Of a stretch of DNA of 64,000 bases, positions 1-64,000 are shown piece by piece. The notes under the pieces are model-generated. The model did not search any database, was not told where the DNA came from, and saw only the letters and a list, made by a program, of their open reading frames with translations. The position numbers and the translations under genes are program-made. This DNA comes from an uncultured Nitrospiraceae bacterium (GTDB lineage Bacteria; Nitrospirota; Nitrospiria; Nitrospirales; Nitrospiraceae), in assembly GCA_963846575.1 (NCBI GenBank), contig CAWJWJ010000001.1:1184001-1248000 (forward strand), in the 5' to 3' direction. The stretch's first letter is position 1. Each line of letters starts with the position of its first letter.

Positions 1-345
1 GGGTGAAGCGGTCGCGGTTCGAGAGCGAATGAGGAGCAGAATCACTTCGGTGCACAACATAACCCCGAGCAGACCGGCCAGTGGAAGTTGGTTGTGATAC
101 CGTTCTTCGGCTTTCACATTCAGCAGCATGACCACGAACAAATAGAGGACCAGGATGGCGCCGGCGTAGACGACGATCTGGACCGCCGCCAAAAACTCCG
201 CATGCAGCGTGACATAGAGTCCCGCCACATGAAAAAACATGATCAAGAGAGCCAGCACGCTGTACACGGGATTGCGCAGGGCCACCACCAGGAGGGAGGT
301 CACTGCAATCACGCCGGCGAAATAAAAGAAAAAGATCTGGTCCAT
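1..345 (-). CDS. nuoJ: NADH-quinone oxidoreductase subunit J (N-terminal part; runs off window)
   Basis: Manual translation from ATG at 345: MDQIFFFYFAGVIAVTSLLVVALRNPVYSVLALL...HAEFLAAVQIVVYAGAILVLYLFVVMLLN, a typical NuoJ motif; lies downstream of nuoI. Confidence 0.93.
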   Translation of the reverse strand, partial: MDQIFFFYFAGVIAVTSLLVVALRNPVYSVLALLIMFFHVAGLYVTLHAEFLAAVQIVVYAGAILVLYLFVVMLLNVKAEERYHNQLPLAGLLGVMLCTEVILLLIRSRTATASP

Positions 346-422
346 GCTTGCGTCGAGTCTTCCGAATCAGGTCGAACCTTCGTGTACCGTACTGTCCCGC
401 CCGCTGTCTGACGACAGACTGC

Positions 423-469
423 GCCGCCTCGCTCGTCCCGGTGTGGAGGCCATCACGGAGACGAGGCGG
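423..469. other. Intergenic hairpin between nuoI and nuoJ
   Basis: CCGCCTCG...CGAGGCGG inverted repeat, no U-tract; possible mRNA-stabilising stem. Confidence 0.35.
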
Positions 470-474
470 GCAAT

Positions 475-1050
475 TTAGGTCTCCTTTGGCGGGAGATTCT
501 TAAATGCGACGTTGAAAAACGCTACGTTCGGATGCTGCAGCTCAAGGCGTTTTTCCCGAACGGGGTAGGAACGATCCCCGATGGCGAGCAACTGTTGCTT
601 GTTGAGATGGAGCTGACGCTTGTCGTACACGGCCCATTCAAACTCGCGTGTCATTCCCAGGGCATCCACGGGACAGGCATCGACGCAGAGTCCGCAAAAC
701 AGACAGCGCGTCATGTCCATATAATATTCTTTGGAATACCGTTTGGTCGGTTCTCCCGGCACCTCATCGCTGACAACCCGGATCACGCGCGAGGGACAGG
801 CCGCTTCGCAGAGATCGCAGCCGACGCATTTCTCCGTCCCATCGTCATATCGCAGCAGCGCCAGCATGCCCCGGTAGTTATCCGGAAGGATGCGTTTTTC
901 GTGCGGATACTGGATGGTGATCGGTTTGTAGTTGAGCAGGTGGGTGAGGGTGGCCTTCATGCCCACGAGCAGTTCATAAAAGGTCAGAGTCTTCACCCAG
1001 TCGCTGAGTGAGGATTTTCGTTTGGGCTGTGCTGAAATGCCGACGCTCAT
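475..1050 (-). CDS. nuoI: NADH-quinone oxidoreductase subunit I (2x[4Fe-4S])
   Basis: CVGCDLCEAACP and CLFCGLCVDACP motifs, TIQYP; operon position. Confidence 0.96.
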   Translation of the reverse strand: MSVGISAQPKRKSSLSDWVKTLTFYELLVGMKATLTHLLNYKPITIQYPHEKRILPDNYRGMLALLRYDDGTEKCVGCDLCEAACPSRVIRVVSDEVPGEPTKRYSKEYYMDMTRCLFCGLCVDACPVDALGMTREFEWAVYDKRQLHLNKQQLLAIGDRSYPVREKRLELQHPNVAFFNVAFKNLPPKET

Positions 1051-1059
1051 GCCACTCCG

Positions 1060-2127
1060 TTACCGCGGGAATAAATAGGCGGCGATCCCGGTGAGAACGA
1101 TGTTGCCCAAGGCGATGGGGAGCATCACTTTCCATCCGAACCGCATCAGCTGGTCATACCGCAAGCGGGGCAGCGTGGCCCGTAACCAGAAGAACAGAAA
1201 CAGGAAGCAATACACTTTAACGGCAAACCAGACGACATTTTCCATCCAGGCGATGTTCTCCAGGCCGATGTACTGGAGGATGGTGCCGGGGTACGGTGCG
1301 TTCCATCCGCCGAGGAACAATGCGGCCGCGACACAGGACACCAGGATCATGTTGGCGTATTCCGCGATGAAGAAGAACGCGAAACGCATGCCGCTATATT
1401 CCGTAAAGAAACCCGCCACGAGTTCGCTTTCCGCTTCGGGCAGGTCGAACGGAACGCGGTTGGTTTCGGCCACCGCTGAGATCACGTAGACCACGAAGGC
1501 GAAAATCTGAGGAAACGGCATGGCGAGAATGAACCAGTTCCAAAACCCCCCGGCTTGGGCCTCCGTGATCTTCACCAGGCTGAGCGAACCGGAGAGCAGA
1601 ATCACACCCACGATGGCGAGTCCGACGTTCAACTCGTAGCTGATGACCTGCGCGGCGGAGCGGAGTCCGCCGAGGAGGGAGTATTTGCTGTTGGATGCCC
1701 AGCCGCCCAGGATGATCCCATAGGCGCCGATCGAAGCGAAGGCCAGGATGTAGAGGATACCGATGTTGATGTCGCTGATCACGAACGGCTTGATCTGCAT
1801 GCCGAATAGTTCAATGGTCATGCTTGGGCCGAAGGGAATCACCGCAAAGCCGATCATCGCGGGCACCAGCGCCAGGATCGGTGCGAGGGTGAAGAGGAAC
1901 CGGTTGGCTCCCGCCGGGATGATGTCCTCTTTGAAGAACAGTTTCAGACCGTCGGCGATCGGTTGCAGGACACCGTAGGGACCGACTTCCATCGGGCCCA
2001 TGCGATCCTGCATCCAGCCCAGGACCTTCCGCTCGGCGAGGGTCAGGACCATCACGGTCAGCATGACGACTCCCATCACCGCCGCGATTTGAGCCAATGA
2101 CACCGCCAGTCGCAATCCGATTTCCAT
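1060..2127 (-). CDS. nuoH: NADH-quinone oxidoreductase subunit H
   Basis: ERKVLGWMQDRMGP, QPIADGLKLFFKE, ETNRVPFDLPEAESELVAG, RLRYDQLM. Confidence 0.97.
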   Translation of the reverse strand: MEIGLRLAVSLAQIAAVMGVVMLTVMVLTLAERKVLGWMQDRMGPMEVGPYGVLQPIADGLKLFFKEDIIPAGANRFLFTLAPILALVPAMIGFAVIPFGPSMTIELFGMQIKPFVISDINIGILYILAFASIGAYGIILGGWASNSKYSLLGGLRSAAQVISYELNVGLAIVGVILLSGSLSLVKITEAQAGGFWNWFILAMPFPQIFAFVVYVISAVAETNRVPFDLPEAESELVAGFFTEYSGMRFAFFFIAEYANMILVSCVAAALFLGGWNAPYPGTILQYIGLENIAWMENVVWFAVKVYCFLFLFFWLRATLPRLRYDQLMRFGWKVMLPIALGNIVLTGIAAYLFPR

Positions 2128-2150
2128 AACGACAATACTCCTCGTTCCGT

Positions 2151-4820
2151 CTACGAGACCTTCGCGAGAGACACGCGCGCGAGCTTAAAATAGGGGATTT
2201 GAGTCTGTGGATCAATCATCCAGTCGGCGAGCTGTTTCGCCTCGCCGTCAAAATGCTCGGGAAACCAGACCAGGCCCACCGGAACACGTTCACGGAGCTT
2301 CACCTTCGTCGTCACGGCGGCGCGGGCGTTTGATATCTTCACCTGCTCCCCGTCAGTCAGCCCGAGCCTGGTGGCATCCTCCGGATTGATGGAGAGCAAT
2401 CCCTCATCCTGCAGTTGGATGAGGCCCTTGGAGCGGGTGGAATATTTCCCCGAGTGAAACAGCGTTTGAACGAACATCAGGGTGAATTGGTCATCCGCTG
2501 CCGGACTTGCTGTCGCGACGGCATATCGAGCCGGGAGATCGGCAGCGAAGCCCTCGGTCAGATAGCCTGTTAATACCGCGGAGTCCACCTTGGGTGTGGT
2601 CGGCGTGGGCCCCAGGAGACCATAACCGGGGATGACGCTCCGGATCTCCTTCAGGATCTCCCGGGCATCTCCATATTCGATTGGCGACCCCATGAGCACT
2701 GACAGGGCCGAAAACATTTCCCAATCAGGCCGGCTGTCGCCCACCGGATCAATTGCCTGGCGTACGGCCTGCACGTGGCCTTCCGAATTCGTGAAGGTGC
2801 CGTTTTTTTCCATGTAGGAACAAGCCGGCAGCACCACATGGGCCATCGCCGCGGTTTCCGTGAGAAATAATTCCTGGCAGACCAACAGGTCCAGCTTCGC
2901 CAGAGCTTCCGGGGCTTGAGCCTGGGGCGGTAAAGTGCCGACCGGGTTTTCTCCGACGACGAACAATGCCTTCAGGGTGCCTGTATGGGCTGCGGCCAGC
3001 ATGTCGATCAGCGAAGCGCCGGGGCTGCGAGGCAATTCTTCCCGCCAGACCGCTGAAATGCGGTCGCGGCCAGCCTGATCATTCAGCGGGGCGGGACCGG
3101 GAAAAAATTCGGCCACGGCGCCCATTTCGACCGCGCCTTGATCGTTGTTCTCTTCGGCGAGCGGCCCGAGCCCGCAACCGGCCTGGTCGAGTTTGCCGAG
3201 CAGGATCAGGAGGTCCAGGAGATTCATCACCGTGGCCTGTGCCCCAGGCTGGCGCAGCACCCCGTTGCCCACCAGGATGACCACGCGTTTTGCGGCGGCC
3301 AGGGTCTTCGCGGTCTCGTTCCATTGAGCACGCGTATGGCCGGTGGCCGTTTCCAGGGATTCCCATGAAGTCCCCTGCATTGTAGCGGTGAGGCGCTGAA
3401 GGAATGCCGGTGCCTGCTGAGTCAGGGTGTCGTCGACCAGATTCTGTTCGATGACAGCCTTCGTGAGTCCGATGACCGTGTTTCCGAATTGCAGGGGATA
3501 GGTCGGGAAGTGCTGTGAAGCCAGGTTGGCGATGTTACTCAGGTTGTCCACGGCCGGCTGCAGCGTTTCCATGGTCACGAGCGTCGCCTGCCGTTTCTTG
3601 ACCGCTTCCTTGACCTTGAGCCCGGTGACCGGACTGGTCTCGGTGATGTTGGTGCCGACCAGTAGCAGGGCGTCCGCGGCGATGATGTCTTCGAATGCGA
3701 TGGTCCAGCGATGGGTCCCCTGAACCCGGCGCAAGGCCTGCACCGCGCTCACGTGCCCGTACCGTGCGCTGCTGTCGATCCGGTTCGTTCCGATCACCTG
3801 GCGCAGGAACTTTTGAAACACGTACAGGTCTTCGTTGGTGCAATGAGCGGTGATCAATCCGGCAAACGCGTCCGCACCGTGATTCAGTTTCAGCCTCGTG
3901 GCCTGCTCGGCCACATATTCCAGCGCATCTTCCCACGTGGCCTCGACCAGGGCTCCGTCACGGCGGAGCAAGGGGTGCGTGATGCGCGCGGCATGAGTGG
4001 AGGCGTGGAAGCCGAAGAACCCGCGGGCGCAGAGGTCGCCGTTGTTCCGGCCGGCCCCGTGCGCGGAATTGACCTCGATGAGCTGGTTTTCCTTGGTTTG
4101 GACGGTGATCCGGCAGCCGTCCCCGCAAAAGGTGCAGATGGTGTCCGCCCGCTTGAGCATCCAGGGGCGGTACTCGTACATGGACAGCCGGCTCACGATG
4201 GCACCGACGGGGCAGATCTGCACGCAGCCGCCGCAAAATTCGCAGTCGAGTTGATGGGCGGCGAAGTGTTTGATCTCGGTCATGGTGCCGCGTCCTGACG
4301 GAGCCAGCGCCTTGACGTCCATCACTTCGTCGCAGTAACGCACGCAGCGCAAACACTGCACGCAGCGGTTCATCTGCGTTTCAATGACCGGGCTGAAATA
4401 TTCTTTCTGGAAGATGCGTTTGGTTTCGATGAAGCGGCTGGTCGTCGGCGTGTATTGATGCGAGAAGTCCTGAAGGTCGCATTTCCCGCCCTGATCGCAC
4501 ACCGGACAATCCAGGGGATGGTTGGCCAGAATGAATTCCAGTACCGACTTGTGCGCATCGTCCACGACGGTCGTGGCGGTCCGCACCGACATGCCTTCAG
4601 CGACCGGAGTGCTGCAGGAGGTCTGCAGCTTCGGCATTTTCTCGATTTCGACGAGACACATCCGGCAGTTGGCGTCGGGCTTCAGCTTGGGGTGGTAGCA
4701 GAAGTGCGGAATCATCACGCCGACGCGCCTGGCCGCCTCGATGACGAGAGTGCCCTTGGGGACCGCGACGGTCGTGCCGTCGATGGTCAGGCGAACTGTT
4801 TCTTTTGTGGGATCAGGCAT
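2151..4820 (-). CDS. nuoG: NADH-quinone oxidoreductase subunit G (long form, with N7-type cluster motif)
   Basis: IPHFCYH, CRMCLVE, HPLDCPVCDQGGKCDLQ, CVQCLRCVRYC, CTFCGDGC; molybdopterin-oxidoreductase-like C-terminus. Confidence 0.94.
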   Translation of the reverse strand: MPDPTKETVRLTIDGTTVAVPKGTLVIEAARRVGVMIPHFCYHPKLKPDANCRMCLVEIEKMPKLQTSCSTPVAEGMSVRTATTVVDDAHKSVLEFILANHPLDCPVCDQGGKCDLQDFSHQYTPTTSRFIETKRIFQKEYFSPVIETQMNRCVQCLRCVRYCDEVMDVKALAPSGRGTMTEIKHFAAHQLDCEFCGGCVQICPVGAIVSRLSMYEYRPWMLKRADTICTFCGDGCRITVQTKENQLIEVNSAHGAGRNNGDLCARGFFGFHASTHAARITHPLLRRDGALVEATWEDALEYVAEQATRLKLNHGADAFAGLITAHCTNEDLYVFQKFLRQVIGTNRIDSSARYGHVSAVQALRRVQGTHRWTIAFEDIIAADALLLVGTNITETSPVTGLKVKEAVKKRQATLVTMETLQPAVDNLSNIANLASQHFPTYPLQFGNTVIGLTKAVIEQNLVDDTLTQQAPAFLQRLTATMQGTSWESLETATGHTRAQWNETAKTLAAAKRVVILVGNGVLRQPGAQATVMNLLDLLILLGKLDQAGCGLGPLAEENNDQGAVEMGAVAEFFPGPAPLNDQAGRDRISAVWREELPRSPGASLIDMLAAAHTGTLKALFVVGENPVGTLPPQAQAPEALAKLDLLVCQELFLTETAAMAHVVLPACSYMEKNGTFTNSEGHVQAVRQAIDPVGDSRPDWEMFSALSVLMGSPIEYGDAREILKEIRSVIPGYGLLGPTPTTPKVDSAVLTGYLTEGFAADLPARYAVATASPAADDQFTLMFVQTLFHSGKYSTRSKGLIQLQDEGLLSINPEDATRLGLTDGEQVKISNARAAVTTKVKLRERVPVGLVWFPEHFDGEAKQLADWMIDPQTQIPYFKLARVSLAKVS

Positions 4821-4928
4821 TCGTATCCGTCACACCTGGTTCGTGGAACGCGAGTTCTCCGGACGGGTTGAGGTTCAATTGAATGGCAATCGTCGCGCAG
4901 GGCCCTTCCGTGAAACACACCGGCGGCA

Positions 4929-6233
4929 TCAATGTCGTCCCGCCGGTTCCGGCCGTATCAGGTTCGCGGCCTCCGCGGCATGGATCAACGTGACATATTC
5001 GCGCCGCCAGTGTTTGAGGGTGCTCATGATCGGCGCGACCTCGGCGTCTCCGAATGCGCAGACTGTCCGGCCGGCGATGTTCTTACATAAGTCGGTCAGG
5101 GTTTCAAGGTCCGACATCTGCCCCCGTTTATTGACGATCCGGCGCATGGTCTGTACCAGCCAGGAACTGCCTTCCCGGCAGGGACTGCACTTGCCGCAGG
5201 ACTCGTGATAGAAAAATTCCATCAGGCGCAAGGCCGCCCAGACCATATCGGTGCCTTCCTCCATCACCGTCACACCGCCGGATCCGAGCATGGAGCCGGC
5301 CTGCGCCACCGATTCAAAGTCCAGTTTGACGTCCAAGTGATCGGGGGTCAAAAATGGTGCGGAGGCTCCGCCCGGAATGAACGCCTTGAGCGGCTTGTCC
5401 GATCGCATGCCGCCGGCCTGTTCGTAGATCAACTCTCGAAAGGTGATGCCCATCGGGACTTCGTAATTGCCGGGCCTGGCCACATGGCCGCTCACGCAGA
5501 AGACCCGGGTGCCGGTACTCTTCGGCGGCGAGCCGATCGAAGCGAACCATTCGGCGCCGCGGGTCATGATGTGCGGCAGATTGGCCAGGGTTTCGACGTT
5601 GTTGACCACGGTGGGCTTGTTGTAGAGCCCATGCGTGGCGGGAAACGGCGGCTTGGTGCGCGGAAGCCCCCGCTTGCCTTCGAGCGACTCCAGGAGGGCC
5701 GTTTCCTCGCCGCAGATATAGGCGCCGGCTCCCCGGTGCACCCAGACGTCGATGGTCCGGTCGCTTCCAAACATATTCTTGCCGATATAGCCGGCCGTCC
5801 GGGCTTCCGCAATCGCCTGTTCAAGAATCTTGGCCCCGAGCACAAATTCGCCGCGAATGTAAATGTAAGCACTGGCAGCGCCGATCGCGTAGCAGGCGAT
5901 CAGGATGCCTTCGAGCAACTGGTGCGGATCACGCTCGATCAGCTGGCGGTCCTTGAAGGTGCCCGGCTCACTTTCGTCGGCATTGCAGCAGAGATAACGC
6001 GGCCCTTGATAATCTTTGGGCAGAAAGCCCCACTTCACCCCGGTTGGAAACCCGGCGCCACCGCGTCCGCGCAATCCTGACTTCATCACCATGGCGGTCA
6101 CGTCCGCGGCGCTCACGCCCCCCAGGATCTTCCGTAAGGCCTGGTAGCCGCCTGCGCGTTCATAATCCGCCAGAGACCCGGTATAACCGGGCTGGAGCAT
6201 ATTCTTTAATAGAATGGGTTCGTAGGTCCGCAT
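4929..6233 (-). CDS. nuoF: NADH-quinone oxidoreductase subunit F
   Basis: GLRGRGGAGFPTG, NADESEPGTFKDR, GAGAYICGEETAL, ESCGKCSPCREG. Confidence 0.97.
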   Translation of the reverse strand: MRTYEPILLKNMLQPGYTGSLADYERAGGYQALRKILGGVSAADVTAMVMKSGLRGRGGAGFPTGVKWGFLPKDYQGPRYLCCNADESEPGTFKDRQLIERDPHQLLEGILIACYAIGAASAYIYIRGEFVLGAKILEQAIAEARTAGYIGKNMFGSDRTIDVWVHRGAGAYICGEETALLESLEGKRGLPRTKPPFPATHGLYNKPTVVNNVETLANLPHIMTRGAEWFASIGSPPKSTGTRVFCVSGHVARPGNYEVPMGITFRELIYEQAGGMRSDKPLKAFIPGGASAPFLTPDHLDVKLDFESVAQAGSMLGSGGVTVMEEGTDMVWAALRLMEFFYHESCGKCSPCREGSSWLVQTMRRIVNKRGQMSDLETLTDLCKNIAGRTVCAFGDAEVAPIMSTLKHWRREYVTLIHAAEAANLIRPEPAGRH

Positions 6234-6265
6234 GGTTCGTCAAGAAAACAGCATCCGGATGCCGC

Positions 6266-6802
6266 TTAACTTTTGGTTTGCGCTCCCGCCGGTTCAGGCC
6301 ACATAAAGGGGCCGGTTTTCAGGGATGACACGCCGGTCTGTCGCAAGTCCGCCAGGATGCGGTCGAGCCGGGCTTCCGTCAGCCGTTCATAATAGTCGTC
6401 GTTGATCTGCATCATCGGCGCGGTCCCGCAGGCAGCCAGGCACTCCACGGCGCTCAGCGTGAACAGTTTATCCCCGGTGGTCTCACCGGGTTTGATCCCG
6501 AGTTTCTGACCGATCCAGCCGATGAGGGTGTCCGAGCCGACGAGAGCGCACATCAGCGATTTGCAGACCTGAATGTGAAACTTTCCCACCGGTTTCAGAT
6601 TCAGCATCGTGTAAAACGTCGCTGTCTCATACACCTGCGGAGGGGTCAGCTTCAAGATGCCGGCAATTTCCTGCATGGCCGATTCCGTCACATAGCCCTG
6701 CTCCCGTTGCGCCAGATACAGCAAGGGCAAGAGCGCCGACCGCTTGACCGGATAGCGGCTCAATATTTCGTCAATCTCAGCCTTGTGTAGGTCCTTTAAC
6801 AT
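6266..6802 (-). CDS. nuoE: NADH-quinone oxidoreductase subunit E
   Basis: ATFYTM, VCKSLMC and ECLAACGTAP [2Fe-2S] ligands. Confidence 0.96.
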   Translation of the reverse strand: MLKDLHKAEIDEILSRYPVKRSALLPLLYLAQREQGYVTESAMQEIAGILKLTPPQVYETATFYTMLNLKPVGKFHIQVCKSLMCALVGSDTLIGWIGQKLGIKPGETTGDKLFTLSAVECLAACGTAPMMQINDDYYERLTEARLDRILADLRQTGVSSLKTGPFMWPEPAGAQTKS

Positions 6803-6921
6803 TTAACGCTTCCTTGTGCCGTCACCAGGATCAGGCGAAGCAGCCTGTCCACCCTGTGCGCGTCCGCCATGGCTTTCGAGCCGCGCGTTGTACGCGCCCA
6901 GCGAACACGCTCCCGTGCCCC

Positions 6922-8673
6922 TCATCTATCACATTCTCCCATGACGATGTCGTAGGTTCCGAAGATCGTGATGATATCCGAGATCAGGTACCCCCGTGCC
7001 ATGTGGTCGAAGGCCCCCATATGAATGAAGGAAGGTGAACGGATTTTCAGTCGATAGGGCCGCGCGCTTCCGTCGCTGACGATAAAGAAGCCCAACTCAC
7101 CCTTGGGCACTTCCGTGCCGCAGTAGGTTTCACCCTTGGGTGGCTTAAACCCCTGCGTGAAGATAATAAAGTGGTGAATCAGGCTCTCCATGTCGCGCAT
7201 GACCTTGACCTTGGGGGGAGGGATCACCTGCGGCACGTCCGCCATGACCGCGCCTTCCGGCATCTGGTCAAGACATTGGGCGATGATGCGGGAGCTTTGC
7301 CGCATTTCCTCCATGCGGACCCAGTAGCGGTCGTAGGTATCGCCGTTTTTCCCGAGAGGCACTTCCCACTCGACCCTGTTATAGGCCCCGTAGGGTTCGT
7401 ACTTGCGTACGTCGTAATCGACACCCGACCCTCGAAGCGTCGGACCGGTGAGACCGAAGTTGATCGCGTCTTCCGCTGAGATCACGGCCACATTTCTCGT
7501 CCGTCCCACCCAGATTCGATTGGACATGAGCAACTGGTTGTACTCGTCGACTTTGTCGGGAAACGTCTTCAGAAAGGCCTTCAGGCGAGCGACCAGGTCC
7601 GGCGTGAAATCGCTGTCCACCCCGCCGATGCGGTAGTAGTTCAAGGTCAGACGCGCGCCGCAGAGTTTTTCGAACATGTCCAGCAGTGTTTCCCGTTCGC
7701 GAAACGTCCAGAAAAACACGGTCATGGCCCCGATGTCGAGCGCCTGCGTCCCCAGCCAGAAGAGGTGCCCCACGATCCGTTGCATCTCCGCGACGATGGT
7801 GCGGACGTATTCGGCCCGTTCAGGCACGGTGATGTCGAGCAATTTTTCGACGGCGCGCACATAGGCGTAGTTATTCGTCATGGCACACACATAGTCGAGT
7901 CGGTCGGTGTGCGGAATGATCTGCATGTAATGGAGGCCTTCCGCCAGTTTCTCGACTCCGCGGTGCAGATATCCCAGGTCCGGCGTGGCCTTGACGATAC
8001 GCTCGCCGTCCAATTCCAACACTACCCGGAGCACGCCGTGCGTACTGGGATGCTGCGGCCCCATGTTCAGCAGCAATTCTTCCCGCCGGTGGGTGCTTTC
8101 GACAGGGGCGGCGGCCAGGAATGCCTGTTTTTCTTTCTCGGGTACCTCCCCGCTCGACTGCATCTCGGGGGTTTCGTCCAGTCGCGGAATGAAGGGAAAG
8201 GAGCTACGCCACCCGCGTCCTTCGGTGGGGAAATCTTTGCGCAGCGGATGCCCCTCTTCATAGTCTTCGGGCAGGAGAATACGTCGAAGGTCGGGGTGGC
8301 CGACGAAGGTGATGCCCATGAGATCGTAGACCTCGCGTTCCATGAACTCGGCGCCTTTCCAGATACCGGTGATGGAGGCGATCTCAGCGAGATCTTCGGT
8401 CACGCGCGCCTTCAGCCTGATGCGGCGGCGATGCGGCAGAGAGAGCAGTTGATAGACGATCTCAAAGCGTTCCGGGTCATCGGGATAGTCCACCGCGCAG
8501 ATGTCGGTAATGTGGTCGAACGAAGCCTCCGGCGTATCATGCAGCCAGCGGGCAATGTCCACGATCCGGGCGGCGGTGACGCGTGCGGACACCTCGTTTC
8601 GTGCGGTGTCCACCTCGACGGCGCGGATCGCGTCGGGGAAGGCGGTCATGAGTCGTTCAAGCAGCGGTTGCAT
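6922..8673 (-). CDS. nuoCD: NADH-quinone oxidoreductase fused subunit C/D
   Basis: EREVYDLMGI...GHPLRKDFP (C part); NMGPQHPSTHGVLR, GYLHRGVEK, DIVMGECDR (D part). Confidence 0.96.
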   Translation of the reverse strand: MQPLLERLMTAFPDAIRAVEVDTARNEVSARVTAARIVDIARWLHDTPEASFDHITDICAVDYPDDPERFEIVYQLLSLPHRRRIRLKARVTEDLAEIASITGIWKGAEFMEREVYDLMGITFVGHPDLRRILLPEDYEEGHPLRKDFPTEGRGWRSSFPFIPRLDETPEMQSSGEVPEKEKQAFLAAAPVESTHRREELLLNMGPQHPSTHGVLRVVLELDGERIVKATPDLGYLHRGVEKLAEGLHYMQIIPHTDRLDYVCAMTNNYAYVRAVEKLLDITVPERAEYVRTIVAEMQRIVGHLFWLGTQALDIGAMTVFFWTFRERETLLDMFEKLCGARLTLNYYRIGGVDSDFTPDLVARLKAFLKTFPDKVDEYNQLLMSNRIWVGRTRNVAVISAEDAINFGLTGPTLRGSGVDYDVRKYEPYGAYNRVEWEVPLGKNGDTYDRYWVRMEEMRQSSRIIAQCLDQMPEGAVMADVPQVIPPPKVKVMRDMESLIHHFIIFTQGFKPPKGETYCGTEVPKGELGFFIVSDGSARPYRLKIRSPSFIHMGAFDHMARGYLISDIITIFGTYDIVMGECDR

Positions 8674-8683
8674 CGTTCCCGGT

Positions 8684-9163
8684 TTATTTCACGAAGACTC
8701 GTTCACGCTGGATCTTCTGTTGGAGTTTCAACAGGCCGTCCAGCAACGCTTCCGGACGAGGCGGGCAGCCCGCAATATACACGTCGACCGGCACGATCTG
8801 GTCCACTCCCTGAACGACCGCGTAGCTGTTGTAGTGATTGCCGGAGGTCGCGCAGGATCCCATGGAGATGACATAACGCGGTTCCGGCATCTGATCGTAA
8901 ATCCGTCGGATGACCGGGGCCATCTTTCGACAGACCGTTCCGGCGACGATCATCAAATCCGACTGTCGCGGCGAGGCACGGAAGACGCCGGCGCCGAACC
9001 GGTCGATGTCATACCGCGACGAGACGCTGGCGATCATTTCGATGGCGCAACAGGCCAGCCCGAACGTCATGGGCCAGAGGGAAGACTTACGCGCCCAACA
9101 GACAAGGGCATCGAGATTCGTCGTCATGATATTGGCATCAAGCTGGCGCTCTAGAAAGCTCAT
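8684..9163 (-). CDS. nuoB: NADH-quinone oxidoreductase subunit B
   Basis: [27 protein letters not shown]; start set at ATG 9163 after a GAGG SD. Confidence 0.96.
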
Positions 9164-9266
9164 CGTCCTCTCACTTTCCCATCCGCTTGAGCAAGAAGGA
9201 GGAGCGGGCTGGTCGCCTCCGGCCGCGCGCAACGGAGGCGGCTAGGTCGCTCATGATATCCGTTAT

Positions 9267-9638
9267 TCAGTCCCATTCGAGCGCCCCTTTTTTCCAGGCG
9301 TACCAGAACCCGACGATCAAAATGGCGATGAACAGCCCCATCTCCACCAAGCCTACCAGCCCCAGTTTCCTGAATGCGACGGCCCAGGGGAACATGAATA
9401 CGATTTCGATGTCGAAAATCACGAACAGCATTGCAATGATGTAATAGCGAATCGGAAACTGCACTCGGGCGTCCGAGAACAAAGGGCTGCCGCTCTCGTA
9501 GGGCGCGAGTTTGGCGCGATACGGCCGGCTCGGCCGCACGATACGTCCCACCAGCAACTGGATCGCGCCAAAGGCGGCCGCAATGACCATAAAGATCAGA
9601 ATGGGAATGTAATTCAGCGGCGCGGCTTCGCTACCCAT
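9267..9638 (-). CDS. nuoA: NADH-quinone oxidoreductase subunit A
   Basis: PYESG, LFVIFDIE, WKKGALEW. Confidence 0.96.
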   Translation of the reverse strand: MGSEAAPLNYIPILIFMVIAAAFGAIQLLVGRIVRPSRPYRAKLAPYESGSPLFSDARVQFPIRYYIIAMLFVIFDIEIVFMFPWAVAFRKLGLVGLVEMGLFIAILIVGFWYAWKKGALEWD

Positions 9639-9715
9639 GGTGTACCCGTGATCTGTGACAGGTGAAGCATACAGCGCTGGTGTGTGCGATCGCCATCATT
9701 ACCTGCCGGGTGCCG

Positions 9716-10891
9716 TTAGGCGGCCGAATGTGTTGCTAAGATGGATCCGAAGAACGGCTGGAACTTCAGTCCATCCAATTCCGGTTTGGCCATGTTCTTG
9801 TGCTGCACCAGGACTTTGAAGGTCCGTCCCATGCCGTCAGGTCGCAGGAGGTGAATGGCGGCAAAAAATTCAGGGGATTCAGGCTGAAGCGACTCCAGCA
9901 GCTGCTCGGCGCCGAGGCCGATCAGAAAACTCATTTGATTCGTAAATCCGGTGACATCCAATCCAGCTGACTGGCCCGCCCTCGCCAACGCGGTGAAGTC
10001 GACGTGCGCTGTCATATCCTGCTCACCCACTCGATCAAACGCATCTTCCGTCGTGGTCTGGTTGTAATAACACAGAAAGGTGCCGGTTCTGCGTTCCGGT
10101 CCGTAGAGATCATCGGAGGTATGGCCGTAGTCAATGGTCATGACCAGGCCGCGATCCATGACGTGCCCCACCTGCTTCATCCACCGAATCGCCTCAAGGT
10201 TGATTTCTGTCCGGTAACCTTCCGGCAGGGTGAGCGCGCTCTCCCGTATATAGGCCGCCAGGTCGTCGGACAGCGGCCGGAACACCTCAGTGAAGCGGTC
10301 CTCCTGCCAATCGACATACATTTCCTGCGGCGTCCCGTCGAGCACCGCGATGCGATGCACCGGGAACGCGTCCACCAGCTCATTGGAAAAGAAGAGGCCC
10401 GTGACGCTCTCCGTCGGAAGCTCTTCCAGGCGATCGATCCAGACGACCCGACCGTTGTGCGCGAGCCAGGGGGCGAGTGCGTGCTGTTGCAGCATGCGCA
10501 TTGCAGCGCTGCGCTCAATCAAAATGTAGCGGAGACGTTCACCGAGGTTCGCCGGAGCACTCTGACAGGTGGTCAGAAAATCCCGCGCGAGCAGCCCCTT
10601 GCCCGGTCCCATCTCCACCACGGTGAAAGGATCAGGGTGTCCGAGTAGTGCATCGAGCTGCTGTGCCTGTTTGGCCAGCGCCTGTCCCAGGATCGGATGC
10701 ACATCGGCGCTGGTGTAGAAGTCGCCTGACCACCCGATACGTTCCATGGTGGGGTCGTCGACCGGGCGTACGTAGTAGCCGAACCGTGGATGATAGAGCG
10801 CCAGGTCCATGAAGCGGGCGAATGAAACGGGACCCGTGGCCGCAATCTCGGCTCTGATCTCCTCCAACAATTGTGGATGCCCCGTGCTCAA
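9716..10891 (-). CDS. SAM-dependent methyltransferase, MidA/NDUFAF7 family
   Basis: FARFMDLALYHP.GYY, GDFYTS, VEMGPGKG, SNELVDAFP, IDYG, QDMTAHVDF. Confidence 0.9.
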   Translation of the reverse strand: MSTGHPQLLEEIRAEIAATGPVSFARFMDLALYHPRFGYYVRPVDDPTMERIGWSGDFYTSADVHPILGQALAKQAQQLDALLGHPDPFTVVEMGPGKGLLARDFLTTCQSAPANLGERLRYILIERSAAMRMLQQHALAPWLAHNGRVVWIDRLEELPTESVTGLFFSNELVDAFPVHRIAVLDGTPQEMYVDWQEDRFTEVFRPLSDDLAAYIRESALTLPEGYRTEINLEAIRWMKQVGHVMDRGLVMTIDYGHTSDDLYGPERRTGTFLCYYNQTTTEDAFDRVGEQDMTAHVDFTALARAGQSAGLDVTGFTNQMSFLIGLGAEQLLESLQPESPEFFAAIHLLRPDGMGRTFKVLVQHKNMAKPELDGLKFQPFFGSILATHSAA

Positions 10892-10985
10892 AGTGACACC
10901 ACCATAACCGGCAGCCGTCTGTCATTTCGCGCGCCACCCCACGAAATGGCTTACCTGCCTGATTTCCTAGTGAAAAGAGGGGGTT

Positions 10986-11015
10986 AGATTAGCCGCTGGC
11001 CTTGCGGCAAGTCAA
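10986..11015 (-). promoter_or_regulatory. Putative sigma70 promoter for the midA-nuo operon
   Basis: TTGACT-N18-TAATCT on the minus strand, ~95 nt upstream of the methyltransferase start. Confidence 0.5.
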
Positions 11016-11203
11016 GGCGAAAAGACCCTCTGTGACCGGAGAATGTCGCACGGGAGGCGAGAAGGGCTGCGGACTTCAACTCCCGTCGCGCCGGTCGTTG
11101 CGCAGTTCCGCGGAGACGAATGCCGTGAGTCGGACAGGTGAACGGCGGAGGCGACGTTTGACCGGAGCAAGCGGCGAAACAGGGGGTCAACTCAGTCCCG
11201 TCC

Positions 11204-13907
11204 TCACGTGCCGTGGCACTTCTTGTATTTTTTCCCGCTGCCGCAGGGACAGGGGTCGTTACGACCGACTTTGTCCGGTTGGCGCTGGGCGCTTTGCGGA
11301 GCTGGTTCGTCGCTGCGATTGAGCACCATGCGCGGCGGCGGGGTGGGTTCTGGTACCGGCGGCGGCTGCTCGCCCCTGACGGCCTGCACCCGGAACAGTC
11401 GCTCCAGCACGTCCGACTTGATCCGGTCCATCATGGACGAGAACATGTCGAAGCCTTCGCGCTTATATTCGATCAGCGGGTCCTTTTGCCCGTAGCCCCG
11501 GAGGCCGATCCCGTCGCGCAGATGGTCCATGCCCAGCAGATGATCTTTCCAATGGTGATCGATCACCTGGAGGAGAAGCATCTTTTCGAGGTACCGCATC
11601 AGCTCGGTGCCGAGTTCCTGCTCCTTACGGTCATAGGACTGGCGCACCTGCTGGTGGATTTCTTCGATGAGGGCATCGCGACCGACATCCTTGAAGTGTT
11701 CGGCCACGCTGTCGTGGCCCTGCGTGAGGTCCAGAGCGAATTGCCCTTCCAGCGCCTCTCCGAGCCCGTTGTAGTCCCATTCTTCCTGATACTGCTCGGC
11801 CGGGCAGTAGGTGTCGACGAAGGCCTGCACAACATCCTTCATCATGTCGTGGATGTCCTGCTGAATATGTTCGCCGGCGAGCACTGCGTGACGGTGCTGG
11901 TAAATGACTTCGCGCTGCTTGTTCATGACGTCGTCATACTCAAGCAGCTGCTTGCGGATTTCAAAGTTATGCGCCTCGACCTTCTTCTGCGCATTGGCGA
12001 TGGCGCGGGTCACCATGCCATGTTCGATCGGCACGCCCTCTTCCATGCCCAGCTTCAGCATCAGCTGGGACACGCGCTCGGAGGCGAAAATACGCATCAG
12101 GTCGTCTTCGAGCGACAGGTAGAATCGCGAGGACCCCGGATCGCCTTGACGGCCCGCGCGTCCGCGGAGCTGGTTGTCGATACGGCGGCTCTCGTGCCGC
12201 TCCGTGCCGAGGATATGCAGACCCCCCGCGGCGATCACGGCCTGCTTGTCCTTTTCGCACTCGGCCTTGATCCCTTCAAAAATCTCCAGCTTGCGCTCCT
12301 CCGGCAGGGTTTCGTCCTGATACAGGATACGCTTGAAGAGAAAGTCAGGATTGCCGCCTAACAGGATGTCCGTGCCGCGTCCCGCCATGTTGGTGGCGAT
12401 GGTTACCGCCCCCTTCTGCCCGGCTTGCGCGATGATTTCCGCTTCTTTCTCATGGAATTTGGCATTGAGGACATTGTGCTTAATGCCGTTCCGGCTCAGG
12501 TATCCGGCGAGGCGCTCGGATTTTTCAATGGAGATCGTGCCGACCAGGACCGGCTGGCCGCGCTCATGGCAGTCCTTGATCTCCTCGACGATGGCTGTGA
12601 ACTTCTCCTTTTCGGTGCGGAACACCACGTCGGCGTAGTCCTTGCGTATCATGGACCGGTTGGTCGGGACGACGTTGACGTCCAGATTGTAGATCTTGGC
12701 GAATTCGCCCGCTTCCGTGTCGGCCGTGCCGGTCATGCCTGCAAGCTTCTTGTACATGCGGAAGTAGTTCTGGAAGGTCACCGAAGCCAGGGTCTGATTT
12801 TCATTGGCGATTTTCACGCCTTCCTTGGCTTCCACAGCCTGGTGCAGTCCGTCGCTCCAGCGCCGCCCCGGCATCAGCCGGCCGGTGAATTCGTCGACGA
12901 TCATGACCTCACCGTCCTTGACCACGTAGTCCACATCGCGCTTGTAGAGGGCATAGGCCTGCAGGGCCTTCACGACGTGGTGCACGAGATCCATGTGCTG
13001 CAGGTCGTAGAGGTTGTCCACCCCCAGCAGCTTTTCCACGCGGACGTTTCCGTCTTCGGTGAGCGAGGCGGTCTTGGTCTTTTCTTCGATCGTGTAGTCC
13101 TGCTCCGGCTTGAGCTGCGGGATGATCGCGTTGATCCGATAGTAGAGATCGGTGGTTTGATCGGTCGGGCCCGGAAATGATCAACGGGGTTCGCGCTTCG
13201 TCGATGAGAATGCTGTCGACTTCGTCCACGATCGCGAAGTTCAGCGGCCGCTGGACGCATTGGCTCAGGTCGCTCACGATCAGGTTGTCGCGAAGATAAT
13301 CGAAGCCGTACTCGTTGTTGGTGCCGTACGTGATCTCGGCGCGATAGGCTTCGTGCCGGCTGCAGGGCCGCAGGTGCTGCAGGCGCTTGTCCGCGGCTTC
13401 ATAGGTCGGATCATAGATGAATGAGGCGTCATGCTGGATGATGCCGACCGACAGGCCGAGCGCATGGTAAAGCTGAGCCATCCATTGCGCGTCGCGTTTG
13501 GCCAGATAGTCGTTGACGGTGACGAGATGGGCGCCTTTGCCCTCGAGCGCGTTCAGATAGAGGGGAAGCGTGGCGACCAGTGTTTTTCCTTCACCGGTTT
13601 TCATTTCAGCGATGCGACCCTTATTCAGGATCATGCCGCCGATCAGCTGGACGTCGAAGTGCCGCATGTTCAACCTGCGGCGCGACATCTCCCGGCAGAC
13701 GGCGAAGGCCTCGGGCAAAATGTCATCGAGCGTTTCCCCCGCCTCGAGGCGCTTCTTGAAATCCTGGGTCTTATCGGCCAACCCTTGATCGGACAGCGGC
13801 GTCAGGGTCGACTCGAGGCCGTTGATGCGCTCGACGACCGGCCGCAACGTCTTGATCTCGCGATCATTCTTGCTTCCGAAGACAATATTTAATACTTGTG
13901 TCAGCAT
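11204..13907 (-). CDS. secA: Preprotein translocase SecA (split by +1 frameshift near 13170; probably a sequence error)
   Basis: N-part has MKTGEGKT and [21 protein letters not shown]-part has [29 protein letters not shown] and [22 protein letters not shown]; removing one base in TCCGGGCCCGACC joins the frames. Confidence 0.95.
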
Positions 13908-14146
13908 GCAGGCGCACCTTTATTCTCACGAGCGAGGCTCGAATGGGGAGCATCGGCTCGGCGGCGGAGTATACAGCAATCCATAGGGGAATCCTACCGA
14001 AACAGCGGCCATGGTCTCAACTCCTTCGCAGTCACGGGAGAGGCAGGCCCCGTCGTTGCTTTCGGATGCCCTGCCGTCTATAGTGGGAGCGTCAGCTCAT
14101 CGACCTGTACCGCGAATATCACCCACGAACTCTTCTGTGGATTTCG

Positions 14147-15220
14147 ATGCGGCTAGTAGCCAGTGCTTCTCGTAGTCTTCTCCTCACCCTTTCTATTTTT
14201 TGCCTGTCCGGTCTTGTTGCCGCCCCCGAGGCGTCCGCGGGTCCGGCCTCAGAATCGGCCCGGCGGAACTATGAGCGCGGGGTCACGCTGTTCCGTGAAG
14301 GCGATGCCGATGGTGCAATCGAGGCGCTGAAGAAGGCGATTGCGCAAAACCCCCGGCTGGCGGAAGCCTATCATGTCATGGGTCTGGTGTATTTCCAGAA
14401 CAAGCGGAACCCCGATGAAGCGATTCAGTCCTATAAACAATCTTTAAAGCTCACCTCGCCTTCCGCCGAGATCCTCAATGATCTCGCTGACGTCTATCTG
14501 GCGCAGGGACGAGGGAACGAAGCGGAAGCCACGCTGCGGCAGGTGCTGGATATCGCGCCGGGCAATGAAGAGGCCCACCTGGACCTGGCGCGGCTGTATG
14601 AAGAACGCCGCGATGCCAGAAACGCGGTGAAGATGTATCAATCTCTGCTGCGCGTGCGGCCGGACCATGCCGATGCGCTGTTCCATCTCGCAAATCTGTA
14701 TGACAGCCAAGGGGATACGAGGCTGGCTCGGGAACAGTTGTCCCGTCTGACGCAGTCGAATCCCCGCCACGCCGACGCCTGGTATTTGCTCGGGCGTCTC
14801 GCTGAGCGAGGAAACGACTTACATGCGGCGGCCGCCGCGTTCAAGGAGGCCATTGCGGTCAGGCCCGACCTCGTCGATGCCCATTACAACCTGGGCTTTG
14901 TCTTCCGGAGTCAGGGACTGCTGCTCGAAGCCGAGCGGGAATTTCTCGAGGTGATTCGATATCGCCCGGAATATGCAGAGGCCCATTTGAATCTGGGCAT
15001 GGTGTACACCAACCTGAATCGATTGGATGAAGCGGAAAAGGAGCACGAGCAGGCGGTCGCCCTCAAACCCAATTCCGCGGAGGCCCATTATAATCTCGGG
15101 GTTTTTTACGAGTTGCACCGTAAGGATATGGTCAGGGCCCTGGCGCAATACCGGCGGTACCGTGATTTAGGGGGAAGAGATGAACGGGTCGAGCGCATCG
15201 TCGGGGTGGGCGGACCCTGA
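14147..15220 (+). CDS. Exported tetratricopeptide-repeat protein
   Basis: Signal peptide plus about 9 TPRs (AEAYHVMG, AHYNLG, AHLNLG). Confidence 0.88.
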   Translation: MRLVASASRSLLLTLSIFCLSGLVAAPEASAGPASESARRNYERGVTLFREGDADGAIEALKKAIAQNPRLAEAYHVMGLVYFQNKRNPDEAIQSYKQSLKLTSPSAEILNDLADVYLAQGRGNEAEATLRQVLDIAPGNEEAHLDLARLYEERRDARNAVKMYQSLLRVRPDHADALFHLANLYDSQGDTRLAREQLSRLTQSNPRHADAWYLLGRLAERGNDLHAAAAAFKEAIAVRPDLVDAHYNLGFVFRSQGLLLEAEREFLEVIRYRPEYAEAHLNLGMVYTNLNRLDEAEKEHEQAVALKPNSAEAHYNLGVFYELHRKDMVRALAQYRRYRDLGGRDERVERIVGVGGP

Positions 15221-15241
15221 CCGGGGCAGGTGAATCCCGCG

Positions 15242-15271
15242 TTGACGGTTCCCCAATCACTTTGTTAACCT
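15242..15271 (+). promoter_or_regulatory. Putative sigma70 promoter for RAPP leader 1 and its operon
   Basis: TTGACG-N18-TAACCT with extended TG. Confidence 0.45.
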
Positions 15272-15298
15272 GCCACCAGACCATCCGGTTCATTTTCT

Positions 15299-15604
15299 AT
15301 GCGACACACGAGCTTCAGAAGCTTCATCTGGATCCTGGCCTGCGTGGTCATTGTCCTGCTGGCCATGACGACCGGCAGTGCGGTGGCGCATGAACTCCAA
15401 CATGCCGCGCATCACAACGCTGCGATGCATGGAACGGGCATTTGCGCCTGGATGTGTGCCACTGCCGGAACGCACGTCGCGACTCCTGTAGACGGGACGC
15501 ATGTCTTCGGAGCGGTCAGTCATTTCCCGATTGACGTGTTCCAGGCGTCTGTCATTCAACCATTGGCTCTCGTCCAACCCCGCGCTCCCCCTGTCTGCTC
15601 CTAA
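15299..15604 (+). CDS. Exported His-rich CxWxC...RAPP leader peptide 1 (DUF2946/CruR-like putative arrest peptide)
   Basis: Signal peptide, HELQHAAHH, CAWMC, C-terminal RAPPVCS; first gene of the operon. Confidence 0.8.
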   Translation: MRHTSFRSFIWILACVVIVLLAMTTGSAVAHELQHAAHHNAAMHGTGICAWMCATAGTHVATPVDGTHVFGAVSHFPIDVFQASVIQPLALVQPRAPPVCS

Positions 15605-15732
15605 ACCCAGGCCGCCTGGGACCGTTTCGCTCTACGACGCAACACTGAGAGATCGTCAAAAGTCTGTGGCGTGGGAACTTGCGTGCCGGTGCGTAGTCCC
15701 TGTTCCGAACCGCCGACTTACGGAGACAATCC

Positions 15733-17004
15733 ATGTTTTTGGTCCGTGACTTCCGCACTGCCGTGACTGTTGTGGTGGGACTGCTCGCGCTGGGCGGTTC
15801 GGCCAGCCTCGCCTCCGCCGACGGTGAGCACCAGGCCGCCATCATACTGGAGAAACCATTCGCGCTGGTCCAGTCGACCGCCGCGTTGTCTCCCCCCAGT
15901 CTCCGGTTCACCCGCGCCGGGCTGTTGCATGCGGCCTGGGTGGAGAAAGGTGGCCTGCAGGGAGAGGTCAAGACTGCCGAGGTGGTAAACGGAAAGCCGG
16001 TAGCTTCCCCGGTTCAGGCGAGTCAGGCCGGGAGGGGGCCGGAAACCGTGCATCAATCTCCGGGATTTGCCATCGGTTCGGACGGCGCCCGGTTCGTCAC
16101 CTGGTCCGCCGGCAACAACACTCCCGGGGCGCTGTTCGCGTCGGATCTTCAGCTTGCCCGCGCGACGGACGCGCAGGCGTTTGCGCCTCCGATACAGGTG
16201 AATGACGACAACTTGGCCATTTCGCATACGTTTGAAAGCCTGTCCGTAGGGAAGGGCGGCGAAATTTACATGGCCTGGCTGGACGGACGGAATAAGGATC
16301 GAAGCGGCGCCAGCGCGATGTTCGCCTGCTCTCAGGACGGCGGGCTTACGGTCGGCAAGAACGTGGTGATCGACGGGATGGCCTGCCCCTGTTGCCGCCC
16401 GATGGTAGCCCAGGCGCCGGACGGATCGCTGTGGGTGGCCTGGCGCAAAACCTTTGAAGGGAATGTGCGGGACATCGTCGTGGCCCGCTCGACCGATCAG
16501 GGACACACGTTTACTCCGCCCAGCATTGTACGCCGGGACGGATGGGTGTTCGACGCCTGTCCGCATCGCGGCCCCTCCATCGGCTTCGACCGGACGGGAC
16601 GGATGTATATCGGATGGTACACGGAGGGCAAGGACGAACAGCCTCGGCTCTACATGGCCACCTCGGATGATCGGGGCGCGACGTTTTCAACGCCGGTGGC
16701 CCTGCATTCCGCGGTGACCTCGCTGCCGGACAACCTGCATCTGGCGGTCCACCCCGATGGCCAGGTCGCGGCGGTGTGGGAAGAAGTCACCGGAGTTCGG
16801 AAACGCGTCGTCATGCGCTTGTCCACGGATCGTGGACAGACTTTCGGGCCGATGCTCACGTTGAGCGCCGGGCCCAAGGCCGAACATCCCACGGTCGTCA
16901 TCCATGACAGCGGGAAGGTTGCGATCGGGTGGACGGAACATGCGTTTCCGCACAACAAGCTCATCGTGCAACAGGGGCAAGTGAATCCAGTGGCAGGGCG
17001 GTAG
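15733..17004 (+). CDS. Periplasmic BNR/Asp-box (sialidase-fold) protein 1
   Basis: Signal peptide; Asp boxes SQDGG, STDQGHTF, SDDRGATF, STDRGQTF; CPCC and CPH motifs. Confidence 0.85.
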   Translation: MFLVRDFRTAVTVVVGLLALGGSASLASADGEHQAAIILEKPFALVQSTAALSPPSLRFTRAGLLHAAWVEKGGLQGEVKTAEVVNGKPVASPVQASQAGRGPETVHQSPGFAIGSDGARFVTWSAGNNTPGALFASDLQLARATDAQAFAPPIQVNDDNLAISHTFESLSVGKGGEIYMAWLDGRNKDRSGASAMFACSQDGGLTVGKNVVIDGMACPCCRPMVAQAPDGSLWVAWRKTFEGNVRDIVVARSTDQGHTFTPPSIVRRDGWVFDACPHRGPSIGFDRTGRMYIGWYTEGKDEQPRLYMATSDDRGATFSTPVALHSAVTSLPDNLHLAVHPDGQVAAVWEEVTGVRKRVVMRLSTDRGQTFGPMLTLSAGPKAEHPTVVIHDSGKVAIGWTEHAFPHNKLIVQQGQVNPVAGR

Positions 17005-17051
17005 GGCGAACAAGCAGAACCATCCCTTTTGGAAGAGCAAGTGGAGGAGTC

Positions 17052-17510
17052 ATGAAGGCGCAGGCGAATCATTCGGCAGGGTGGGGCGCGGTCTGTGGAA
17101 CGGTGTTGCTGGCCTGGTGGTTAGGGGTCCCCGTCGTTTCGGCAGCCGACACGAAGGGCGAGAAGACGTTTCAGATCGTCGTGACCGACCAGCAGGGCAT
17201 CGAGACCGAACTCAAGAACGGTGTTTTTTATTGGGAAGAAAAATTGAGTGAAACCTCGTTTGTGCCCCATGAGTTGAAGCATCTGCCGGCGAAACGGGGT
17301 ACGGCCACGGTGAATATCAAGTTTGACCAGATCAAGCAGATCGACATCAAGCCCGGGGCCGACAAGACGTCGCCGACCATGACCGTGACCCTGGCCAACG
17401 GCAAGAACGGGGATTTTGCGCCTGCGGTGAACGGGAGCTTCAAGGGCGAATCAGATTTCGGACAAGTCGAAGTGCCTGTCGATTCGATTGCCAAGGCCGT
17501 TTTTAAGTAG
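17052..17510 (+). CDS. Exported hypothetical protein
   Basis: GGAGGAG SD, signal peptide, beta-rich mature part; in operon. Confidence 0.75.
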   Translation: MKAQANHSAGWGAVCGTVLLAWWLGVPVVSAADTKGEKTFQIVVTDQQGIETELKNGVFYWEEKLSETSFVPHELKHLPAKRGTATVNIKFDQIKQIDIKPGADKTSPTMTVTLANGKNGDFAPAVNGSFKGESDFGQVEVPVDSIAKAVFK

Positions 17511-17547
17511 TCGTGGCAGCGACGCATCGTTCGAAAGGATGCAACTG

Positions 17548-18731
17548 ATGGAGAATGTGCTCGGGGCGAGATCGTGGCAGTCGAAGCAGTCCGTAACGGG
17601 GTGGGGGGCATCGCTCGTCCTGCATGTCTGCCTTGCGCTGGCCGCGTTGGTTCTCCTGCCGAAAATGGCTGTGGTAGTGGAGCAGCAGCCCTTCACCTGG
17701 GACGTGGCTTTGGTTGAAGCTCCGCACGAAGTGGTGCGCCCGGCGGAACCGGCTCCGGCGCCGGTGGTTCAGCCACCCGCCCCGAAACAGGCCAAGCGTC
17801 AGCCGGTCCGGGCGGTCGAGCCGCCGCCCCAGCCCGTCACGCGGCCGGTGCAAACCCGGGTCGCACCGCAGCCGGTGCAGCGGGAGGTGCAGGCGGTCGT
17901 CGAGACGCCCCGGCCCGTAGATGAGATTCAGTCGCCGCAGGAAGTCGTTCGCGTGCAGCCCAAGCAGCTCTCCGCGCAGGAGATTCAGAAAACCGAACCG
18001 CTGATGCAGGCGGAGACGCCAGCAGAGGTCAAGCGAGAGGTTGCGGCGGCGGTCGAGCAGGCGGTGGTGGAGTCGGCGCCTGTGGCGGCTCAGACCTATG
18101 AGACGCAACCGGTCGTCAGCGCTCAGAAGATTGTCGAGATGAGTTCCCAGCCGGGTAATGAATCCACTGTGTCCGCGATGGTGGAGACGACTCCCCAGCC
18201 GGTTGTCACTGAGAGAGCGCCGGTCGAACGAGCCGCACCGGTCGACGTGCCGGTGGTTGAACCGGTTCAGGCAAGTCCCCCCCGACCGTTGCCCGGTCGG
18301 TAGAGGCAGGCCCGACAGCCGCCCCTGAGCCGGTGCCGGCACCGCCTGCACCGACGGCCGAGCCGACCACGCAACCGGATCCGGCCACACAGCAGGAACA
18401 TCAGGTCGTGGCCAGCGTGGCACCGAAAGGCGGGCCCAAGGCGGATTACAAATGGCTGGCCGAATCGTTGCACCGACGCATCATTGAATTGCGGCATTAT
18501 CCCAGCACGGCACGCCTGAATGGCTGGGAGGGAAAAGTCGTGTTGAAGGTCTCGATCCGTCACGACGGGCAGCTCAAGGATGTTGAAGTGGTGAAAAGTT
18601 CAGGGCATGACTCGCTGGATCAAGCGGCGATGGAAGCCGTGCGGCGGGCCTGTCCCCTTCATATGAAACACGAATTGACGGCTCCGATGGTGGTGCTGCA
18701 CCTGCCGGTCAGTTATAGCTTGAATCGGTAG
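17548..18731 (+). CDS. tonB: TonB energy transducer (frameshift at C7 run 18277-18283)
   Basis: TM anchor with ASLVLH, Pro/Glu-rich linker; TonB C-domain (YPSTARLNGWEGKV, SSGHDSLDQAA) lies in a shifted frame. Confidence 0.85.
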
Positions 18732-18780
18732 TCCACCATGATCGGATAGGATCTCCTGAGTCCGTCACAGGGAGAGCGGT

Positions 18781-20061
18781 ATGCGGATGAAACATGCTGC
18801 GAGAGCTGCCTGTGGGATCCTGGCGCTGTGCCTGGTTGTGGCGAGCCCCTTCGAAAGGACGCAGGCCGAACCGGGGCTGCCGTACGAACTCGGCCAGAAG
18901 TTCGTCACCGACCACAAGGTAAAAAGCCTGGTGGGACCGTCGGTGAAGATCGACGAGCAAGGGTTTGTCTCATTGGCCTGGATGGAAGAAGAGAAGGACG
19001 TGCGATCGGTGCTGTACGCCCGCAGCACTTCGCCAGGCGGACCAATGGGATCGCCGGTTCCCATCAATCGCCCTGACGACGTGCCCTATTGGAGACAGGA
19101 AGCGCCGGCCTTGGCTCTGGAGGGGGATGAGATCTATGTGACGTGGGGATTGACGCATCCCAAGCTGACCCCGCAGCAGCCGCTTGCAACCGAGTTGCGC
19201 CTGAGCCGATCGACCGACGGCGGACGTTCGTTTCAGCCGTCGGTGCTCGTGAACGATGATCCGGGCGTCATTCAACATACCTTCGATGCCGTGCATCGCG
19301 ACCGCGAAGGGCGGTTGCACCTCTCCTGGATCGATGGACGCGACGGGAAGAAGGAGCCGGGGACCTATGTGGCCCGATCGCTGGATCGGGGGCGGACCGT
19401 CACGAAGAATCTCAAGGTGGATGAGGGCACCTGCGTCTGTTGCCGGACGGCGGTCACCAGCGGTCCTGACGGCATGGTCTATGTGGCATGGCGAAAAATT
19501 TACGACGGGAATGTCCGTGAAACCGTCGTGGCGCGTTCCACCGATCACGGCGAGACGTTCGAGGCGCCCGTCATCGTCGGACAGGATCACTGGGTTTTTC
19601 CGGCCTGCCCGCATCGACCGGCCTCCATGGGAGTGGATCGAGAGGGGCGGTTGTATGTGGTCTGGTACACCGAAGGCACCGATGAAATTCCCGCCGTTTA
19701 CATGGCCTTTTCCGACGATCGCGGGCGCACCTTTTCGACCAAGCGAAAACTGAACCGTGCCGCCAACACCTTTCCCGACCATCCGCAGATTGCGGTCGAC
19801 CCGCAGGGACGGCTGGTCGTGGTCTGGGAGGAGCAGGCGCCGGTCAAGCGAGATGTGGTGATGAGTGTCTCAATCGATCGGGGAGCCACGTTTACCGCGC
19901 CGCAGAAAGTAAACGAGAAAAAAAGTCAGACCCCTGTGGTCGCGGTCAATGCCGAGGGGCTCTTCGCACTGGCCTGGATGGAACATGGCATGCCCGGTCA
20001 CAAGATCGTGACGCAGACGCTGAGGATGCCGTTTGCCGACCTGGCGACGGGATCGAAATAG
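18781..20061 (+). CDS. Periplasmic BNR/Asp-box (sialidase-fold) protein 2
   Basis: Signal peptide; STDGGRSF, STDHGETF, SDDRGRTF, SIDRGATF; CVCC and CPH motifs; paralogue of 15733..17004. Confidence 0.85.
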   Translation: MRMKHAARAACGILALCLVVASPFERTQAEPGLPYELGQKFVTDHKVKSLVGPSVKIDEQGFVSLAWMEEEKDVRSVLYARSTSPGGPMGSPVPINRPDDVPYWRQEAPALALEGDEIYVTWGLTHPKLTPQQPLATELRLSRSTDGGRSFQPSVLVNDDPGVIQHTFDAVHRDREGRLHLSWIDGRDGKKEPGTYVARSLDRGRTVTKNLKVDEGTCVCCRTAVTSGPDGMVYVAWRKIYDGNVRETVVARSTDHGETFEAPVIVGQDHWVFPACPHRPASMGVDREGRLYVVWYTEGTDEIPAVYMAFSDDRGRTFSTKRKLNRAANTFPDHPQIAVDPQGRLVVVWEEQAPVKRDVVMSVSIDRGATFTAPQKVNEKKSQTPVVAVNAEGLFALAWMEHGMPGHKIVTQTLRMPFADLATGSK

Positions 20062-20080
20062 CGGGCTCGATAGGGGACTC

Positions 20081-20611
20081 ATGACGTTCACCCTCAAAAG
20101 CGGACTTGTCCTGTCGGCTGCGCTCTGGCTGGCGGCAAGCGTCGCCTGGGCAGACGATCGACTGGCGGCGATGAAAATGTCGCGGGTGCCACAGGGGACC
20201 GTCGCCGTTCCGTTCGAGTTGAGGAGTCTGGACGGGCAGTCCATCCAACTCGCGGATCTGAAGGGGAAGGTCGTCCTGGTAAATTTCTGGGCCACCTGGT
20301 GCGGGCCCTGCAAGGAAGAAATGCCGGCTTTCGAACGGCTTCGGCAGAAGCTGGATCCCGAGCGGTTTGCCCTGCTCACGATCACGACCGATCTGCAGCA
20401 GGATGGCATCAGACATTTTCTGGCGAATCTGCAGGTGCAGCTTCCGGTCCTGTTCGACGAACAGCAGGACGTGTCACAGGCCTATCTAGTGCGTGCATTA
20501 CCGACCACGGTGCTCATAGATCGACAGGGGGTGCTGGTGGGCCGAGCAGTCGGACCGCGTGAGTGGGACGCTCCGCAGGCCGTTCAGTTGCTGCAGGGTT
20601 TCATGCAATGA
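20081..20611 (+). CDS. TlpA/ResA-family thiol-disulfide oxidoreductase
   Basis: VNFWATWCGPCKEEMP, LPTT; signal peptide. Confidence 0.92.
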   Translation: MTFTLKSGLVLSAALWLAASVAWADDRLAAMKMSRVPQGTVAVPFELRSLDGQSIQLADLKGKVVLVNFWATWCGPCKEEMPAFERLRQKLDPERFALLTITTDLQQDGIRHFLANLQVQLPVLFDEQQDVSQAYLVRALPTTVLIDRQGVLVGRAVGPREWDAPQAVQLLQGFMQ

Positions 20612-20928
20612 GTGACGGAAGAAAACCCTTCATCGGTCTGGCGGCCTTGCTGGCCGGGTCCTATCTGATCCTGTCCGTGTTGTCGTTGGCCTGCTCGGTC
20701 GAACATCTCCAATCGCAGACATCAGCTCATCACCATGGTGGGACCCTGTCCCATTCCGGTTTCTGTGCCTGGGCCTGTCAGGTCAATCCTACGTCTGATG
20801 CCGGGCCTTCCGCCCTGGTGCTCCACCCGCTGTCGATGGTCGCGCTCTTCGTCGAGACCAGCCACACGATTTTGACAGGCGGCACAGGATATCGTGCTGC
20901 CTCACGTGCGCCCCCCGTTCAGTCCTAA
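20608..20928 (+). CDS. Exported His-rich CxWxC...RAPP leader peptide 2
   Basis: ATGA overlap with the TlpA stop; hydrophobic N-terminus, AHHHGG, CAWAC, RAPPVQS; directly upstream of a TBDR. Confidence 0.8.
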   Translation: MSDGRKPFIGLAALLAGSYLILSVLSLACSVEHLQSQTSAHHHGGTLSHSGFCAWACQVNPTSDAGPSALVLHPLSMVALFVETSHTILTGGTGYRAASRAPPVQS

Positions 20929-21036
20929 TTCCATTCCATATTGCTAGGCGGGCCGGCTCCTTTTCTTGCCTTGGGCACAGGGACGAGAAGGGCCGGTTCT
21001 TGTGGTCGTGTGTCCGGTTTTGCCAGGAGGATGTGT

Positions 21037-23364
21037 ATGCGGCTTCGTCATGATCTTTTTCCAATTCAAAAAATGGTGTGTTGCTGGGCGATCGTAATGG
21101 GGCTGACCAGCGCCGGGTCCCTCGCGCGTGCGCAAGAGGAGTCTCCCGCCGGTTCGGTCGTGGAACAAGGCGGGCGGGAGCGTGAATTGCGGGACCAGTT
21201 GCAAAGGATCCTGCGGGAACTGGATGAGTTGCATCAGCCGCAGCCGGGAGGTGCCGCGGTCGTGTCTCCTCAACCGGAAGTCGTACAGGAGACGCCGGAG
21301 GGGCAGGCTCCGGTGCCCGTCCCGCATTACGAACTGTCGGACGTCAGCATCGTCAGTGAACGGATCCAGCGGCGTCCCGAAGGGATCACCCTGTCCGCCA
21401 CGGACCCGTCCGAAACCGAGTCCCAGCCAACCAGGACGCTCAAGGAATCCATGGAGTCGTTGCCCGGCGTCGTGCTCAGGCAGGCCAATGGCCCGCGAGA
21501 CTTCAGTATCTCCATTCGCGGGTCGGGGGTGAAAACGACATTCGCCGTGCGGGATATCAAGATGTACGAGGACGGGTTCATTCAGACCCAGTCCGACGGC
21601 TTGTCGCGGCTGGACATCCATGATCCCTGGTTCATGCGCACGGTGGAGGTCCTTCGAGGCGCATCATCCTCGCTCTACGACAACTACGCCCTCGGGGGCA
21701 TGGTCCATTTTCGCACCCGCCGCGGCAGTGACATCAACGGCTTCGAGTCGTTCTTCAACGGCGGATCGTACGGTTATCAGAAATATGCCTTTGCCGTAGG
21801 CCGGCAGTACAGCAACGTCGATGTGTCGCTCTTCGGGAGCCACGTTGTGGAGGACGGATTCATCCGCAATAGCAACTACAGCACGCAAACGATGAATTTT
21901 AACTTCCGGGTCAAGGTGGACGACAAGCAGAACCTCTATTTCAAGGCGATCACCAACTGGCTCGATAGCCGCGTGCCGACGCGTCTGACCATCAATCAAT
22001 TCAATTCCGATCCCCGGCAGGCCGGCGGCATCAGCAACGCGACGAATGCCGTCTTGCTGGCGCAGCGCCGACTGGACCGGCGCAACATCATCGGCGGAAT
22101 GTACGAGCGCCAGATCGATGCCAATACCGTCCTCACGATGGAAGCCGACTACGACGTGAAGGACATCAACCAGACCTTCACGCAGATCACCGACAACGTC
22201 AATCCGAACTACAAACATTACACCGATTTACGGCACGACGGGCGGCTGTTCGACATGCCGTTACGGAGTTATGTCGGCTTCTTCGTCAACCAGATGGAGC
22301 AGGAAGGGAACACCTTCAATAATCTGCAGGACTTCTTCGGCACGCGCGGGACCCTGGCGCAGAACAACCGTGGGACGATCAGAAACATCGGCGGGCGCTT
22401 CAGGGAGGAATTGGAATTCGTGCCCAAGTGGACCCTCGCCGCGGGCCTTGGTTTTGAGCAATCGCAACTGAGCGTGCAGACGATCAGCTACTCGGCCGGG
22501 GCCGTCAACGGCAGGGCGAATGCCGACCGGAGCTTCTCCAACTGGGCGCCGGAAGTGTCCATCACCTGGAAGCCGGCCGAAGGCTATCGGTATTGGACCC
22601 GCGCGTCAACCGGCTATGCAATCCCCGGGTTCAGCAACCTGCTGACCAATCCCTTTACCGGGCTGGCCGGCACGAACTTCGACCTGAAACCGCAAAAGAA
22701 CCTGAACGTGGAACTTGGTACGGAATCGCGCCTGCATAAGACGCTGACGGTCCAATTAGTGGGATTCGTCACCTTCGTGAAGGATGAAATCATCAGCCAA
22801 GTGGTCTCGAACACCGGTGGCACCGCCGCCATCAATGCCGATTCCTCGCAATACCGCGGAGTCGAGCTGTTTTATGACTGGCGGCCCCTGGACGGGCTGC
22901 GCCTGTCCGGCGCCTACACCCACATCGACGCCCGCTACATCAATTTCAGCGACAAGTTTCTGTCGGGGGGCGTGCCGACGGCCTTCGTGCGGGACGGCAA
23001 GATGGTGCCGAACGTGCCGACCGACGTGCTCAATTTCAAGGAAGCCTACGACCATGCCGGGAGCGGCTGGGGCGGGTGGGTGGAAACCAATTATATGAAC
23101 AGCTACTTCCTCAACAACAACAACACCGTGGGCATCCCCGCCTATTGGATCGTCAACGTCAATGTGCACAAGAACGTGGAGTTCCCGAACAACCGGTGGA
23201 TCCGGTTTGCCAAGTTCTTCGCCGAGTTGGACAACATCGCCGACAAGAAGTACGCGGCGTCGGGCAACGTGGTTGCGGACAGCACCGCCGATGCGAACAA
23301 GACCCTGTTCTTTGCCGGTTACGGGCGCGCCTTCTATGCCGGTGTGACATTGGGACTGTTTTAA
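21037..23364 (+). CDS. TonB-dependent receptor 1
   Basis: AGGAGG SD; plug motifs (PGV..ISIRGSG, VEVLRGASSSLY..ALGG); C-terminal GRAFYAGVTLGLF. Confidence 0.93.
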   Translation: MRLRHDLFPIQKMVCCWAIVMGLTSAGSLARAQEESPAGSVVEQGGRERELRDQLQRILRELDELHQPQPGGAAVVSPQPEVVQETPEGQAPVPVPHYELSDVSIVSERIQRRPEGITLSATDPSETESQPTRTLKESMESLPGVVLRQANGPRDFSISIRGSGVKTTFAVRDIKMYEDGFIQTQSDGLSRLDIHDPWFMRTVEVLRGASSSLYDNYALGGMVHFRTRRGSDINGFESFFNGGSYGYQKYAFAVGRQYSNVDVSLFGSHVVEDGFIRNSNYSTQTMNFNFRVKVDDKQNLYFKAITNWLDSRVPTRLTINQFNSDPRQAGGISNATNAVLLAQRRLDRRNIIGGMYERQIDANTVLTMEADYDVKDINQTFTQITDNVNPNYKHYTDLRHDGRLFDMPLRSYVGFFVNQMEQEGNTFNNLQDFFGTRGTLAQNNRGTIRNIGGRFREELEFVPKWTLAAGLGFEQSQLSVQTISYSAGAVNGRANADRSFSNWAPEVSITWKPAEGYRYWTRASTGYAIPGFSNLLTNPFTGLAGTNFDLKPQKNLNVELGTESRLHKTLTVQLVGFVTFVKDEIISQVVSNTGGTAAINADSSQYRGVELFYDWRPLDGLRLSGAYTHIDARYINFSDKFLSGGVPTAFVRDGKMVPNVPTDVLNFKEAYDHAGSGWGGWVETNYMNSYFLNNNNTVGIPAYWIVNVNVHKNVEFPNNRWIRFAKFFAELDNIADKKYAASGNVVADSTADANKTLFFAGYGRAFYAGVTLGLF

Positions 23365-23429
23365 CCTCAGTGCGCGCGCGGCACTCCATCTGCGAGCCGG
23401 GCGCACATGTACTCAAGGAGGAGATGGCC

Positions 23430-23624
23430 ATGAACAAACAGCTCTTGCGGGTGGGAGAAGCGGCGGATGTGTTGGCCGTGAGCCGGTGGACGATCTATCG
23501 ATGGGTTGAAGAAGGACGGCTGGAAGGAACCAAGATCGGGCGCGGCAGCTTGCGGGTGTTCCGGGCCTCGCTGGAGAAATTGGTGCAGAACAACAGAACT
23601 CAGGAATTGAAACTCACGACGTGA
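23430..23624 (+). CDS. Excisionase-like (HTH_17) small DNA-binding protein
   Basis: AGGAGG SD; LLRVGEAADVLAVSRWTIYRWVEEGRL. Confidence 0.85.
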   Translation: MNKQLLRVGEAADVLAVSRWTIYRWVEEGRLEGTKIGRGSLRVFRASLEKLVQNNRTQELKLTT

Positions 23625-25045
23625 CCGTGGTGCGGCAAAGGGAAATGATGAGACTCGTCGTAATTCTATGGGCCCTGGTTTTGTCCGGTTGTGCCGGCAG
23701 CCAGGGTGCCGGTCTGCATGGTGCGGAGCCGGACTCGCGCGCTGCGCAGCACGCGTTCGTCAACGGGCGTTGGTTTGACGGCAATGAGTTTCAAGCCGCC
23801 ACCTGGTATGCGGTTCAGGGGCGTCTGACCCGCCAGCGGCCCGATGGCCCGGTGGGAACGGTTGACCTCTCCGGTCGATTTATCGTGCCCCCGTTCGGCG
23901 AGGCCCACAATCACAATGTCGAGGGCACGTGGAATGTGGACACCGTCGCGGAACGATATCTCCACGACGGAGTCTTCTACGTGAAAAATCCGAACAACGT
24001 ACGGGAATTCGCCCTGCAGGTCCGGGGTCGCGTCAATGTGCCGGGAGGCATTGACGCGACCTTCGCCCATGCCGGCCTCACAGGGAAGGACGGGCATCCC
24101 ATCGCGTTGTACGAAGATGTTCTGCGGGTGAGCCGCTATAGAGACGTCATCGGGCCGGGGTCCCGGGGATGGTTTGAAAATCGGGCCTATATCATCGTCG
24201 AGACCGACGCCGACGTGGACGAGAAATGGGCGTTGATCACAAGCGGTCAGCCGGACTTTCTCAAGGTGTACCTGGTTCGTTCCGAGGACGACGAAGCACA
24301 TCGGCTCCCTGAGGGGTCGCCCGCCCGCAGGGGTCTGCATCCGCGCCTCGTGCCGCACATTGTCGGCAAAGCCCATGCGGCCGGTTTGCAGGTCACAGCG
24401 CATGTCGAAACGGCTGCCGACTTCCGCTCCGCGGTTCAGTCCGGCGTCGATGAAATTGCCCATGTGCCCGGATGGCTGGTGAAGAGCGCGGGTGATGTGG
24501 CACGCGCCCGTTTGACCGAAGCCGATGCCAGGTCGGCTCGCGAACGGAACGTCCGGGTGGTGACCACGACCGTGGCGGGACATGCGATGCCGACCGCCGA
24601 TGCCCGACATTCCGATTCGCAGCATGAGGCGCCTGCGCCGCAGCATTCCGGACATGCTGAGCCGGCGCTGGACGAGTCGGCTGGAACAGTGCTGAAGGAC
24701 AATCTTTCGCTGTTGCACCGAAGTGGGGTGCGGTTGGCGGTCGGGAGTGACCATGCGGACACGTCGCTGGCCGAGGCCCTGCACCTGCATTCGTTCGGGA
24801 TTTTCGACAACCGCACGTTGCTGAAGATGTGGTGCGAGAGCACCCCCGCCGCCATTTTTCCAGGGCGAAAGATCGGGCGGTTCGAGGAAGGGTACGAAGC
24901 CAGTTTTCTGGCGCTTGCCGGTAATCCCCTCGATGATTTTAGCCAGGTGCGGAGCATCACGCATCGCGTGAAGCAGGGTCGGGTGCTGGACGGGCATTTC
25001 GCTTCTGCCGGAGACGCTGTTACACCCGCACCGCACGCGCACTAA
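23621..25045 (+). CDS. Amidohydrolase-superfamily lipoprotein
   Basis: Lipobox LSGC; EAHNH, FLKVY, TAHVE, IAH, GSD metal ligands; KIGRFEEGYEASF. Confidence 0.85.
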   Translation: MTVVRQREMMRLVVILWALVLSGCAGSQGAGLHGAEPDSRAAQHAFVNGRWFDGNEFQAATWYAVQGRLTRQRPDGPVGTVDLSGRFIVPPFGEAHNHNVEGTWNVDTVAERYLHDGVFYVKNPNNVREFALQVRGRVNVPGGIDATFAHAGLTGKDGHPIALYEDVLRVSRYRDVIGPGSRGWFENRAYIIVETDADVDEKWALITSGQPDFLKVYLVRSEDDEAHRLPEGSPARRGLHPRLVPHIVGKAHAAGLQVTAHVETAADFRSAVQSGVDEIAHVPGWLVKSAGDVARARLTEADARSARERNVRVVTTTVAGHAMPTADARHSDSQHEAPAPQHSGHAEPALDESAGTVLKDNLSLLHRSGVRLAVGSDHADTSLAEALHLHSFGIFDNRTLLKMWCESTPAAIFPGRKIGRFEEGYEASFLALAGNPLDDFSQVRSITHRVKQGRVLDGHFASAGDAVTPAPHAH

Positions 25046-25104
25046 TACGGAATGTATCTCACGATCCTTTTTGACACCATGCATGTGGGCTCAAGGAGAA
25101 CACG

Positions 25105-27366
25105 ATGAAACGTTTACAGCATTGGGGAAGTATCTCGGTCTGCTGGGGGCTGATGTTGGTATGTGCGATGGACCTCTCTGCCTCCGTGGTCTTCGCGGTG
25201 GAGGAACCGTTAGAGCAGGACTCTCCCGTCGTCCTTGTGGAGCCGGTCGAGGTGCAGGGAAAACGGATCGAAAACATCGGGGACGTGAAAAAGGAACTGG
25301 CAAGGCGGCCGGGCAGCAACATCCTGATCGAAGAGAAACAAATTGCCGAGACGACAACCGTGAACCTTCAAGAAGTCTTGCAGTTCGCGCCCGGCGTGCG
25401 GTTCCAGTCCCGGTTCGGCGCGGATGAAGGCCAATTCCAGATCCGCGGCACCTCGTTACGCAATAATTTCCATCATCGCGGCATCAACATTCTGATCAAC
25501 GGGATCTTCTTCGGCGATGCCGACGGGTTTTCCGATTTCGAATCGATCGACCTCATGGCCTACGAACGTATCGAAATCTACAAGGGGGCGAACGCGTTGC
25601 GTTATGGCGCGAACAGCATCGGCGGGGCAATCAATTTCGTGCCGCGGACCGGCTATAGTGCCTCGACCCTGCAGATGCGGATGCTCGGCGGGAGCTTCGG
25701 CCTGGTCAGCGGCCAGGTCTCCAGCGGAAAAGTCCTGGAACCGTTCAAGGTCGGCAGCATGAGCGCGACGATGGACTACTACATCAGCGTGTCCGGCAAC
25801 CGGCAGGACGGGTATCAAGATAATAGCCAACAGGCTCGCGAGCGCGTCAACGCCAATATCGGCATTCAACTCGGTAACCATCAGGAGATCAGGGCCTATT
25901 TCCTTCAGGCGAACGTCGCCGAACGGATCCCCGGTTCCTTGACCAACGCGCAGCTGTTTCAGAACCCGCAGCAGGTAGGGGGACAAAGCCCTCCCGGCAC
26001 CCCTCCGTTCTTTGCCTGCAACCTGAACAACCAAGTCTGTAAATACGGACGCTACTATAACCTGCAGCGGATCGGCATCGCCTACCACAACGAGTTCGCG
26101 CCCAACCAATACTTCGAGATCATTCCCTACTTCTCGAATCAGTATGTGGACCATCCGATTTTTCAGACCATCAGGCAGGAGAACAACAATGTCGGCGGCG
26201 AGTTCCGGTATGTGAATTCCAATACCCTGTTCGGAAAGAACAACTCCTTCGTAATGGGATTTCAGCCACGCTACGGCCATCAACGTCAGCAGCGGTTCGT
26301 GAACAACAACGGAAACATCGGGGCCCTGACGCAAAACTACACGGCCAAGACGACGTATTTCGGGGCCTACGCCGAAGACGCGTTCGATGCCACGAAGGAT
26401 TTCACCATCGTGCTCGGCGGCCGCTGGGACTATACGGGACGCCAGGCGACGGTGGACAATTTCGGACCGGCCGGCAGTCCGTTCAATCCCACCACGCCGT
26501 CGACGCTGACCGGCACGAACCGGCCGCTGCAACATTTCGATGCGATCAATCCGAAAATCGGCTTTGTGTATCGCACCACCACGACCTCGCAGTTGTACTT
26601 TAATGCCAGCCGGGCCTATGAAGCGCCGCTTAATCTGGAGCTGCTCTCGTCGGTGAATGCGAACGGCACGCCGAACACAGGGTTCCTGAATCTGGACGCC
26701 CAGCGGGCCTGGCAGTTGGAGTTGGGCCACCGGGGGACCTCGGCCGACCGGCGCTACAACTGGGACGTCACGGTTTACAACCTCGAGATGCAGAAAGAGA
26801 TCCTGGCGTCGATCATCAACAACCAGGGCACATTCCAAAATGCCAATGGGACGCGCCATACCGGGGTCGAGGCCGGCGGCGGCATGGTTGTGAAGAAGGG
26901 CCTGTTCGCGCAGGGCGGGGCAGGACGGGAAGACAGCCTGCAAACGCGCGTGGCCTATACCTGGTCGCGTTTCAAGTTCACCGATGATGTGCGGGCCGGC
27001 GGAGTTGCGGGGCCGAATGTGCTGATTGCCAAAGATGGCAATACCGTCGCCGGTGCGCCGGAGCATAGTCTGAACATGGAAGTTCGATACGATCACCCGG
27101 GCGGGTGGTGGGTCGCGCCGAATATTGAGTGGTCGCCGTCCGGATTTTATACGAACTATCAGAACACGGTCAAAAATCCGTCCTATGCGCTCGTCAATTT
27201 GCGGTCGGGATGGTACATCGACGAGCATTGGACGCTCTTTGCCGAGGGACGCAATTTGACGAACAAGACCTATGCAGGCGCGGTGGTGGTCAACGATCAA
27301 TTCAATCGTTTTGCCAACCCGGGATTGGGCATCAGCGCCTTCGGCGGCGTGGAGTACAAGTTCTAA
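25105..27366 (+). CDS. TonB-dependent receptor 2
   Basis: FQIRG, IEIYKGANALRYGANSIGGAINF, NLTNKTY, C-terminal EYKF. Confidence 0.94.
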   Translation: MKRLQHWGSISVCWGLMLVCAMDLSASVVFAVEEPLEQDSPVVLVEPVEVQGKRIENIGDVKKELARRPGSNILIEEKQIAETTTVNLQEVLQFAPGVRFQSRFGADEGQFQIRGTSLRNNFHHRGINILINGIFFGDADGFSDFESIDLMAYERIEIYKGANALRYGANSIGGAINFVPRTGYSASTLQMRMLGGSFGLVSGQVSSGKVLEPFKVGSMSATMDYYISVSGNRQDGYQDNSQQARERVNANIGIQLGNHQEIRAYFLQANVAERIPGSLTNAQLFQNPQQVGGQSPPGTPPFFACNLNNQVCKYGRYYNLQRIGIAYHNEFAPNQYFEIIPYFSNQYVDHPIFQTIRQENNNVGGEFRYVNSNTLFGKNNSFVMGFQPRYGHQRQQRFVNNNGNIGALTQNYTAKTTYFGAYAEDAFDATKDFTIVLGGRWDYTGRQATVDNFGPAGSPFNPTTPSTLTGTNRPLQHFDAINPKIGFVYRTTTTSQLYFNASRAYEAPLNLELLSSVNANGTPNTGFLNLDAQRAWQLELGHRGTSADRRYNWDVTVYNLEMQKEILASIINNQGTFQNANGTRHTGVEAGGGMVVKKGLFAQGGAGREDSLQTRVAYTWSRFKFTDDVRAGGVAGPNVLIAKDGNTVAGAPEHSLNMEVRYDHPGGWWVAPNIEWSPSGFYTNYQNTVKNPSYALVNLRSGWYIDEHWTLFAEGRNLTNKTYAGAVVVNDQFNRFANPGLGISAFGGVEYKF

Positions 27367-27559
27367 CCGTCGGCTACGATTTCTATTGAGGACTCCCTCT
27401 GGGTCGGGCGCGTCCGATGGGCCGGGCCCGGGCTGCGCCTTGATTGGCGAGCCGGCTCGAGAGTGGGCGATCGCCGATTCAACATGTGATAAGTTATTTG
27501 GGTGCGGCAGCCTTCGATGGGGCCGCCCCGGTCACTTCGGGAACCAACCGCATCGGCTC

Positions 27560-29524
27560 ATGAACGGATTGTTGACCATCCTACTGTTGCTGTGGAGCCT
27601 TGCACCGGCCCATGCGGAGTCAGGCACGCTGCCGCTCCCTGGCGAGGCCTTTGTCGCGCTTCCCCGTATCTCCTCCATTGAACTGTCCCCCTCCGGCAAA
27701 CATCTCGCAGCAGTCAGGAACCGTGGCGGCAACACGGAACTCCTGACACAAACCGTAACAGGTGAGGATGCGCACGTCGCCGTCATCACCGACAATCGGG
27801 AATTTGTCATCACCTGGTTCCGGTGGGTGAATGACGAACGTCTGCTGGTCGGTACCAGATTTACGGACCCGGGGGCCGGGCTCGACTCGCAAGAAACACG
27901 GCTGTTATCGGTTAACCGGGACGGAACACAACAGAACCCCAATCTGTTCAAGCAGACTACCTTGTCCTCTATTTTTGGAAAGAAACATCTTCCTCAACTC
28001 CAGGATCGTCTCGTGGAAATTCTGCCGGGTGATCCCCGGCAGGTGCTGATCGCGCTCGACATGGAGCATCCCCTGTCGCCGGATGTGTACGCGGTGGATG
28101 TGTACTCCGGTGAGCGGCAACTGATACAGGCGAATCCGGGGGCAGAGCCAGGCCCCCGCACGGTGCTGCAGTGGATTGCCGATCGTACGGGACAGGTGCG
28201 GGTTGGAGTCGGCCAATTTCACACCACGGTTCGGGTCGTCTACCGGGCTCCGGACTCCATCATCTGGCGGGACCTGGCCGAATATGATCTCGCCAAGGAA
28301 ACCGGCCTGATTCCCCTGGCCTTCGACGCCGACCCTGCCTGGCTCTATGTCCGGGATCAACACCGTGGCCGGGCCGCGATCTTTAAGATGAACCTCGCCG
28401 ATCGGAGCGTTGACCGCATACTCGTGGCCTCGGATCCGAAGTTCGATCTCGCGGGAGAATTGGTCTACGCGCCTTGGAAGCGAAAGGTCGTCGGCGTGAG
28501 GTACGGCGAAGAAGACGCCCGGGTGTTGTTTTGGGACTTCGACGCGCAACGCCTCCAGGCCCGTATCGACCGGGCGATTCCGGGACGCGTCAACGTGATT
28601 CACAGCAGCAGTCACGACGGGCGCTTCCATATTGTGAAGTCGGGTGGTCCGGCCCAATCCCCGGACCATTACATCTTCGACGAGCGTGACGGTCGCATGA
28701 CATTGCTCGGTAGATCCTACCCCGATCTTGATGAGGACGAGCTGCGGGTTCCGAAAGCGGTTACGATCGTGGCGCGCGACGGGAAAGAGTTGCATGCCTC
28801 GTTGACCGTTCCCAGGAATCGAAATCCCGAAAAGCTATCCCTCATCGTGTTTCCCCATGGAGGGCCGGCATCGCACGAGCGGGATGCGTTTAATTACTGG
28901 ACCCAGTGGTTTGTGAGTCGGGGCTGGGCGGTGTTGCAGGTCGACTTCCGGGGATCCGAGGGGTACGGCGATGATTTTTTGCGGATCGGATTCCAGCGCT
29001 GGGGGCTGGAGATGCAGGACGATTTGACTGACAGTGCAGAGTGGGCGATTCATGCCGGCCACGCGAGCGCAGACCGGATGTGCGTGGTCGGGGCAGATTA
29101 TGGCGGCTATGCGGCCCTCATGGGAGCGGCCCAAACACCGGAGTTGTACCGCTGTGTCGTGAGTGTCGGCGGGGTCACCGACCTGCTGCAGATTGTGGGC
29201 GACCAGCGCTGGTATCTGAACCAGAAGCTCCTGGTCGAGTCGAAGATTACCTCCTGGTGGAACGATCGCGAGCGATTGCGGGACACTTCACCCGTGTTTC
29301 AAGCGAAGGACATACGGACACCGCTTCTCCTGATCCATGGGGCCATGGACCGCATCGTGCCGGTCTCCCACGGACGCGCCATGGCCGAAGCGCTGAGGGA
29401 CGCAAAGGTCACGACCTACCGCTATGTCGAACTTCCCCTGGCTGACCATGTCCTCAGTCGTGAGCAGGACCGCTTTCAGCTGTTTTCCGACCTGGAACAG
29501 TTCCTGAGTCAATACCTGAACTAA
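27560..29524 (+). CDS. S9 (prolyl oligopeptidase/DAP)-like alpha/beta hydrolase, nucleophile Ser replaced by Asp
   Basis: PHGGP, DFRGSEGYG, GADYGG, IHGAMD, ADH; signal peptide. Confidence 0.88.
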   Translation: MNGLLTILLLLWSLAPAHAESGTLPLPGEAFVALPRISSIELSPSGKHLAAVRNRGGNTELLTQTVTGEDAHVAVITDNREFVITWFRWVNDERLLVGTRFTDPGAGLDSQETRLLSVNRDGTQQNPNLFKQTTLSSIFGKKHLPQLQDRLVEILPGDPRQVLIALDMEHPLSPDVYAVDVYSGERQLIQANPGAEPGPRTVLQWIADRTGQVRVGVGQFHTTVRVVYRAPDSIIWRDLAEYDLAKETGLIPLAFDADPAWLYVRDQHRGRAAIFKMNLADRSVDRILVASDPKFDLAGELVYAPWKRKVVGVRYGEEDARVLFWDFDAQRLQARIDRAIPGRVNVIHSSSHDGRFHIVKSGGPAQSPDHYIFDERDGRMTLLGRSYPDLDEDELRVPKAVTIVARDGKELHASLTVPRNRNPEKLSLIVFPHGGPASHERDAFNYWTQWFVSRGWAVLQVDFRGSEGYGDDFLRIGFQRWGLEMQDDLTDSAEWAIHAGHASADRMCVVGADYGGYAALMGAAQTPELYRCVVSVGGVTDLLQIVGDQRWYLNQKLLVESKITSWWNDRERLRDTSPVFQAKDIRTPLLLIHGAMDRIVPVSHGRAMAEALRDAKVTTYRYVELPLADHVLSREQDRFQLFSDLEQFLSQYLN

Positions 29525-29624
29525 ATCGCAGTTTCGAGCGCTTCTGTAGCATCCATGAGCAGGCGTCGGTAGACAGGTATTCTGAAACGGAGTATTGAGT
29601 AGGGAGTTTGAACGGTAGCCTCTC

Positions 29625-29960
29625 ATGATTCAGCCATCACTCAAACAAACCTTGTCTCGCATCGCACTCGCCATGGCGGGGGTCTACTTCGTCCTGGCCA
29701 TGACCACGGCCGGCTGCCTCCTGGCCCACGCTGTGGCATCGTCGGGCGGTCACCACCAGCACTCCGGCACTGAGTCCCATTCGCTGCTGTGTTCCTGGGC
29801 CTGCCAGGCGACGTCGGATGCCGGGCCGATCAGTTATGGACCTGCCTCGGTCATGCGGGTCGATCAATTCAATGAGACTTCACCGCCTGACTCCATCATC
29901 AGCAGTGGAATCTCCTCATCCCTCCATGCTCGTGCTCCGCCGGTCCTCGCGAGGGGATAG
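29625..29960 (+). CDS. Exported His-rich CxWxC...RAPP leader peptide 3
   Basis: Hydrophobic N-terminus, GGHHQH, CSWAC, TSDAGP shared with leader 2, RAPPVLARG. Confidence 0.78.
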   Translation: MIQPSLKQTLSRIALAMAGVYFVLAMTTAGCLLAHAVASSGGHHQHSGTESHSLLCSWACQATSDAGPISYGPASVMRVDQFNETSPPDSIISSGISSSLHARAPPVLARG

Positions 29961-30343
29961 TTCGGGCGGAGCGCACGTCGCTAACAATTCGCGGGGACAC
30001 TGAACACTGTCCCGTCACGGCAAATCTCCGGGCGGGAAGATGATCCGTCCCCTGATCCGCCACCTCCGGGCGTTCGGCCCGAGCTATCGACTTGAGACTG
30101 TGACCTGGTCGTCCGGGAGGACGCTGTCCTTCCTGTATCAGGGTGGAGCGGGTTGCTGTCAGAGAAGCACGCAATGATTGATGGGTCTATGAAACGATGA
30201 GACGATCACGACGGATCCTGGAGTTGTGCACCCTTCTCCAGGATCTGCCCTCCGGGGCGAGAGGGGCGGCCTCCCCCCTCACCCCGGCCCTTCGGGGAGA
30301 GGCGGCGCGATTCTGTCCATCGAGAGGTCACACAGGAAACCAT

Positions 30344-31546
30344 ATGATGCAACCTGGAAACAGCATGCGGAAGGAATCAGCTGGTCGGCCGGGTCGGAAG
30401 AGTGCGTTTGCAACGGTCTGTCTCTGTCTGGCGTTGTGCGTGGAATTCGAATGGCAGGGCACCGGCCGGGAGCTCTGGGCGGCGGAACAGGGCGGATGGT
30501 CGCTTCTGCTGGCCAACGGGACGCAGGCACGGGAGGAAGCGCGTTACGCCGAGGCCGAGCATCTGTTGGCACAGGCGCTGCGTGAAGCTGAGCAAGACGG
30601 GTCCGATTCCGGTCGGATCGCGACGGCTGCCAATAATCTGGGGCTGCTCTACCACGATCAAGGACGGCTCGCCGAGGCGCAGACCCTGTATGCGCGGGCC
30701 CTCGGCACCTGGGAAGCGCTCTATGGACCGGAGCATGAACAGGTCGCCGCAGCATTGAACAATCTGGCGGAAATCGCCCAGGCCGAGGGAGACTGGGTCA
30801 AGGCGGAGCCGTTGTATGAGCGGGTACTGGCAATCGAGCGTAACGTGTTGGGCGCGGCGCATCCCGACGTGGCGATCAGTCTCAACAACCTGGCCGAACT
30901 CTATCGGAAGCAAGGCCGTGATGCCGCGGCAGAATCCCTGTATCGCCTGGCGCTCACCCTCCTGGAGGAAGCCTACGGTGCCGAGCACCAGGAATTGGGA
31001 GCCGTGCTCAACAACCTGGCCGTTCTTTATAAAAGCCGGGGGTTATATGTGTGGGCGGAACCGCTGTATTTGCGGGCATTGGCGATACGCCGTGCTCGAT
31101 TCGGTGACGAGCATCCTGTGGTTGTCACGAGCTTGAACAATCTTGGCTGCCTGTATCACGCGGAAGGTCTCTATGCTTCCGCCCAACGGTCGTTCGATCA
31201 GGCCCTGGCCGTTTCAGAACGGGTGTCCGGTCCTCAGACCTCCTTGACGGGGACGATTGTCGGCAATATGGGGCTGCTCGCGGATGAACAGGGTCTGTTT
31301 ACCGAAGCCCAGCTCCTTTATCAGCGCGCGCTCGTGATCCAGCAACGGCAACTGGGACTCCACCATCCGCTGGTCGGGCTCTTGTTCGAGCGGTATGCGA
31401 GGGTGCTCGAGCGGGTGGGGCAACCGGTCGAGGCCGGGTTGTATGCCGCCCGGGCGGCATCGATTCGTGCCGGGTCGGGGGCACAGGCTTCGAGGAAGCA
31501 AGCCGCCGTCAACGAGGATCCGTCCGCGGGAGCATTTTCGCGATAA
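30344..31546 (+). CDS. Exported TPR protein (42-aa kinesin-light-chain-type repeats)
   Basis: Repeated HPxVAxSLNNLAxLY...AEPLYxRAL; start uncertain. Confidence 0.85.
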   Translation: MMQPGNSMRKESAGRPGRKSAFATVCLCLALCVEFEWQGTGRELWAAEQGGWSLLLANGTQAREEARYAEAEHLLAQALREAEQDGSDSGRIATAANNLGLLYHDQGRLAEAQTLYARALGTWEALYGPEHEQVAAALNNLAEIAQAEGDWVKAEPLYERVLAIERNVLGAAHPDVAISLNNLAELYRKQGRDAAAESLYRLALTLLEEAYGAEHQELGAVLNNLAVLYKSRGLYVWAEPLYLRALAIRRARFGDEHPVVVTSLNNLGCLYHAEGLYASAQRSFDQALAVSERVSGPQTSLTGTIVGNMGLLADEQGLFTEAQLLYQRALVIQQRQLGLHHPLVGLLFERYARVLERVGQPVEAGLYAARAASIRAGSGAQASRKQAAVNEDPSAGAFSR

Positions 31547-31944
31547 CGCGTCCGGTAGCGCGGGTGGGAGGTGCCTGCGCCATGTACCTCCGATCGGCCT
31601 CCGGTGACGGCAGCTGCCGCGGGTTGCGGACTCTGCCCTTCCTCCGGACGACGGTATCGTACCAGTGATCGGTGGACGGAGCTCGATGGTTGGACTGCGC
31701 TGACCACGCAGTGAGCTCCGACGAGGGAAGCGTACACCCATGCGCTTCCCTCTCCCACCTTCCTTGGTTTCCTCGAATCAGCCTGGGTTCGTGAACACCG
31801 TGCCTGAAGCGTCACCGTAGAGCCGCGCCGGTCTCTGTCGCGGATTGATGCGATTCTGTAGCAAACATCGGCATCCGTGAGTGTCCGTCTGTAGACGGCG
31901 AAAGGTAACGCGGGTTATAAGTCCGGTTCCGAAAGGGGGCAGTC

Positions 31945-32288
31945 ATGGGCGGGTTTGTTCTCGTTATGGTCTAAGTTCTGATATTGGCCGGCTGGTCGCC
32001 TGTCGGCGCCTCGGATGATTCGCTGGAACGGATTTTGCGCGCGCAAGCGTTCAATCGGGAGTTTGAATGATTCGATTCGTACTACGTGATGATCGAGGCA
32101 GATCGGCTGCAGGCCGACGGTTCGCGCGAGGTATTAGCGATTGCAAGCAGAAAATTTTCGGACAATACCAAACGTATGAAAGTGTTGTTCTTGATCCTCA
32201 ATGATCATATTATCGGCGGCCAGGTTTTGAGGGTACCGGTCTCCCGCCTTGCCTGGCGTCGGATTTTCGTTCGTCCTTATCTCTTTAA
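31945..32288 (+). pseudogene. Disrupted small exported protein
   Basis: AAGGGGG SD + ATG; signal-peptide-like frame with in-frame TAA (31972) and TGA (32068) and a likely frameshift near 32229. Confidence 0.6.
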
Positions 32289-32306
32289 CCTGACAGGAGG
32301 TTCCGT

Positions 32307-32786
32307 ATGCTGAGCAGAGTGGCAGTGATGGTTCTGGGAGTGGTGGGCGCGTTGTCAGTCGAAACGACGGCGTGGGCGCTGCAGGCCGGTGGCGTCGAGG
32401 TCGGCGACCTCGAGACCGGTTCAGTCGTAGGCCAGCCGTTCAAGGAGCTGGACGTGGACGTGCAGCTCTTTGCCGTCGATTTGGGAACCGTGAAAACCTG
32501 GTATCCTCCGACGACCGTGATCGATTTTAAGGTCAGGCCGGGTAAGCCTGTCTTGATCAAGATTACGAACACCACCTCGACGGAGCGGGGTTTCCAGATG
32601 ACCGACAAACTGAATGAGGGTTCGCCGTTTGTGATGAAGGCTGAAGTGGTCCTGAAGCCCGGTGAAACCAGGTACATCGGGGTCCCGACAAGCGATCTGT
32701 TTTATGCCACCCAGGGCAACACGATTCTCTACCATGACCATCTCAATCCGAAACAGCCTGGCGGGAAGTTGATCATGTTGAAGTAG
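32307..32786 (+). CDS. Exported cupredoxin-fold-like protein
   Basis: AGGAGG SD, signal peptide; PVLIKITN...ERGF...VLKPGET...YHDHLNP...GKLI resembles cupredoxin topology. Confidence 0.6.
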   Translation: MLSRVAVMVLGVVGALSVETTAWALQAGGVEVGDLETGSVVGQPFKELDVDVQLFAVDLGTVKTWYPPTTVIDFKVRPGKPVLIKITNTTSTERGFQMTDKLNEGSPFVMKAEVVLKPGETRYIGVPTSDLFYATQGNTILYHDHLNPKQPGGKLIMLK

Positions 32787-32808
32787 CGTCACGATCTCGC
32801 GAGGAGTC

Positions 32809-32854
32809 CAGTGCCCCGTTCATCGTTTCGGATGGACGGGGCACTGTCATTTTT
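32809..32854 (+). terminator. Intrinsic terminator
   Basis: CAGTGCCCCGTTCATC-loop-GATGGACGGGGCACTG followed by TCATTTTT. Confidence 0.75.
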
Positions 32855-32949
32855 GGCGAGGGGAGGCTCCGGTCTTCGATGCCTTACGGGAGAGGCGGCC
32901 TCGTCAAAATCTCCGGTGAGGCGGCGGCGTTCAGGGATCGGAGCGATTC

Positions 32950-33510
32950 TTACCAGTAGTAGGGAAAGGCACGCCCGTAGGGGCCCCAGAAGGAATAACC
33001 GAAGGGGCCATAGTATGGGTAGGGATAGGCGCGGTTTCTCCATTGGTGAGATTCTTGCGCGGGATTCCAGGTGTGAAGAGTTTTGATGTCGATGACGGGA
33101 TAGGTGTAATCCGTTTCGTCGAGCGGCAGGACCATGGAGCCGGTCAGTTCGCCGGTGATAGTGACGAACGTGCCGTGGGGAACCGTCGCCGGGTCCAGGA
33201 ACTCCCGCTGAATGGCGAGAAAGCGACCCTGGGATTTCATGAGGTCAAGGGTCGGTTGTTGCGACTCGTTGAGAGGGAGCTGGAGTACTTCGATGCGGGT
33301 GCCGTCTTTCATCCGCCGAGCCGTGAGCACCTGGCCTCCGAGCACGAGAGGTTGGCCTCTGAAGGAATCCGGGCTGGCCTTGATCTGCGCAAATGGCGGC
33401 GTCTGTGGCGCGTCCTGGATGGAATCGCGGACCTCGTTCGAAGCGCTACACCCCGCCAGGACCGCGGCAATCGAGAGCATCACAATCCGCTCTAGAAGTT
33501 TGGCACGCAT
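32950..33510 (-). CDS. Slp-family outer-membrane lipoprotein
   Basis: Lipobox LAGC; GGQVL, IEVLQLPL, GRFLA...FLDP, YTYP; aromatic-rich tail. Confidence 0.88.
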   Translation of the reverse strand: MRAKLLERIVMLSIAAVLAGCSASNEVRDSIQDAPQTPPFAQIKASPDSFRGQPLVLGGQVLTARRMKDGTRIEVLQLPLNESQQPTLDLMKSQGRFLAIQREFLDPATVPHGTFVTITGELTGSMVLPLDETDYTYPVIDIKTLHTWNPAQESHQWRNRAYPYPYYGPFGYSFWGPYGRAFPYYW

Positions 33511-33606
33511 CACGGGCATTATACCAGAGGCATAAAGTAGCGAGCATTGTTTATAATGCCGAGTAGACTGTCGAATGATATGGAGCGTAGAAAAGGAGTG
33601 CATCGT

Positions 33607-34251
33607 ATGGTGAAGCGTCGTGGGTGGGGGCGAGGACTGGTTGGAACGATGGTGGTGACGGCCGCATTGGTGTTCGCAGGCTCAGTCTGGGCGGGCAAGG
33701 CCGAATTGAAGGGCAAATTCGAGATCCTTAAGGACGAGCTGTCGACGCATAAGCCGGGGAAGGTCCAGCTGATAGAATTTGCCGATTTCTATTGTCCCCA
33801 TTGCCACCGGTTTGACCAGGAAGGTATCCCTCTTCTGGAAAAGGAATTCGGAAAAAAATTGGAAGTCACGATGGTCGGATACCCGGTCATGCCAGGAAAG
33901 TTGCCCACCGCGTTCGACATGTATGAACAGGCCAGAATCATGGGCAAGGGCGATGAGATGAAGCGGGTCTTGTTCCGGATCATTCACAAGGACAAGATCG
34001 GCATCATCGACCGGACGATCCGCGAATTGCTGATCCGCGACGTGGGGCTTGATCCGGTGAAGTTTGAAGAAGGGTTGGCCAGCGCCAAGCCGGCAAGGAT
34101 TTTTGAGGAAGGCCGGAAATGGGGTGATCGGATCAAGGTGCAACAGACGCCCACCGTGTTATTGGATGGGAACATCAAGGTGGAGCAGATCGATCCTGAC
34201 AATCTGAAGGTGGTCATCCAGAGCATTCTGGATGGCGATGTGAAGAAATAG
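33607..34251 (+). CDS. DsbA-like thiol-disulfide oxidoreductase
   Basis: EFADFYCPHC, cis-Pro QTPT; signal peptide. Confidence 0.87.
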   Translation: MVKRRGWGRGLVGTMVVTAALVFAGSVWAGKAELKGKFEILKDELSTHKPGKVQLIEFADFYCPHCHRFDQEGIPLLEKEFGKKLEVTMVGYPVMPGKLPTAFDMYEQARIMGKGDEMKRVLFRIIHKDKIGIIDRTIRELLIRDVGLDPVKFEEGLASAKPARIFEEGRKWGDRIKVQQTPTVLLDGNIKVEQIDPDNLKVVIQSILDGDVKK

Positions 34252-34305
34252 CAGGTATCCATCGGGAGGCGCGGCGCCTCGCAACTTTATTTCCCGGGGC
34301 ATGGC

Positions 34306-37172
<2,867 letters not shown>

Positions 37173-37176
<4 letters not shown>

Positions 37177-38684
37177 GTTCTGAGTGTGTGCCCTCTCCAC
37201 GCATGATAGGCTGGGGCCTGCCGTTTCGAAGGATGTGCAACGCCATGTCGTTTCCCCTCTGTCGCCCGTTCGTTGTGATTGCCGCGCTGTGCGGTGCGTT
37301 GTTTGGATCTTATGCTGTGGGGCCGGTGGCTGAAGCCGGTTCCGGCTCGTTACCGCTGCGTCCAACGCCGGTCAACACGATTGCTGACCTGCAGACGCAG
37401 GTGCGCACCACGGCGGCCAAAGTCATCCCCGCCGTCGTCAGTATTGCCTCCACGGTCATGGTGCACGATCAAACCTTCAGCGATGAAGGCCTTCCGTTCG
37501 GCATGCTCAAAGACGCGCCGCCTCGCCGGCAATACGGTCAAGGATCCGGCGTGATCGTGTCGTCGGATGGTTATATCATCACCAATAATCATGTGGTGGG
37601 GGATGCGGGAAACGTGGAAGTCATTTTGGCGGATCGCCGGCAATTCAAGGGCCGCGTCGTGGCGACGGATCCCAAAACCGACGTGGCGGTCGTCAAAATC
37701 AACTCCACGGGGCTTCCTACCGCGGCCTGGGGTGATTCGAGCGCCCTCGCGGTCGGCGATTTCGTACTGGCGATCGGGAACCCGTTGGGATTGAGTCGCA
37801 CGGTGACGTTCGGCATTGTCAGCGCGGTCGGTCGCGCGGACGTCGGCGTGGCCGACGTGGAGGATTTCATTCAAACCGATGCGCCGATCAATCCCGGGAA
37901 TTCCGGCGGCGCATTGGTGAACATCAACGGTGAGGTCGTCGGGATCAATACCGCCATCGCGAGTCCGACCGGCGGCAGCGTCGGGGTGGGATTCGCGATT
38001 CCCAGCAATATGGCGCGAACTGCCATGCAAAGTCTCATCAAGACCGGCCGCGTGGTGCGGGGGTTCCTGGGCGCCTCGACGCAGGATGTCACGCCGCTCC
38101 TGGCCAAGATCTTTCATTTGCCTGATGTCAAAGGTTCGATCGTGACTGACCTCCAGTCCAAAGGGTCGGCTGAGCGGGCCGGGTTGAAGCGCGGTGACGT
38201 GGTCGTGCGTTTCGACGGGCGTGACGTCATGGACAGCGGCCATTTGCGCAACCTGATGGCGGCGGCAGTCATCGGCAGCAAACACCGGATCGAGCTGATC
38301 CGTGATGCCAGGCTCATGCAGACCGAACTCATCGTGCAGGAGGCTCCCCGGGAGCGGGTCAGAAAGAGTCAGTCGGCAGATACCGCGAGCCTGACGACGA
38401 ATCCATTGGCCGGCGTGATCGTCGACGATGTGACCCCGGCACTGGCGCGGCAGTTGGATTTGGCTGTCGATTTCGGACTGGTCGTGACGGATATCGAAGA
38501 AGGAAGTTTGGCCGAGGTGTCCGGTCTTCAGCCCGGCGACCTCATTGTGGAACTCAATCGCCAGCCGATCCCGAATTTCGCCACCTTTCAACGGCTCGCC
38601 GAAACGTTCCGTTCCACCGATCTCGCGCTCCTCCTCATTAACCGCCAGGGCAATCTCCTCTATATCCCGATCCAAGCCGAATAG
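37173..38684 (+). CDS. HtrA/DegP-family serine protease with two PDZ domains
   Basis: [17 protein letters not shown]; start uncertain. Confidence 0.92.
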
Positions 38685-38725
38685 ATTCCGGTCACACGCT
38701 CCATGCAGGCGTCGTGATTCTTCGG

Positions 38726-38771
38726 TTGACGCCCGGCGTTCGCGGTGTTACGTTTTTAAAAATCGTAACAC
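38726..38771 (+). promoter_or_regulatory. nikR promoter overlapped by a NikR-type operator
   Basis: TTGACG-N17-TACGTT (extended TG); perfect inverted repeat GTGTTACG-N11-CGTAACAC at 38745-38771. Confidence 0.8.
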
Positions 38772-38782
38772 TGGTGATGGTC

Positions 38783-39202
38783 ATGAAAAAGCTTGTCCGC
38801 TTCGGGGTCTCACTCGATCAGCATCTGCTCATGGACTTCGATCGACTGATCGAGCGCCGTAGATATACCAGTCGGTCCGAGGCGATTCGCGATCTCATCA
38901 GGGATAATCTTGTGGGTCAGGAGTGGGACGAGAACAAAGAGACGGTGGGCACGATTACCTTTGTCTATGATCATCACGTCCCGGATCTGACGCGAAAGCT
39001 CACCCACATTCAGCACGACTTCCAAGGTCACATCATGGCCGGGATGCATGTCCATCTTGACCATGACCATTGCCTGGAGGTTCTGGTGGCGCGAGGCAAG
39101 GGGGGCGCCATCCGGAAGGTGGCCGACGCATTGCTCAGCGTCAAGGGTGTCAAGCATGGAAAGTTGACCATGAGCACGACCGGCAAGGGACTGGGCCTCT
39201 GA
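38783..39202 (+). CDS. nikR: Nickel-responsive regulator NikR
   Basis: RFGVSL, SRSEAIRDLIR (RHH); YDHH, QH, HVHLDHDHCLE Ni ligands. Confidence 0.96.
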   Translation: MKKLVRFGVSLDQHLLMDFDRLIERRRYTSRSEAIRDLIRDNLVGQEWDENKETVGTITFVYDHHVPDLTRKLTHIQHDFQGHIMAGMHVHLDHDHCLEVLVARGKGGAIRKVADALLSVKGVKHGKLTMSTTGKGLGL

Positions 39203-39707
39203 TGCCGATCTGTGGCGGCGGTGGCCTGATCGGCGGATAGCCAAAGGGGCGGTGTGGCGTTGCGGATGGGGCGCAGGAGGTCCTTGGCCGGAGAATCAAT
39301 CGAATCCCTGCCAAAGCGCTGGCGAGGGCCATCGAAACTTGCACTCAAACCCGCCCGGCCGGTGGGGGATCGGCCTTTTCTGAGCGCCGGTATGCACGTG
39401 GGTTTCTTGAGTCCTCCGATGTCCGGTTCCCTAGTTGGGAACGTCACTGCCATTGTTGTGCAGGCGTTGCTCGAATCTGCCGCGATAAGTTGTTCTTCCC
39501 GTCGGCGTCGGGGGATGAGTGCTCCAGGCGTCGAGTGACCATGCCGCTTAGCGCATTGCGTCTCTTCTGAGGCAATCGCCTGAGTGCCACCGCGGGTTTC
39601 TCACGTTCACGACATTCGGATCGCGAGGTCCTGAACCGGCCGAATCGGGGCGCCTGTCCGCTCTCATGAGCGCCCCGTCCCTGCATGCGATTTGAATCGG
39701 AGTGGTT

Positions 39708-41753
39708 ATGCGACGGTTGGCACGTATCCTAAGTCTGACAGTGCCCATGGTTCTTTCCGGTCTGACAGTCTTCGCCCATGACCCGGACCTGCTCGATATC
39801 GAGGTTCCGGAAGTAACCATAGAGGCAAAGCGTCCCATTGCCGCCTCGTCCCAGCAGTTCATCCCCGACAAAGAATACGTGATGCAACCGCAAGGGCGAC
39901 CCGCGCAGGTTCTCCGTCTGATTCCAGGGCTGGTCACGGTGGAACATTCCGGAGGGGCGGGGAAAGCGGATCAATATTTCCTGCGCGGGTTCGATGCGGA
40001 CCACGGTACGGATGTCGCCTTCTTCGCCGATGGCATGCCGATCAATTTACGGTCGCATGCGCATGGTCAGGGATATGCCGACTTGAACTTCATCATCCCG
40101 GAAACCATTGAAGGAGTGGATGCCTACAAGGGGGCCTATCACGTCGAGTTCGGAGACTTCTCGACGGCCGGAGCGGTCAATTTCAGGACCAGGGACGCGG
40201 TTCGCGAAGGCATCGTGCAGGCGGCCGGCGGGCAGTTCGATACGCACCGGTATCTGCTGATGCTGTCTCCCACGAAGGACAAGGTTCGGACGCTCGTTGC
40301 GGCGGAAGGCTACTACACCAACGGGCCGTTTCAGAACGACAATCGTTATGTTCGGGCGAATCTGTTGGGGAAGGCGACGGTGAATCCGACGGTCCGGTCT
40401 GAATTGAGCCTGACCGGAACCTTTCAGAAATCGCAGTGGAACGCCTCGGGCGAAATTCCCTTACGGGCGGTGCAGGACGGCTCCCTCAATCGATTCGGCG
40501 CGATCGATCCGTCCGAAGGGGGGAACACGCTGCGTTCGACCCTGCGCCTCAATTACCATTATGACACGCCAACCGGCGGTCACTGGTTCGCGAATGTGTA
40601 CGGGCAGTATTACCGATTCGATCTGTTCACGAACTTCACATTGTTTCTCGACGACCCTGTCAATGGCGATGGGATTCAACAATCCGACCGGCGGGTCATG
40701 TACGGTGGAGATCTCGGTTATCGACAGGCCCTTCACGCTCTGGACATGGACAGCGTGGTCACGGTCGGCCTGCAGTCGCGGGTGGACGATATTCATGCGC
40801 GTCTGGGCACGCAAACCAGACGCAATCCACTGGGAACGACGATCAATAGCACAATTTTCGAAGCCTCCTATTCGCCGTTTGTAAAATTGGAGGTGCAACC
40901 GGCCTCATGGCTGCGATTGACCGGCGGAGTGCGAAGTGAGCTGTTCACATTCGATGTGCGTAATCGCTGCCCTGATTGCGCCGAACAGCCGGCCGGACAC
41001 ACCAGCAGCGGACTCGTGCTCCCCAAGGCCAATATGATTCTTGGACCCTGGTTCCGCACGGAGATGTTTGTAAACTATGGCGAGGGTTTCCACAGTAATG
41101 ATGCGCGGTCAGCCGTGACGCCCGGCTCCGCTTCCCTTGCGCGTGCCAAAACCTACGAGGTGGGGCTTCGATCCAAACCCTGGGGACCAGAGGGATTGGA
41201 ACTGATCGCCACCTTGTGGGCGATTGATCTCAAATCAGAGTTGCTGTTCATTGGGGACGCGGGCACGACGGACATCCGCGGGGCGACACGACGGCGTGGC
41301 GTGGAAGTAACCGCACGCGGCCAGATTGCGGGTCCTCTTTATTTTAACGGCAGTATGACCTGGTCGCAGGCGGAATTTGTCAACGGCGATGCGGTTCCCC
41401 TGGCGCCGGAACTGACCGGTTATGGCGCGCTCATTGTGCGATGGCCGGAAGGCCTGACCTCTCAGCTGCAGGCGACCTATATGGGAGTCCGGCCCCTGGT
41501 GGAGGATCGCAGCATCAAGTCGCCTGCCTGGGTGACTCTTGACCTGTCCGAGCGTTATCACATTCCGGTTAAACTGGCGCATGGCCGCCTGGAAGGGTTT
41601 CTGTTTGTGCAAAACCTGTTCAACACCAAGTGGGAGCAGGCGGTCTTTGCATTCGAGTCGAGGCTGAGAACCGAAGCAGGGGGTGTGACGGATATCCACT
41701 TCGTGCCGGGCAATCCACGGATGGTCATGGGAGGCGTCGCGTGGTATTTTTAG
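39708..41753 (+). CDS. TonB-dependent receptor 3 (possibly nickel or other metal)
   Basis: QYFLRGFDADHGTD, HAHGQGYADLNF plug; C-terminal WYF; downstream of nikR. Confidence 0.9.
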   Translation: MRRLARILSLTVPMVLSGLTVFAHDPDLLDIEVPEVTIEAKRPIAASSQQFIPDKEYVMQPQGRPAQVLRLIPGLVTVEHSGGAGKADQYFLRGFDADHGTDVAFFADGMPINLRSHAHGQGYADLNFIIPETIEGVDAYKGAYHVEFGDFSTAGAVNFRTRDAVREGIVQAAGGQFDTHRYLLMLSPTKDKVRTLVAAEGYYTNGPFQNDNRYVRANLLGKATVNPTVRSELSLTGTFQKSQWNASGEIPLRAVQDGSLNRFGAIDPSEGGNTLRSTLRLNYHYDTPTGGHWFANVYGQYYRFDLFTNFTLFLDDPVNGDGIQQSDRRVMYGGDLGYRQALHALDMDSVVTVGLQSRVDDIHARLGTQTRRNPLGTTINSTIFEASYSPFVKLEVQPASWLRLTGGVRSELFTFDVRNRCPDCAEQPAGHTSSGLVLPKANMILGPWFRTEMFVNYGEGFHSNDARSAVTPGSASLARAKTYEVGLRSKPWGPEGLELIATLWAIDLKSELLFIGDAGTTDIRGATRRRGVEVTARGQIAGPLYFNGSMTWSQAEFVNGDAVPLAPELTGYGALIVRWPEGLTSQLQATYMGVRPLVEDRSIKSPAWVTLDLSERYHIPVKLAHGRLEGFLFVQNLFNTKWEQAVFAFESRLRTEAGGVTDIHFVPGNPRMVMGGVAWYF

Positions 41754-41881
41754 CAGGACGCTGTCAGAACTGGTTGATCTCCCTTGGTAACCGGGAGACA
41801 CAAGGCTACGACGGTCGCGAAAGGGATCAAATTCCCGGCGGGCCCAACGTTGCCCGGTGCGTGGAATAGCGGTGTTTCGAA

Positions 41882-42472
41882 ATGAGTGAACTCAGAGCTC
41901 GTAGGTTGGACCGTGCCTACTTCGCCCGGCCCACCCTCGATGTCGCGCGGTCGTTAATCGGCAAGTACCTGGTTCGCGAGCAGGACCAGGGTGTCGTCGC
42001 GGGTCGGATTGTGGAGGTCGAGGCCTACATCGGCCCGGAGGACAAGGCCTGCCATGCGTCGAAAGGCCGCACAGGTCGGACGGAGGTGTTGTTCGGTCCG
42101 CCCGGACATGCCTATGTGTATCTCTGCTACGGGATGCATGAAATGTTGAACGTCGTGACCGAGCAGGATGGATATCCGGCTGCCATCCTTGTGCGGGCGG
42201 TGGAGTGTGACGGGAGGCTCATCGACGGACCGGGCCGGCTGACCCGCATGTTCGGCATTGATCGCCGGTTGAATCGTTGTGACCTCACGGCCGGGGAAGC
42301 CCTCTGGTTCGAGGATCGCGGGGAGTTGCTGCCGCAGGGCGCATTGAAAACCTATCCGAGGATCGGGGTCGAATACGCAGGAGAATGGGCGAAGAAACCC
42401 TGGCGATTTCGACTGCATCTGGAGACGGGTCAGGTCAAAAGAAGCGTAAGGACAGCCAGGCGCCAAAAATAA
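41882..42472 (+). CDS. mpg: DNA-3-methyladenine glycosylase (MPG/AAG family)
   Basis: IVEVEAY, YVYLCYGMH, GPGRL, RIGV. Confidence 0.92.
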   Translation: MSELRARRLDRAYFARPTLDVARSLIGKYLVREQDQGVVAGRIVEVEAYIGPEDKACHASKGRTGRTEVLFGPPGHAYVYLCYGMHEMLNVVTEQDGYPAAILVRAVECDGRLIDGPGRLTRMFGIDRRLNRCDLTAGEALWFEDRGELLPQGALKTYPRIGVEYAGEWAKKPWRFRLHLETGQVKRSVRTARRQK

Positions 42473-42504
42473 ACGGGGCCGCCGTCCTGAGACGGCGGCC
42501 CCGT
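42473..42504. terminator. Hairpin terminator between convergent genes
   Basis: 14-bp perfect stem ACGGGGCCGCCGTC/GACGGCGGCCCCGT; A-run on the left gives a U-tract on the minus strand. Confidence 0.8.
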
Positions 42505-42527
42505 GTGTGATGCGTCAGGAGGGGAAC

Positions 42528-42893
42528 CTAGTCGATCTTCCGATCGCCGGTGATCTTCGTGGCCGAGGTCACAGGTGGCTCAATCTTGATTTGCGGTCCC
42601 TGCACGTTCGGCAACCGTCCGGCACCCTGGCTCTGAGTGATCCGCGCATTGTCGGTCTTGACCAAATTCTGCTCGGCATGTTTGGTGGAATTAGCGGATT
42701 TCATCAACGTGGAATCGCCGTGGGCGTCCTTCTGTCCCGGGTCATTGGCCGTCGGCTGTCCATTCACGGGGCTGCCGTCATTCTTCATCGGATAGCCTTC
42801 ATGCTTCGGCAACAGCGCCGGATTTGCGGAGGCCATCGAAACCATAAACAATACGCCTGCAAGGGTCGCCACGGTGCCGATCACGAATTTCAT
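42528..42893 (-). CDS. Small exported hypothetical protein
   Basis: AGGAG SD, signal peptide ending ASA, own near-consensus promoter. Confidence 0.8.
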   Translation of the reverse strand: MKFVIGTVATLAGVLFMVSMASANPALLPKHEGYPMKNDGSPVNGQPTANDPGQKDAHGDSTLMKSANSTKHAEQNLVKTDNARITQSQGAGRLPNVQGPQIKIEPPVTSATKITGDRKID

Positions 42894-42967
42894 ACCCCTA
42901 CTCCTTTGAAAGAATGTGAAAGTATGCTGGTCGATGATAATCGATTAGGAGCCTAAAGAGTGCCGGA

Positions 42968-42996
42968 ATCTTAACTATCCGGAGAAGCGGTGTCAA
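42968..42996 (-). promoter_or_regulatory. Sigma70 promoter
   Basis: TTGACA-N17-TAAGAT. Confidence 0.65.
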
Positions 42997-43259
42997 GGAC
43001 AAAGGGGGAAAGGCGTGGTGACCTGTAATCAGGCTCTTCGCTCGAGCATTTTGCGGTCTCAAAAGGCCCCCCCTAGGATGGAGTGTGCCGAGAATGGGCC
43101 TCCCGGGCCCGCATGGAAGGAATCCGGAACAGCCTCGTCTGGCTGCAGCAGAGTGGCCATGCCGGTCGTGGTCCGGATAGGCCGTGAAGAAAACTCTGGC
43201 GCTCGTGCAAGGACTGCAGTCTGAAGCCGGTCAGTTCGTGCGCCGGTGCGAACGAGGGT

Positions 43260-45089
43260 TCAGGCTGATGCCGTGGGACGACGAGGTGGGCGGCGACCGC
43301 GTCCTCGATAACGATGCGCGGGGCCGCGACTCACACCTGGCAGGCGGATGGTGACGGTTGTTCCTTCGCCTGGTGTTCCCGAAATGCCGATGCTGCCCTG
43401 ATGCTCCTCGACAATTTTTTTGACCGTGGCGAGGCCCAGGCCGGTGCCGGATCGTTTCGTCGTAAAGAAGGGCTCGAAGACCTTGTCCACATGCTCCGGA
43501 GGAATCGGGGCTCCGTTGTTCTTGATCAGAATCTGGACTTCCAGGTGGCGTGCCGCCCGCTGGTTGCTCATCGCAATGGTCAGAATGCCGCCCGGTGTCA
43601 TTGCCTCGATCGCATTTTTGAAAATGCTGAGGAAGACCTGCTGCATCTTGGCTTCGTCCGCTCGAACGGGGGCCAGCAGGCCGGCGTATTCCTTGACCAC
43701 CTGAATGCGTGTGGCTTCCAATTCCGTCGCCACTACCGTAAGGGCGTTTTCGACCATTTCAGGGACCCGGCAGAGCCGGCGAGTCAGATCGAGGGGTTTG
43801 GCGAAGTCGAGAATCTCATTGAGAATCGCTTCAATGCGGATCAGATCTCGCATGGCGTTCTCAACCCTGGTCTGGGGATCGAAATCGAGAATTCCTTCCG
43901 CCGTGACTTCTTCCAGCTGGGCTCGAATCGAGGCCAACGGCTCGCGGACTTCGGTGGCGAGGAAGGCGCTGAACTCTCCGACGGCAGCCTGCCGTTCCTG
44001 TTTTCTGATAACCGGTTCCGCTGAGATGAGCGGCGCGGCACCCGGTTCGGCGCCCGGCGTTCCTTCAGCCTTTGCGGCGCTTGTTGCCGCTGGCGGAGCG
44101 GCCTGTAGCAATTCCACCAGCTTCAGGTTGATGGGTTCCAACTGGCGGGCGTCAGATACGGCGAAGCGGTCAGCTTCTTTCGATGCCAAGGTGATGGTGC
44201 CACCGACCTGGCCGCGCAAGAAGAACGGGAGAACGAGCGACGACTCAAACCGGTCCTTGTAGAGGTGTTTGTGATCGAGGAAGCGACCCTGTGTCGAAGC
44301 GAGATCGTGATCGACGCGGGGTTTCCTGTGCCTGACCACCCATCCGGCGGCGGAGGCATCGAGCGCCAGCCGCTGACCCGCCTTGAGATCCTTCTTTTGA
44401 TCCTTCGGGTCTGTTTTCTGCTCTCCCGCGATGCCGAGCACTTCAACATTGCCGGCCAGAGGATCGTAGGCCCCGATCCAGGCCCGATCAAAAGGGAGGG
44501 TCTGCCCAAGCTCGTTGAGGAGCAGGACGATTTTCTCCTGAATCTCAGGCGTCGCATGGGAGGTAGGCGCCGCATAGACGTCCGCCGGCGCGGCTACCGG
44601 AACCGGCTCCGCCACCACTAGAGGACGGCTGAGAATGACGTTCATGTCGAATAGGCTGTCCCGTTCGAGGGCTTTGGTAATATCGTCGCCGGCTTGCTCC
44701 AGCATGACCTTGTCTTTTTTGGCATAGGCGGCATTGTCCTTCCGGCCGATCACCAAAAAGCCGTAGGTTCGCTGGCGAAGCCGCAGCGGCATGCCGAGGA
44801 GCGATTTTGCGCCGGGCGTCACCAGGCGGAGTCGCATCGTGCGCGAGGCATCCGCGTCACTGGCGGCCGGCACGGTTGTCAGCACCTTTTGTGAGGAAAG
44901 AGTGCGGACAATCGATTGCACGTCGCGGGGTGTAAATCCGCGATGCACCTGCGTCGTGAGCGGTCCCTGTTCCTGGTGAAAAATCGCGACCAATGCGGCA
45001 TCGGCCGGCAATCCGTTGAGCACGGAGGTCAGGGTGCGTTGCAGATGGGTTTCGGCCGCGGCTTTACTTTGTTCGACTGAAGGACTCAT
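43260..45089 (-). CDS. GAF-GAF histidine-kinase-like protein lacking the phospho-acceptor His
   Basis: Two GAF-like regions; H-box ATEVREPL, N-box KNAIEAM, FEPFFTTK, GTGLGL. Confidence 0.85.
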   Translation of the reverse strand: MSPSVEQSKAAAETHLQRTLTSVLNGLPADAALVAIFHQEQGPLTTQVHRGFTPRDVQSIVRTLSSQKVLTTVPAASDADASRTMRLRLVTPGAKSLLGMPLRLRQRTYGFLVIGRKDNAAYAKKDKVMLEQAGDDITKALERDSLFDMNVILSRPLVVAEPVPVAAPADVYAAPTSHATPEIQEKIVLLLNELGQTLPFDRAWIGAYDPLAGNVEVLGIAGEQKTDPKDQKKDLKAGQRLALDASAAGWVVRHRKPRVDHDLASTQGRFLDHKHLYKDRFESSLVLPFFLRGQVGGTITLASKEADRFAVSDARQLEPINLKLVELLQAAPPAATSAAKAEGTPGAEPGAAPLISAEPVIRKQERQAAVGEFSAFLATEVREPLASIRAQLEEVTAEGILDFDPQTRVENAMRDLIRIEAILNEILDFAKPLDLTRRLCRVPEMVENALTVVATELEATRIQVVKEYAGLLAPVRADEAKMQQVFLSIFKNAIEAMTPGGILTIAMSNQRAARHLEVQILIKNNGAPIPPEHVDKVFEPFFTTKRSGTGLGLATVKKIVEEHQGSIGISGTPGEGTTVTIRLPGVSRGPAHRYRGRGRRPPRRPTASA

Positions 45090-45316
45090 CGACCTCAATG
45101 CAGAATGCTACCGACCTGGCAGGGGGTCATCGGTTGTGCGCCGATGCCTGTGGACTCTGAAGAGTCATGACCCGCAGCCCGTTCGAAACATGGTGCCCGT
45201 TATAGGTTGTGCGCTCTCCGCGGTGAAAGTCGAGCGTCGAGGCGCATTGTAGCAGCCGAATCCCGGTAACTCAAGAAATGCCGCATTGAGCCAGGATCTT
45301 TTTCGGAGCGGGTTGC

Positions 45317-45772
45317 TTAGTCGGGATTGATGATGGTCGGGGGGCGTTGAGACCGGTCGATCGTGCCGGGGCGAGTTTGCTCGACGGCCAGGATCATGTT
45401 CAGCAGGGCGCTGACCACGCTGATGACGAGGGCGCCCCAGAAGGAGGCCCCGAATCCGGCCACATTGAAGCCCTTCACAAGGGCGGCCGTCAGTTGGAGC
45501 AGCAGCGCGTTGATGACTACCATGAACAGGCCGAGCGAGACGACGATCAAGGGGAGTGACAGCAAATAGAGCAGTGGACGGATCAGTGTGTTCAGCAGGG
45601 TGAGCACGAGTACAGCCGCCACGCCGGAACCGAGGCTATTCGATTCGATGCCGGGCACGACCGTCAGCGCCAAAAAGACGGCGATCCCCATGATGAGCAC
45701 GCGCATCACGATGGGGCGGAGGCCGGGACCCGCCGTAGTCTGTTGCATATGCTGGATGCGAAAGACAGGCAT
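45317..45772 (-). CDS. Four-TM membrane protein, YvlD/'phage holin 4' family
   Basis: LLNTLIRPLL.LLSLPL..SLGLF..VINA, GF.V.GF.ASFWGA. Confidence 0.82.
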   Translation of the reverse strand: MPVFRIQHMQQTTAGPGLRPIVMRVLIMGIAVFLALTVVPGIESNSLGSGVAAVLVLTLLNTLIRPLLYLLSLPLIVVSLGLFMVVINALLLQLTAALVKGFNVAGFGASFWGALVISVVSALLNMILAVEQTRPGTIDRSQRPPTIINPD

Positions 45773-45778
45773 GGCTGG

Positions 45779-46123
45779 CTATTGAGCGGCCTTCGGTTTG
45801 GAATCCGAATAGTGGACTTCGGTGGCGATCAGCCCCTTGGCATCTTTTTCGGCTTCCACGACCACGCGATCCCCCACCTGAGGGGGACTCTTCGGTCTGC
45901 GAAGATTCCTTACCTTATACGTGGTTTTGTCCGTGAGTCGTACCGACACCGACTGGCCCTTGGGCGTTTTTATTTCCATGTGAGTCGCATCAATGACGGT
46001 GACGACGCCGAGCACATGCTGGCCGCTGCCATGGGCAGCCACCCATATCGGCGTACACATCAGAGTCAGCGCCACTACAATGAGTCGAAGGAATGTCACG
46101 GCCGTGTCCTTTCGTTGGGGCAT
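45779..46123 (-). CDS. Small exported beta-rich protein (OB-fold-like)
   Basis: Signal peptide then HGSGQHVLG...VGDRVVVE. Confidence 0.72.
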   Translation of the reverse strand: MPQRKDTAVTFLRLIVVALTLMCTPIWVAAHGSGQHVLGVVTVIDATHMEIKTPKGQSVSVRLTDKTTYKVRNLRRPKSPPQVGDRVVVEAEKDAKGLIATEVHYSDSKPKAAQ

Positions 46124-46125
46124 GT

Positions 46126-46740
46126 TCAGTGCTGATGGGCTCCTGCCGTTCCCGTGGCAGCATCGTCTCCCTGGAGGAATTGTTCGAACAATGCTTCTTC
46201 CTCCAGTTCTTGTTTCGTTTTGGGATTCAATGCCTTCATCGTCACCAACTCTTCCTCAGTCAGGCTCGGTAGATGGCGAATGAAATGGACCAGTTGCCAG
46301 CTGGTGCTGTCTTTCACCGGATCGCCGGTGCCCCAGGCTGGCATGCCGGTGAAGCGAATGCCGTTCTGGATGATGAAAAACAATTCTCCGTCGGACATGT
46401 TCTGCGTGTCAGCAAGACGCAAATCCGGAGATTTTGGATACATGTTCTTGCCGATGGCGGTCTGCCCGCTGCCATTATTGGCATGACAGCCGGCACAATG
46501 GTCGGCAAAGTGCGCCAGCCCTTCCTTGAGCAGCTCATCGGTCAGGGGAAGCGGATTACGCAGCCGCCGGTTTTCGATCGGGATGGCGAGATGCCGGAGC
46601 TGTCGGGCGATGAGGATTTCCAATTCGTTCGGTTCGGCCTTGGCGCTGAATCCGGTGGTGTAGGACTGGTACCCGAACCATCCCAACAGCGCCAGGGAGG
46701 CGAGAACGCCGACAACGAGGATCCCGCAGATCTTTTTCAC
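46126..46740 (-). CDS. Membrane-anchored monoheme cytochrome c
   Basis: CAGCH, GIRFTGMPAW. Confidence 0.88.
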   Translation of the reverse strand: MKKICGILVVGVLASLALLGWFGYQSYTTGFSAKAEPNELEILIARQLRHLAIPIENRRLRNPLPLTDELLKEGLAHFADHCAGCHANNGSGQTAIGKNMYPKSPDLRLADTQNMSDGELFFIIQNGIRFTGMPAWGTGDPVKDSTSWQLVHFIRHLPSLTEEELVTMKALNPKTKQELEEEALFEQFLQGDDAATGTAGAHQH

Positions 46741-46846
46741 CGGTCACACACCTCTCTCCTGGGTCACAACGCCCTTCTACAATATACAGACTCATCCGAA
46801 TGAATGCCAATCAGTCCGGAGACGAGCGTCCAACAGGGTGATGTCA

Positions 46847-47659
46847 CTAAGTAGAGGACGCAGGGGGCGTGAGCAGGCGGACTGCGACCAGGGCCGTGAC
46901 AGGTACATACATCAGCAGACCCGTCGTCCCCTGCAGCAGTTCACCGATCCAGAAGGTAACGCCGAGGTTAAATGCAAGCACCCCATAATAGAGACCGCCT
47001 CCCAGCAGGAGGCGATGGGTGCTTGAAGGACGGTGCTCCGGAAGGGGAGCACGGAGCCTCCGGTCGAGAGGAAAATAGATCAGCAGGGAGATCAGTCCGA
47101 CGACTGCCCACCCGGCGTAATTCGCCATCGGAACCCCAAAATGTACGCCGGGATCCGGATAATAATAAATTTTCCCCAGGAACCATCGATCGCCCCGCAA
47201 GGCGACCGGATCGATCACCATATCGATGAAGGCGAAGAACAGCACGGTGAGCGTCAGGACCTGCCAGGACGTGCGGAGCGGCAGATCGAATTCCAATTCC
47301 ACCAGCCGGGGAGGGGACGAAGCGGTGGACCAGGGGCGGATCGGCAACAGGCACAGGAGGGCCAGGCAATAACTGGCAAACAGCAGGAACGAAAATGAAA
47401 TCGAGTCCATGAAGGGAATGTTGGACAGGTACAACTCCTGCCCCATCGTGGATCCATTATAAAAATACCAACCGAACGGAATCCCGTTCCGCGTGCTCGA
47501 AAATTCACACAGGAAGGCGGTGCCCCAACTGATGAGCCAGAAGCGCCAGGTCCGCGGCCAGCCGATCAGCTGGACGGCGGCAAATAAAAAGGCCCCCAGG
47601 AAGATGAAGACGTAGGGCCGAAAGGCGATGGTCTTTAGAAAGAGAACGAAGAATTCCAT
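46847..47659 (-). CDS. DUF422/CruF-like membrane protein (carotenoid-biosynthesis family)
   Basis: E...GIPFG.Y.Y, DMVIDPVA, GVPMANYAGW. Confidence 0.8.
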   Translation of the reverse strand: MEFFVLFLKTIAFRPYVFIFLGAFLFAAVQLIGWPRTWRFWLISWGTAFLCEFSSTRNGIPFGWYFYNGSTMGQELYLSNIPFMDSISFSFLLFASYCLALLCLLPIRPWSTASSPPRLVELEFDLPLRTSWQVLTLTVLFFAFIDMVIDPVALRGDRWFLGKIYYYPDPGVHFGVPMANYAGWAVVGLISLLIYFPLDRRLRAPLPEHRPSSTHRLLLGGGLYYGVLAFNLGVTFWIGELLQGTTGLLMYVPVTALVAVRLLTPPASST

Positions 47660-47751
47660 CGAGGCTCACTGTCCGCTGATCGATGAGCGATAGACCCGTC
47701 GAGGCAGGCGGTGACTGATCATTCGCGATACGGCATCCTGCATGGGTAATG

Positions 47752-48735
47752 TCATGCGTAGCCGTGATTGCGGAACCACCGCACCGCCTTTTCGAGCGCG
47801 GTCTCGACCGGTGTTTGGGGCAGGCCGAGTTCTCTGATGGCTTTGCTGCAGTCGTAGTGCATCTTGTATTTGGCCATCCGGACCCCTTCAAGCGGAATTC
47901 GTGGCGGGATGCCGGTCAGGTTCGAGACCCAGTGATTGGCATAGGCCAGCGGCAGAATAGCGACGCGCGGCAGCTTGATGGTGGGGGCTTTGACGCCGGT
48001 GAGACGGCTCAAGATCTGAAAGACGTCATTCAGCAAAAGATTGGTATTCCCAAGGATATACCGCTCCCCCACGCGCCCCTTCTCCATGGCTAACAGGTGC
48101 CCCTGGGCGACATCGTCCACGTCGATCAGATTCATGCCGGTTTCGATATAGGCGGGCATCCGGCCTTTCATGAAATCCAGGATGATGTGGCCGGTGGGCG
48201 TGGGTTTTACGTCCGCCTCTCCGACCGGTGCGCTGGGATTTACGATGACGACCGGGAATCCTGCTCGCGCCAGTTTCAGCACTTCCTGCTCGGCCAGGTA
48301 TTTCGACCGTTTGTAGTGACCGGCCATCTGATCCAGTGAGACAGGTGTCTCTTCCGTCCCCAGCCCGCCGCCCGCCGGGAGCCCGATCGCGCCGATGGTG
48401 CTGCAATAGACGGTACGGTCGATGCCGACTTCGCGAGCGGTTTCCAGCAGCGTGCGCGTGCCGGTCACGTTGATGTCGTAGAAAATGGAAGGATCTTTCG
48501 CCCAGAGGGCGTAATGCGCGGCGACATGGTACAGGTGCCGGCAGCCGGCCAGGGCGCGACGGAGCGACTCGGCATCGCGTAGGTCTCCGATGACCTGGTC
48601 GACCGGGAGCCCGGCGAGGTTCTGGAGGTCCGCGCCGTTTCTGGACAGCACCCGTACCTCAACGCCGGCTTTGACCAAGGCGCGGGCCACCGCACCACCG
48701 ACAAATCCGGTTGCTCCGGTTACGAGGGCTTTCAT
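47752..48735 (-). CDS. hpnA: Hopanoid-associated NAD-dependent epimerase/dehydratase
   Basis: TGATGFVG, HVAAHY.LW, YKRSK, DVKPTPTG. Confidence 0.85.
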   Translation of the reverse strand: MKALVTGATGFVGGAVARALVKAGVEVRVLSRNGADLQNLAGLPVDQVIGDLRDAESLRRALAGCRHLYHVAAHYALWAKDPSIFYDINVTGTRTLLETAREVGIDRTVYCSTIGAIGLPAGGGLGTEETPVSLDQMAGHYKRSKYLAEQEVLKLARAGFPVVIVNPSAPVGEADVKPTPTGHIILDFMKGRMPAYIETGMNLIDVDDVAQGHLLAMEKGRVGERYILGNTNLLLNDVFQILSRLTGVKAPTIKLPRVAILPLAYANHWVSNLTGIPPRIPLEGVRMAKYKMHYDCSKAIRELGLPQTPVETALEKAVRWFRNHGYA

Positions 48736-48850
48736 CGGTGAGACCCTGGAAGACATGAGGCGTGACAGCCGGCACGATTGTATTGCCTGACGGGACGACG
48801 GTGAAAGTGAGCGATTAAGCGCGTCACGAGATATGCTTCACGAAGGACGG

Positions 48851-49774
48851 TTAGTTCTTCCGCGAGGTGATGTAGCGAGCCAGTGCGCGGAGGGGATCGG
48901 CTTTGGCACCGAAGGAAGCGAGACGGTCGTTGGCGCGAGTGACGCAGTCCTCGGCCAATTGTTTCGCCCCGTCCACGCCGTAAAACGTGGGATAGGTTTT
49001 TTTGCCCCGTTGCGCGTCGGTATTGGGGTTTTTCCCGAGTTCCTCGCGCGTGCCGGTCACGTTCAGGACGTCGTCGGCAATCTGGAAGGCCAAGCCGATG
49101 TTTTCGGCGTAGACCGTCAAATCCTCGAGTTGTGCGGGAGTCGCCCCGGCGGTAATCGCGCCCATCCGGACGGCCGCCCTGATGAGCATGCCGGTCTTGT
49201 GTTTGTGGATGGACTGCAGGGTCGTCAGATCGATGTCCTTGTTTTCCGCTTGAATGTCCAACACCTGCCCGCCGACCATTCCGACATTGCCCGACCCCAG
49301 GGTCAGTTCGCGGACCAGCCGAACCTGGCGGACCGCGTCGAGACCAGGAGCGCCATTCGAGCTCGTGCAGAGTTCAAAGGCCATAGTCAGGAGGGCATCG
49401 CCGGCTAAAATGGCCATGGCCTCGCCGTAGACCTTGTGATTGGTCGGTTTCCCCCGGCGGAAATCGTCATTGTCCATTGCGGGGAGATCGTCGTGAATGA
49501 GGGAATAGGTATGAATCAATTCCAGGGAAGAGGCGACCGGGAGCACGGCTTCACCCGGTTCGCCGACTGCTTCCGCTGCGGCGATCGCCAGAATGGGGCG
49601 TATCCGTTTCCCGCCGGCAAACAGGCTGTACCGCATGCTTTCATGCAGGGTCGTCGGCATGGTCTCGGCCGAGGGAATGACCGACTGTAGATAGCGGTCC
49701 ACATGCTCGCGTTTTCGTTCGAGATACTGGCGGATATCCATGCCGGTCGGGGTGAGCTGACTCGTGGGACTCAT
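48851..49774 (-). CDS. ispA: Farnesyl/geranylgeranyl diphosphate synthase
   Basis: GGKRIRP, HDDLPAMDNDDFRRG, FQIADD, KKTYP. Confidence 0.93.
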   Translation of the reverse strand: MSPTSQLTPTGMDIRQYLERKREHVDRYLQSVIPSAETMPTTLHESMRYSLFAGGKRIRPILAIAAAEAVGEPGEAVLPVASSLELIHTYSLIHDDLPAMDNDDFRRGKPTNHKVYGEAMAILAGDALLTMAFELCTSSNGAPGLDAVRQVRLVRELTLGSGNVGMVGGQVLDIQAENKDIDLTTLQSIHKHKTGMLIRAAVRMGAITAGATPAQLEDLTVYAENIGLAFQIADDVLNVTGTREELGKNPNTDAQRGKKTYPTFYGVDGAKQLAEDCVTRANDRLASFGAKADPLRALARYITSRKN

Positions 49775-49815
49775 GCTGAATTCGTTCGAACGCCGTGGCT
49801 CTCCATGTGCGCGAG

Positions 49816-49845
49816 AGAGTAGCAAAGGGGTTTGAGGGCTGTCAA
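49816..49845 (-). promoter_or_regulatory. Sigma70 promoter of ispA
   Basis: TTGACA-N18-TACTCT with extended TG. Confidence 0.55.
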
Positions 49846-49946
49846 ACGGGGAGAGAGAGTTCAACGCACTCGGACGAGCGTAGTGTATCGTACCTCTCCC
49901 ACCGCTCCTTGTTTTTTCTTCGACCCGTTCGCTATACTCCCCCGAT

Positions 49947-50237
49947 ATGAGTATTCGCAAGGCAGCCGGTGAGTGGGAGCCCATGCTCTTGGGGATCGAG
50001 CCTCGCAATTGCAAGGTATGTGAGCAGGGGCTGTATCGCGACAAAACGATGTTCCGCGGCGGCTGGTCCCGGTGTGCCGTGTGCGATGAATTCGTGCACT
50101 ATAGTTGTCTGGCTAGCGGTAAAGTCAGCTTTCTCAAGGCCCGTCCGCGCATCTGTAAGACCTGTCGCGCCGCTGAGGAACAGGCGAAGCAGATTGCGCT
50201 CCCTCCGTCAAGCCAACCAGCGCCAGTCGGATCATGA
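49947..50237 (+). CDS. Small C4HC3 (PHD-like) zinc-finger protein
   Basis: CKVC-x17-CAVC-x4-H-x2-C-x15-CKTC; TATACT 8 nt before the ATG; ATGA overlap with the next gene. Confidence 0.72.
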   Translation: MSIRKAAGEWEPMLLGIEPRNCKVCEQGLYRDKTMFRGGWSRCAVCDEFVHYSCLASGKVSFLKARPRICKTCRAAEEQAKQIALPPSSQPAPVGS

Positions 50238-50569
50238 CCCTCCTCCTCGACCCGCAGCAGCGATCAGCCAGACCAGGCTGGCACGCGTTTTTTTACCACG
50301 CCATCCGGTATGTGCTGGCGCCCGTGCTGTTTATCTCTGGCGGGTTCTTCACGTCCAATTTCATCCTGAGCGGGCATTACACTTGGCCAAGAACGAGCCG
50401 GGTGTTCGTGCTGACGCTCACGTTGATGATCCTGGCCTACGAGTTCATTTACAAGGACCGTACAGTGCCGTCGGCGTCACCGGAGCGGGCCTTCAACGCC
50501 GTGCTGTATTCCTGTATGATTCCGTACGCCTTCGGCGTCCTGCTGATGTGGGCGTTAGCGAACCTCTAG
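50234..50569 (+). CDS. Small three-TM membrane protein
   Basis: Three hydrophobic segments; overlaps the previous stop. Confidence 0.72.
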   Translation: MTLLLDPQQRSARPGWHAFFYHAIRYVLAPVLFISGGFFTSNFILSGHYTWPRTSRVFVLTLTLMILAYEFIYKDRTVPSASPERAFNAVLYSCMIPYAFGVLLMWALANL

Positions 50570-50616
50570 CCGGTGCCGGACGCGGGAATCATCGGCCGGT
50601 CTCCCCACAGGTGACT

Positions 50617-50991
50617 ATGGGACAGCGTTTTCAAAGTGGTGCCTTCGTCCAGCAATGCTTCGCCGTCCATCCGCTCTGTTTATCGCTGAAGCGCATGGAC
50701 GGGGATGGCCGGTTGTTCGTCGCCTGTACATCCTGCCGTATGATGCATCATCTGCTGATTGAGCAGATCGTCGCGCGAGTCGCCGCCGTGCCGCTCGGCG
50801 GCGAGTCGATCAGCGCGAAAACAATTCCGACCGCGAAGGAACTCCTGACCGCCTGCCTCCAGACCCACCCCGAGGCGGTTACCATTCGGGAGTTAGACGT
50901 GATCCGGGACAATGTCGGCTTGCGTTGCGCCGAATGTCGCCGCATGTTCGATCTGCAAGTCTCCACATTCGAATCTCACCAGAAGTCGTAA
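50617..50991 (+). CDS. Small protein with duplicated CxxxHP...CxxCR motif
   Basis: AGGTGA SD; CFAVHP...CTSCR and CLQTHP...CAECR. Confidence 0.7.
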   Translation: MGQRFQSGAFVQQCFAVHPLCLSLKRMDGDGRLFVACTSCRMMHHLLIEQIVARVAAVPLGGESISAKTIPTAKELLTACLQTHPEAVTIRELDVIRDNVGLRCAECRRMFDLQVSTFESHQKS

Positions 50992-50996
50992 TCCAC

Positions 50997-51626
50997 GTGG
51001 CGCCGTCTCAAGAGGAGCTCAGCCTGACCTCGGATGAGCTCAGGCTGGTTGCCGACGGGGACCTGTTTCGAGCGAAAGAACGCATCATCCTCAAAGTTCT
51101 GGGTTGGTTCCCGGAACTTCAGCGAGGTCTTCAGGAAGAAGTTGGCCGGAACGTCCTGCTGTTGCCGCCCGAGTTCGATACGAGGAAGATGCAGTCGGTA
51201 AAAGGCGAGCGGCTGGAGAACTGTCCCTACCAATATCTGGACTATCCCAAACATTTTCTCGGCGAGGACAAGTTCACGTTTCGATCGCTATGCTGGTGGG
51301 GACACCACCTCGCGTTCGCGATGATCATCGAGGGCGGACAGGTCAAGCAGTACAAGAAGAACTTCGTCGACCGGTTCCACCAACTGGCCGGTCAGGATCT
51401 GGAACTTTCATTAGCTCCGACGCTCTGGGAATGGAAACGGGGCGAGGGCTATACCCTCCCGATTACGCACGATCGGAAAGCGCAGCTGGCGGCAGTGCTG
51501 GCGGGACGTTCACGGTTCAAACTCATCCGGTTCGTGCCGTTGGATTCGCCGGCCATACTTGAGGGCCGTGTGTGTGAGCTGGGCCGAGAGACCTTCCGCA
51601 CCCTGCTCCCGCTGCTGACTCCCTGA
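50997..51626 (+). CDS. Hypothetical protein
   Basis: Coherent ORF (KGERLENCPYQYLDYP, FRSLCWWGH) following the previous gene. Confidence 0.72.
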   Translation: MAPSQEELSLTSDELRLVADGDLFRAKERIILKVLGWFPELQRGLQEEVGRNVLLLPPEFDTRKMQSVKGERLENCPYQYLDYPKHFLGEDKFTFRSLCWWGHHLAFAMIIEGGQVKQYKKNFVDRFHQLAGQDLELSLAPTLWEWKRGEGYTLPITHDRKAQLAAVLAGRSRFKLIRFVPLDSPAILEGRVCELGRETFRTLLPLLTP

Positions 51627-51777
51627 TGCGCCCGCTGCCTGTGCCTATCTCTCTCACGCCCCCGTTCAGGACCGGACTGAGGGCTGATCCTAGCGCCCTT
51701 CAGGTTTGTCATCCAGGTTCGAGTTGGGTAGACTGTGGGCCGTCTTAGGAGAACCCACTTACTGACAGGAGGAATGT

Positions 51778-52428
51778 GTGATTGCACTGGGATGTCGGAT
51801 CGCAAGTCAGGTTGGTATCGCGGTAGGTCTGGCGCTAGTCTGGGGCTGTGCGGGAACCGGGGAAATGGTATCGCTCAACGTGCAGCCGCGGCAGCCGTTC
51901 GTTCAAAGCGGCCAGCCGGAACCGTTGAAGATCGTCATTTTGCCGTTTGAAGATCTCCGCGCAGACAAAACGAAGATCGGCCAACGCACCCATCTGGGCG
52001 GCGGCGTCACGAATTTCAACGTCAATGGAAGTGTGCCCGGTGTGACCATCGCCGAGGCATTGGCGGAGGCTTTGCGCTGGCAGGGGTGGAACCGCCGCGG
52101 ATGGGACGCGCGGGTCGTCCAGTCGGGGGTCGAGATCTCGGGGGCGGATATCGTCATCTCAGGAGACATACAGGAATTCTCGACTCATGCGAAAAGCCGC
52201 GTGTTCAATACGAAACTGAAGGGCGAGAGCCGGCTGGTCATTCGGGCGAAGAATCTCACCGACGACAGCAGCACTCAGCGCAATATCCAGGGCGAACAGA
52301 CCAAGCTCGTGTTCTGGTTCACCAGCGAGGATATCGAAACCCTCATGTCCGCGCTCCTGCAGGATGGAATTGACCGTTTTATCACGGATACGAAGATCGA
52401 AGGCCGCGCCTTGAAGTCCGCCAAGTGA
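51778..52428 (+). CDS. Lipoprotein (YajG-like, tentative)
   Basis: AGGAGG SD, lipobox VWGC, PFEDLR. Confidence 0.75.
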   Translation: MIALGCRIASQVGIAVGLALVWGCAGTGEMVSLNVQPRQPFVQSGQPEPLKIVILPFEDLRADKTKIGQRTHLGGGVTNFNVNGSVPGVTIAEALAEALRWQGWNRRGWDARVVQSGVEISGADIVISGDIQEFSTHAKSRVFNTKLKGESRLVIRAKNLTDDSSTQRNIQGEQTKLVFWFTSEDIETLMSALLQDGIDRFITDTKIEGRALKSAK

Positions 52429-52449
52429 GGGACGGGTGCTGGACCGGCG

Positions 52450-53526
52450 GTGCGGAGGGTTGTTGTGCGTGAGCGTCGGTGGGAAACTCAGAGCCGGCTC
52501 ACCTTCCGCGACGTCCTGGCTGTCGGCGAGCGATTCGGCGCGTTAGGGTTGAAGCCCGCACCTCCGGCCAAGGACGTGATCTGCTATGTGGAGGACTGGA
52601 CGGTCGACTCTCCTGACGCGTTCGATCAGCTCGATCACTGGCCTACCGAAGATGTCACGCTCCTTCACGTCCGCGAGGGATGGCAGGGGGATTTTTTTCT
52701 CCTGGCGGGCGGGTACCATACTATTTACCAACAGTATCAGGACGTCGGCACCTACTGTTCAATCAGCCATCCCTGGCGCACCAGTGGGGAACTGCAGTTT
52801 CATCATCCGACCAGCATGCTGTGGCTGGGCTTCCGGCACACCCATGCGTTTGTCAGGGTCCGGTTACACACGCGCGAAGTGGTGACGCCCGGAGAAACGC
52901 GCGAGGACGCCAGGCGGGCTGCCTGGGTCGATGAGCGACGAACCATTTTTCTGGATGCCATCGCCACGCTGGGGCTGCCGGTTGAAACGTCGGTCGAGAA
53001 GGGGAGTGTGCTGCTGACACCCGCGGACCCGGCGACGCCGTTTTTCTGCTCATGGCCGGACGCCTTCGGGCCCTCCCAGTTTGAATTTAATTCTGCGGAT
53101 GCCTACGAATTTCTCGTGCCTGCGAGCAAACTCGCGGCCACCTTCGCTCCACAACCGGCCAATGTGCGGGCCTATATGACGGGGTTCGCGGCGGAGACGC
53201 TTCAACAGTTTGGCGCCATACAGCCATCTGCCCGCTCTGTGTATCGCTGCTCCGTTCATTGCGCGCTGGGAGAATTGCCAGAACTCCTTGCCATCATCGA
53301 GCCGGACGGTCGCTTGTACAGCACCCTCTGCGAATTCAATGCCCAGGATTTGCTGCCGGAAGGAGAGGAGGCCTCGGCCATCGTCGGGATCGTCGGCAGC
53401 GCGGCAGGTTTTCAGCTGGAAATGCGGCTGAACCGGGCTCCGTTGCCTGAGGAGCAGATGGCCGCCTGGTTGGAACGCCTGTTTGGATATCCGATGCTGT
53501 ATGCGCCTCTTCCCCCCTTCGTGTAA
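52450..53526 (+). CDS. Hypothetical protein
   Basis: 358-aa ORF, co-directional with neighbours; no family recognised. Confidence 0.7.
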   Translation: MRRVVVRERRWETQSRLTFRDVLAVGERFGALGLKPAPPAKDVICYVEDWTVDSPDAFDQLDHWPTEDVTLLHVREGWQGDFFLLAGGYHTIYQQYQDVGTYCSISHPWRTSGELQFHHPTSMLWLGFRHTHAFVRVRLHTREVVTPGETREDARRAAWVDERRTIFLDAIATLGLPVETSVEKGSVLLTPADPATPFFCSWPDAFGPSQFEFNSADAYEFLVPASKLAATFAPQPANVRAYMTGFAAETLQQFGAIQPSARSVYRCSVHCALGELPELLAIIEPDGRLYSTLCEFNAQDLLPEGEEASAIVGIVGSAAGFQLEMRLNRAPLPEEQMAAWLERLFGYPMLYAPLPPFV

Positions 53527-53712
53527 CCTCGCGGCTGAATAGACCGCCTGACTTCGCGCTCACTTCGTCACACCCTCAACATACCGACGTGGCAGGACCT
53601 GAATTATTGCTCGCCTGCGGAGTCCAGACGGGGTCCTCGCGGGCGCTCCGGCCCATGCGCCCGATTTTTCTCTTCGTTTGACAATCCATGGCATCTCCTG
53701 AACTCTAGCCCC

Positions 53713-54822
53713 ATGGTCTCGATGCAACGGTTTCAATCGGTCTTGGGCAAGCCCTATCTTCCGCCGCTGTTTTTCTTCAGCGGCGTAACGTACGACACAC
53801 TCACTCTCACCAGAATTGACCGACTGCAGGACAATCTGCTGCTTCTGCTTTATCTCGCGCTCTTGGGGTTTTTGATCGTCCTGACCGGGCGGTTGGGCAC
53901 GAACGACCTGAAGGCCGAAGAGCTGTCGCAGGAGGCCCCGCGTCACATCAGGTGGTTGCTCCTGGCCCGGCCCTATGCCCCGATGGCCATTCAGTTCCTG
54001 CTCGGTGGTCTTTTCAGCGCCTATGCGATTTTCTATTCGAAAAGCGCCACCTTCACAGGGACCGCGGTGTTTTTCACGGTGCTGGTCGGGTTACTCGTCG
54101 CGAACGAATTCCTGCGGGACAGGCTGTCGAATCTGCAATTGCTCGTGGGCCTGTACGCGTTGGTCTGTTTTGGATTCTTTACGTTTTTTCTGCCGGTGAT
54201 GACGGGGTGGATGAACCAGGCCATGTTTCTGGCCGGAGCGGGGTTGAGCATGCTCCTGACCTTGCGGGTGGTGGAATTGATCTACCGCGGCAATGCCGAC
54301 CGAACGCGCCGCGAGGCGCTGCTGACCAGTGCTCCGGCCCTGATCGTGATCAGCCTGTTGGTAGGGTTTTATTTCTTGAACTGGATTCCCCCCGTGCCGC
54401 TCTCCATGAAGTTCGGCGGGATCTATCACGAGGTCAAGCGGTTCAACGATCAGTACGAACTTTCCTATGAACGAGAGTGGTATGAAGTCTGGAAGCGGTC
54501 CAATACGAGTTTCGTCGCCGACGAACCGATCTATTGTTTCACCGCAGTGTTTGCGCCAGTGACGCTTGAAACGACGGTCTATCACCATTGGCTGTATCGG
54601 CGGGACCATCATCACCCGTTCAGCCATGCAGACAGGATCCCCTTAAAGATTGCCGGGGGCCGGGAGGGCGGGTATCGGGTCTATACCTTCAAGCGGGGGC
54701 TCGATGCCGGCGACTGGCGGGTGGACGTCGAAACCGAGGACGGCCGCGTCATCGGGCGGGTGGCGTTGCAAGTGGAGCAGCGGGGCGAAGCGCCTCGGTC
54801 GCTCACGACCATCGTCTACTGA
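53713..54822 (+). CDS. Membrane protein with C-terminal DUF2914-like domain
   Basis: Multiple TMs; IPPVPL, AVFAP, HHW, GGREGGYR, GDWRVDVETEDG. Confidence 0.8.
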   Translation: MVSMQRFQSVLGKPYLPPLFFFSGVTYDTLTLTRIDRLQDNLLLLLYLALLGFLIVLTGRLGTNDLKAEELSQEAPRHIRWLLLARPYAPMAIQFLLGGLFSAYAIFYSKSATFTGTAVFFTVLVGLLVANEFLRDRLSNLQLLVGLYALVCFGFFTFFLPVMTGWMNQAMFLAGAGLSMLLTLRVVELIYRGNADRTRREALLTSAPALIVISLLVGFYFLNWIPPVPLSMKFGGIYHEVKRFNDQYELSYEREWYEVWKRSNTSFVADEPIYCFTAVFAPVTLETTVYHHWLYRRDHHHPFSHADRIPLKIAGGREGGYRVYTFKRGLDAGDWRVDVETEDGRVIGRVALQVEQRGEAPRSLTTIVY

Positions 54823-55353
54823 TTCATCAAGGGGAACCTGACGTGCGTAGGATCAAGGGGCTGGAACGGGTGGAAGAACGGGAAGGCCGGCGGGCCGGAA
54901 GGTATCGCGTCGCCTACCACACCCACCTGTTTCTGAATCGCGGGAAGTGTTTTTAACTGAACGCTAGCCGGAAGAGCTTCCGCCGGAAATGATGCGGCTC
55001 GAATGAGGAGTGACCTTGATCGACCTGCAGCCGTGCCGGGTCTCATCCAGGCCATGGCTGGAATCGGACAGGTGTCGATCGGAACGACGGTCGGCGGCTA
55101 GCGGAAGGTGCGCATCAGTCCACACCGGCTTCTAGGGATAAGGGCGTCCACGATCCGAAACCACCGGACGCCGTGCTGGCGGGCGGTGCGGCACTTGGCC
55201 GGCACACATATCGAGGGAAGAAATAAGGCATAATGACGTCACAGCGTTCTTCCGTGACGATGCTTAGTGTGCCGAGAGGCCATGGACGGTGACCAACGAC
55301 GCAGACGTCGTTCGGGTGCCGGGAATGGGACCGATAGGATAGGAGGCCTTGCA

Positions 55354-56250
55354 ATGGGATTGGAGCAGGTTCGTTTTATACTGGCACTGGTCTGTCTCAG
55401 CCTGGGGGGATATGCCTGGCCCGCCATTGCCGAGGACGCCGCTCCTCAGGCGTTGCCCTGGCAGGTTGGACCGACTGAGGCAAAGTTGGGTGACCAGGCG
55501 CTCCTCAAGGTGCCGACGGGCTATCAATTTCTCGGGTCGGAGGAGACTCAGCGGCTGCTCAAGCAGATGGGGAATATCCCGTCGGGGTCCGAGTTGGGCC
55601 TGATCACCTCGGCTACCGGGGGGGAGTCGTGGTTCATGGTGGTCCGTTACATCGACGCGGGGTATGTGAAGGACGATGAGGCGGCCAACTGGGATGCCGA
55701 TGCACTGATGGCTTCGATCAAGGCAGGAACGGAAGAGGACAATAAGGTGCGGCAGTCCCAAGGATTTCCTCCGCTCGTCATACGCGGCTGGGAGGAAAAG
55801 CCTCATTACGACAAGGCCGCGAACAAGGTCGTGTGGGCCATCGCGGCGCAGGAGCGTGATTCGGTGGGCGTCAACTACAATACGCTTTCCCTGGGTCGGC
55901 AGGGGTATCTCAGCATGAACATGGTCGGGTCATTGGAGGAGTTGCCGACTCTCAAGCCGCATGTGGGCGTGTTGCTGTCCAACGTGGAGTTTATCGACGG
56001 AAAACGCTATAGCGATTTCGATAGCACCACGGACAAGGTCGCCGCCGTCGGCCTGTCGGCACTGATCGCCGGCGCGGCGATCAAATCCGGCCTTTTCGCC
56101 AAGCTCTGGGCCTTCATCATCCCTCTGATGGTGGCGGGCAAGAAGCTCCTGATGTTATTGGTCATTGCGCTCGGCGGTCTGGCCGCCAAATATTTCAAGA
56201 AGAAATCCAAACCGGAGCCGCTGGAAGGTGGCGGGGGAGTGTCGTCGTGA
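55354..56250 (+). CDS. DUF2167-family membrane-anchored protein
   Basis: AGGAGG SD; GYVKDD, GWEEKPHYD, VNYNT..LGRQG, DKVAAVGLSALIAG. Confidence 0.85.
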   Translation: MGLEQVRFILALVCLSLGGYAWPAIAEDAAPQALPWQVGPTEAKLGDQALLKVPTGYQFLGSEETQRLLKQMGNIPSGSELGLITSATGGESWFMVVRYIDAGYVKDDEAANWDADALMASIKAGTEEDNKVRQSQGFPPLVIRGWEEKPHYDKAANKVVWAIAAQERDSVGVNYNTLSLGRQGYLSMNMVGSLEELPTLKPHVGVLLSNVEFIDGKRYSDFDSTTDKVAAVGLSALIAGAAIKSGLFAKLWAFIIPLMVAGKKLLMLLVIALGGLAAKYFKKKSKPEPLEGGGGVSS

Positions 56251-56960
56251 AGGTGCTGTTACTCTTATTCGCGGGACTCAAACTCGGGAAGGTCGCGCTC
56301 ACGGGCGGCACCATGCTGCTCTCCATGGTGGCCTACAGCTTCATCTTCGGGTGGTGGTATGCGGTGGGGTTCGTATTGTTGATTCTGTTTCATGAACTCG
56401 GCCATTACGCCGCTGCCAAACAACGCAATCTGGACGTGGGCGCACCGACGTTTATTCCTTTTGTCGGGGCCTGGATCCAGCTCAAAGAACAGCCGATGGA
56501 CGTCGAAACCGAGGCCTATGTGGGTATTGCCGGGCCGGTGGCTGGAACCTTCGCTGCCATGGCCTGCTACTACGCAGCCGAATACTTCCAGAGCCAGTTG
56601 TTGCTGGCCCTTGCTTATGCCGGGTTCATGATCAACCTGTTCAACCTGATCCCGATTTCACCGCTGGACGGGGGCCGTATCACCGCCATCATCTCCCCCA
56701 AGGTCTGGTGGCTGGGTGTGCCGGTGTTGATCGGGCTGTTCATGGTCAGCCACAGCCCCATGTTGTTGCTGGTCGCAATCCTGGCCTTCCCCCACGTGAT
56801 GTCCACGTTCCGGGGCGGCCCTCCTGGGCTGCCGGACCGCTACTACGATGTGCCGCTCGGGACCAGGGTGAGTTACGGTTTGTACTACCTCGGCCTCGCG
56901 GTATTTCTTGGTATCATGACGTATGAGACACATCTCCTGCTGCCCTCTTCACGAGGCTGA
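56247..56960 (+). CDS. Site-2 protease (M50) family
   Basis: HELGH, AGP, NLIPISPLDGG. Confidence 0.92.
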   Translation: MKVLLLLFAGLKLGKVALTGGTMLLSMVAYSFIFGWWYAVGFVLLILFHELGHYAAAKQRNLDVGAPTFIPFVGAWIQLKEQPMDVETEAYVGIAGPVAGTFAAMACYYAAEYFQSQLLLALAYAGFMINLFNLIPISPLDGGRITAIISPKVWWLGVPVLIGLFMVSHSPMLLLVAILAFPHVMSTFRGGPPGLPDRYYDVPLGTRVSYGLYYLGLAVFLGIMTYETHLLLPSSRG

Positions 56961-57013
56961 TCAACGCCGGCCACGAGTTCGGTGCGTTCCGGTTCAAGTG
57001 CCGGGGAGGCGCA

Positions 57014-57721
57014 GTGCAGTCGTTTATCGCTGAAGTGAGCCGCATCGAGGACCTCACGCACGATGTGCGGGCCATCGAACTCCTGCTCCTGGATCCCGGC
57101 GAGATGACCTTCAAGGCCGGGCAGTTCGTGTCTTTCGAGGTGCCGAAGGAAGGCCATCCCCGCCCCGTGACCAGACCCTATTCCATCGCGTCACCCCCGC
57201 ATCAGCGCAACCCTCTGCTCATCTTGAATCTTGTCCCGGGCGGGCCTGGCTCCGGTTACCTGTTCGGCTTGCGGGAAGGCTCGCGAACCGAATTCAAGGG
57301 GCCGGCCGGAGCGTTTTATCTGCGAGACGATGGCACGAAAAATCTGCTGTTCGTCGCCACGGGGACCGGCATTGCTCCGCTTCGCAGCATGATCCTGGCT
57401 CACCTGGAGCGCGCCACCGCTCAGTCGGTGACATTGTTCTGGGGACTTCGCAGTCAGAGGGATCTCTACCTTCAGGGGGAACTGCAAGCGCTGGCCGAGG
57501 CCTATCCCACGTTTTCGTTTGTGACGACGCTTTCAAAACCGGAGCCGGGATGGGAGGGAGCCAGCGGACGGGTGACGACACTCATTGAACAACGTGTTTC
57601 TTCCGTGGCGAACCTGGCGGTCTATGTCTGCGGCGGGAGCGGCATGATCAAGGATGTGACAGCCAGGCTCAATGCCAAGGGACTTTGTCCCATCCATCGG
57701 GAAAAATATTATGATGATTAG
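57014..57721 (+). CDS. FNR-like FAD/NAD(P)H oxidoreductase
   Basis: RPYSIAS, GPGSGYL, ATGTGIAP, YVCG. Confidence 0.88.
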   Translation: MQSFIAEVSRIEDLTHDVRAIELLLLDPGEMTFKAGQFVSFEVPKEGHPRPVTRPYSIASPPHQRNPLLILNLVPGGPGSGYLFGLREGSRTEFKGPAGAFYLRDDGTKNLLFVATGTGIAPLRSMILAHLERATAQSVTLFWGLRSQRDLYLQGELQALAEAYPTFSFVTTLSKPEPGWEGASGRVTTLIEQRVSSVANLAVYVCGGSGMIKDVTARLNAKGLCPIHREKYYDD

Positions 57722-57876
57722 GATTTCGGTTGGAGCGGTGCGGACCCGGTAGGATGCCGGTCGGGCGGGGTGGCGCGCCGGCCGGCCTGACGCGTGACAT
57801 CCGGCGGCCACAGACCTCACCGCGACACGGTTTTTCCATCGGGTTGGGCAACCCTGCCGTGTCAGGCAATGGTCGA

Positions 57877-58062
57877 TTACTCAGTCTTGGCGGCTCGTTT
57901 GGTCGTATGTTGAAAGACGCATTTGGGGCAGGTGTAATGAATGAACTGCCCGCTTGCGACTGATCGTTTGGTCATCGCGACCTTGCACCAGGTGCAGAGA
58001 CGATCGGGCAGCGTCTCGATGTGGGTCTGGTCGGTGGAGTGCTGTGTGGACAGGTCAGTCAT
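57877..58062 (-). CDS. Small zinc-ribbon protein
   Basis: CTWC...CPKC; divergent TTGACA element upstream. Confidence 0.55.
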   Translation of the reverse strand: MTDLSTQHSTDQTHIETLPDRLCTWCKVAMTKRSVASGQFIHYTCPKCVFQHTTKRAAKTE

Positions 58063-58133
58063 GCCAAGCATTCTCGCTAAGGGCCTGAGAGTTTGTCAAT
58101 GCGCTCCGTTGGCAGAAATTTCGGAGATAAACA

Positions 58134-58162
58134 TTTACAGCCTTTCAATCGTTCAGTATATT
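58134..58162 (+). promoter_or_regulatory. Sigma70 promoter of the speD-like gene
   Basis: TTTACA-N17-TATATT. Confidence 0.5.
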
Positions 58163-58216
58163 GCAAGCGTATGCGTCATCACTCCACCCATCCCCAACAG
58201 AAAGGTCGTATCGTTT

Positions 58217-58660
58217 ATGCAAAACGCCGAAGGCGCCACGTCCGACGATATCTCATCACCCTCAGCCAGGTTTGCTGATTCCGCGATCCACCCGGACTCC
58301 GTCGGACCCGGCAAAGCCTGGGGAATTTGCACCTCCGTTGATCTCCACGATTGCGACCCCGACCGTATCCGCGATGCCAAACAAATCGAAGCCTACGTGG
58401 TGCAGCTCTGCGAACTCATTGAGATGAAGCGGTATGGTTCCTGCCAGATCGTCAATTTCGGCGAAGGTCGCGTCGCCGGCTACAGCATGGTGCAGTTGAT
58501 TGAGACCTCGCTGATCAGCGGCCACTTCGCCAACGATACCAACAGCGCCTATCTCGACATCTTCAGTTGCAAGGGTTACGATCCGGCCGTCGTCGAAGAA
58601 TTTTCCAAATCCTTTTTCAGCGCCCGTCGTTCAAGCCATCGGGCCATGTTGCGTTACTAA
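58217..58660 (+). CDS. SpeD/AdoMetDC-like pyruvoyl decarboxylase proenzyme (divergent)
   Basis: DLHDC, GYSMVQLIETSLISGHF, YLDIFSC. Confidence 0.8.
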   Translation: MQNAEGATSDDISSPSARFADSAIHPDSVGPGKAWGICTSVDLHDCDPDRIRDAKQIEAYVVQLCELIEMKRYGSCQIVNFGEGRVAGYSMVQLIETSLISGHFANDTNSAYLDIFSCKGYDPAVVEEFSKSFFSARRSSHRAMLRY

Positions 58661-58719
58661 CGCAGAGCCGTCGCACGCCCGGCCCTGCGGGGCCTGGTGT
58701 CTCGCCGGGCAGGTACGTC

Positions 58720-59064
58720 ATGAATCAGAGTCCACCCAAAACGGTGCGGTCGTTTTTTTCGACTCTCGCCGCCAAACTGGATCCGGAGGCAGCGGAAGGA
58801 CTGGATGCGGTCTACCAGTTCGATTTGAACGGCGCCGATGGGGGACAGTACCAACTGCAGATCCGGGACGGTGTCTGTCAGGTGTCGGAAGGCACCCACC
58901 CGGATCCGCATGTGACGCTGGCCATGTCGGGCGAAGATTGTCTCCGAGTGTTGAACGGTCAGCTGAGCGGCACCATGGTGGCCATGTCAGGTCGCCTGCG
59001 TATCAGCGGCGATATGGGGTTGGCCCTGCAGCTGGGATCGTTGTTCCCCTCCCTGCGTCCCTAG
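58720..59064 (+). CDS. SCP2 sterol/lipid-binding domain protein
   Basis: YQFDLNG..GG, PHVTL, MSGRLRISGDMGLA. Confidence 0.88.
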   Translation: MNQSPPKTVRSFFSTLAAKLDPEAAEGLDAVYQFDLNGADGGQYQLQIRDGVCQVSEGTHPDPHVTLAMSGEDCLRVLNGQLSGTMVAMSGRLRISGDMGLALQLGSLFPSLRP

Positions 59065-59192
59065 AGGCCTGTCGAGTGACTCTCCCGCTATTCCTTATCT
59101 CACTGACCTGAATATCGGCCGGGAATAGTCTGCTCGCTCCGGTCGTCAGACCTGCCGGGGAGATGTGAGGCTGACGATCCTGCAGGGAGCGG

Positions 59193-62100
59193 CTATGCCT
59201 GCTGGACGGCCGGCTCACCGGGTGTGGCACCGGCCAGTTGGTCGGCGCTACGCGGAAACCGTTCCTCCAGCATCGCATAGACCGTCGGGACCAGGAAGAG
59301 CGTCAACATCGTCGACATCGTGAGCCCGCCCACGACGGCGCGGGCCAACGGCGCGTTGGTCTCGCTGCCCGTGCCGAGTCCCAGGGCCATCGGCATGAGC
59401 CCGACCACGGTAGCCAATGAGGTCATGAGGATGGGGCGAAGCCTGGTACGTGAGGCCGTAATGACCGCGCTCGCGAGATCCAGGCCACGGCGACGCAGCA
59501 CATTCGTATAGTCCACCAGCAAGACTCCGTTCGAAACGACGATCCCGAGCATCATGATGATCCCCATCATCGAAGAGGTGGAAATGGTGGTGTTGGTCAG
59601 GTAGAGAATGACGATTACACCCGGAATGCCCATGGGCACCGAAAACATGATGATAAAGGGATCGATGAGCGACTTGAACTGCGCCGCCATCACCATATAG
59701 ACCAGCATGAGGGCCAGGATGCTGGCAAACAGCAGGCCTTCGAACGTTTCCCGCTGCTGCTGGATCTGGCCGGCGAGCCGGATGTTGAAGCCGGGGGGCA
59801 ACTGGAGTTGGGCGAAGGCCGACTCCAGATCTCCCGCGATGGAGCCCAGATCGCGATCGACGGGGTTGGCGGTGAGGTGGACGACCCGCTGGAAGTATTT
59901 TCGTTCGATCTTCACCGGCCCGGCATTCAGCTTCAGCGTCGCCAGATTCTTCAACAAAACCGGCTCCCCGTTTTTGGTCGTCAAGAGCACGTTCTCGATG
60001 TCCGTCAGATCCTTGCGATGCTCCTCCGCGAGCCAGGCGCTGATGTAATATTCGTTTCCGTTCTGGGGGTCGGTGAAAATGATCGGATCGGTCTGGCCGT
60101 TTCCGTTCATGGAAAACAATACCGCATTGGCCACGTCCGTTTCGCTGATCCCCAGGAGCGCCGCCTTCTCCCGGTCCACGACCACATTCACCTCAGGGTA
60201 GTTTTCTTCTCGGCTGACCTCGATGTCGGCCATGCCCGGGATGTTGTGCATGATGTCCTGCACTTTCTGGATCACGGTGCGGGCCTTTTCAAAATCGTAG
60301 CCGTAAATCTCGACATCGATGGCTTTTTGAGAACCGAAGCTGGTGACGCGTTTGACCAGTCCTCCGGGATCGAAAAACATGGCCACGCCGGGAAAGAGCT
60401 TGAGCACCTTGGGGCGCACGGCGTTCATCACGTCGACCTGGCTGCGGCGACGTTTGTCGGGAGACACCAGATAGACGGAGATAACCGAGGTATGCGGACC
60501 GGTGTTGGGGTTGAAGAGCGAGGACCGGCCTTGCGCGAGGACCCCGGTGCTGGAGGCGATCGCTTCCAGCTCCTCCGGCGGTATCTGTTCCCGCAAGACA
60601 CGCTCGACCTCGGCGACCTGATCGACGGTTTTTTCCACCCGCTGCCCCACCGGCGCCCGGAGCACGATGCGAAACTGGCTTTCATCGGAAACCGGAAGGA
60701 ACTCCGTTCCGATGAAGGGCAGCAGCAGCAGCGAACTCACGAAGATCGCGATGACGGAGAGGATCAATGTCCGTCGATGCGCCAGGACCCAGCGCAGGCT
60801 GCGCTCATAGCCTTCATCAAGCGCCTCGTAGCGTCGCTGGCTCCACCGCATGATCCGTACGAACCAGTTGGGCAGGTTGCGATGGGCATCCTGTTCGGAT
60901 TTCAAGAATCGATAACAGAGCGCCGGCGTGACGGTGCGGGAGACGAAGAATGAGGTGAATAAGGCGATGGCGATGGTCAGGGTCAGCGGGATGAGCAGCA
61001 GGCGCGCGATCCCTACGATAAAAAACATCGGCAGAAAGACGACCACCGTCGTGACCGTGGAAGCGAAGATCGGCATGGCGACCTCGCGGGCGGCATTGAC
61101 GATCGCGTCCCAACGGTTTCTCTCGACGTTCAAGTGGCGTTGGATGTTCTCCAATTCGACGATCGAGTCGTCCACGAGACGTCCGATGCCGAGGGCCAGC
61201 CCTCCCATGGTGAAGACGTTCAGGGTTTGATTGGTGAAGTAGAGCGCAATGAAGGTCACGAGGATAGACAGCGGGATCGCGACAGAGATGATCAGGGTGC
61301 TGGTCAGGTTTCTGAGAAACAGCAGAATCACCGCCGCCGCGAGCAGCGACCCGTGAAGGGCCTGCTCGATCAGGTTCTTGATGGATTGACGGATGTAGAC
61401 GGACTGATCGAAGGAGATCCCCAATCGTACCCCTGGCGGAATGCCGATCATCTTGGGAATGGCTTTCCGCAAGGCGTCGACCACCTCCACCGTATTCGCG
61501 ATCGGCTGTTTGTTGACCCGGAGGTAGACGGAGCGTTTGCCGTCCGTACGGACGACGTTGGTCTGGATGTCGGAGGAATCGGTCAGCGTGCCGATGTCAC
61601 GGACCCGCACCGGATTGCCTCGCGGATCGATCTTGACCACGACGTCGTTGATGGGTTCCACGGTTTTGAACTGTGTGTTCGTGAACACGTTGTAATCGAG
61701 GTTGCCCGCCTTGATGTCACCCGACGGAAGAATTAAGTTGGAGGCCTTCACGGCCTTGACCACGTCGAGAATCGAGAGGCCGCGCGCCTGGAGCAGGGCG
61801 GGATCCAGGTTGATGTTGATCTGACGGATTTTCCCCCCTTCGACCGTGGCGGCCGCGACATTGGCGATCTGTTCGATCTGCGGCGCGATGGTGTTATACG
61901 CCAGATCGTAGAGCGCGCGTTCGTCGAGGTCCCCGCCGGCTGCCGTGACGATGGCGACCGGAATGTTGGATACATCGAACTTGACGATGAACGGCTGCAG
62001 AATGCCGGGCGGCAGGTTGTTCAGGATCTGCGTGATGCGCTGCATCACCTCCATCTGTCCCACGTTGATATCCGCACCCCAGTTGAACCAGACCTGGACG

Positions 62101-62369
62101 GCTCCGATGCCCTGTTTGGCGAAGGATTCGACGTGTTCGACGTTGGACGCTGAGCTGACGGCCTTTTCGATGGGATAAACGACGCTCTGTTCGATGTCGA
62201 GGGGCGGGGCGCCCTTGTAGATGACGCCGACAAAGGCTACCGGAACCTGAATATTGGGGAAGAGATCGACCGGCAATCGTTCCAGCGAGGTGCCTCCGAG
62301 GATCACCATCGCGAGGGACAACATCAGAATGCCGATGCGGTTACGAAGTGCGAGGAGCGTCAGCCACAT
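59193..62369 (-). CDS. RND efflux permease (AcrB-like)
   Basis: LPVDLFP, GRLVDDSIVELEN, RLRPILMTSL; 1058 aa. Confidence 0.95.
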   Translation of the reverse strand: MWLTLLALRNRIGILMLSLAMVILGGTSLERLPVDLFPNIQVPVAFVGVIYKGAPPLDIEQSVVYPIEKAVSSASNVEHVESFAKQGIGAVQVWFNWGADINVGQMEVMQRITQILNNLPPGILQPFIVKFDVSNIPVAIVTAAGGDLDERALYDLAYNTIAPQIEQIANVAAATVEGGKIRQININLDPALLQARGLSILDVVKAVKASNLILPSGDIKAGNLDYNVFTNTQFKTVEPINDVVVKIDPRGNPVRVRDIGTLTDSSDIQTNVVRTDGKRSVYLRVNKQPIANTVEVVDALRKAIPKMIGIPPGVRLGISFDQSVYIRQSIKNLIEQALHGSLLAAAVILLFLRNLTSTLIISVAIPLSILVTFIALYFTNQTLNVFTMGGLALGIGRLVDDSIVELENIQRHLNVERNRWDAIVNAAREVAMPIFASTVTTVVVFLPMFFIVGIARLLLIPLTLTIAIALFTSFFVSRTVTPALCYRFLKSEQDAHRNLPNWFVRIMRWSQRRYEALDEGYERSLRWVLAHRRTLILSVIAIFVSSLLLLPFIGTEFLPVSDESQFRIVLRAPVGQRVEKTVDQVAEVERVLREQIPPEELEAIASSTGVLAQGRSSLFNPNTGPHTSVISVYLVSPDKRRRSQVDVMNAVRPKVLKLFPGVAMFFDPGGLVKRVTSFGSQKAIDVEIYGYDFEKARTVIQKVQDIMHNIPGMADIEVSREENYPEVNVVVDREKAALLGISETDVANAVLFSMNGNGQTDPIIFTDPQNGNEYYISAWLAEEHRKDLTDIENVLLTTKNGEPVLLKNLATLKLNAGPVKIERKYFQRVVHLTANPVDRDLGSIAGDLESAFAQLQLPPGFNIRLAGQIQQQRETFEGLLFASILALMLVYMVMAAQFKSLIDPFIIMFSVPMGIPGVIVILYLTNTTISTSSMMGIIMMLGIVVSNGVLLVDYTNVLRRRGLDLASAVITASRTRLRPILMTSLATVVGLMPMALGLGTGSETNAPLARAVVGGLTMSTMLTLFLVPTVYAMLEERFPRSADQLAGATPGEPAVQQA

Positions 62370-62451
62370 AAAGCATTCTGCGGGAGATGATTGGGCAACA
62401 GGCTCATTGTTACGCCGGCCGGGACGTCCCTACCCTGTCGGAATGACTGGA

Positions 62452-63624
62452 TCACAATGGTTGGACTTGCACGGACGCGCCTTCACTGACGAGATCCTTT
62501 CCGGAGACGATGAGTTGTTCCTCTCCGGTCAGCCCTTCCAAAACCTCGACACGGTTATCCACACGGGTCCCCAGCCGGACCGGGACCTGATGCGCTTTCC
62601 CGTCCTTGACGACATAGACATATTGGGAGTCCTCCATGCGGCTGACTGCGTCCAGCGGTATTTGGACCGCCTGCGGATGTCTGCCGACCAGGACTTCGAC
62701 ACGGGCGAACATGCCGCCCTTGAGGCGATGATCCTTGTTCGGGAGATCGACTTCGACGGTCATCGTGCGAGTGGCGCGATTCAACGCCTGCACAATACGG
62801 GTGACCGTGCCCTCGAACACCTCGTTCGGATAGGCTTCGGCCCGAACATCTGCGCGCTGGCCGATCTGTATCAAAGGCACGTCCTTCTCCACGACCTCGA
62901 TGAGGGTGCGGACGGTTTCAACATCATGGATACTGAGGATGCCGCGCGACATGGTGGAGGTACTGGCGGTCGTTCCGCTCACATAGGCGCCGGGGTCGAG
63001 ATTGCGTTCCGCGATATAGCCGGCGAACGGGGCGCGGATGGAGGCGTAGGCCAGATTCGTTTCGGCCTGGGCCAGCGCCACCGCCATCTGTTGCACCTGG
63101 GCGCGCAGGGAATCCTGCAGGGCGAGCGCCGCATCGCGATTGACCTCTGCCGTATCCAGGTCCTGTTGGGACACGAACTCGTCCTTGATCAGCGCCCGCA
63201 TGCGGTTGAGCGTCAGCGCGGCGTTGCGTACGGCTGCCTCCTGCTGGACGACCTTCGCCTTCGCGGACAACAGATTCGCCTTCGCCTGGTTGACGGCATG
63301 GACATAGTCGGTGTGATCGATTTCGACGAGCAGTTGATTGGCCTTCACCAGGTCGCCCTTGTCCACGTAGATCTTGGCGATATATCCATCCACGCGCGAG
63401 AAGATGTTGACGAGTTGGTTCGGGATGAGGTCGGCGGTGTAGGTCAGCCGCACGTCCAGGTCCTGCCTGACGGGGCTCATGGTGCCGACGGTGAGAATGC
63501 GGTTTTTTCGCGCGTCGGTCTTGGCGCCGCTGCTGAGTCGAAACACGATCAATGCCGTGACGGCCACGAACAGAATGATGCCCAGGATGACGATCGGATG
63601 GCGCTTGATGGGGTTACCTGACAC
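62452..63624 (-). CDS. RND periplasmic adaptor (MFP)
   Basis: N-terminal TM, lipoyl halves (VDKGDLVK, IRAPFAG), hairpin. Confidence 0.93.
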   Translation of the reverse strand: MSGNPIKRHPIVILGIILFVAVTALIVFRLSSGAKTDARKNRILTVGTMSPVRQDLDVRLTYTADLIPNQLVNIFSRVDGYIAKIYVDKGDLVKANQLLVEIDHTDYVHAVNQAKANLLSAKAKVVQQEAAVRNAALTLNRMRALIKDEFVSQQDLDTAEVNRDAALALQDSLRAQVQQMAVALAQAETNLAYASIRAPFAGYIAERNLDPGAYVSGTTASTSTMSRGILSIHDVETVRTLIEVVEKDVPLIQIGQRADVRAEAYPNEVFEGTVTRIVQALNRATRTMTVEVDLPNKDHRLKGGMFARVEVLVGRHPQAVQIPLDAVSRMEDSQYVYVVKDGKAHQVPVRLGTRVDNRVEVLEGLTGEEQLIVSGKDLVSEGASVQVQPL

Positions 63625-64000
63625 GTGAGGATCCTCGCGGCTTGTTCATGGGCGCACGGGTGAGTCCGTGGAGAAAGAGTTCGACATAGGTGTCCACGAT
63701 TTCTTTGTGAGAGCAATGCAATGGCACCTCGAAGATCTCGTGGAGCAGCCGGTGATGGACCACCATGCCGATGAAGGCTCGTGCGGCCAATAGCGGATCG
63801 ATCGGCCGGAAGACGCCTTCGTCAATCCTGGTCTGAATGTACCCGGCAAGATAATCGTAAAACACCCGGTGTTGTTTGCCGAAAAACATGTCCGCCAACT
63901 CGTGGCCTTCGAGCGCGCTAAAGAGCAGCAGTCGAAGCATTGTGGGGTCGGCACCGGGACGGATACGGTAGCCGGCAATCTGCATAAAGACACCGTAGTC
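63614..64000 (-). CDS. TetR/AcrR-family regulator, C-terminal part (5' end outside window)
   Basis: EGVFRPIDP..AA.AF.G...ELFLHGL; upstream of the RND genes. Confidence 0.72.
   Translation of the reverse strand, partial: DYGVFMQIAGYRIRPGADPTMLRLLLFSALEGHELADMFFGKQHRVFYDYLAGYIQTRIDEGVFRPIDPLLAARAFIGMVVHHRLLHEIFEVPLHCSHKEIVDTYVELFLHGLTRAPMNKPRGSSRVR

Follow-up and report, generated by a model that had tools for sequence, protein, structure and literature searches.

Candidate ribosome-arrest leader peptides repeated within a TonB-dependent uptake locus of Nitrospiraceae

Results

The locus and its gene blocks

The window analyzed (64,000 nt from an uncultured Nitrospiraceae bacterium) contained three small ORFs on the forward strand, which also carries the other mapped parts of the locus: leader 1 (15299..15604; 101 aa), leader 2 (20608..20928; 106 aa), and leader 3 (29625..29960; 111 aa). 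The first gene block (15733..20611) encodes a BNR-repeat protein, a 152-aa hypothetical protein, TonB, a second BNR protein, and a TlpA-like thioredoxin, with gaps of 19–49 nt; its TonB gene is frameshifted into 17539–18303 and 18333–18731. The second block (21037..29524) encodes a TonB-dependent receptor (YncD/PqqU-like), an HTH_17 protein (23424–23624), an amidohydrolase, a second receptor, and an S9 peptidase. The genes downstream of the leaders are of the BNR, TonB-dependent receptor, and HTH/TPR types and not sec or yidC. CopA, a metal-linked neighbor, is encoded 4.3 kb downstream, and a gene that is presumably secA lies upstream on the opposite strand.

The initial annotation had termed this a metal-uptake locus. 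TonB-dependent uptake is clear, but the "metal" part is putative: the closest solved structure to the first receptor is YncD/PqqU, a PQQ transporter, and because an amidohydrolase and an S9 peptidase lie in the same block, the cargo of the receptors may be other than metal.

Three leaders of one design

The translations bore out the common design proposed for the three ORFs: an N-terminal hydrophobic segment is followed by a His patch, a Cys motif (H-x4-CAWMC, H-x3-CAWAC, and H-x3-CSWAC in leaders 1, 2, and 3), a spacer of 41, 42, and 42 residues, and RAPPV, with 3, 3, and 5 residues following RAPP. The RAPP codons were found where they had been placed before (15581–15592, 20905–20916, and 29931–29942), and the peptides indeed share little linear identity (25–29% pairwise). 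Signal segments were judged by hydrophobicity and from an AlphaFold model, which predicted a signal helix (residues 7–32), a helix bearing both cysteines (51–59), and disorder in the remainder (mean pLDDT 63).

Among the 215,029 stop-terminated frames of the 4.2-Mb genome, 110 carried R[AGS]PP within 15 aa of the stop. Only five of these had C-x2/3-C upstream; three of them are leaders 1–3, within 15 kb, and the other two lack a signal segment. A further filter, which asked for a hydrophobic segment and for R[AGS]PP at the C terminus, was passed by 5 of 71 frames: leaders 1–3 and two additional leaders elsewhere. Because these counts place three of five motif-bearing frames within 15 kb, and because selection acts on the protein (see below), chance ORFs could be ruled out. 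The leaders also conform to the rules for CutF-like proteins (Ozturk 2023; <150 aa, N-terminal signal, PP in the last 15 aa, a same-strand neighbor within 1000 nt, and a CxxxC Cys/His site) and to the definition of the RAPP arrest class, that is, small secretory proteins with an invariant RAPP or RGPP near the C terminus.

Selection and fixed geometry

The family was found in 23 of 23 Nitrospiraceae genomes, with up to five leaders per locus. In leaders 1–3, dN/dS of the sensor part was 0.04–0.14, and the RAPP codons had undergone silent changes only. For class A (leader 1; 21 orthologues), dN/dS was 0.04 in the sensor and 0.32 in the spacer, with a pN of 0 and a pS of 0.37 in RAPP; for class C (leader 3; 19 orthologues), the sensor value was 0.10, again with a pN of 0 in RAPP. 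Throughout classes A–E, not a single amino acid change occurred in RAPP (pS 0.35–0.58), and dN/dS of the His/Cys block was 0.01–0.14. Histidines at fixed positions (−51 and −57) were as invariant as the cysteines. Leaders 1–3 are, therefore, genuine conserved protein-coding genes.

The spacer, as had been proposed, was conserved in length and variable in sequence (identity 37–72%): 41 or 42 residues were invariant inside each orthologue class. The first cysteine preceded the RAPP arginine by 46 or 47 residues in 49 of 50 leaders from other genera, and likewise in all 136 RAPP-ending representatives among the best 150 profile matches, a number that the profile itself favors; 130 of these 136 contained CxWxC. 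When plasmids were searched by tblastn, matches were weak only (5 of 13 in Ca. Manganitrophus).

Comparison with Pfam DUF2946 (PF11162; gathering cut-off 23.7 bits), which had been suggested as a check, revealed detectable homology that never reached the cut-off. Leader 2 matched weakly (E 0.02, 16.1 bits), and leaders 1 and 3 gave no match in the Pfam search. Below threshold, 11 of 43 family members matched (best E 0.0023), but none reached the cut-off in the 61 family genomes; 13 of the 20 best PF11162 matches in 60 family genomes were these leaders, and their atlas neighbors carry PF11162. The CxxC motif of DUF2946 is absent, CxWxC taking its place, and the leaders have the RAPP near the C terminus with conserved spacing to the Cys motif. 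At the level of sequence, the Nitrospiraceae leaders thus appear to be related to CruR and CutF.

Leader 1 follows a putative promoter and precedes a pyrimidine-rich tract

A predicted sigma70-type promoter (15242..15271; −35 TTGACG, 18 nt, extended −10 TAACCT) precedes leader 1, the 5′-UTR of which is short, pyrimidine-rich, and without a Shine–Dalgarno (SD) site. A strict promoter scan missed it. Each of the 21 class A leaders of the same genus has a TTGAC...TGTTAGCAT-type element 25–40 nt upstream of its start codon, and the three from other families have TTGAC. Together with the end of the ORF, the 128-nt intergenic region (15605..15732) forms a C>G pyrimidine-rich tract, a candidate rut site, which ranked in the 97.7th percentile (C–G) and the 98.8th (pyrimidine) of 1,681 ORF ends in this genome. 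G was depleted at silent sites of the tract (class A, 0.21 versus 0.34 background), and Rho is encoded in this genome. The C>G signal is partly due to the Arg-Ala-Pro-Pro codons themselves. The promoter and terminator scan showed no enrichment over shuffled sequences and no intrinsic terminator behind leaders 1–3. In seven genomes, leader 1 precedes the gene of the hypothetical protein, the first target being lost and the leader kept.

Leader 2 is coupled to tlpA

Leader 2 (class B), in contrast to leaders 1 and 3 with their promoter-like motifs, is internal, its ATG overlapping the tlpA stop (ATGA); class B starts lie within −4 to +5 nt of that stop in 20 of 20 cases. Leader 2 is, hence, probably a second checkpoint on the transcript that begins with leader 1. 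It, too, was kept where its first target was lost, standing before the HTH/amidohydrolase genes in genome G001 and before the second receptor in G007.

The conserved 108-nt region behind it (20929..21036) contains a pyrimidine tract, two hairpins, and the receptor's SD site (GGAGG), which pairs with the stop region in the predicted consensus fold. A modelled stall footprint lowered the opening energy from 12.2 to 9.2 kcal/mol in this genome and, for a class E paralogue of the same genome, from 17.2 to 8.5 kcal/mol. Across leader 2 orthologues, the effect was weak (8 of 20, versus 5 of 20 for a shifted control).

Leader 3 and a lost HTH_17 gene

Leader 3 is preceded by a conserved promoter motif (29545..29575) of direct repeats with a period of ∼10 bp (TGTAGCA..GTGAGCA..GTCGG), ending in a −35-like TAGACA. 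Such repeats are visible upstream of class C leaders. The genome contains two sites of the motif, compared with none in shuffled contig C1; the second (G000:C1:1008431) precedes another leader, an RGPP one. In 17 of 19 genomes, leader 3 is followed by an RNA of conserved sequence, for which two mutually exclusive folds are predicted, and by an HTH_17 gene. In one fold of this RNA (29931..30090), the RAPP codons pair with 29965–29977 (1:2), leaving hairpin 30067–30081 (3:4); in the other, 29955–29977 pairs with 30067–30089 (2:3). Covariation of the folds did not exceed that of shuffled alignments, and the U-tract behind hairpin 3:4 is poor. In this genome, an internal deletion has left eight codons of the HTH_17 gene (30174..30200), and ∼130 nt of the RNA region is deleted as well. 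A conserved double-hairpin element (30210..30297) separates the HTH gene from the one that follows, which encodes a TPR protein (about 30344–31546). Because Rfam yielded no match between 13500 and 34500 of the window and a single chance-level match (E 1.8) in the loci of five relatives, a known riboswitch could be ruled out. Origin of the HTH gene from a mobile element was rejected because the gene keeps its place across genera and families.

Paralogues with altered ligands

Paralogous leaders with altered ligands head COG0523 genes or other receptors. The geometry is preserved in classes E and G, which have one cysteine only (CxWxxxH and CxWxxH), and class G heads COG0523 metallochaperone genes. 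Metal-linked genes behind paralogues encode NosL, SMBP, P460, PepSY_TM, and COG0523 proteins. Immediately upstream of classes B and D are TlpA-like genes, and a DsbA-like gene is nearby.

Discussion

From the observed selection on the protein, the fixed geometry, and the place before TonB-dependent uptake genes, we infer a stall, a metal signal, and its effects: leaders 1–3 likely encode peptides that arrest the ribosome translating them at Arg-Ala-Pro-Pro and would switch the genes behind them by metal supply. Orthologue conservation, motif, spacing, and selection all support the original proposal of RAPP arrest leaders of the CruR/CutF kind. In the version that we favor, and which we consider reasonably probable, each leader would be exported during its synthesis, and the ribosome would stall at RAPP until a metal ion, copper most likely, binds the His/CxWxC site where the translocon opens into the periplasm; folding of the CxWxC helix with the upstream histidines would pull the nascent chain and so end the arrest. 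At low metal supply, the ribosome, still stalled, would shield the pyrimidine-rich leader end and transcription would continue, whereas release would leave the mRNA of leaders 1 and 2 open to Rho or, for leader 3, flip the RNA switch. Leader 1 would gate entry into the operon, and leader 2, restarted by ribosomes ending tlpA, would be the second checkpoint ahead of the receptors. Leader 3 would be a parallel unit with its own promoter, its usual target, a small HTH_17 DNA-binding protein, being deleted in this genome. Tiered translational control had been proposed for all three; serial action on one transcript is plausible for leaders 1 and 2, but leader 3 has a promoter motif of its own, and attenuation of transcription of the Rho type accounts for the mRNA signature no less well than does control at the ribosome-binding site.

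Control might instead be translational, as for CutF or SecM, the stall melting a stem that hides the SD site and metal possibly prolonging the stall. CutF, with CxxxC and an essential Sec signal, uses this very mechanism, and for leader 2, two observations point to translational control: its stop region pairs with GGAGG in the consensus fold, and the footprint eases opening by 3 kcal/mol in this genome, where opening is also eased for the class E paralogue. However, the mean effect over orthologues of classes A, B, C, and D was <1 kcal/mol, and the effect was not consistent; starts were picked automatically, and no start was obtained for one class A row out of 21, two class D rows out of 10, and two class C rows out of 18. 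Moreover, the leader-to-target regions are long (108–370 nt), like that of cruR-bfrG (162 nt), and importers are expected to go off, not on, with metal. We regard this alternative as rather unlikely, although the direction of control is uncertain because CutF works the other way.

That the leaders sense periplasmic thiol redox (via a CxWxC disulfide) or Sec-translocon activity is improbable. The TlpA- and DsbA-like neighbors, published examples of RAPP leaders in front of thioredoxin and sec genes, and a receptor that makes metal cargo only putative would fit this explanation, but the fixed-distance histidines are as invariant as the cysteines, and classes E and G, the latter before COG0523 genes, cannot form that disulfide. 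A role in trans, as small secreted peptides that chaperone or store metal, with RAPP incidental, is suggested by cleavable-looking signal segments, dense His/Cys sites, and neighboring atlas clusters named "CbtB family" (automatic names only), yet is very improbable given that RAPP/RGPP is invariant and follows a disordered spacer of variable sequence at a fixed distance, and given the avoidance of RAPP in Nitrospirota proteomes, SD-less or coupled starts, and the constant position directly 5′ of a same-strand gene.

The arrest-leader reading can be extended, speculatively and with more doubt than belief, to a Nitrospiraceae metal-uptake regulon built on arrest peptides: one ruler with swapped ligands (CxWxC, CxWxxxH, CxWxxH) would read different metals, two serial checkpoints would act on one transcript, and leader 3 would turn the sensing of periplasmic metal, via an RNA switch driven by the ribosome, into production of a BldC-like HTH_17 protein binding direct repeats at the promoters of further leaders, receptors, and exbBD. 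If true, an arrest peptide stands above a cascade of transcriptional control that feeds back on itself. The family also suggests how Nitrospira, which are key nitrifiers in soils and in water treatment, may regulate the uptake of trace metals at genes that lack a dedicated transcription factor of the metal-binding type. So far, metal-sensing arrest leaders have been dissected in only two cases, which work in opposite directions; because its many natural variants share one geometry and differ in ligands and targets, this family could show how metal choice and direction are encoded.

Comparison with known systems

The translocon-ruler model, the conserved spacer, and the CxxxC motif, which make up much of what had seemed new, are already published. 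CxxC–RAPP spacing is constant within 1–2 residues in >2,000 DUF2946 proteins, and five additional spacer residues impair regulation (Roy 2022, PMC9426467). CutF carries CxxxC, and ∼45 aa were proposed to set the metal site in the periplasmic vestibule of SecY (Ozturk 2023, 10.1101/2022.11.11.516240). The RAPP uORF list of Fujiwara 2025 (PMC12992588; here and below, the accessible part) includes, among the matches listed, leader 2 orthologues (for example, NIDE0634, which lies in front of receptor NIDE0635), peptides resembling leader 1, and class E, as well as some genomes with two leaders in one locus. The same part of that paper contains no discussion or test that we could find of Nitrospira peptides, the CxWxC site, serial use, or the HTH link. 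"Nitrospira" is absent from the accessible Roy 2022 supplements and was not found in the accessible part of the Ozturk 2023 supplement; no paper naming any of six locus tags of NIDE0629–0636 was found, and our literature search retrieved no account of serial use in one transcript or of a leader above a DNA-binding protein.

RAPP and RGPP support arrest in more than one setting, and arrest by CruR has been seen in vitro; in Nitrospirota, RAPP is under-represented, with a mean bias of 0.14 (PMC12992588). The arrest core is shared with the RAPP/RGPP uORFs of the ApdA/ApdP/SecM class (Fujiwara 2025), but the ApdA/ApdP class sits upstream of sec/yidC, unlike the leaders. BldC/Xis-like regulators (Schumacher et al. 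2018, PMC5859096) share with the Nitrospira HTH_17 protein the small, wHTH-only build and Pfam-type fold class. On DNA, BldC occupies varying numbers of direct repeats in a head-to-tail arrangement, for which the 2–3 repeats at the promoter of leader 3 would leave room; that the HTH_17 protein binds them is putative, a response regulator being equally possible.

CutF of Rhodobacter capsulatus and CutF-like proteins share with the leaders the CxxxC spacing, the Sec signal, and ∼45 aa to a Pro-rich end (10.1101/2022.11.11.516240; 10.1101/2025.02.05.636593), and His-only variants tied to other metals are a further common feature. CutF differs by its poly-Pro end and copper-induced stall, which opens the SD stem of a detoxifying oxidase; the leaders, in contrast, end in RAPP, precede importers, and show no consistent anti-SD effect. 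CruR (Bp2923) of Bordetella pertussis is likewise a small exported uORF product in which the distance between the Cys motif and RAPP is conserved; its RAPP ends 3 residues before the stop, as in leaders 1 and 2, and its locus has the long intergenic region, the C>G tract, the downstream TonB-dependent receptor, and AhpC-TSA and PepSY_TM neighbors. For copper-triggered, Rho-dependent termination of the CruR kind, the C>G tract and the encoded Rho are indirect indications here. The leaders differ by CxWxC plus a His cluster instead of CxxC, by 41/42 instead of 45 intervening residues, by scores below the Pfam cut-off, by YncD/PqqU-like receptors, and by their number per locus, one being internal and tlpA-coupled whereas cruR homologues are reported in first position. 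Control of the type exemplified by the copper sensors CruR and CutF is likely repeated here within one cluster.

Design and conservation of the leader peptides

The common design that the initial annotation had attributed to three ORFs is present in the sequence: leaders 1 (15299..15604), 2 (20608..20928) and 3 (29625..29960), all on the plus strand and 101, 106 and 111 aa long, each carry a hydrophobic N-terminus, a His patch, a Cys motif (CAWMC, CAWAC and CSWAC, respectively), a spacer of 41, 42 and 42 residues, and RAPPV. Their linear identity is as low as claimed (mutually 25–29%). By its named hits, the source organism belongs to Nitrospira. Of the 215,029 stop-terminated frames in its whole 4.2-Mb genome, 110 carry R[AGS]PP within the last 15 aa, and an upstream Cys pair accompanies this end in five frames genome-wide, three of which are leaders 1–3. 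When the rule required a hydrophobic segment, 5 of 71 frames passed, namely leaders 1–3 and two paralogous leaders on the genome's contigs C2 and C1 (class E, G000:C2:2249056; class F, G000:C1:1008915).

A profile built from the three peptides, as had been proposed, matched in 23 of 24 genomes of the same genus and in 12 of 16 genomes from other families of the order. In a draw across the phylum, it matched 23/23 genomes of the same family, 5/10 of a second family and 1/117 of the others. The resulting leader set comprised 101 rows from 62 stretches (one non-RAPP frame, two duplicates and rule-only hits were dropped), which sort into orthologue classes A to G, with leaders 1, 2 and 3 in A, B and C, respectively, plus unassigned rows. 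The spacer is constant in length, at 41 residues in 21/21 class A, 42 in 20/20 class B and 42 in 19/19 class C members, and RAPP/RGPP shows zero amino-acid changes within classes A–E, although its silent sites vary (pS 0.35–0.58). Pooled pairwise dN/dS values among kin, which are descriptive only, were 0.01–0.14 for the His/Cys block and 0.21–0.52 for the spacer. In 15 genomes of other genera, with up to five leaders per locus, 49 of 50 leaders have the first Cys 46 or 47 positions ahead of the Arg. The profile matches 590 cluster representatives. Of the 150 best, 136 terminate in R[AGS]PP; every one of these keeps the 46/47-residue distance, which the profile itself favors, and 130 contain CxWxC. 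In 12 of the 24 genomes of the genus, classes A, B and C all fall within 48 kb of a single contig; the exceptions lack class C (G007), have the leaders dispersed (G009), have none (G023) or are fragmented assemblies (nine). Overall, leaders 1–3 are genuine and strongly conserved, and a known kind of regulator accounts for most of what they show.

Leaders 1 and 2

Leader 1 is preceded by a conserved, predicted sigma70-like promoter and a UTR without SD, and followed, with gaps of <50 nt, by genes for BNR, a hypothetical protein, TonB (frameshifted), BNR and TlpA. The start of leader 2 lies −4 to +5 nt from the tlpA stop in 20/20 genomes; downstream are genes for a TonB-dependent receptor, HTH_17, an amidohydrolase, a second receptor and an S9 peptidase. 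Given the short gaps and the position of the leader 2 start, both leaders plausibly act in series on one transcript. The tiered control envisaged for all three leaders may hold for these two; leader 3 is preceded by another motif, a set of direct repeats ending in TAGACA.

A frameshift between 18225 and 18372, either an assembly error or recent damage, interrupts the tonB gene (window 17539-18731); relatives have a single ORF of ∼380–440 aa. At 11204-13907 on the minus strand, a gene which we take to be secA-like is represented by ORFs of 332 and 611 aa that overlap, which points to a further frameshift. On the 3′ side of the locus (32307-38684) lie genes for a cupredoxin-like protein (weak match, E 0.12), CopA with YHS repeats, a DsbA-like protein (minus strand, by similarity to locus L033) and, presumably, an HtrA-type protease.

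Leader 3, its promoter motif and a putative RNA switch

The repeats upstream of leader 3 have a period of ∼10 bp, differ from the leader 1 promoter and also occur 5′ of leaders in other genera, with three repeats at two loci. Scanned with a weight matrix for the motif, the source genome yields two sites, against zero in shuffled C1. The second turned up without any leader search and lies 5′ of the RGPP leader of class F, which has a siderophore-type receptor behind it. Among the loci retrieved, 28 of 40 sites stand before a CxWxC leader, a biased count because the loci were chosen around leaders; some of the remaining sites lie 5′ of class F leaders, exbB or receptors.

Of the 19 class C loci, 17 have an HTH_17 gene behind leader 3, mostly after ∼360 nt of conserved non-coding sequence; this gene is 66% identical to the one at 23424. 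In six loci from other genera and families, a leader lies 177–274 nt 5′ of such a gene. The gene is gone from the source genome, which keeps an 8-codon vestige (window 30174-30200), and from relative G001, whose leader 3 has lost its stop; G007 has no leader 3. The module is thus decaying in this clade. A double hairpin at window 30210-30297, 3′ of the HTH gene position, is kept in nearly all class C loci and had no match in Rfam.

Two mutually exclusive folds are predicted for the leader 3 RNA (29931..30090). With a ribosome footprint on RAPP, 16/16 sequences form a 21-bp 2:3 helix (29955-29977 with 30067-30089), and without it the RAPP codons pair instead (with 29965-29977), releasing a small hairpin, in ∼8/16. 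Pairing reaches 96–98% in both folds, and covariation did not exceed that of shuffles for either. The source genome's own RNA is predicted to favor 2:3 even when free. This RNA is a candidate attenuator, unproven.

Paralogous leaders and the choice of metal

Copper would be the default metal, by analogy and from the neighbors CopA, NosL, SMBP and P460. Among solved structures, the first receptor is closest to the PQQ transporter YncD/PqqU, which counts against a metal cargo. The class F leader (L110:2018-2416, that is G000:C1:1008517-1008915) has a CxxC near the signal, His, WAC and RGPP, the direct-repeat promoter that it shares with leader 3, and a siderophore-type receptor downstream; in G011 and G013, the leader stands 5′ of PepSY_TM. 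The class E leader (L093:6060-6377, G000:C2, minus strand) has one Cys (HEH..CQWVQYH) and a sensor dN/dS of 0.01; the gene behind it encodes a receptor with an N-terminal carboxypeptidase-regulatory-like domain. In the class G unit (L077:2774-6593), a His-rich leader with CxWxxH, RGPP and one Cys heads genes for a COG0523 GTPase, a likely WD40-like protein and a second GTPase. COG0523 proteins are linked to zinc limitation. This leader at the head of COG0523 genes suggests a candidate zinc/cobalt unit. At one further locus, an IS1595-family transposase separates two leaders (L102:4658-5611, G164).

Proposed mechanism

These peptides very probably act in cis as arrest leaders, whatever their exact kind. 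They are kept in genomes in which the first target gene is gone, a behavior expected of cis elements. According to PMC12992588, both RAPP and RGPP sustain arrest in several contexts, RAPP is under-represented in Nitrospirota, and CruR stalls with its Pro-Pro positioned in the P and A sites. We lean, with less assurance, toward the logic of CruR, in which the stall would switch downstream genes on and metal would switch them off. At the predicted arrest, the Cys pair is 44–49 and the His cluster 53–66 residues from the P site; with 30 residues in the tunnel and 17 across the membrane (Ozturk 2023; 10.1101/2022.11.11.516240), the Cys/His site would sit at the periplasmic mouth of SecY. A structure model places, at low confidence, both Cys on one short helix.

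Among 1681 ORF ends of the source genome, those of leaders 1, 2 and 3 rank at the 97.7th, 86.7th and 78.9th percentile for C-G and at the 98.8th, 95.8th and 78.7th for pyrimidines. At silent sites, G is scarce in classes A, B and D, and the source genome encodes Rho. In predicted folds, the stall footprint had no consistent effect on opening of the next SD; for leader 2 of the source genome it is predicted to open it, which the consensus fold permits.

Comparison with CruR and CutF

By proposal, the Nitrospira leaders would work like CruR of Bordetella pertussis and CutF of Rhodobacter capsulatus. Roy 2022 (PMC9426467), which defined CruR, shows that the spacing is conserved and needed for function, and lists receptors and AhpC-TSA as neighbors. 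Ozturk 2023 (10.1101/2022.11.11.516240) reports that CutF carries CxxxC, puts forward the ruler and covers 5,334 CutF-like proteins as well as variants with His only; the ruler and the CxxxC variant, which the initial annotation had brought up, had therefore been published, as had the spacing (Roy 2022). Copper-induced stalling of CutF is reported in a 2025 preprint (10.1101/2025.02.05.636593), and orthologues of the Nitrospira leaders are among the matches listed in the uORF list of Fujiwara 2025 (PMC12992588). The leaders conform to the rules for CutF-like proteins. Unlike DUF2946 (CruR), they lack the CxxC motif, and the proposed comparison with Pfam placed them below the PF11162 cut-off; for both reasons they are filed as an unnamed related branch of CruR/CutF, not as members. 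New within the literature searched are the candidate module of leader 3, RNA switch, HTH_17 and direct repeats (broken in the source genome), the expansion of the leaders across the family with their ligands exchanged, and their plausible serial, translationally coupled use.
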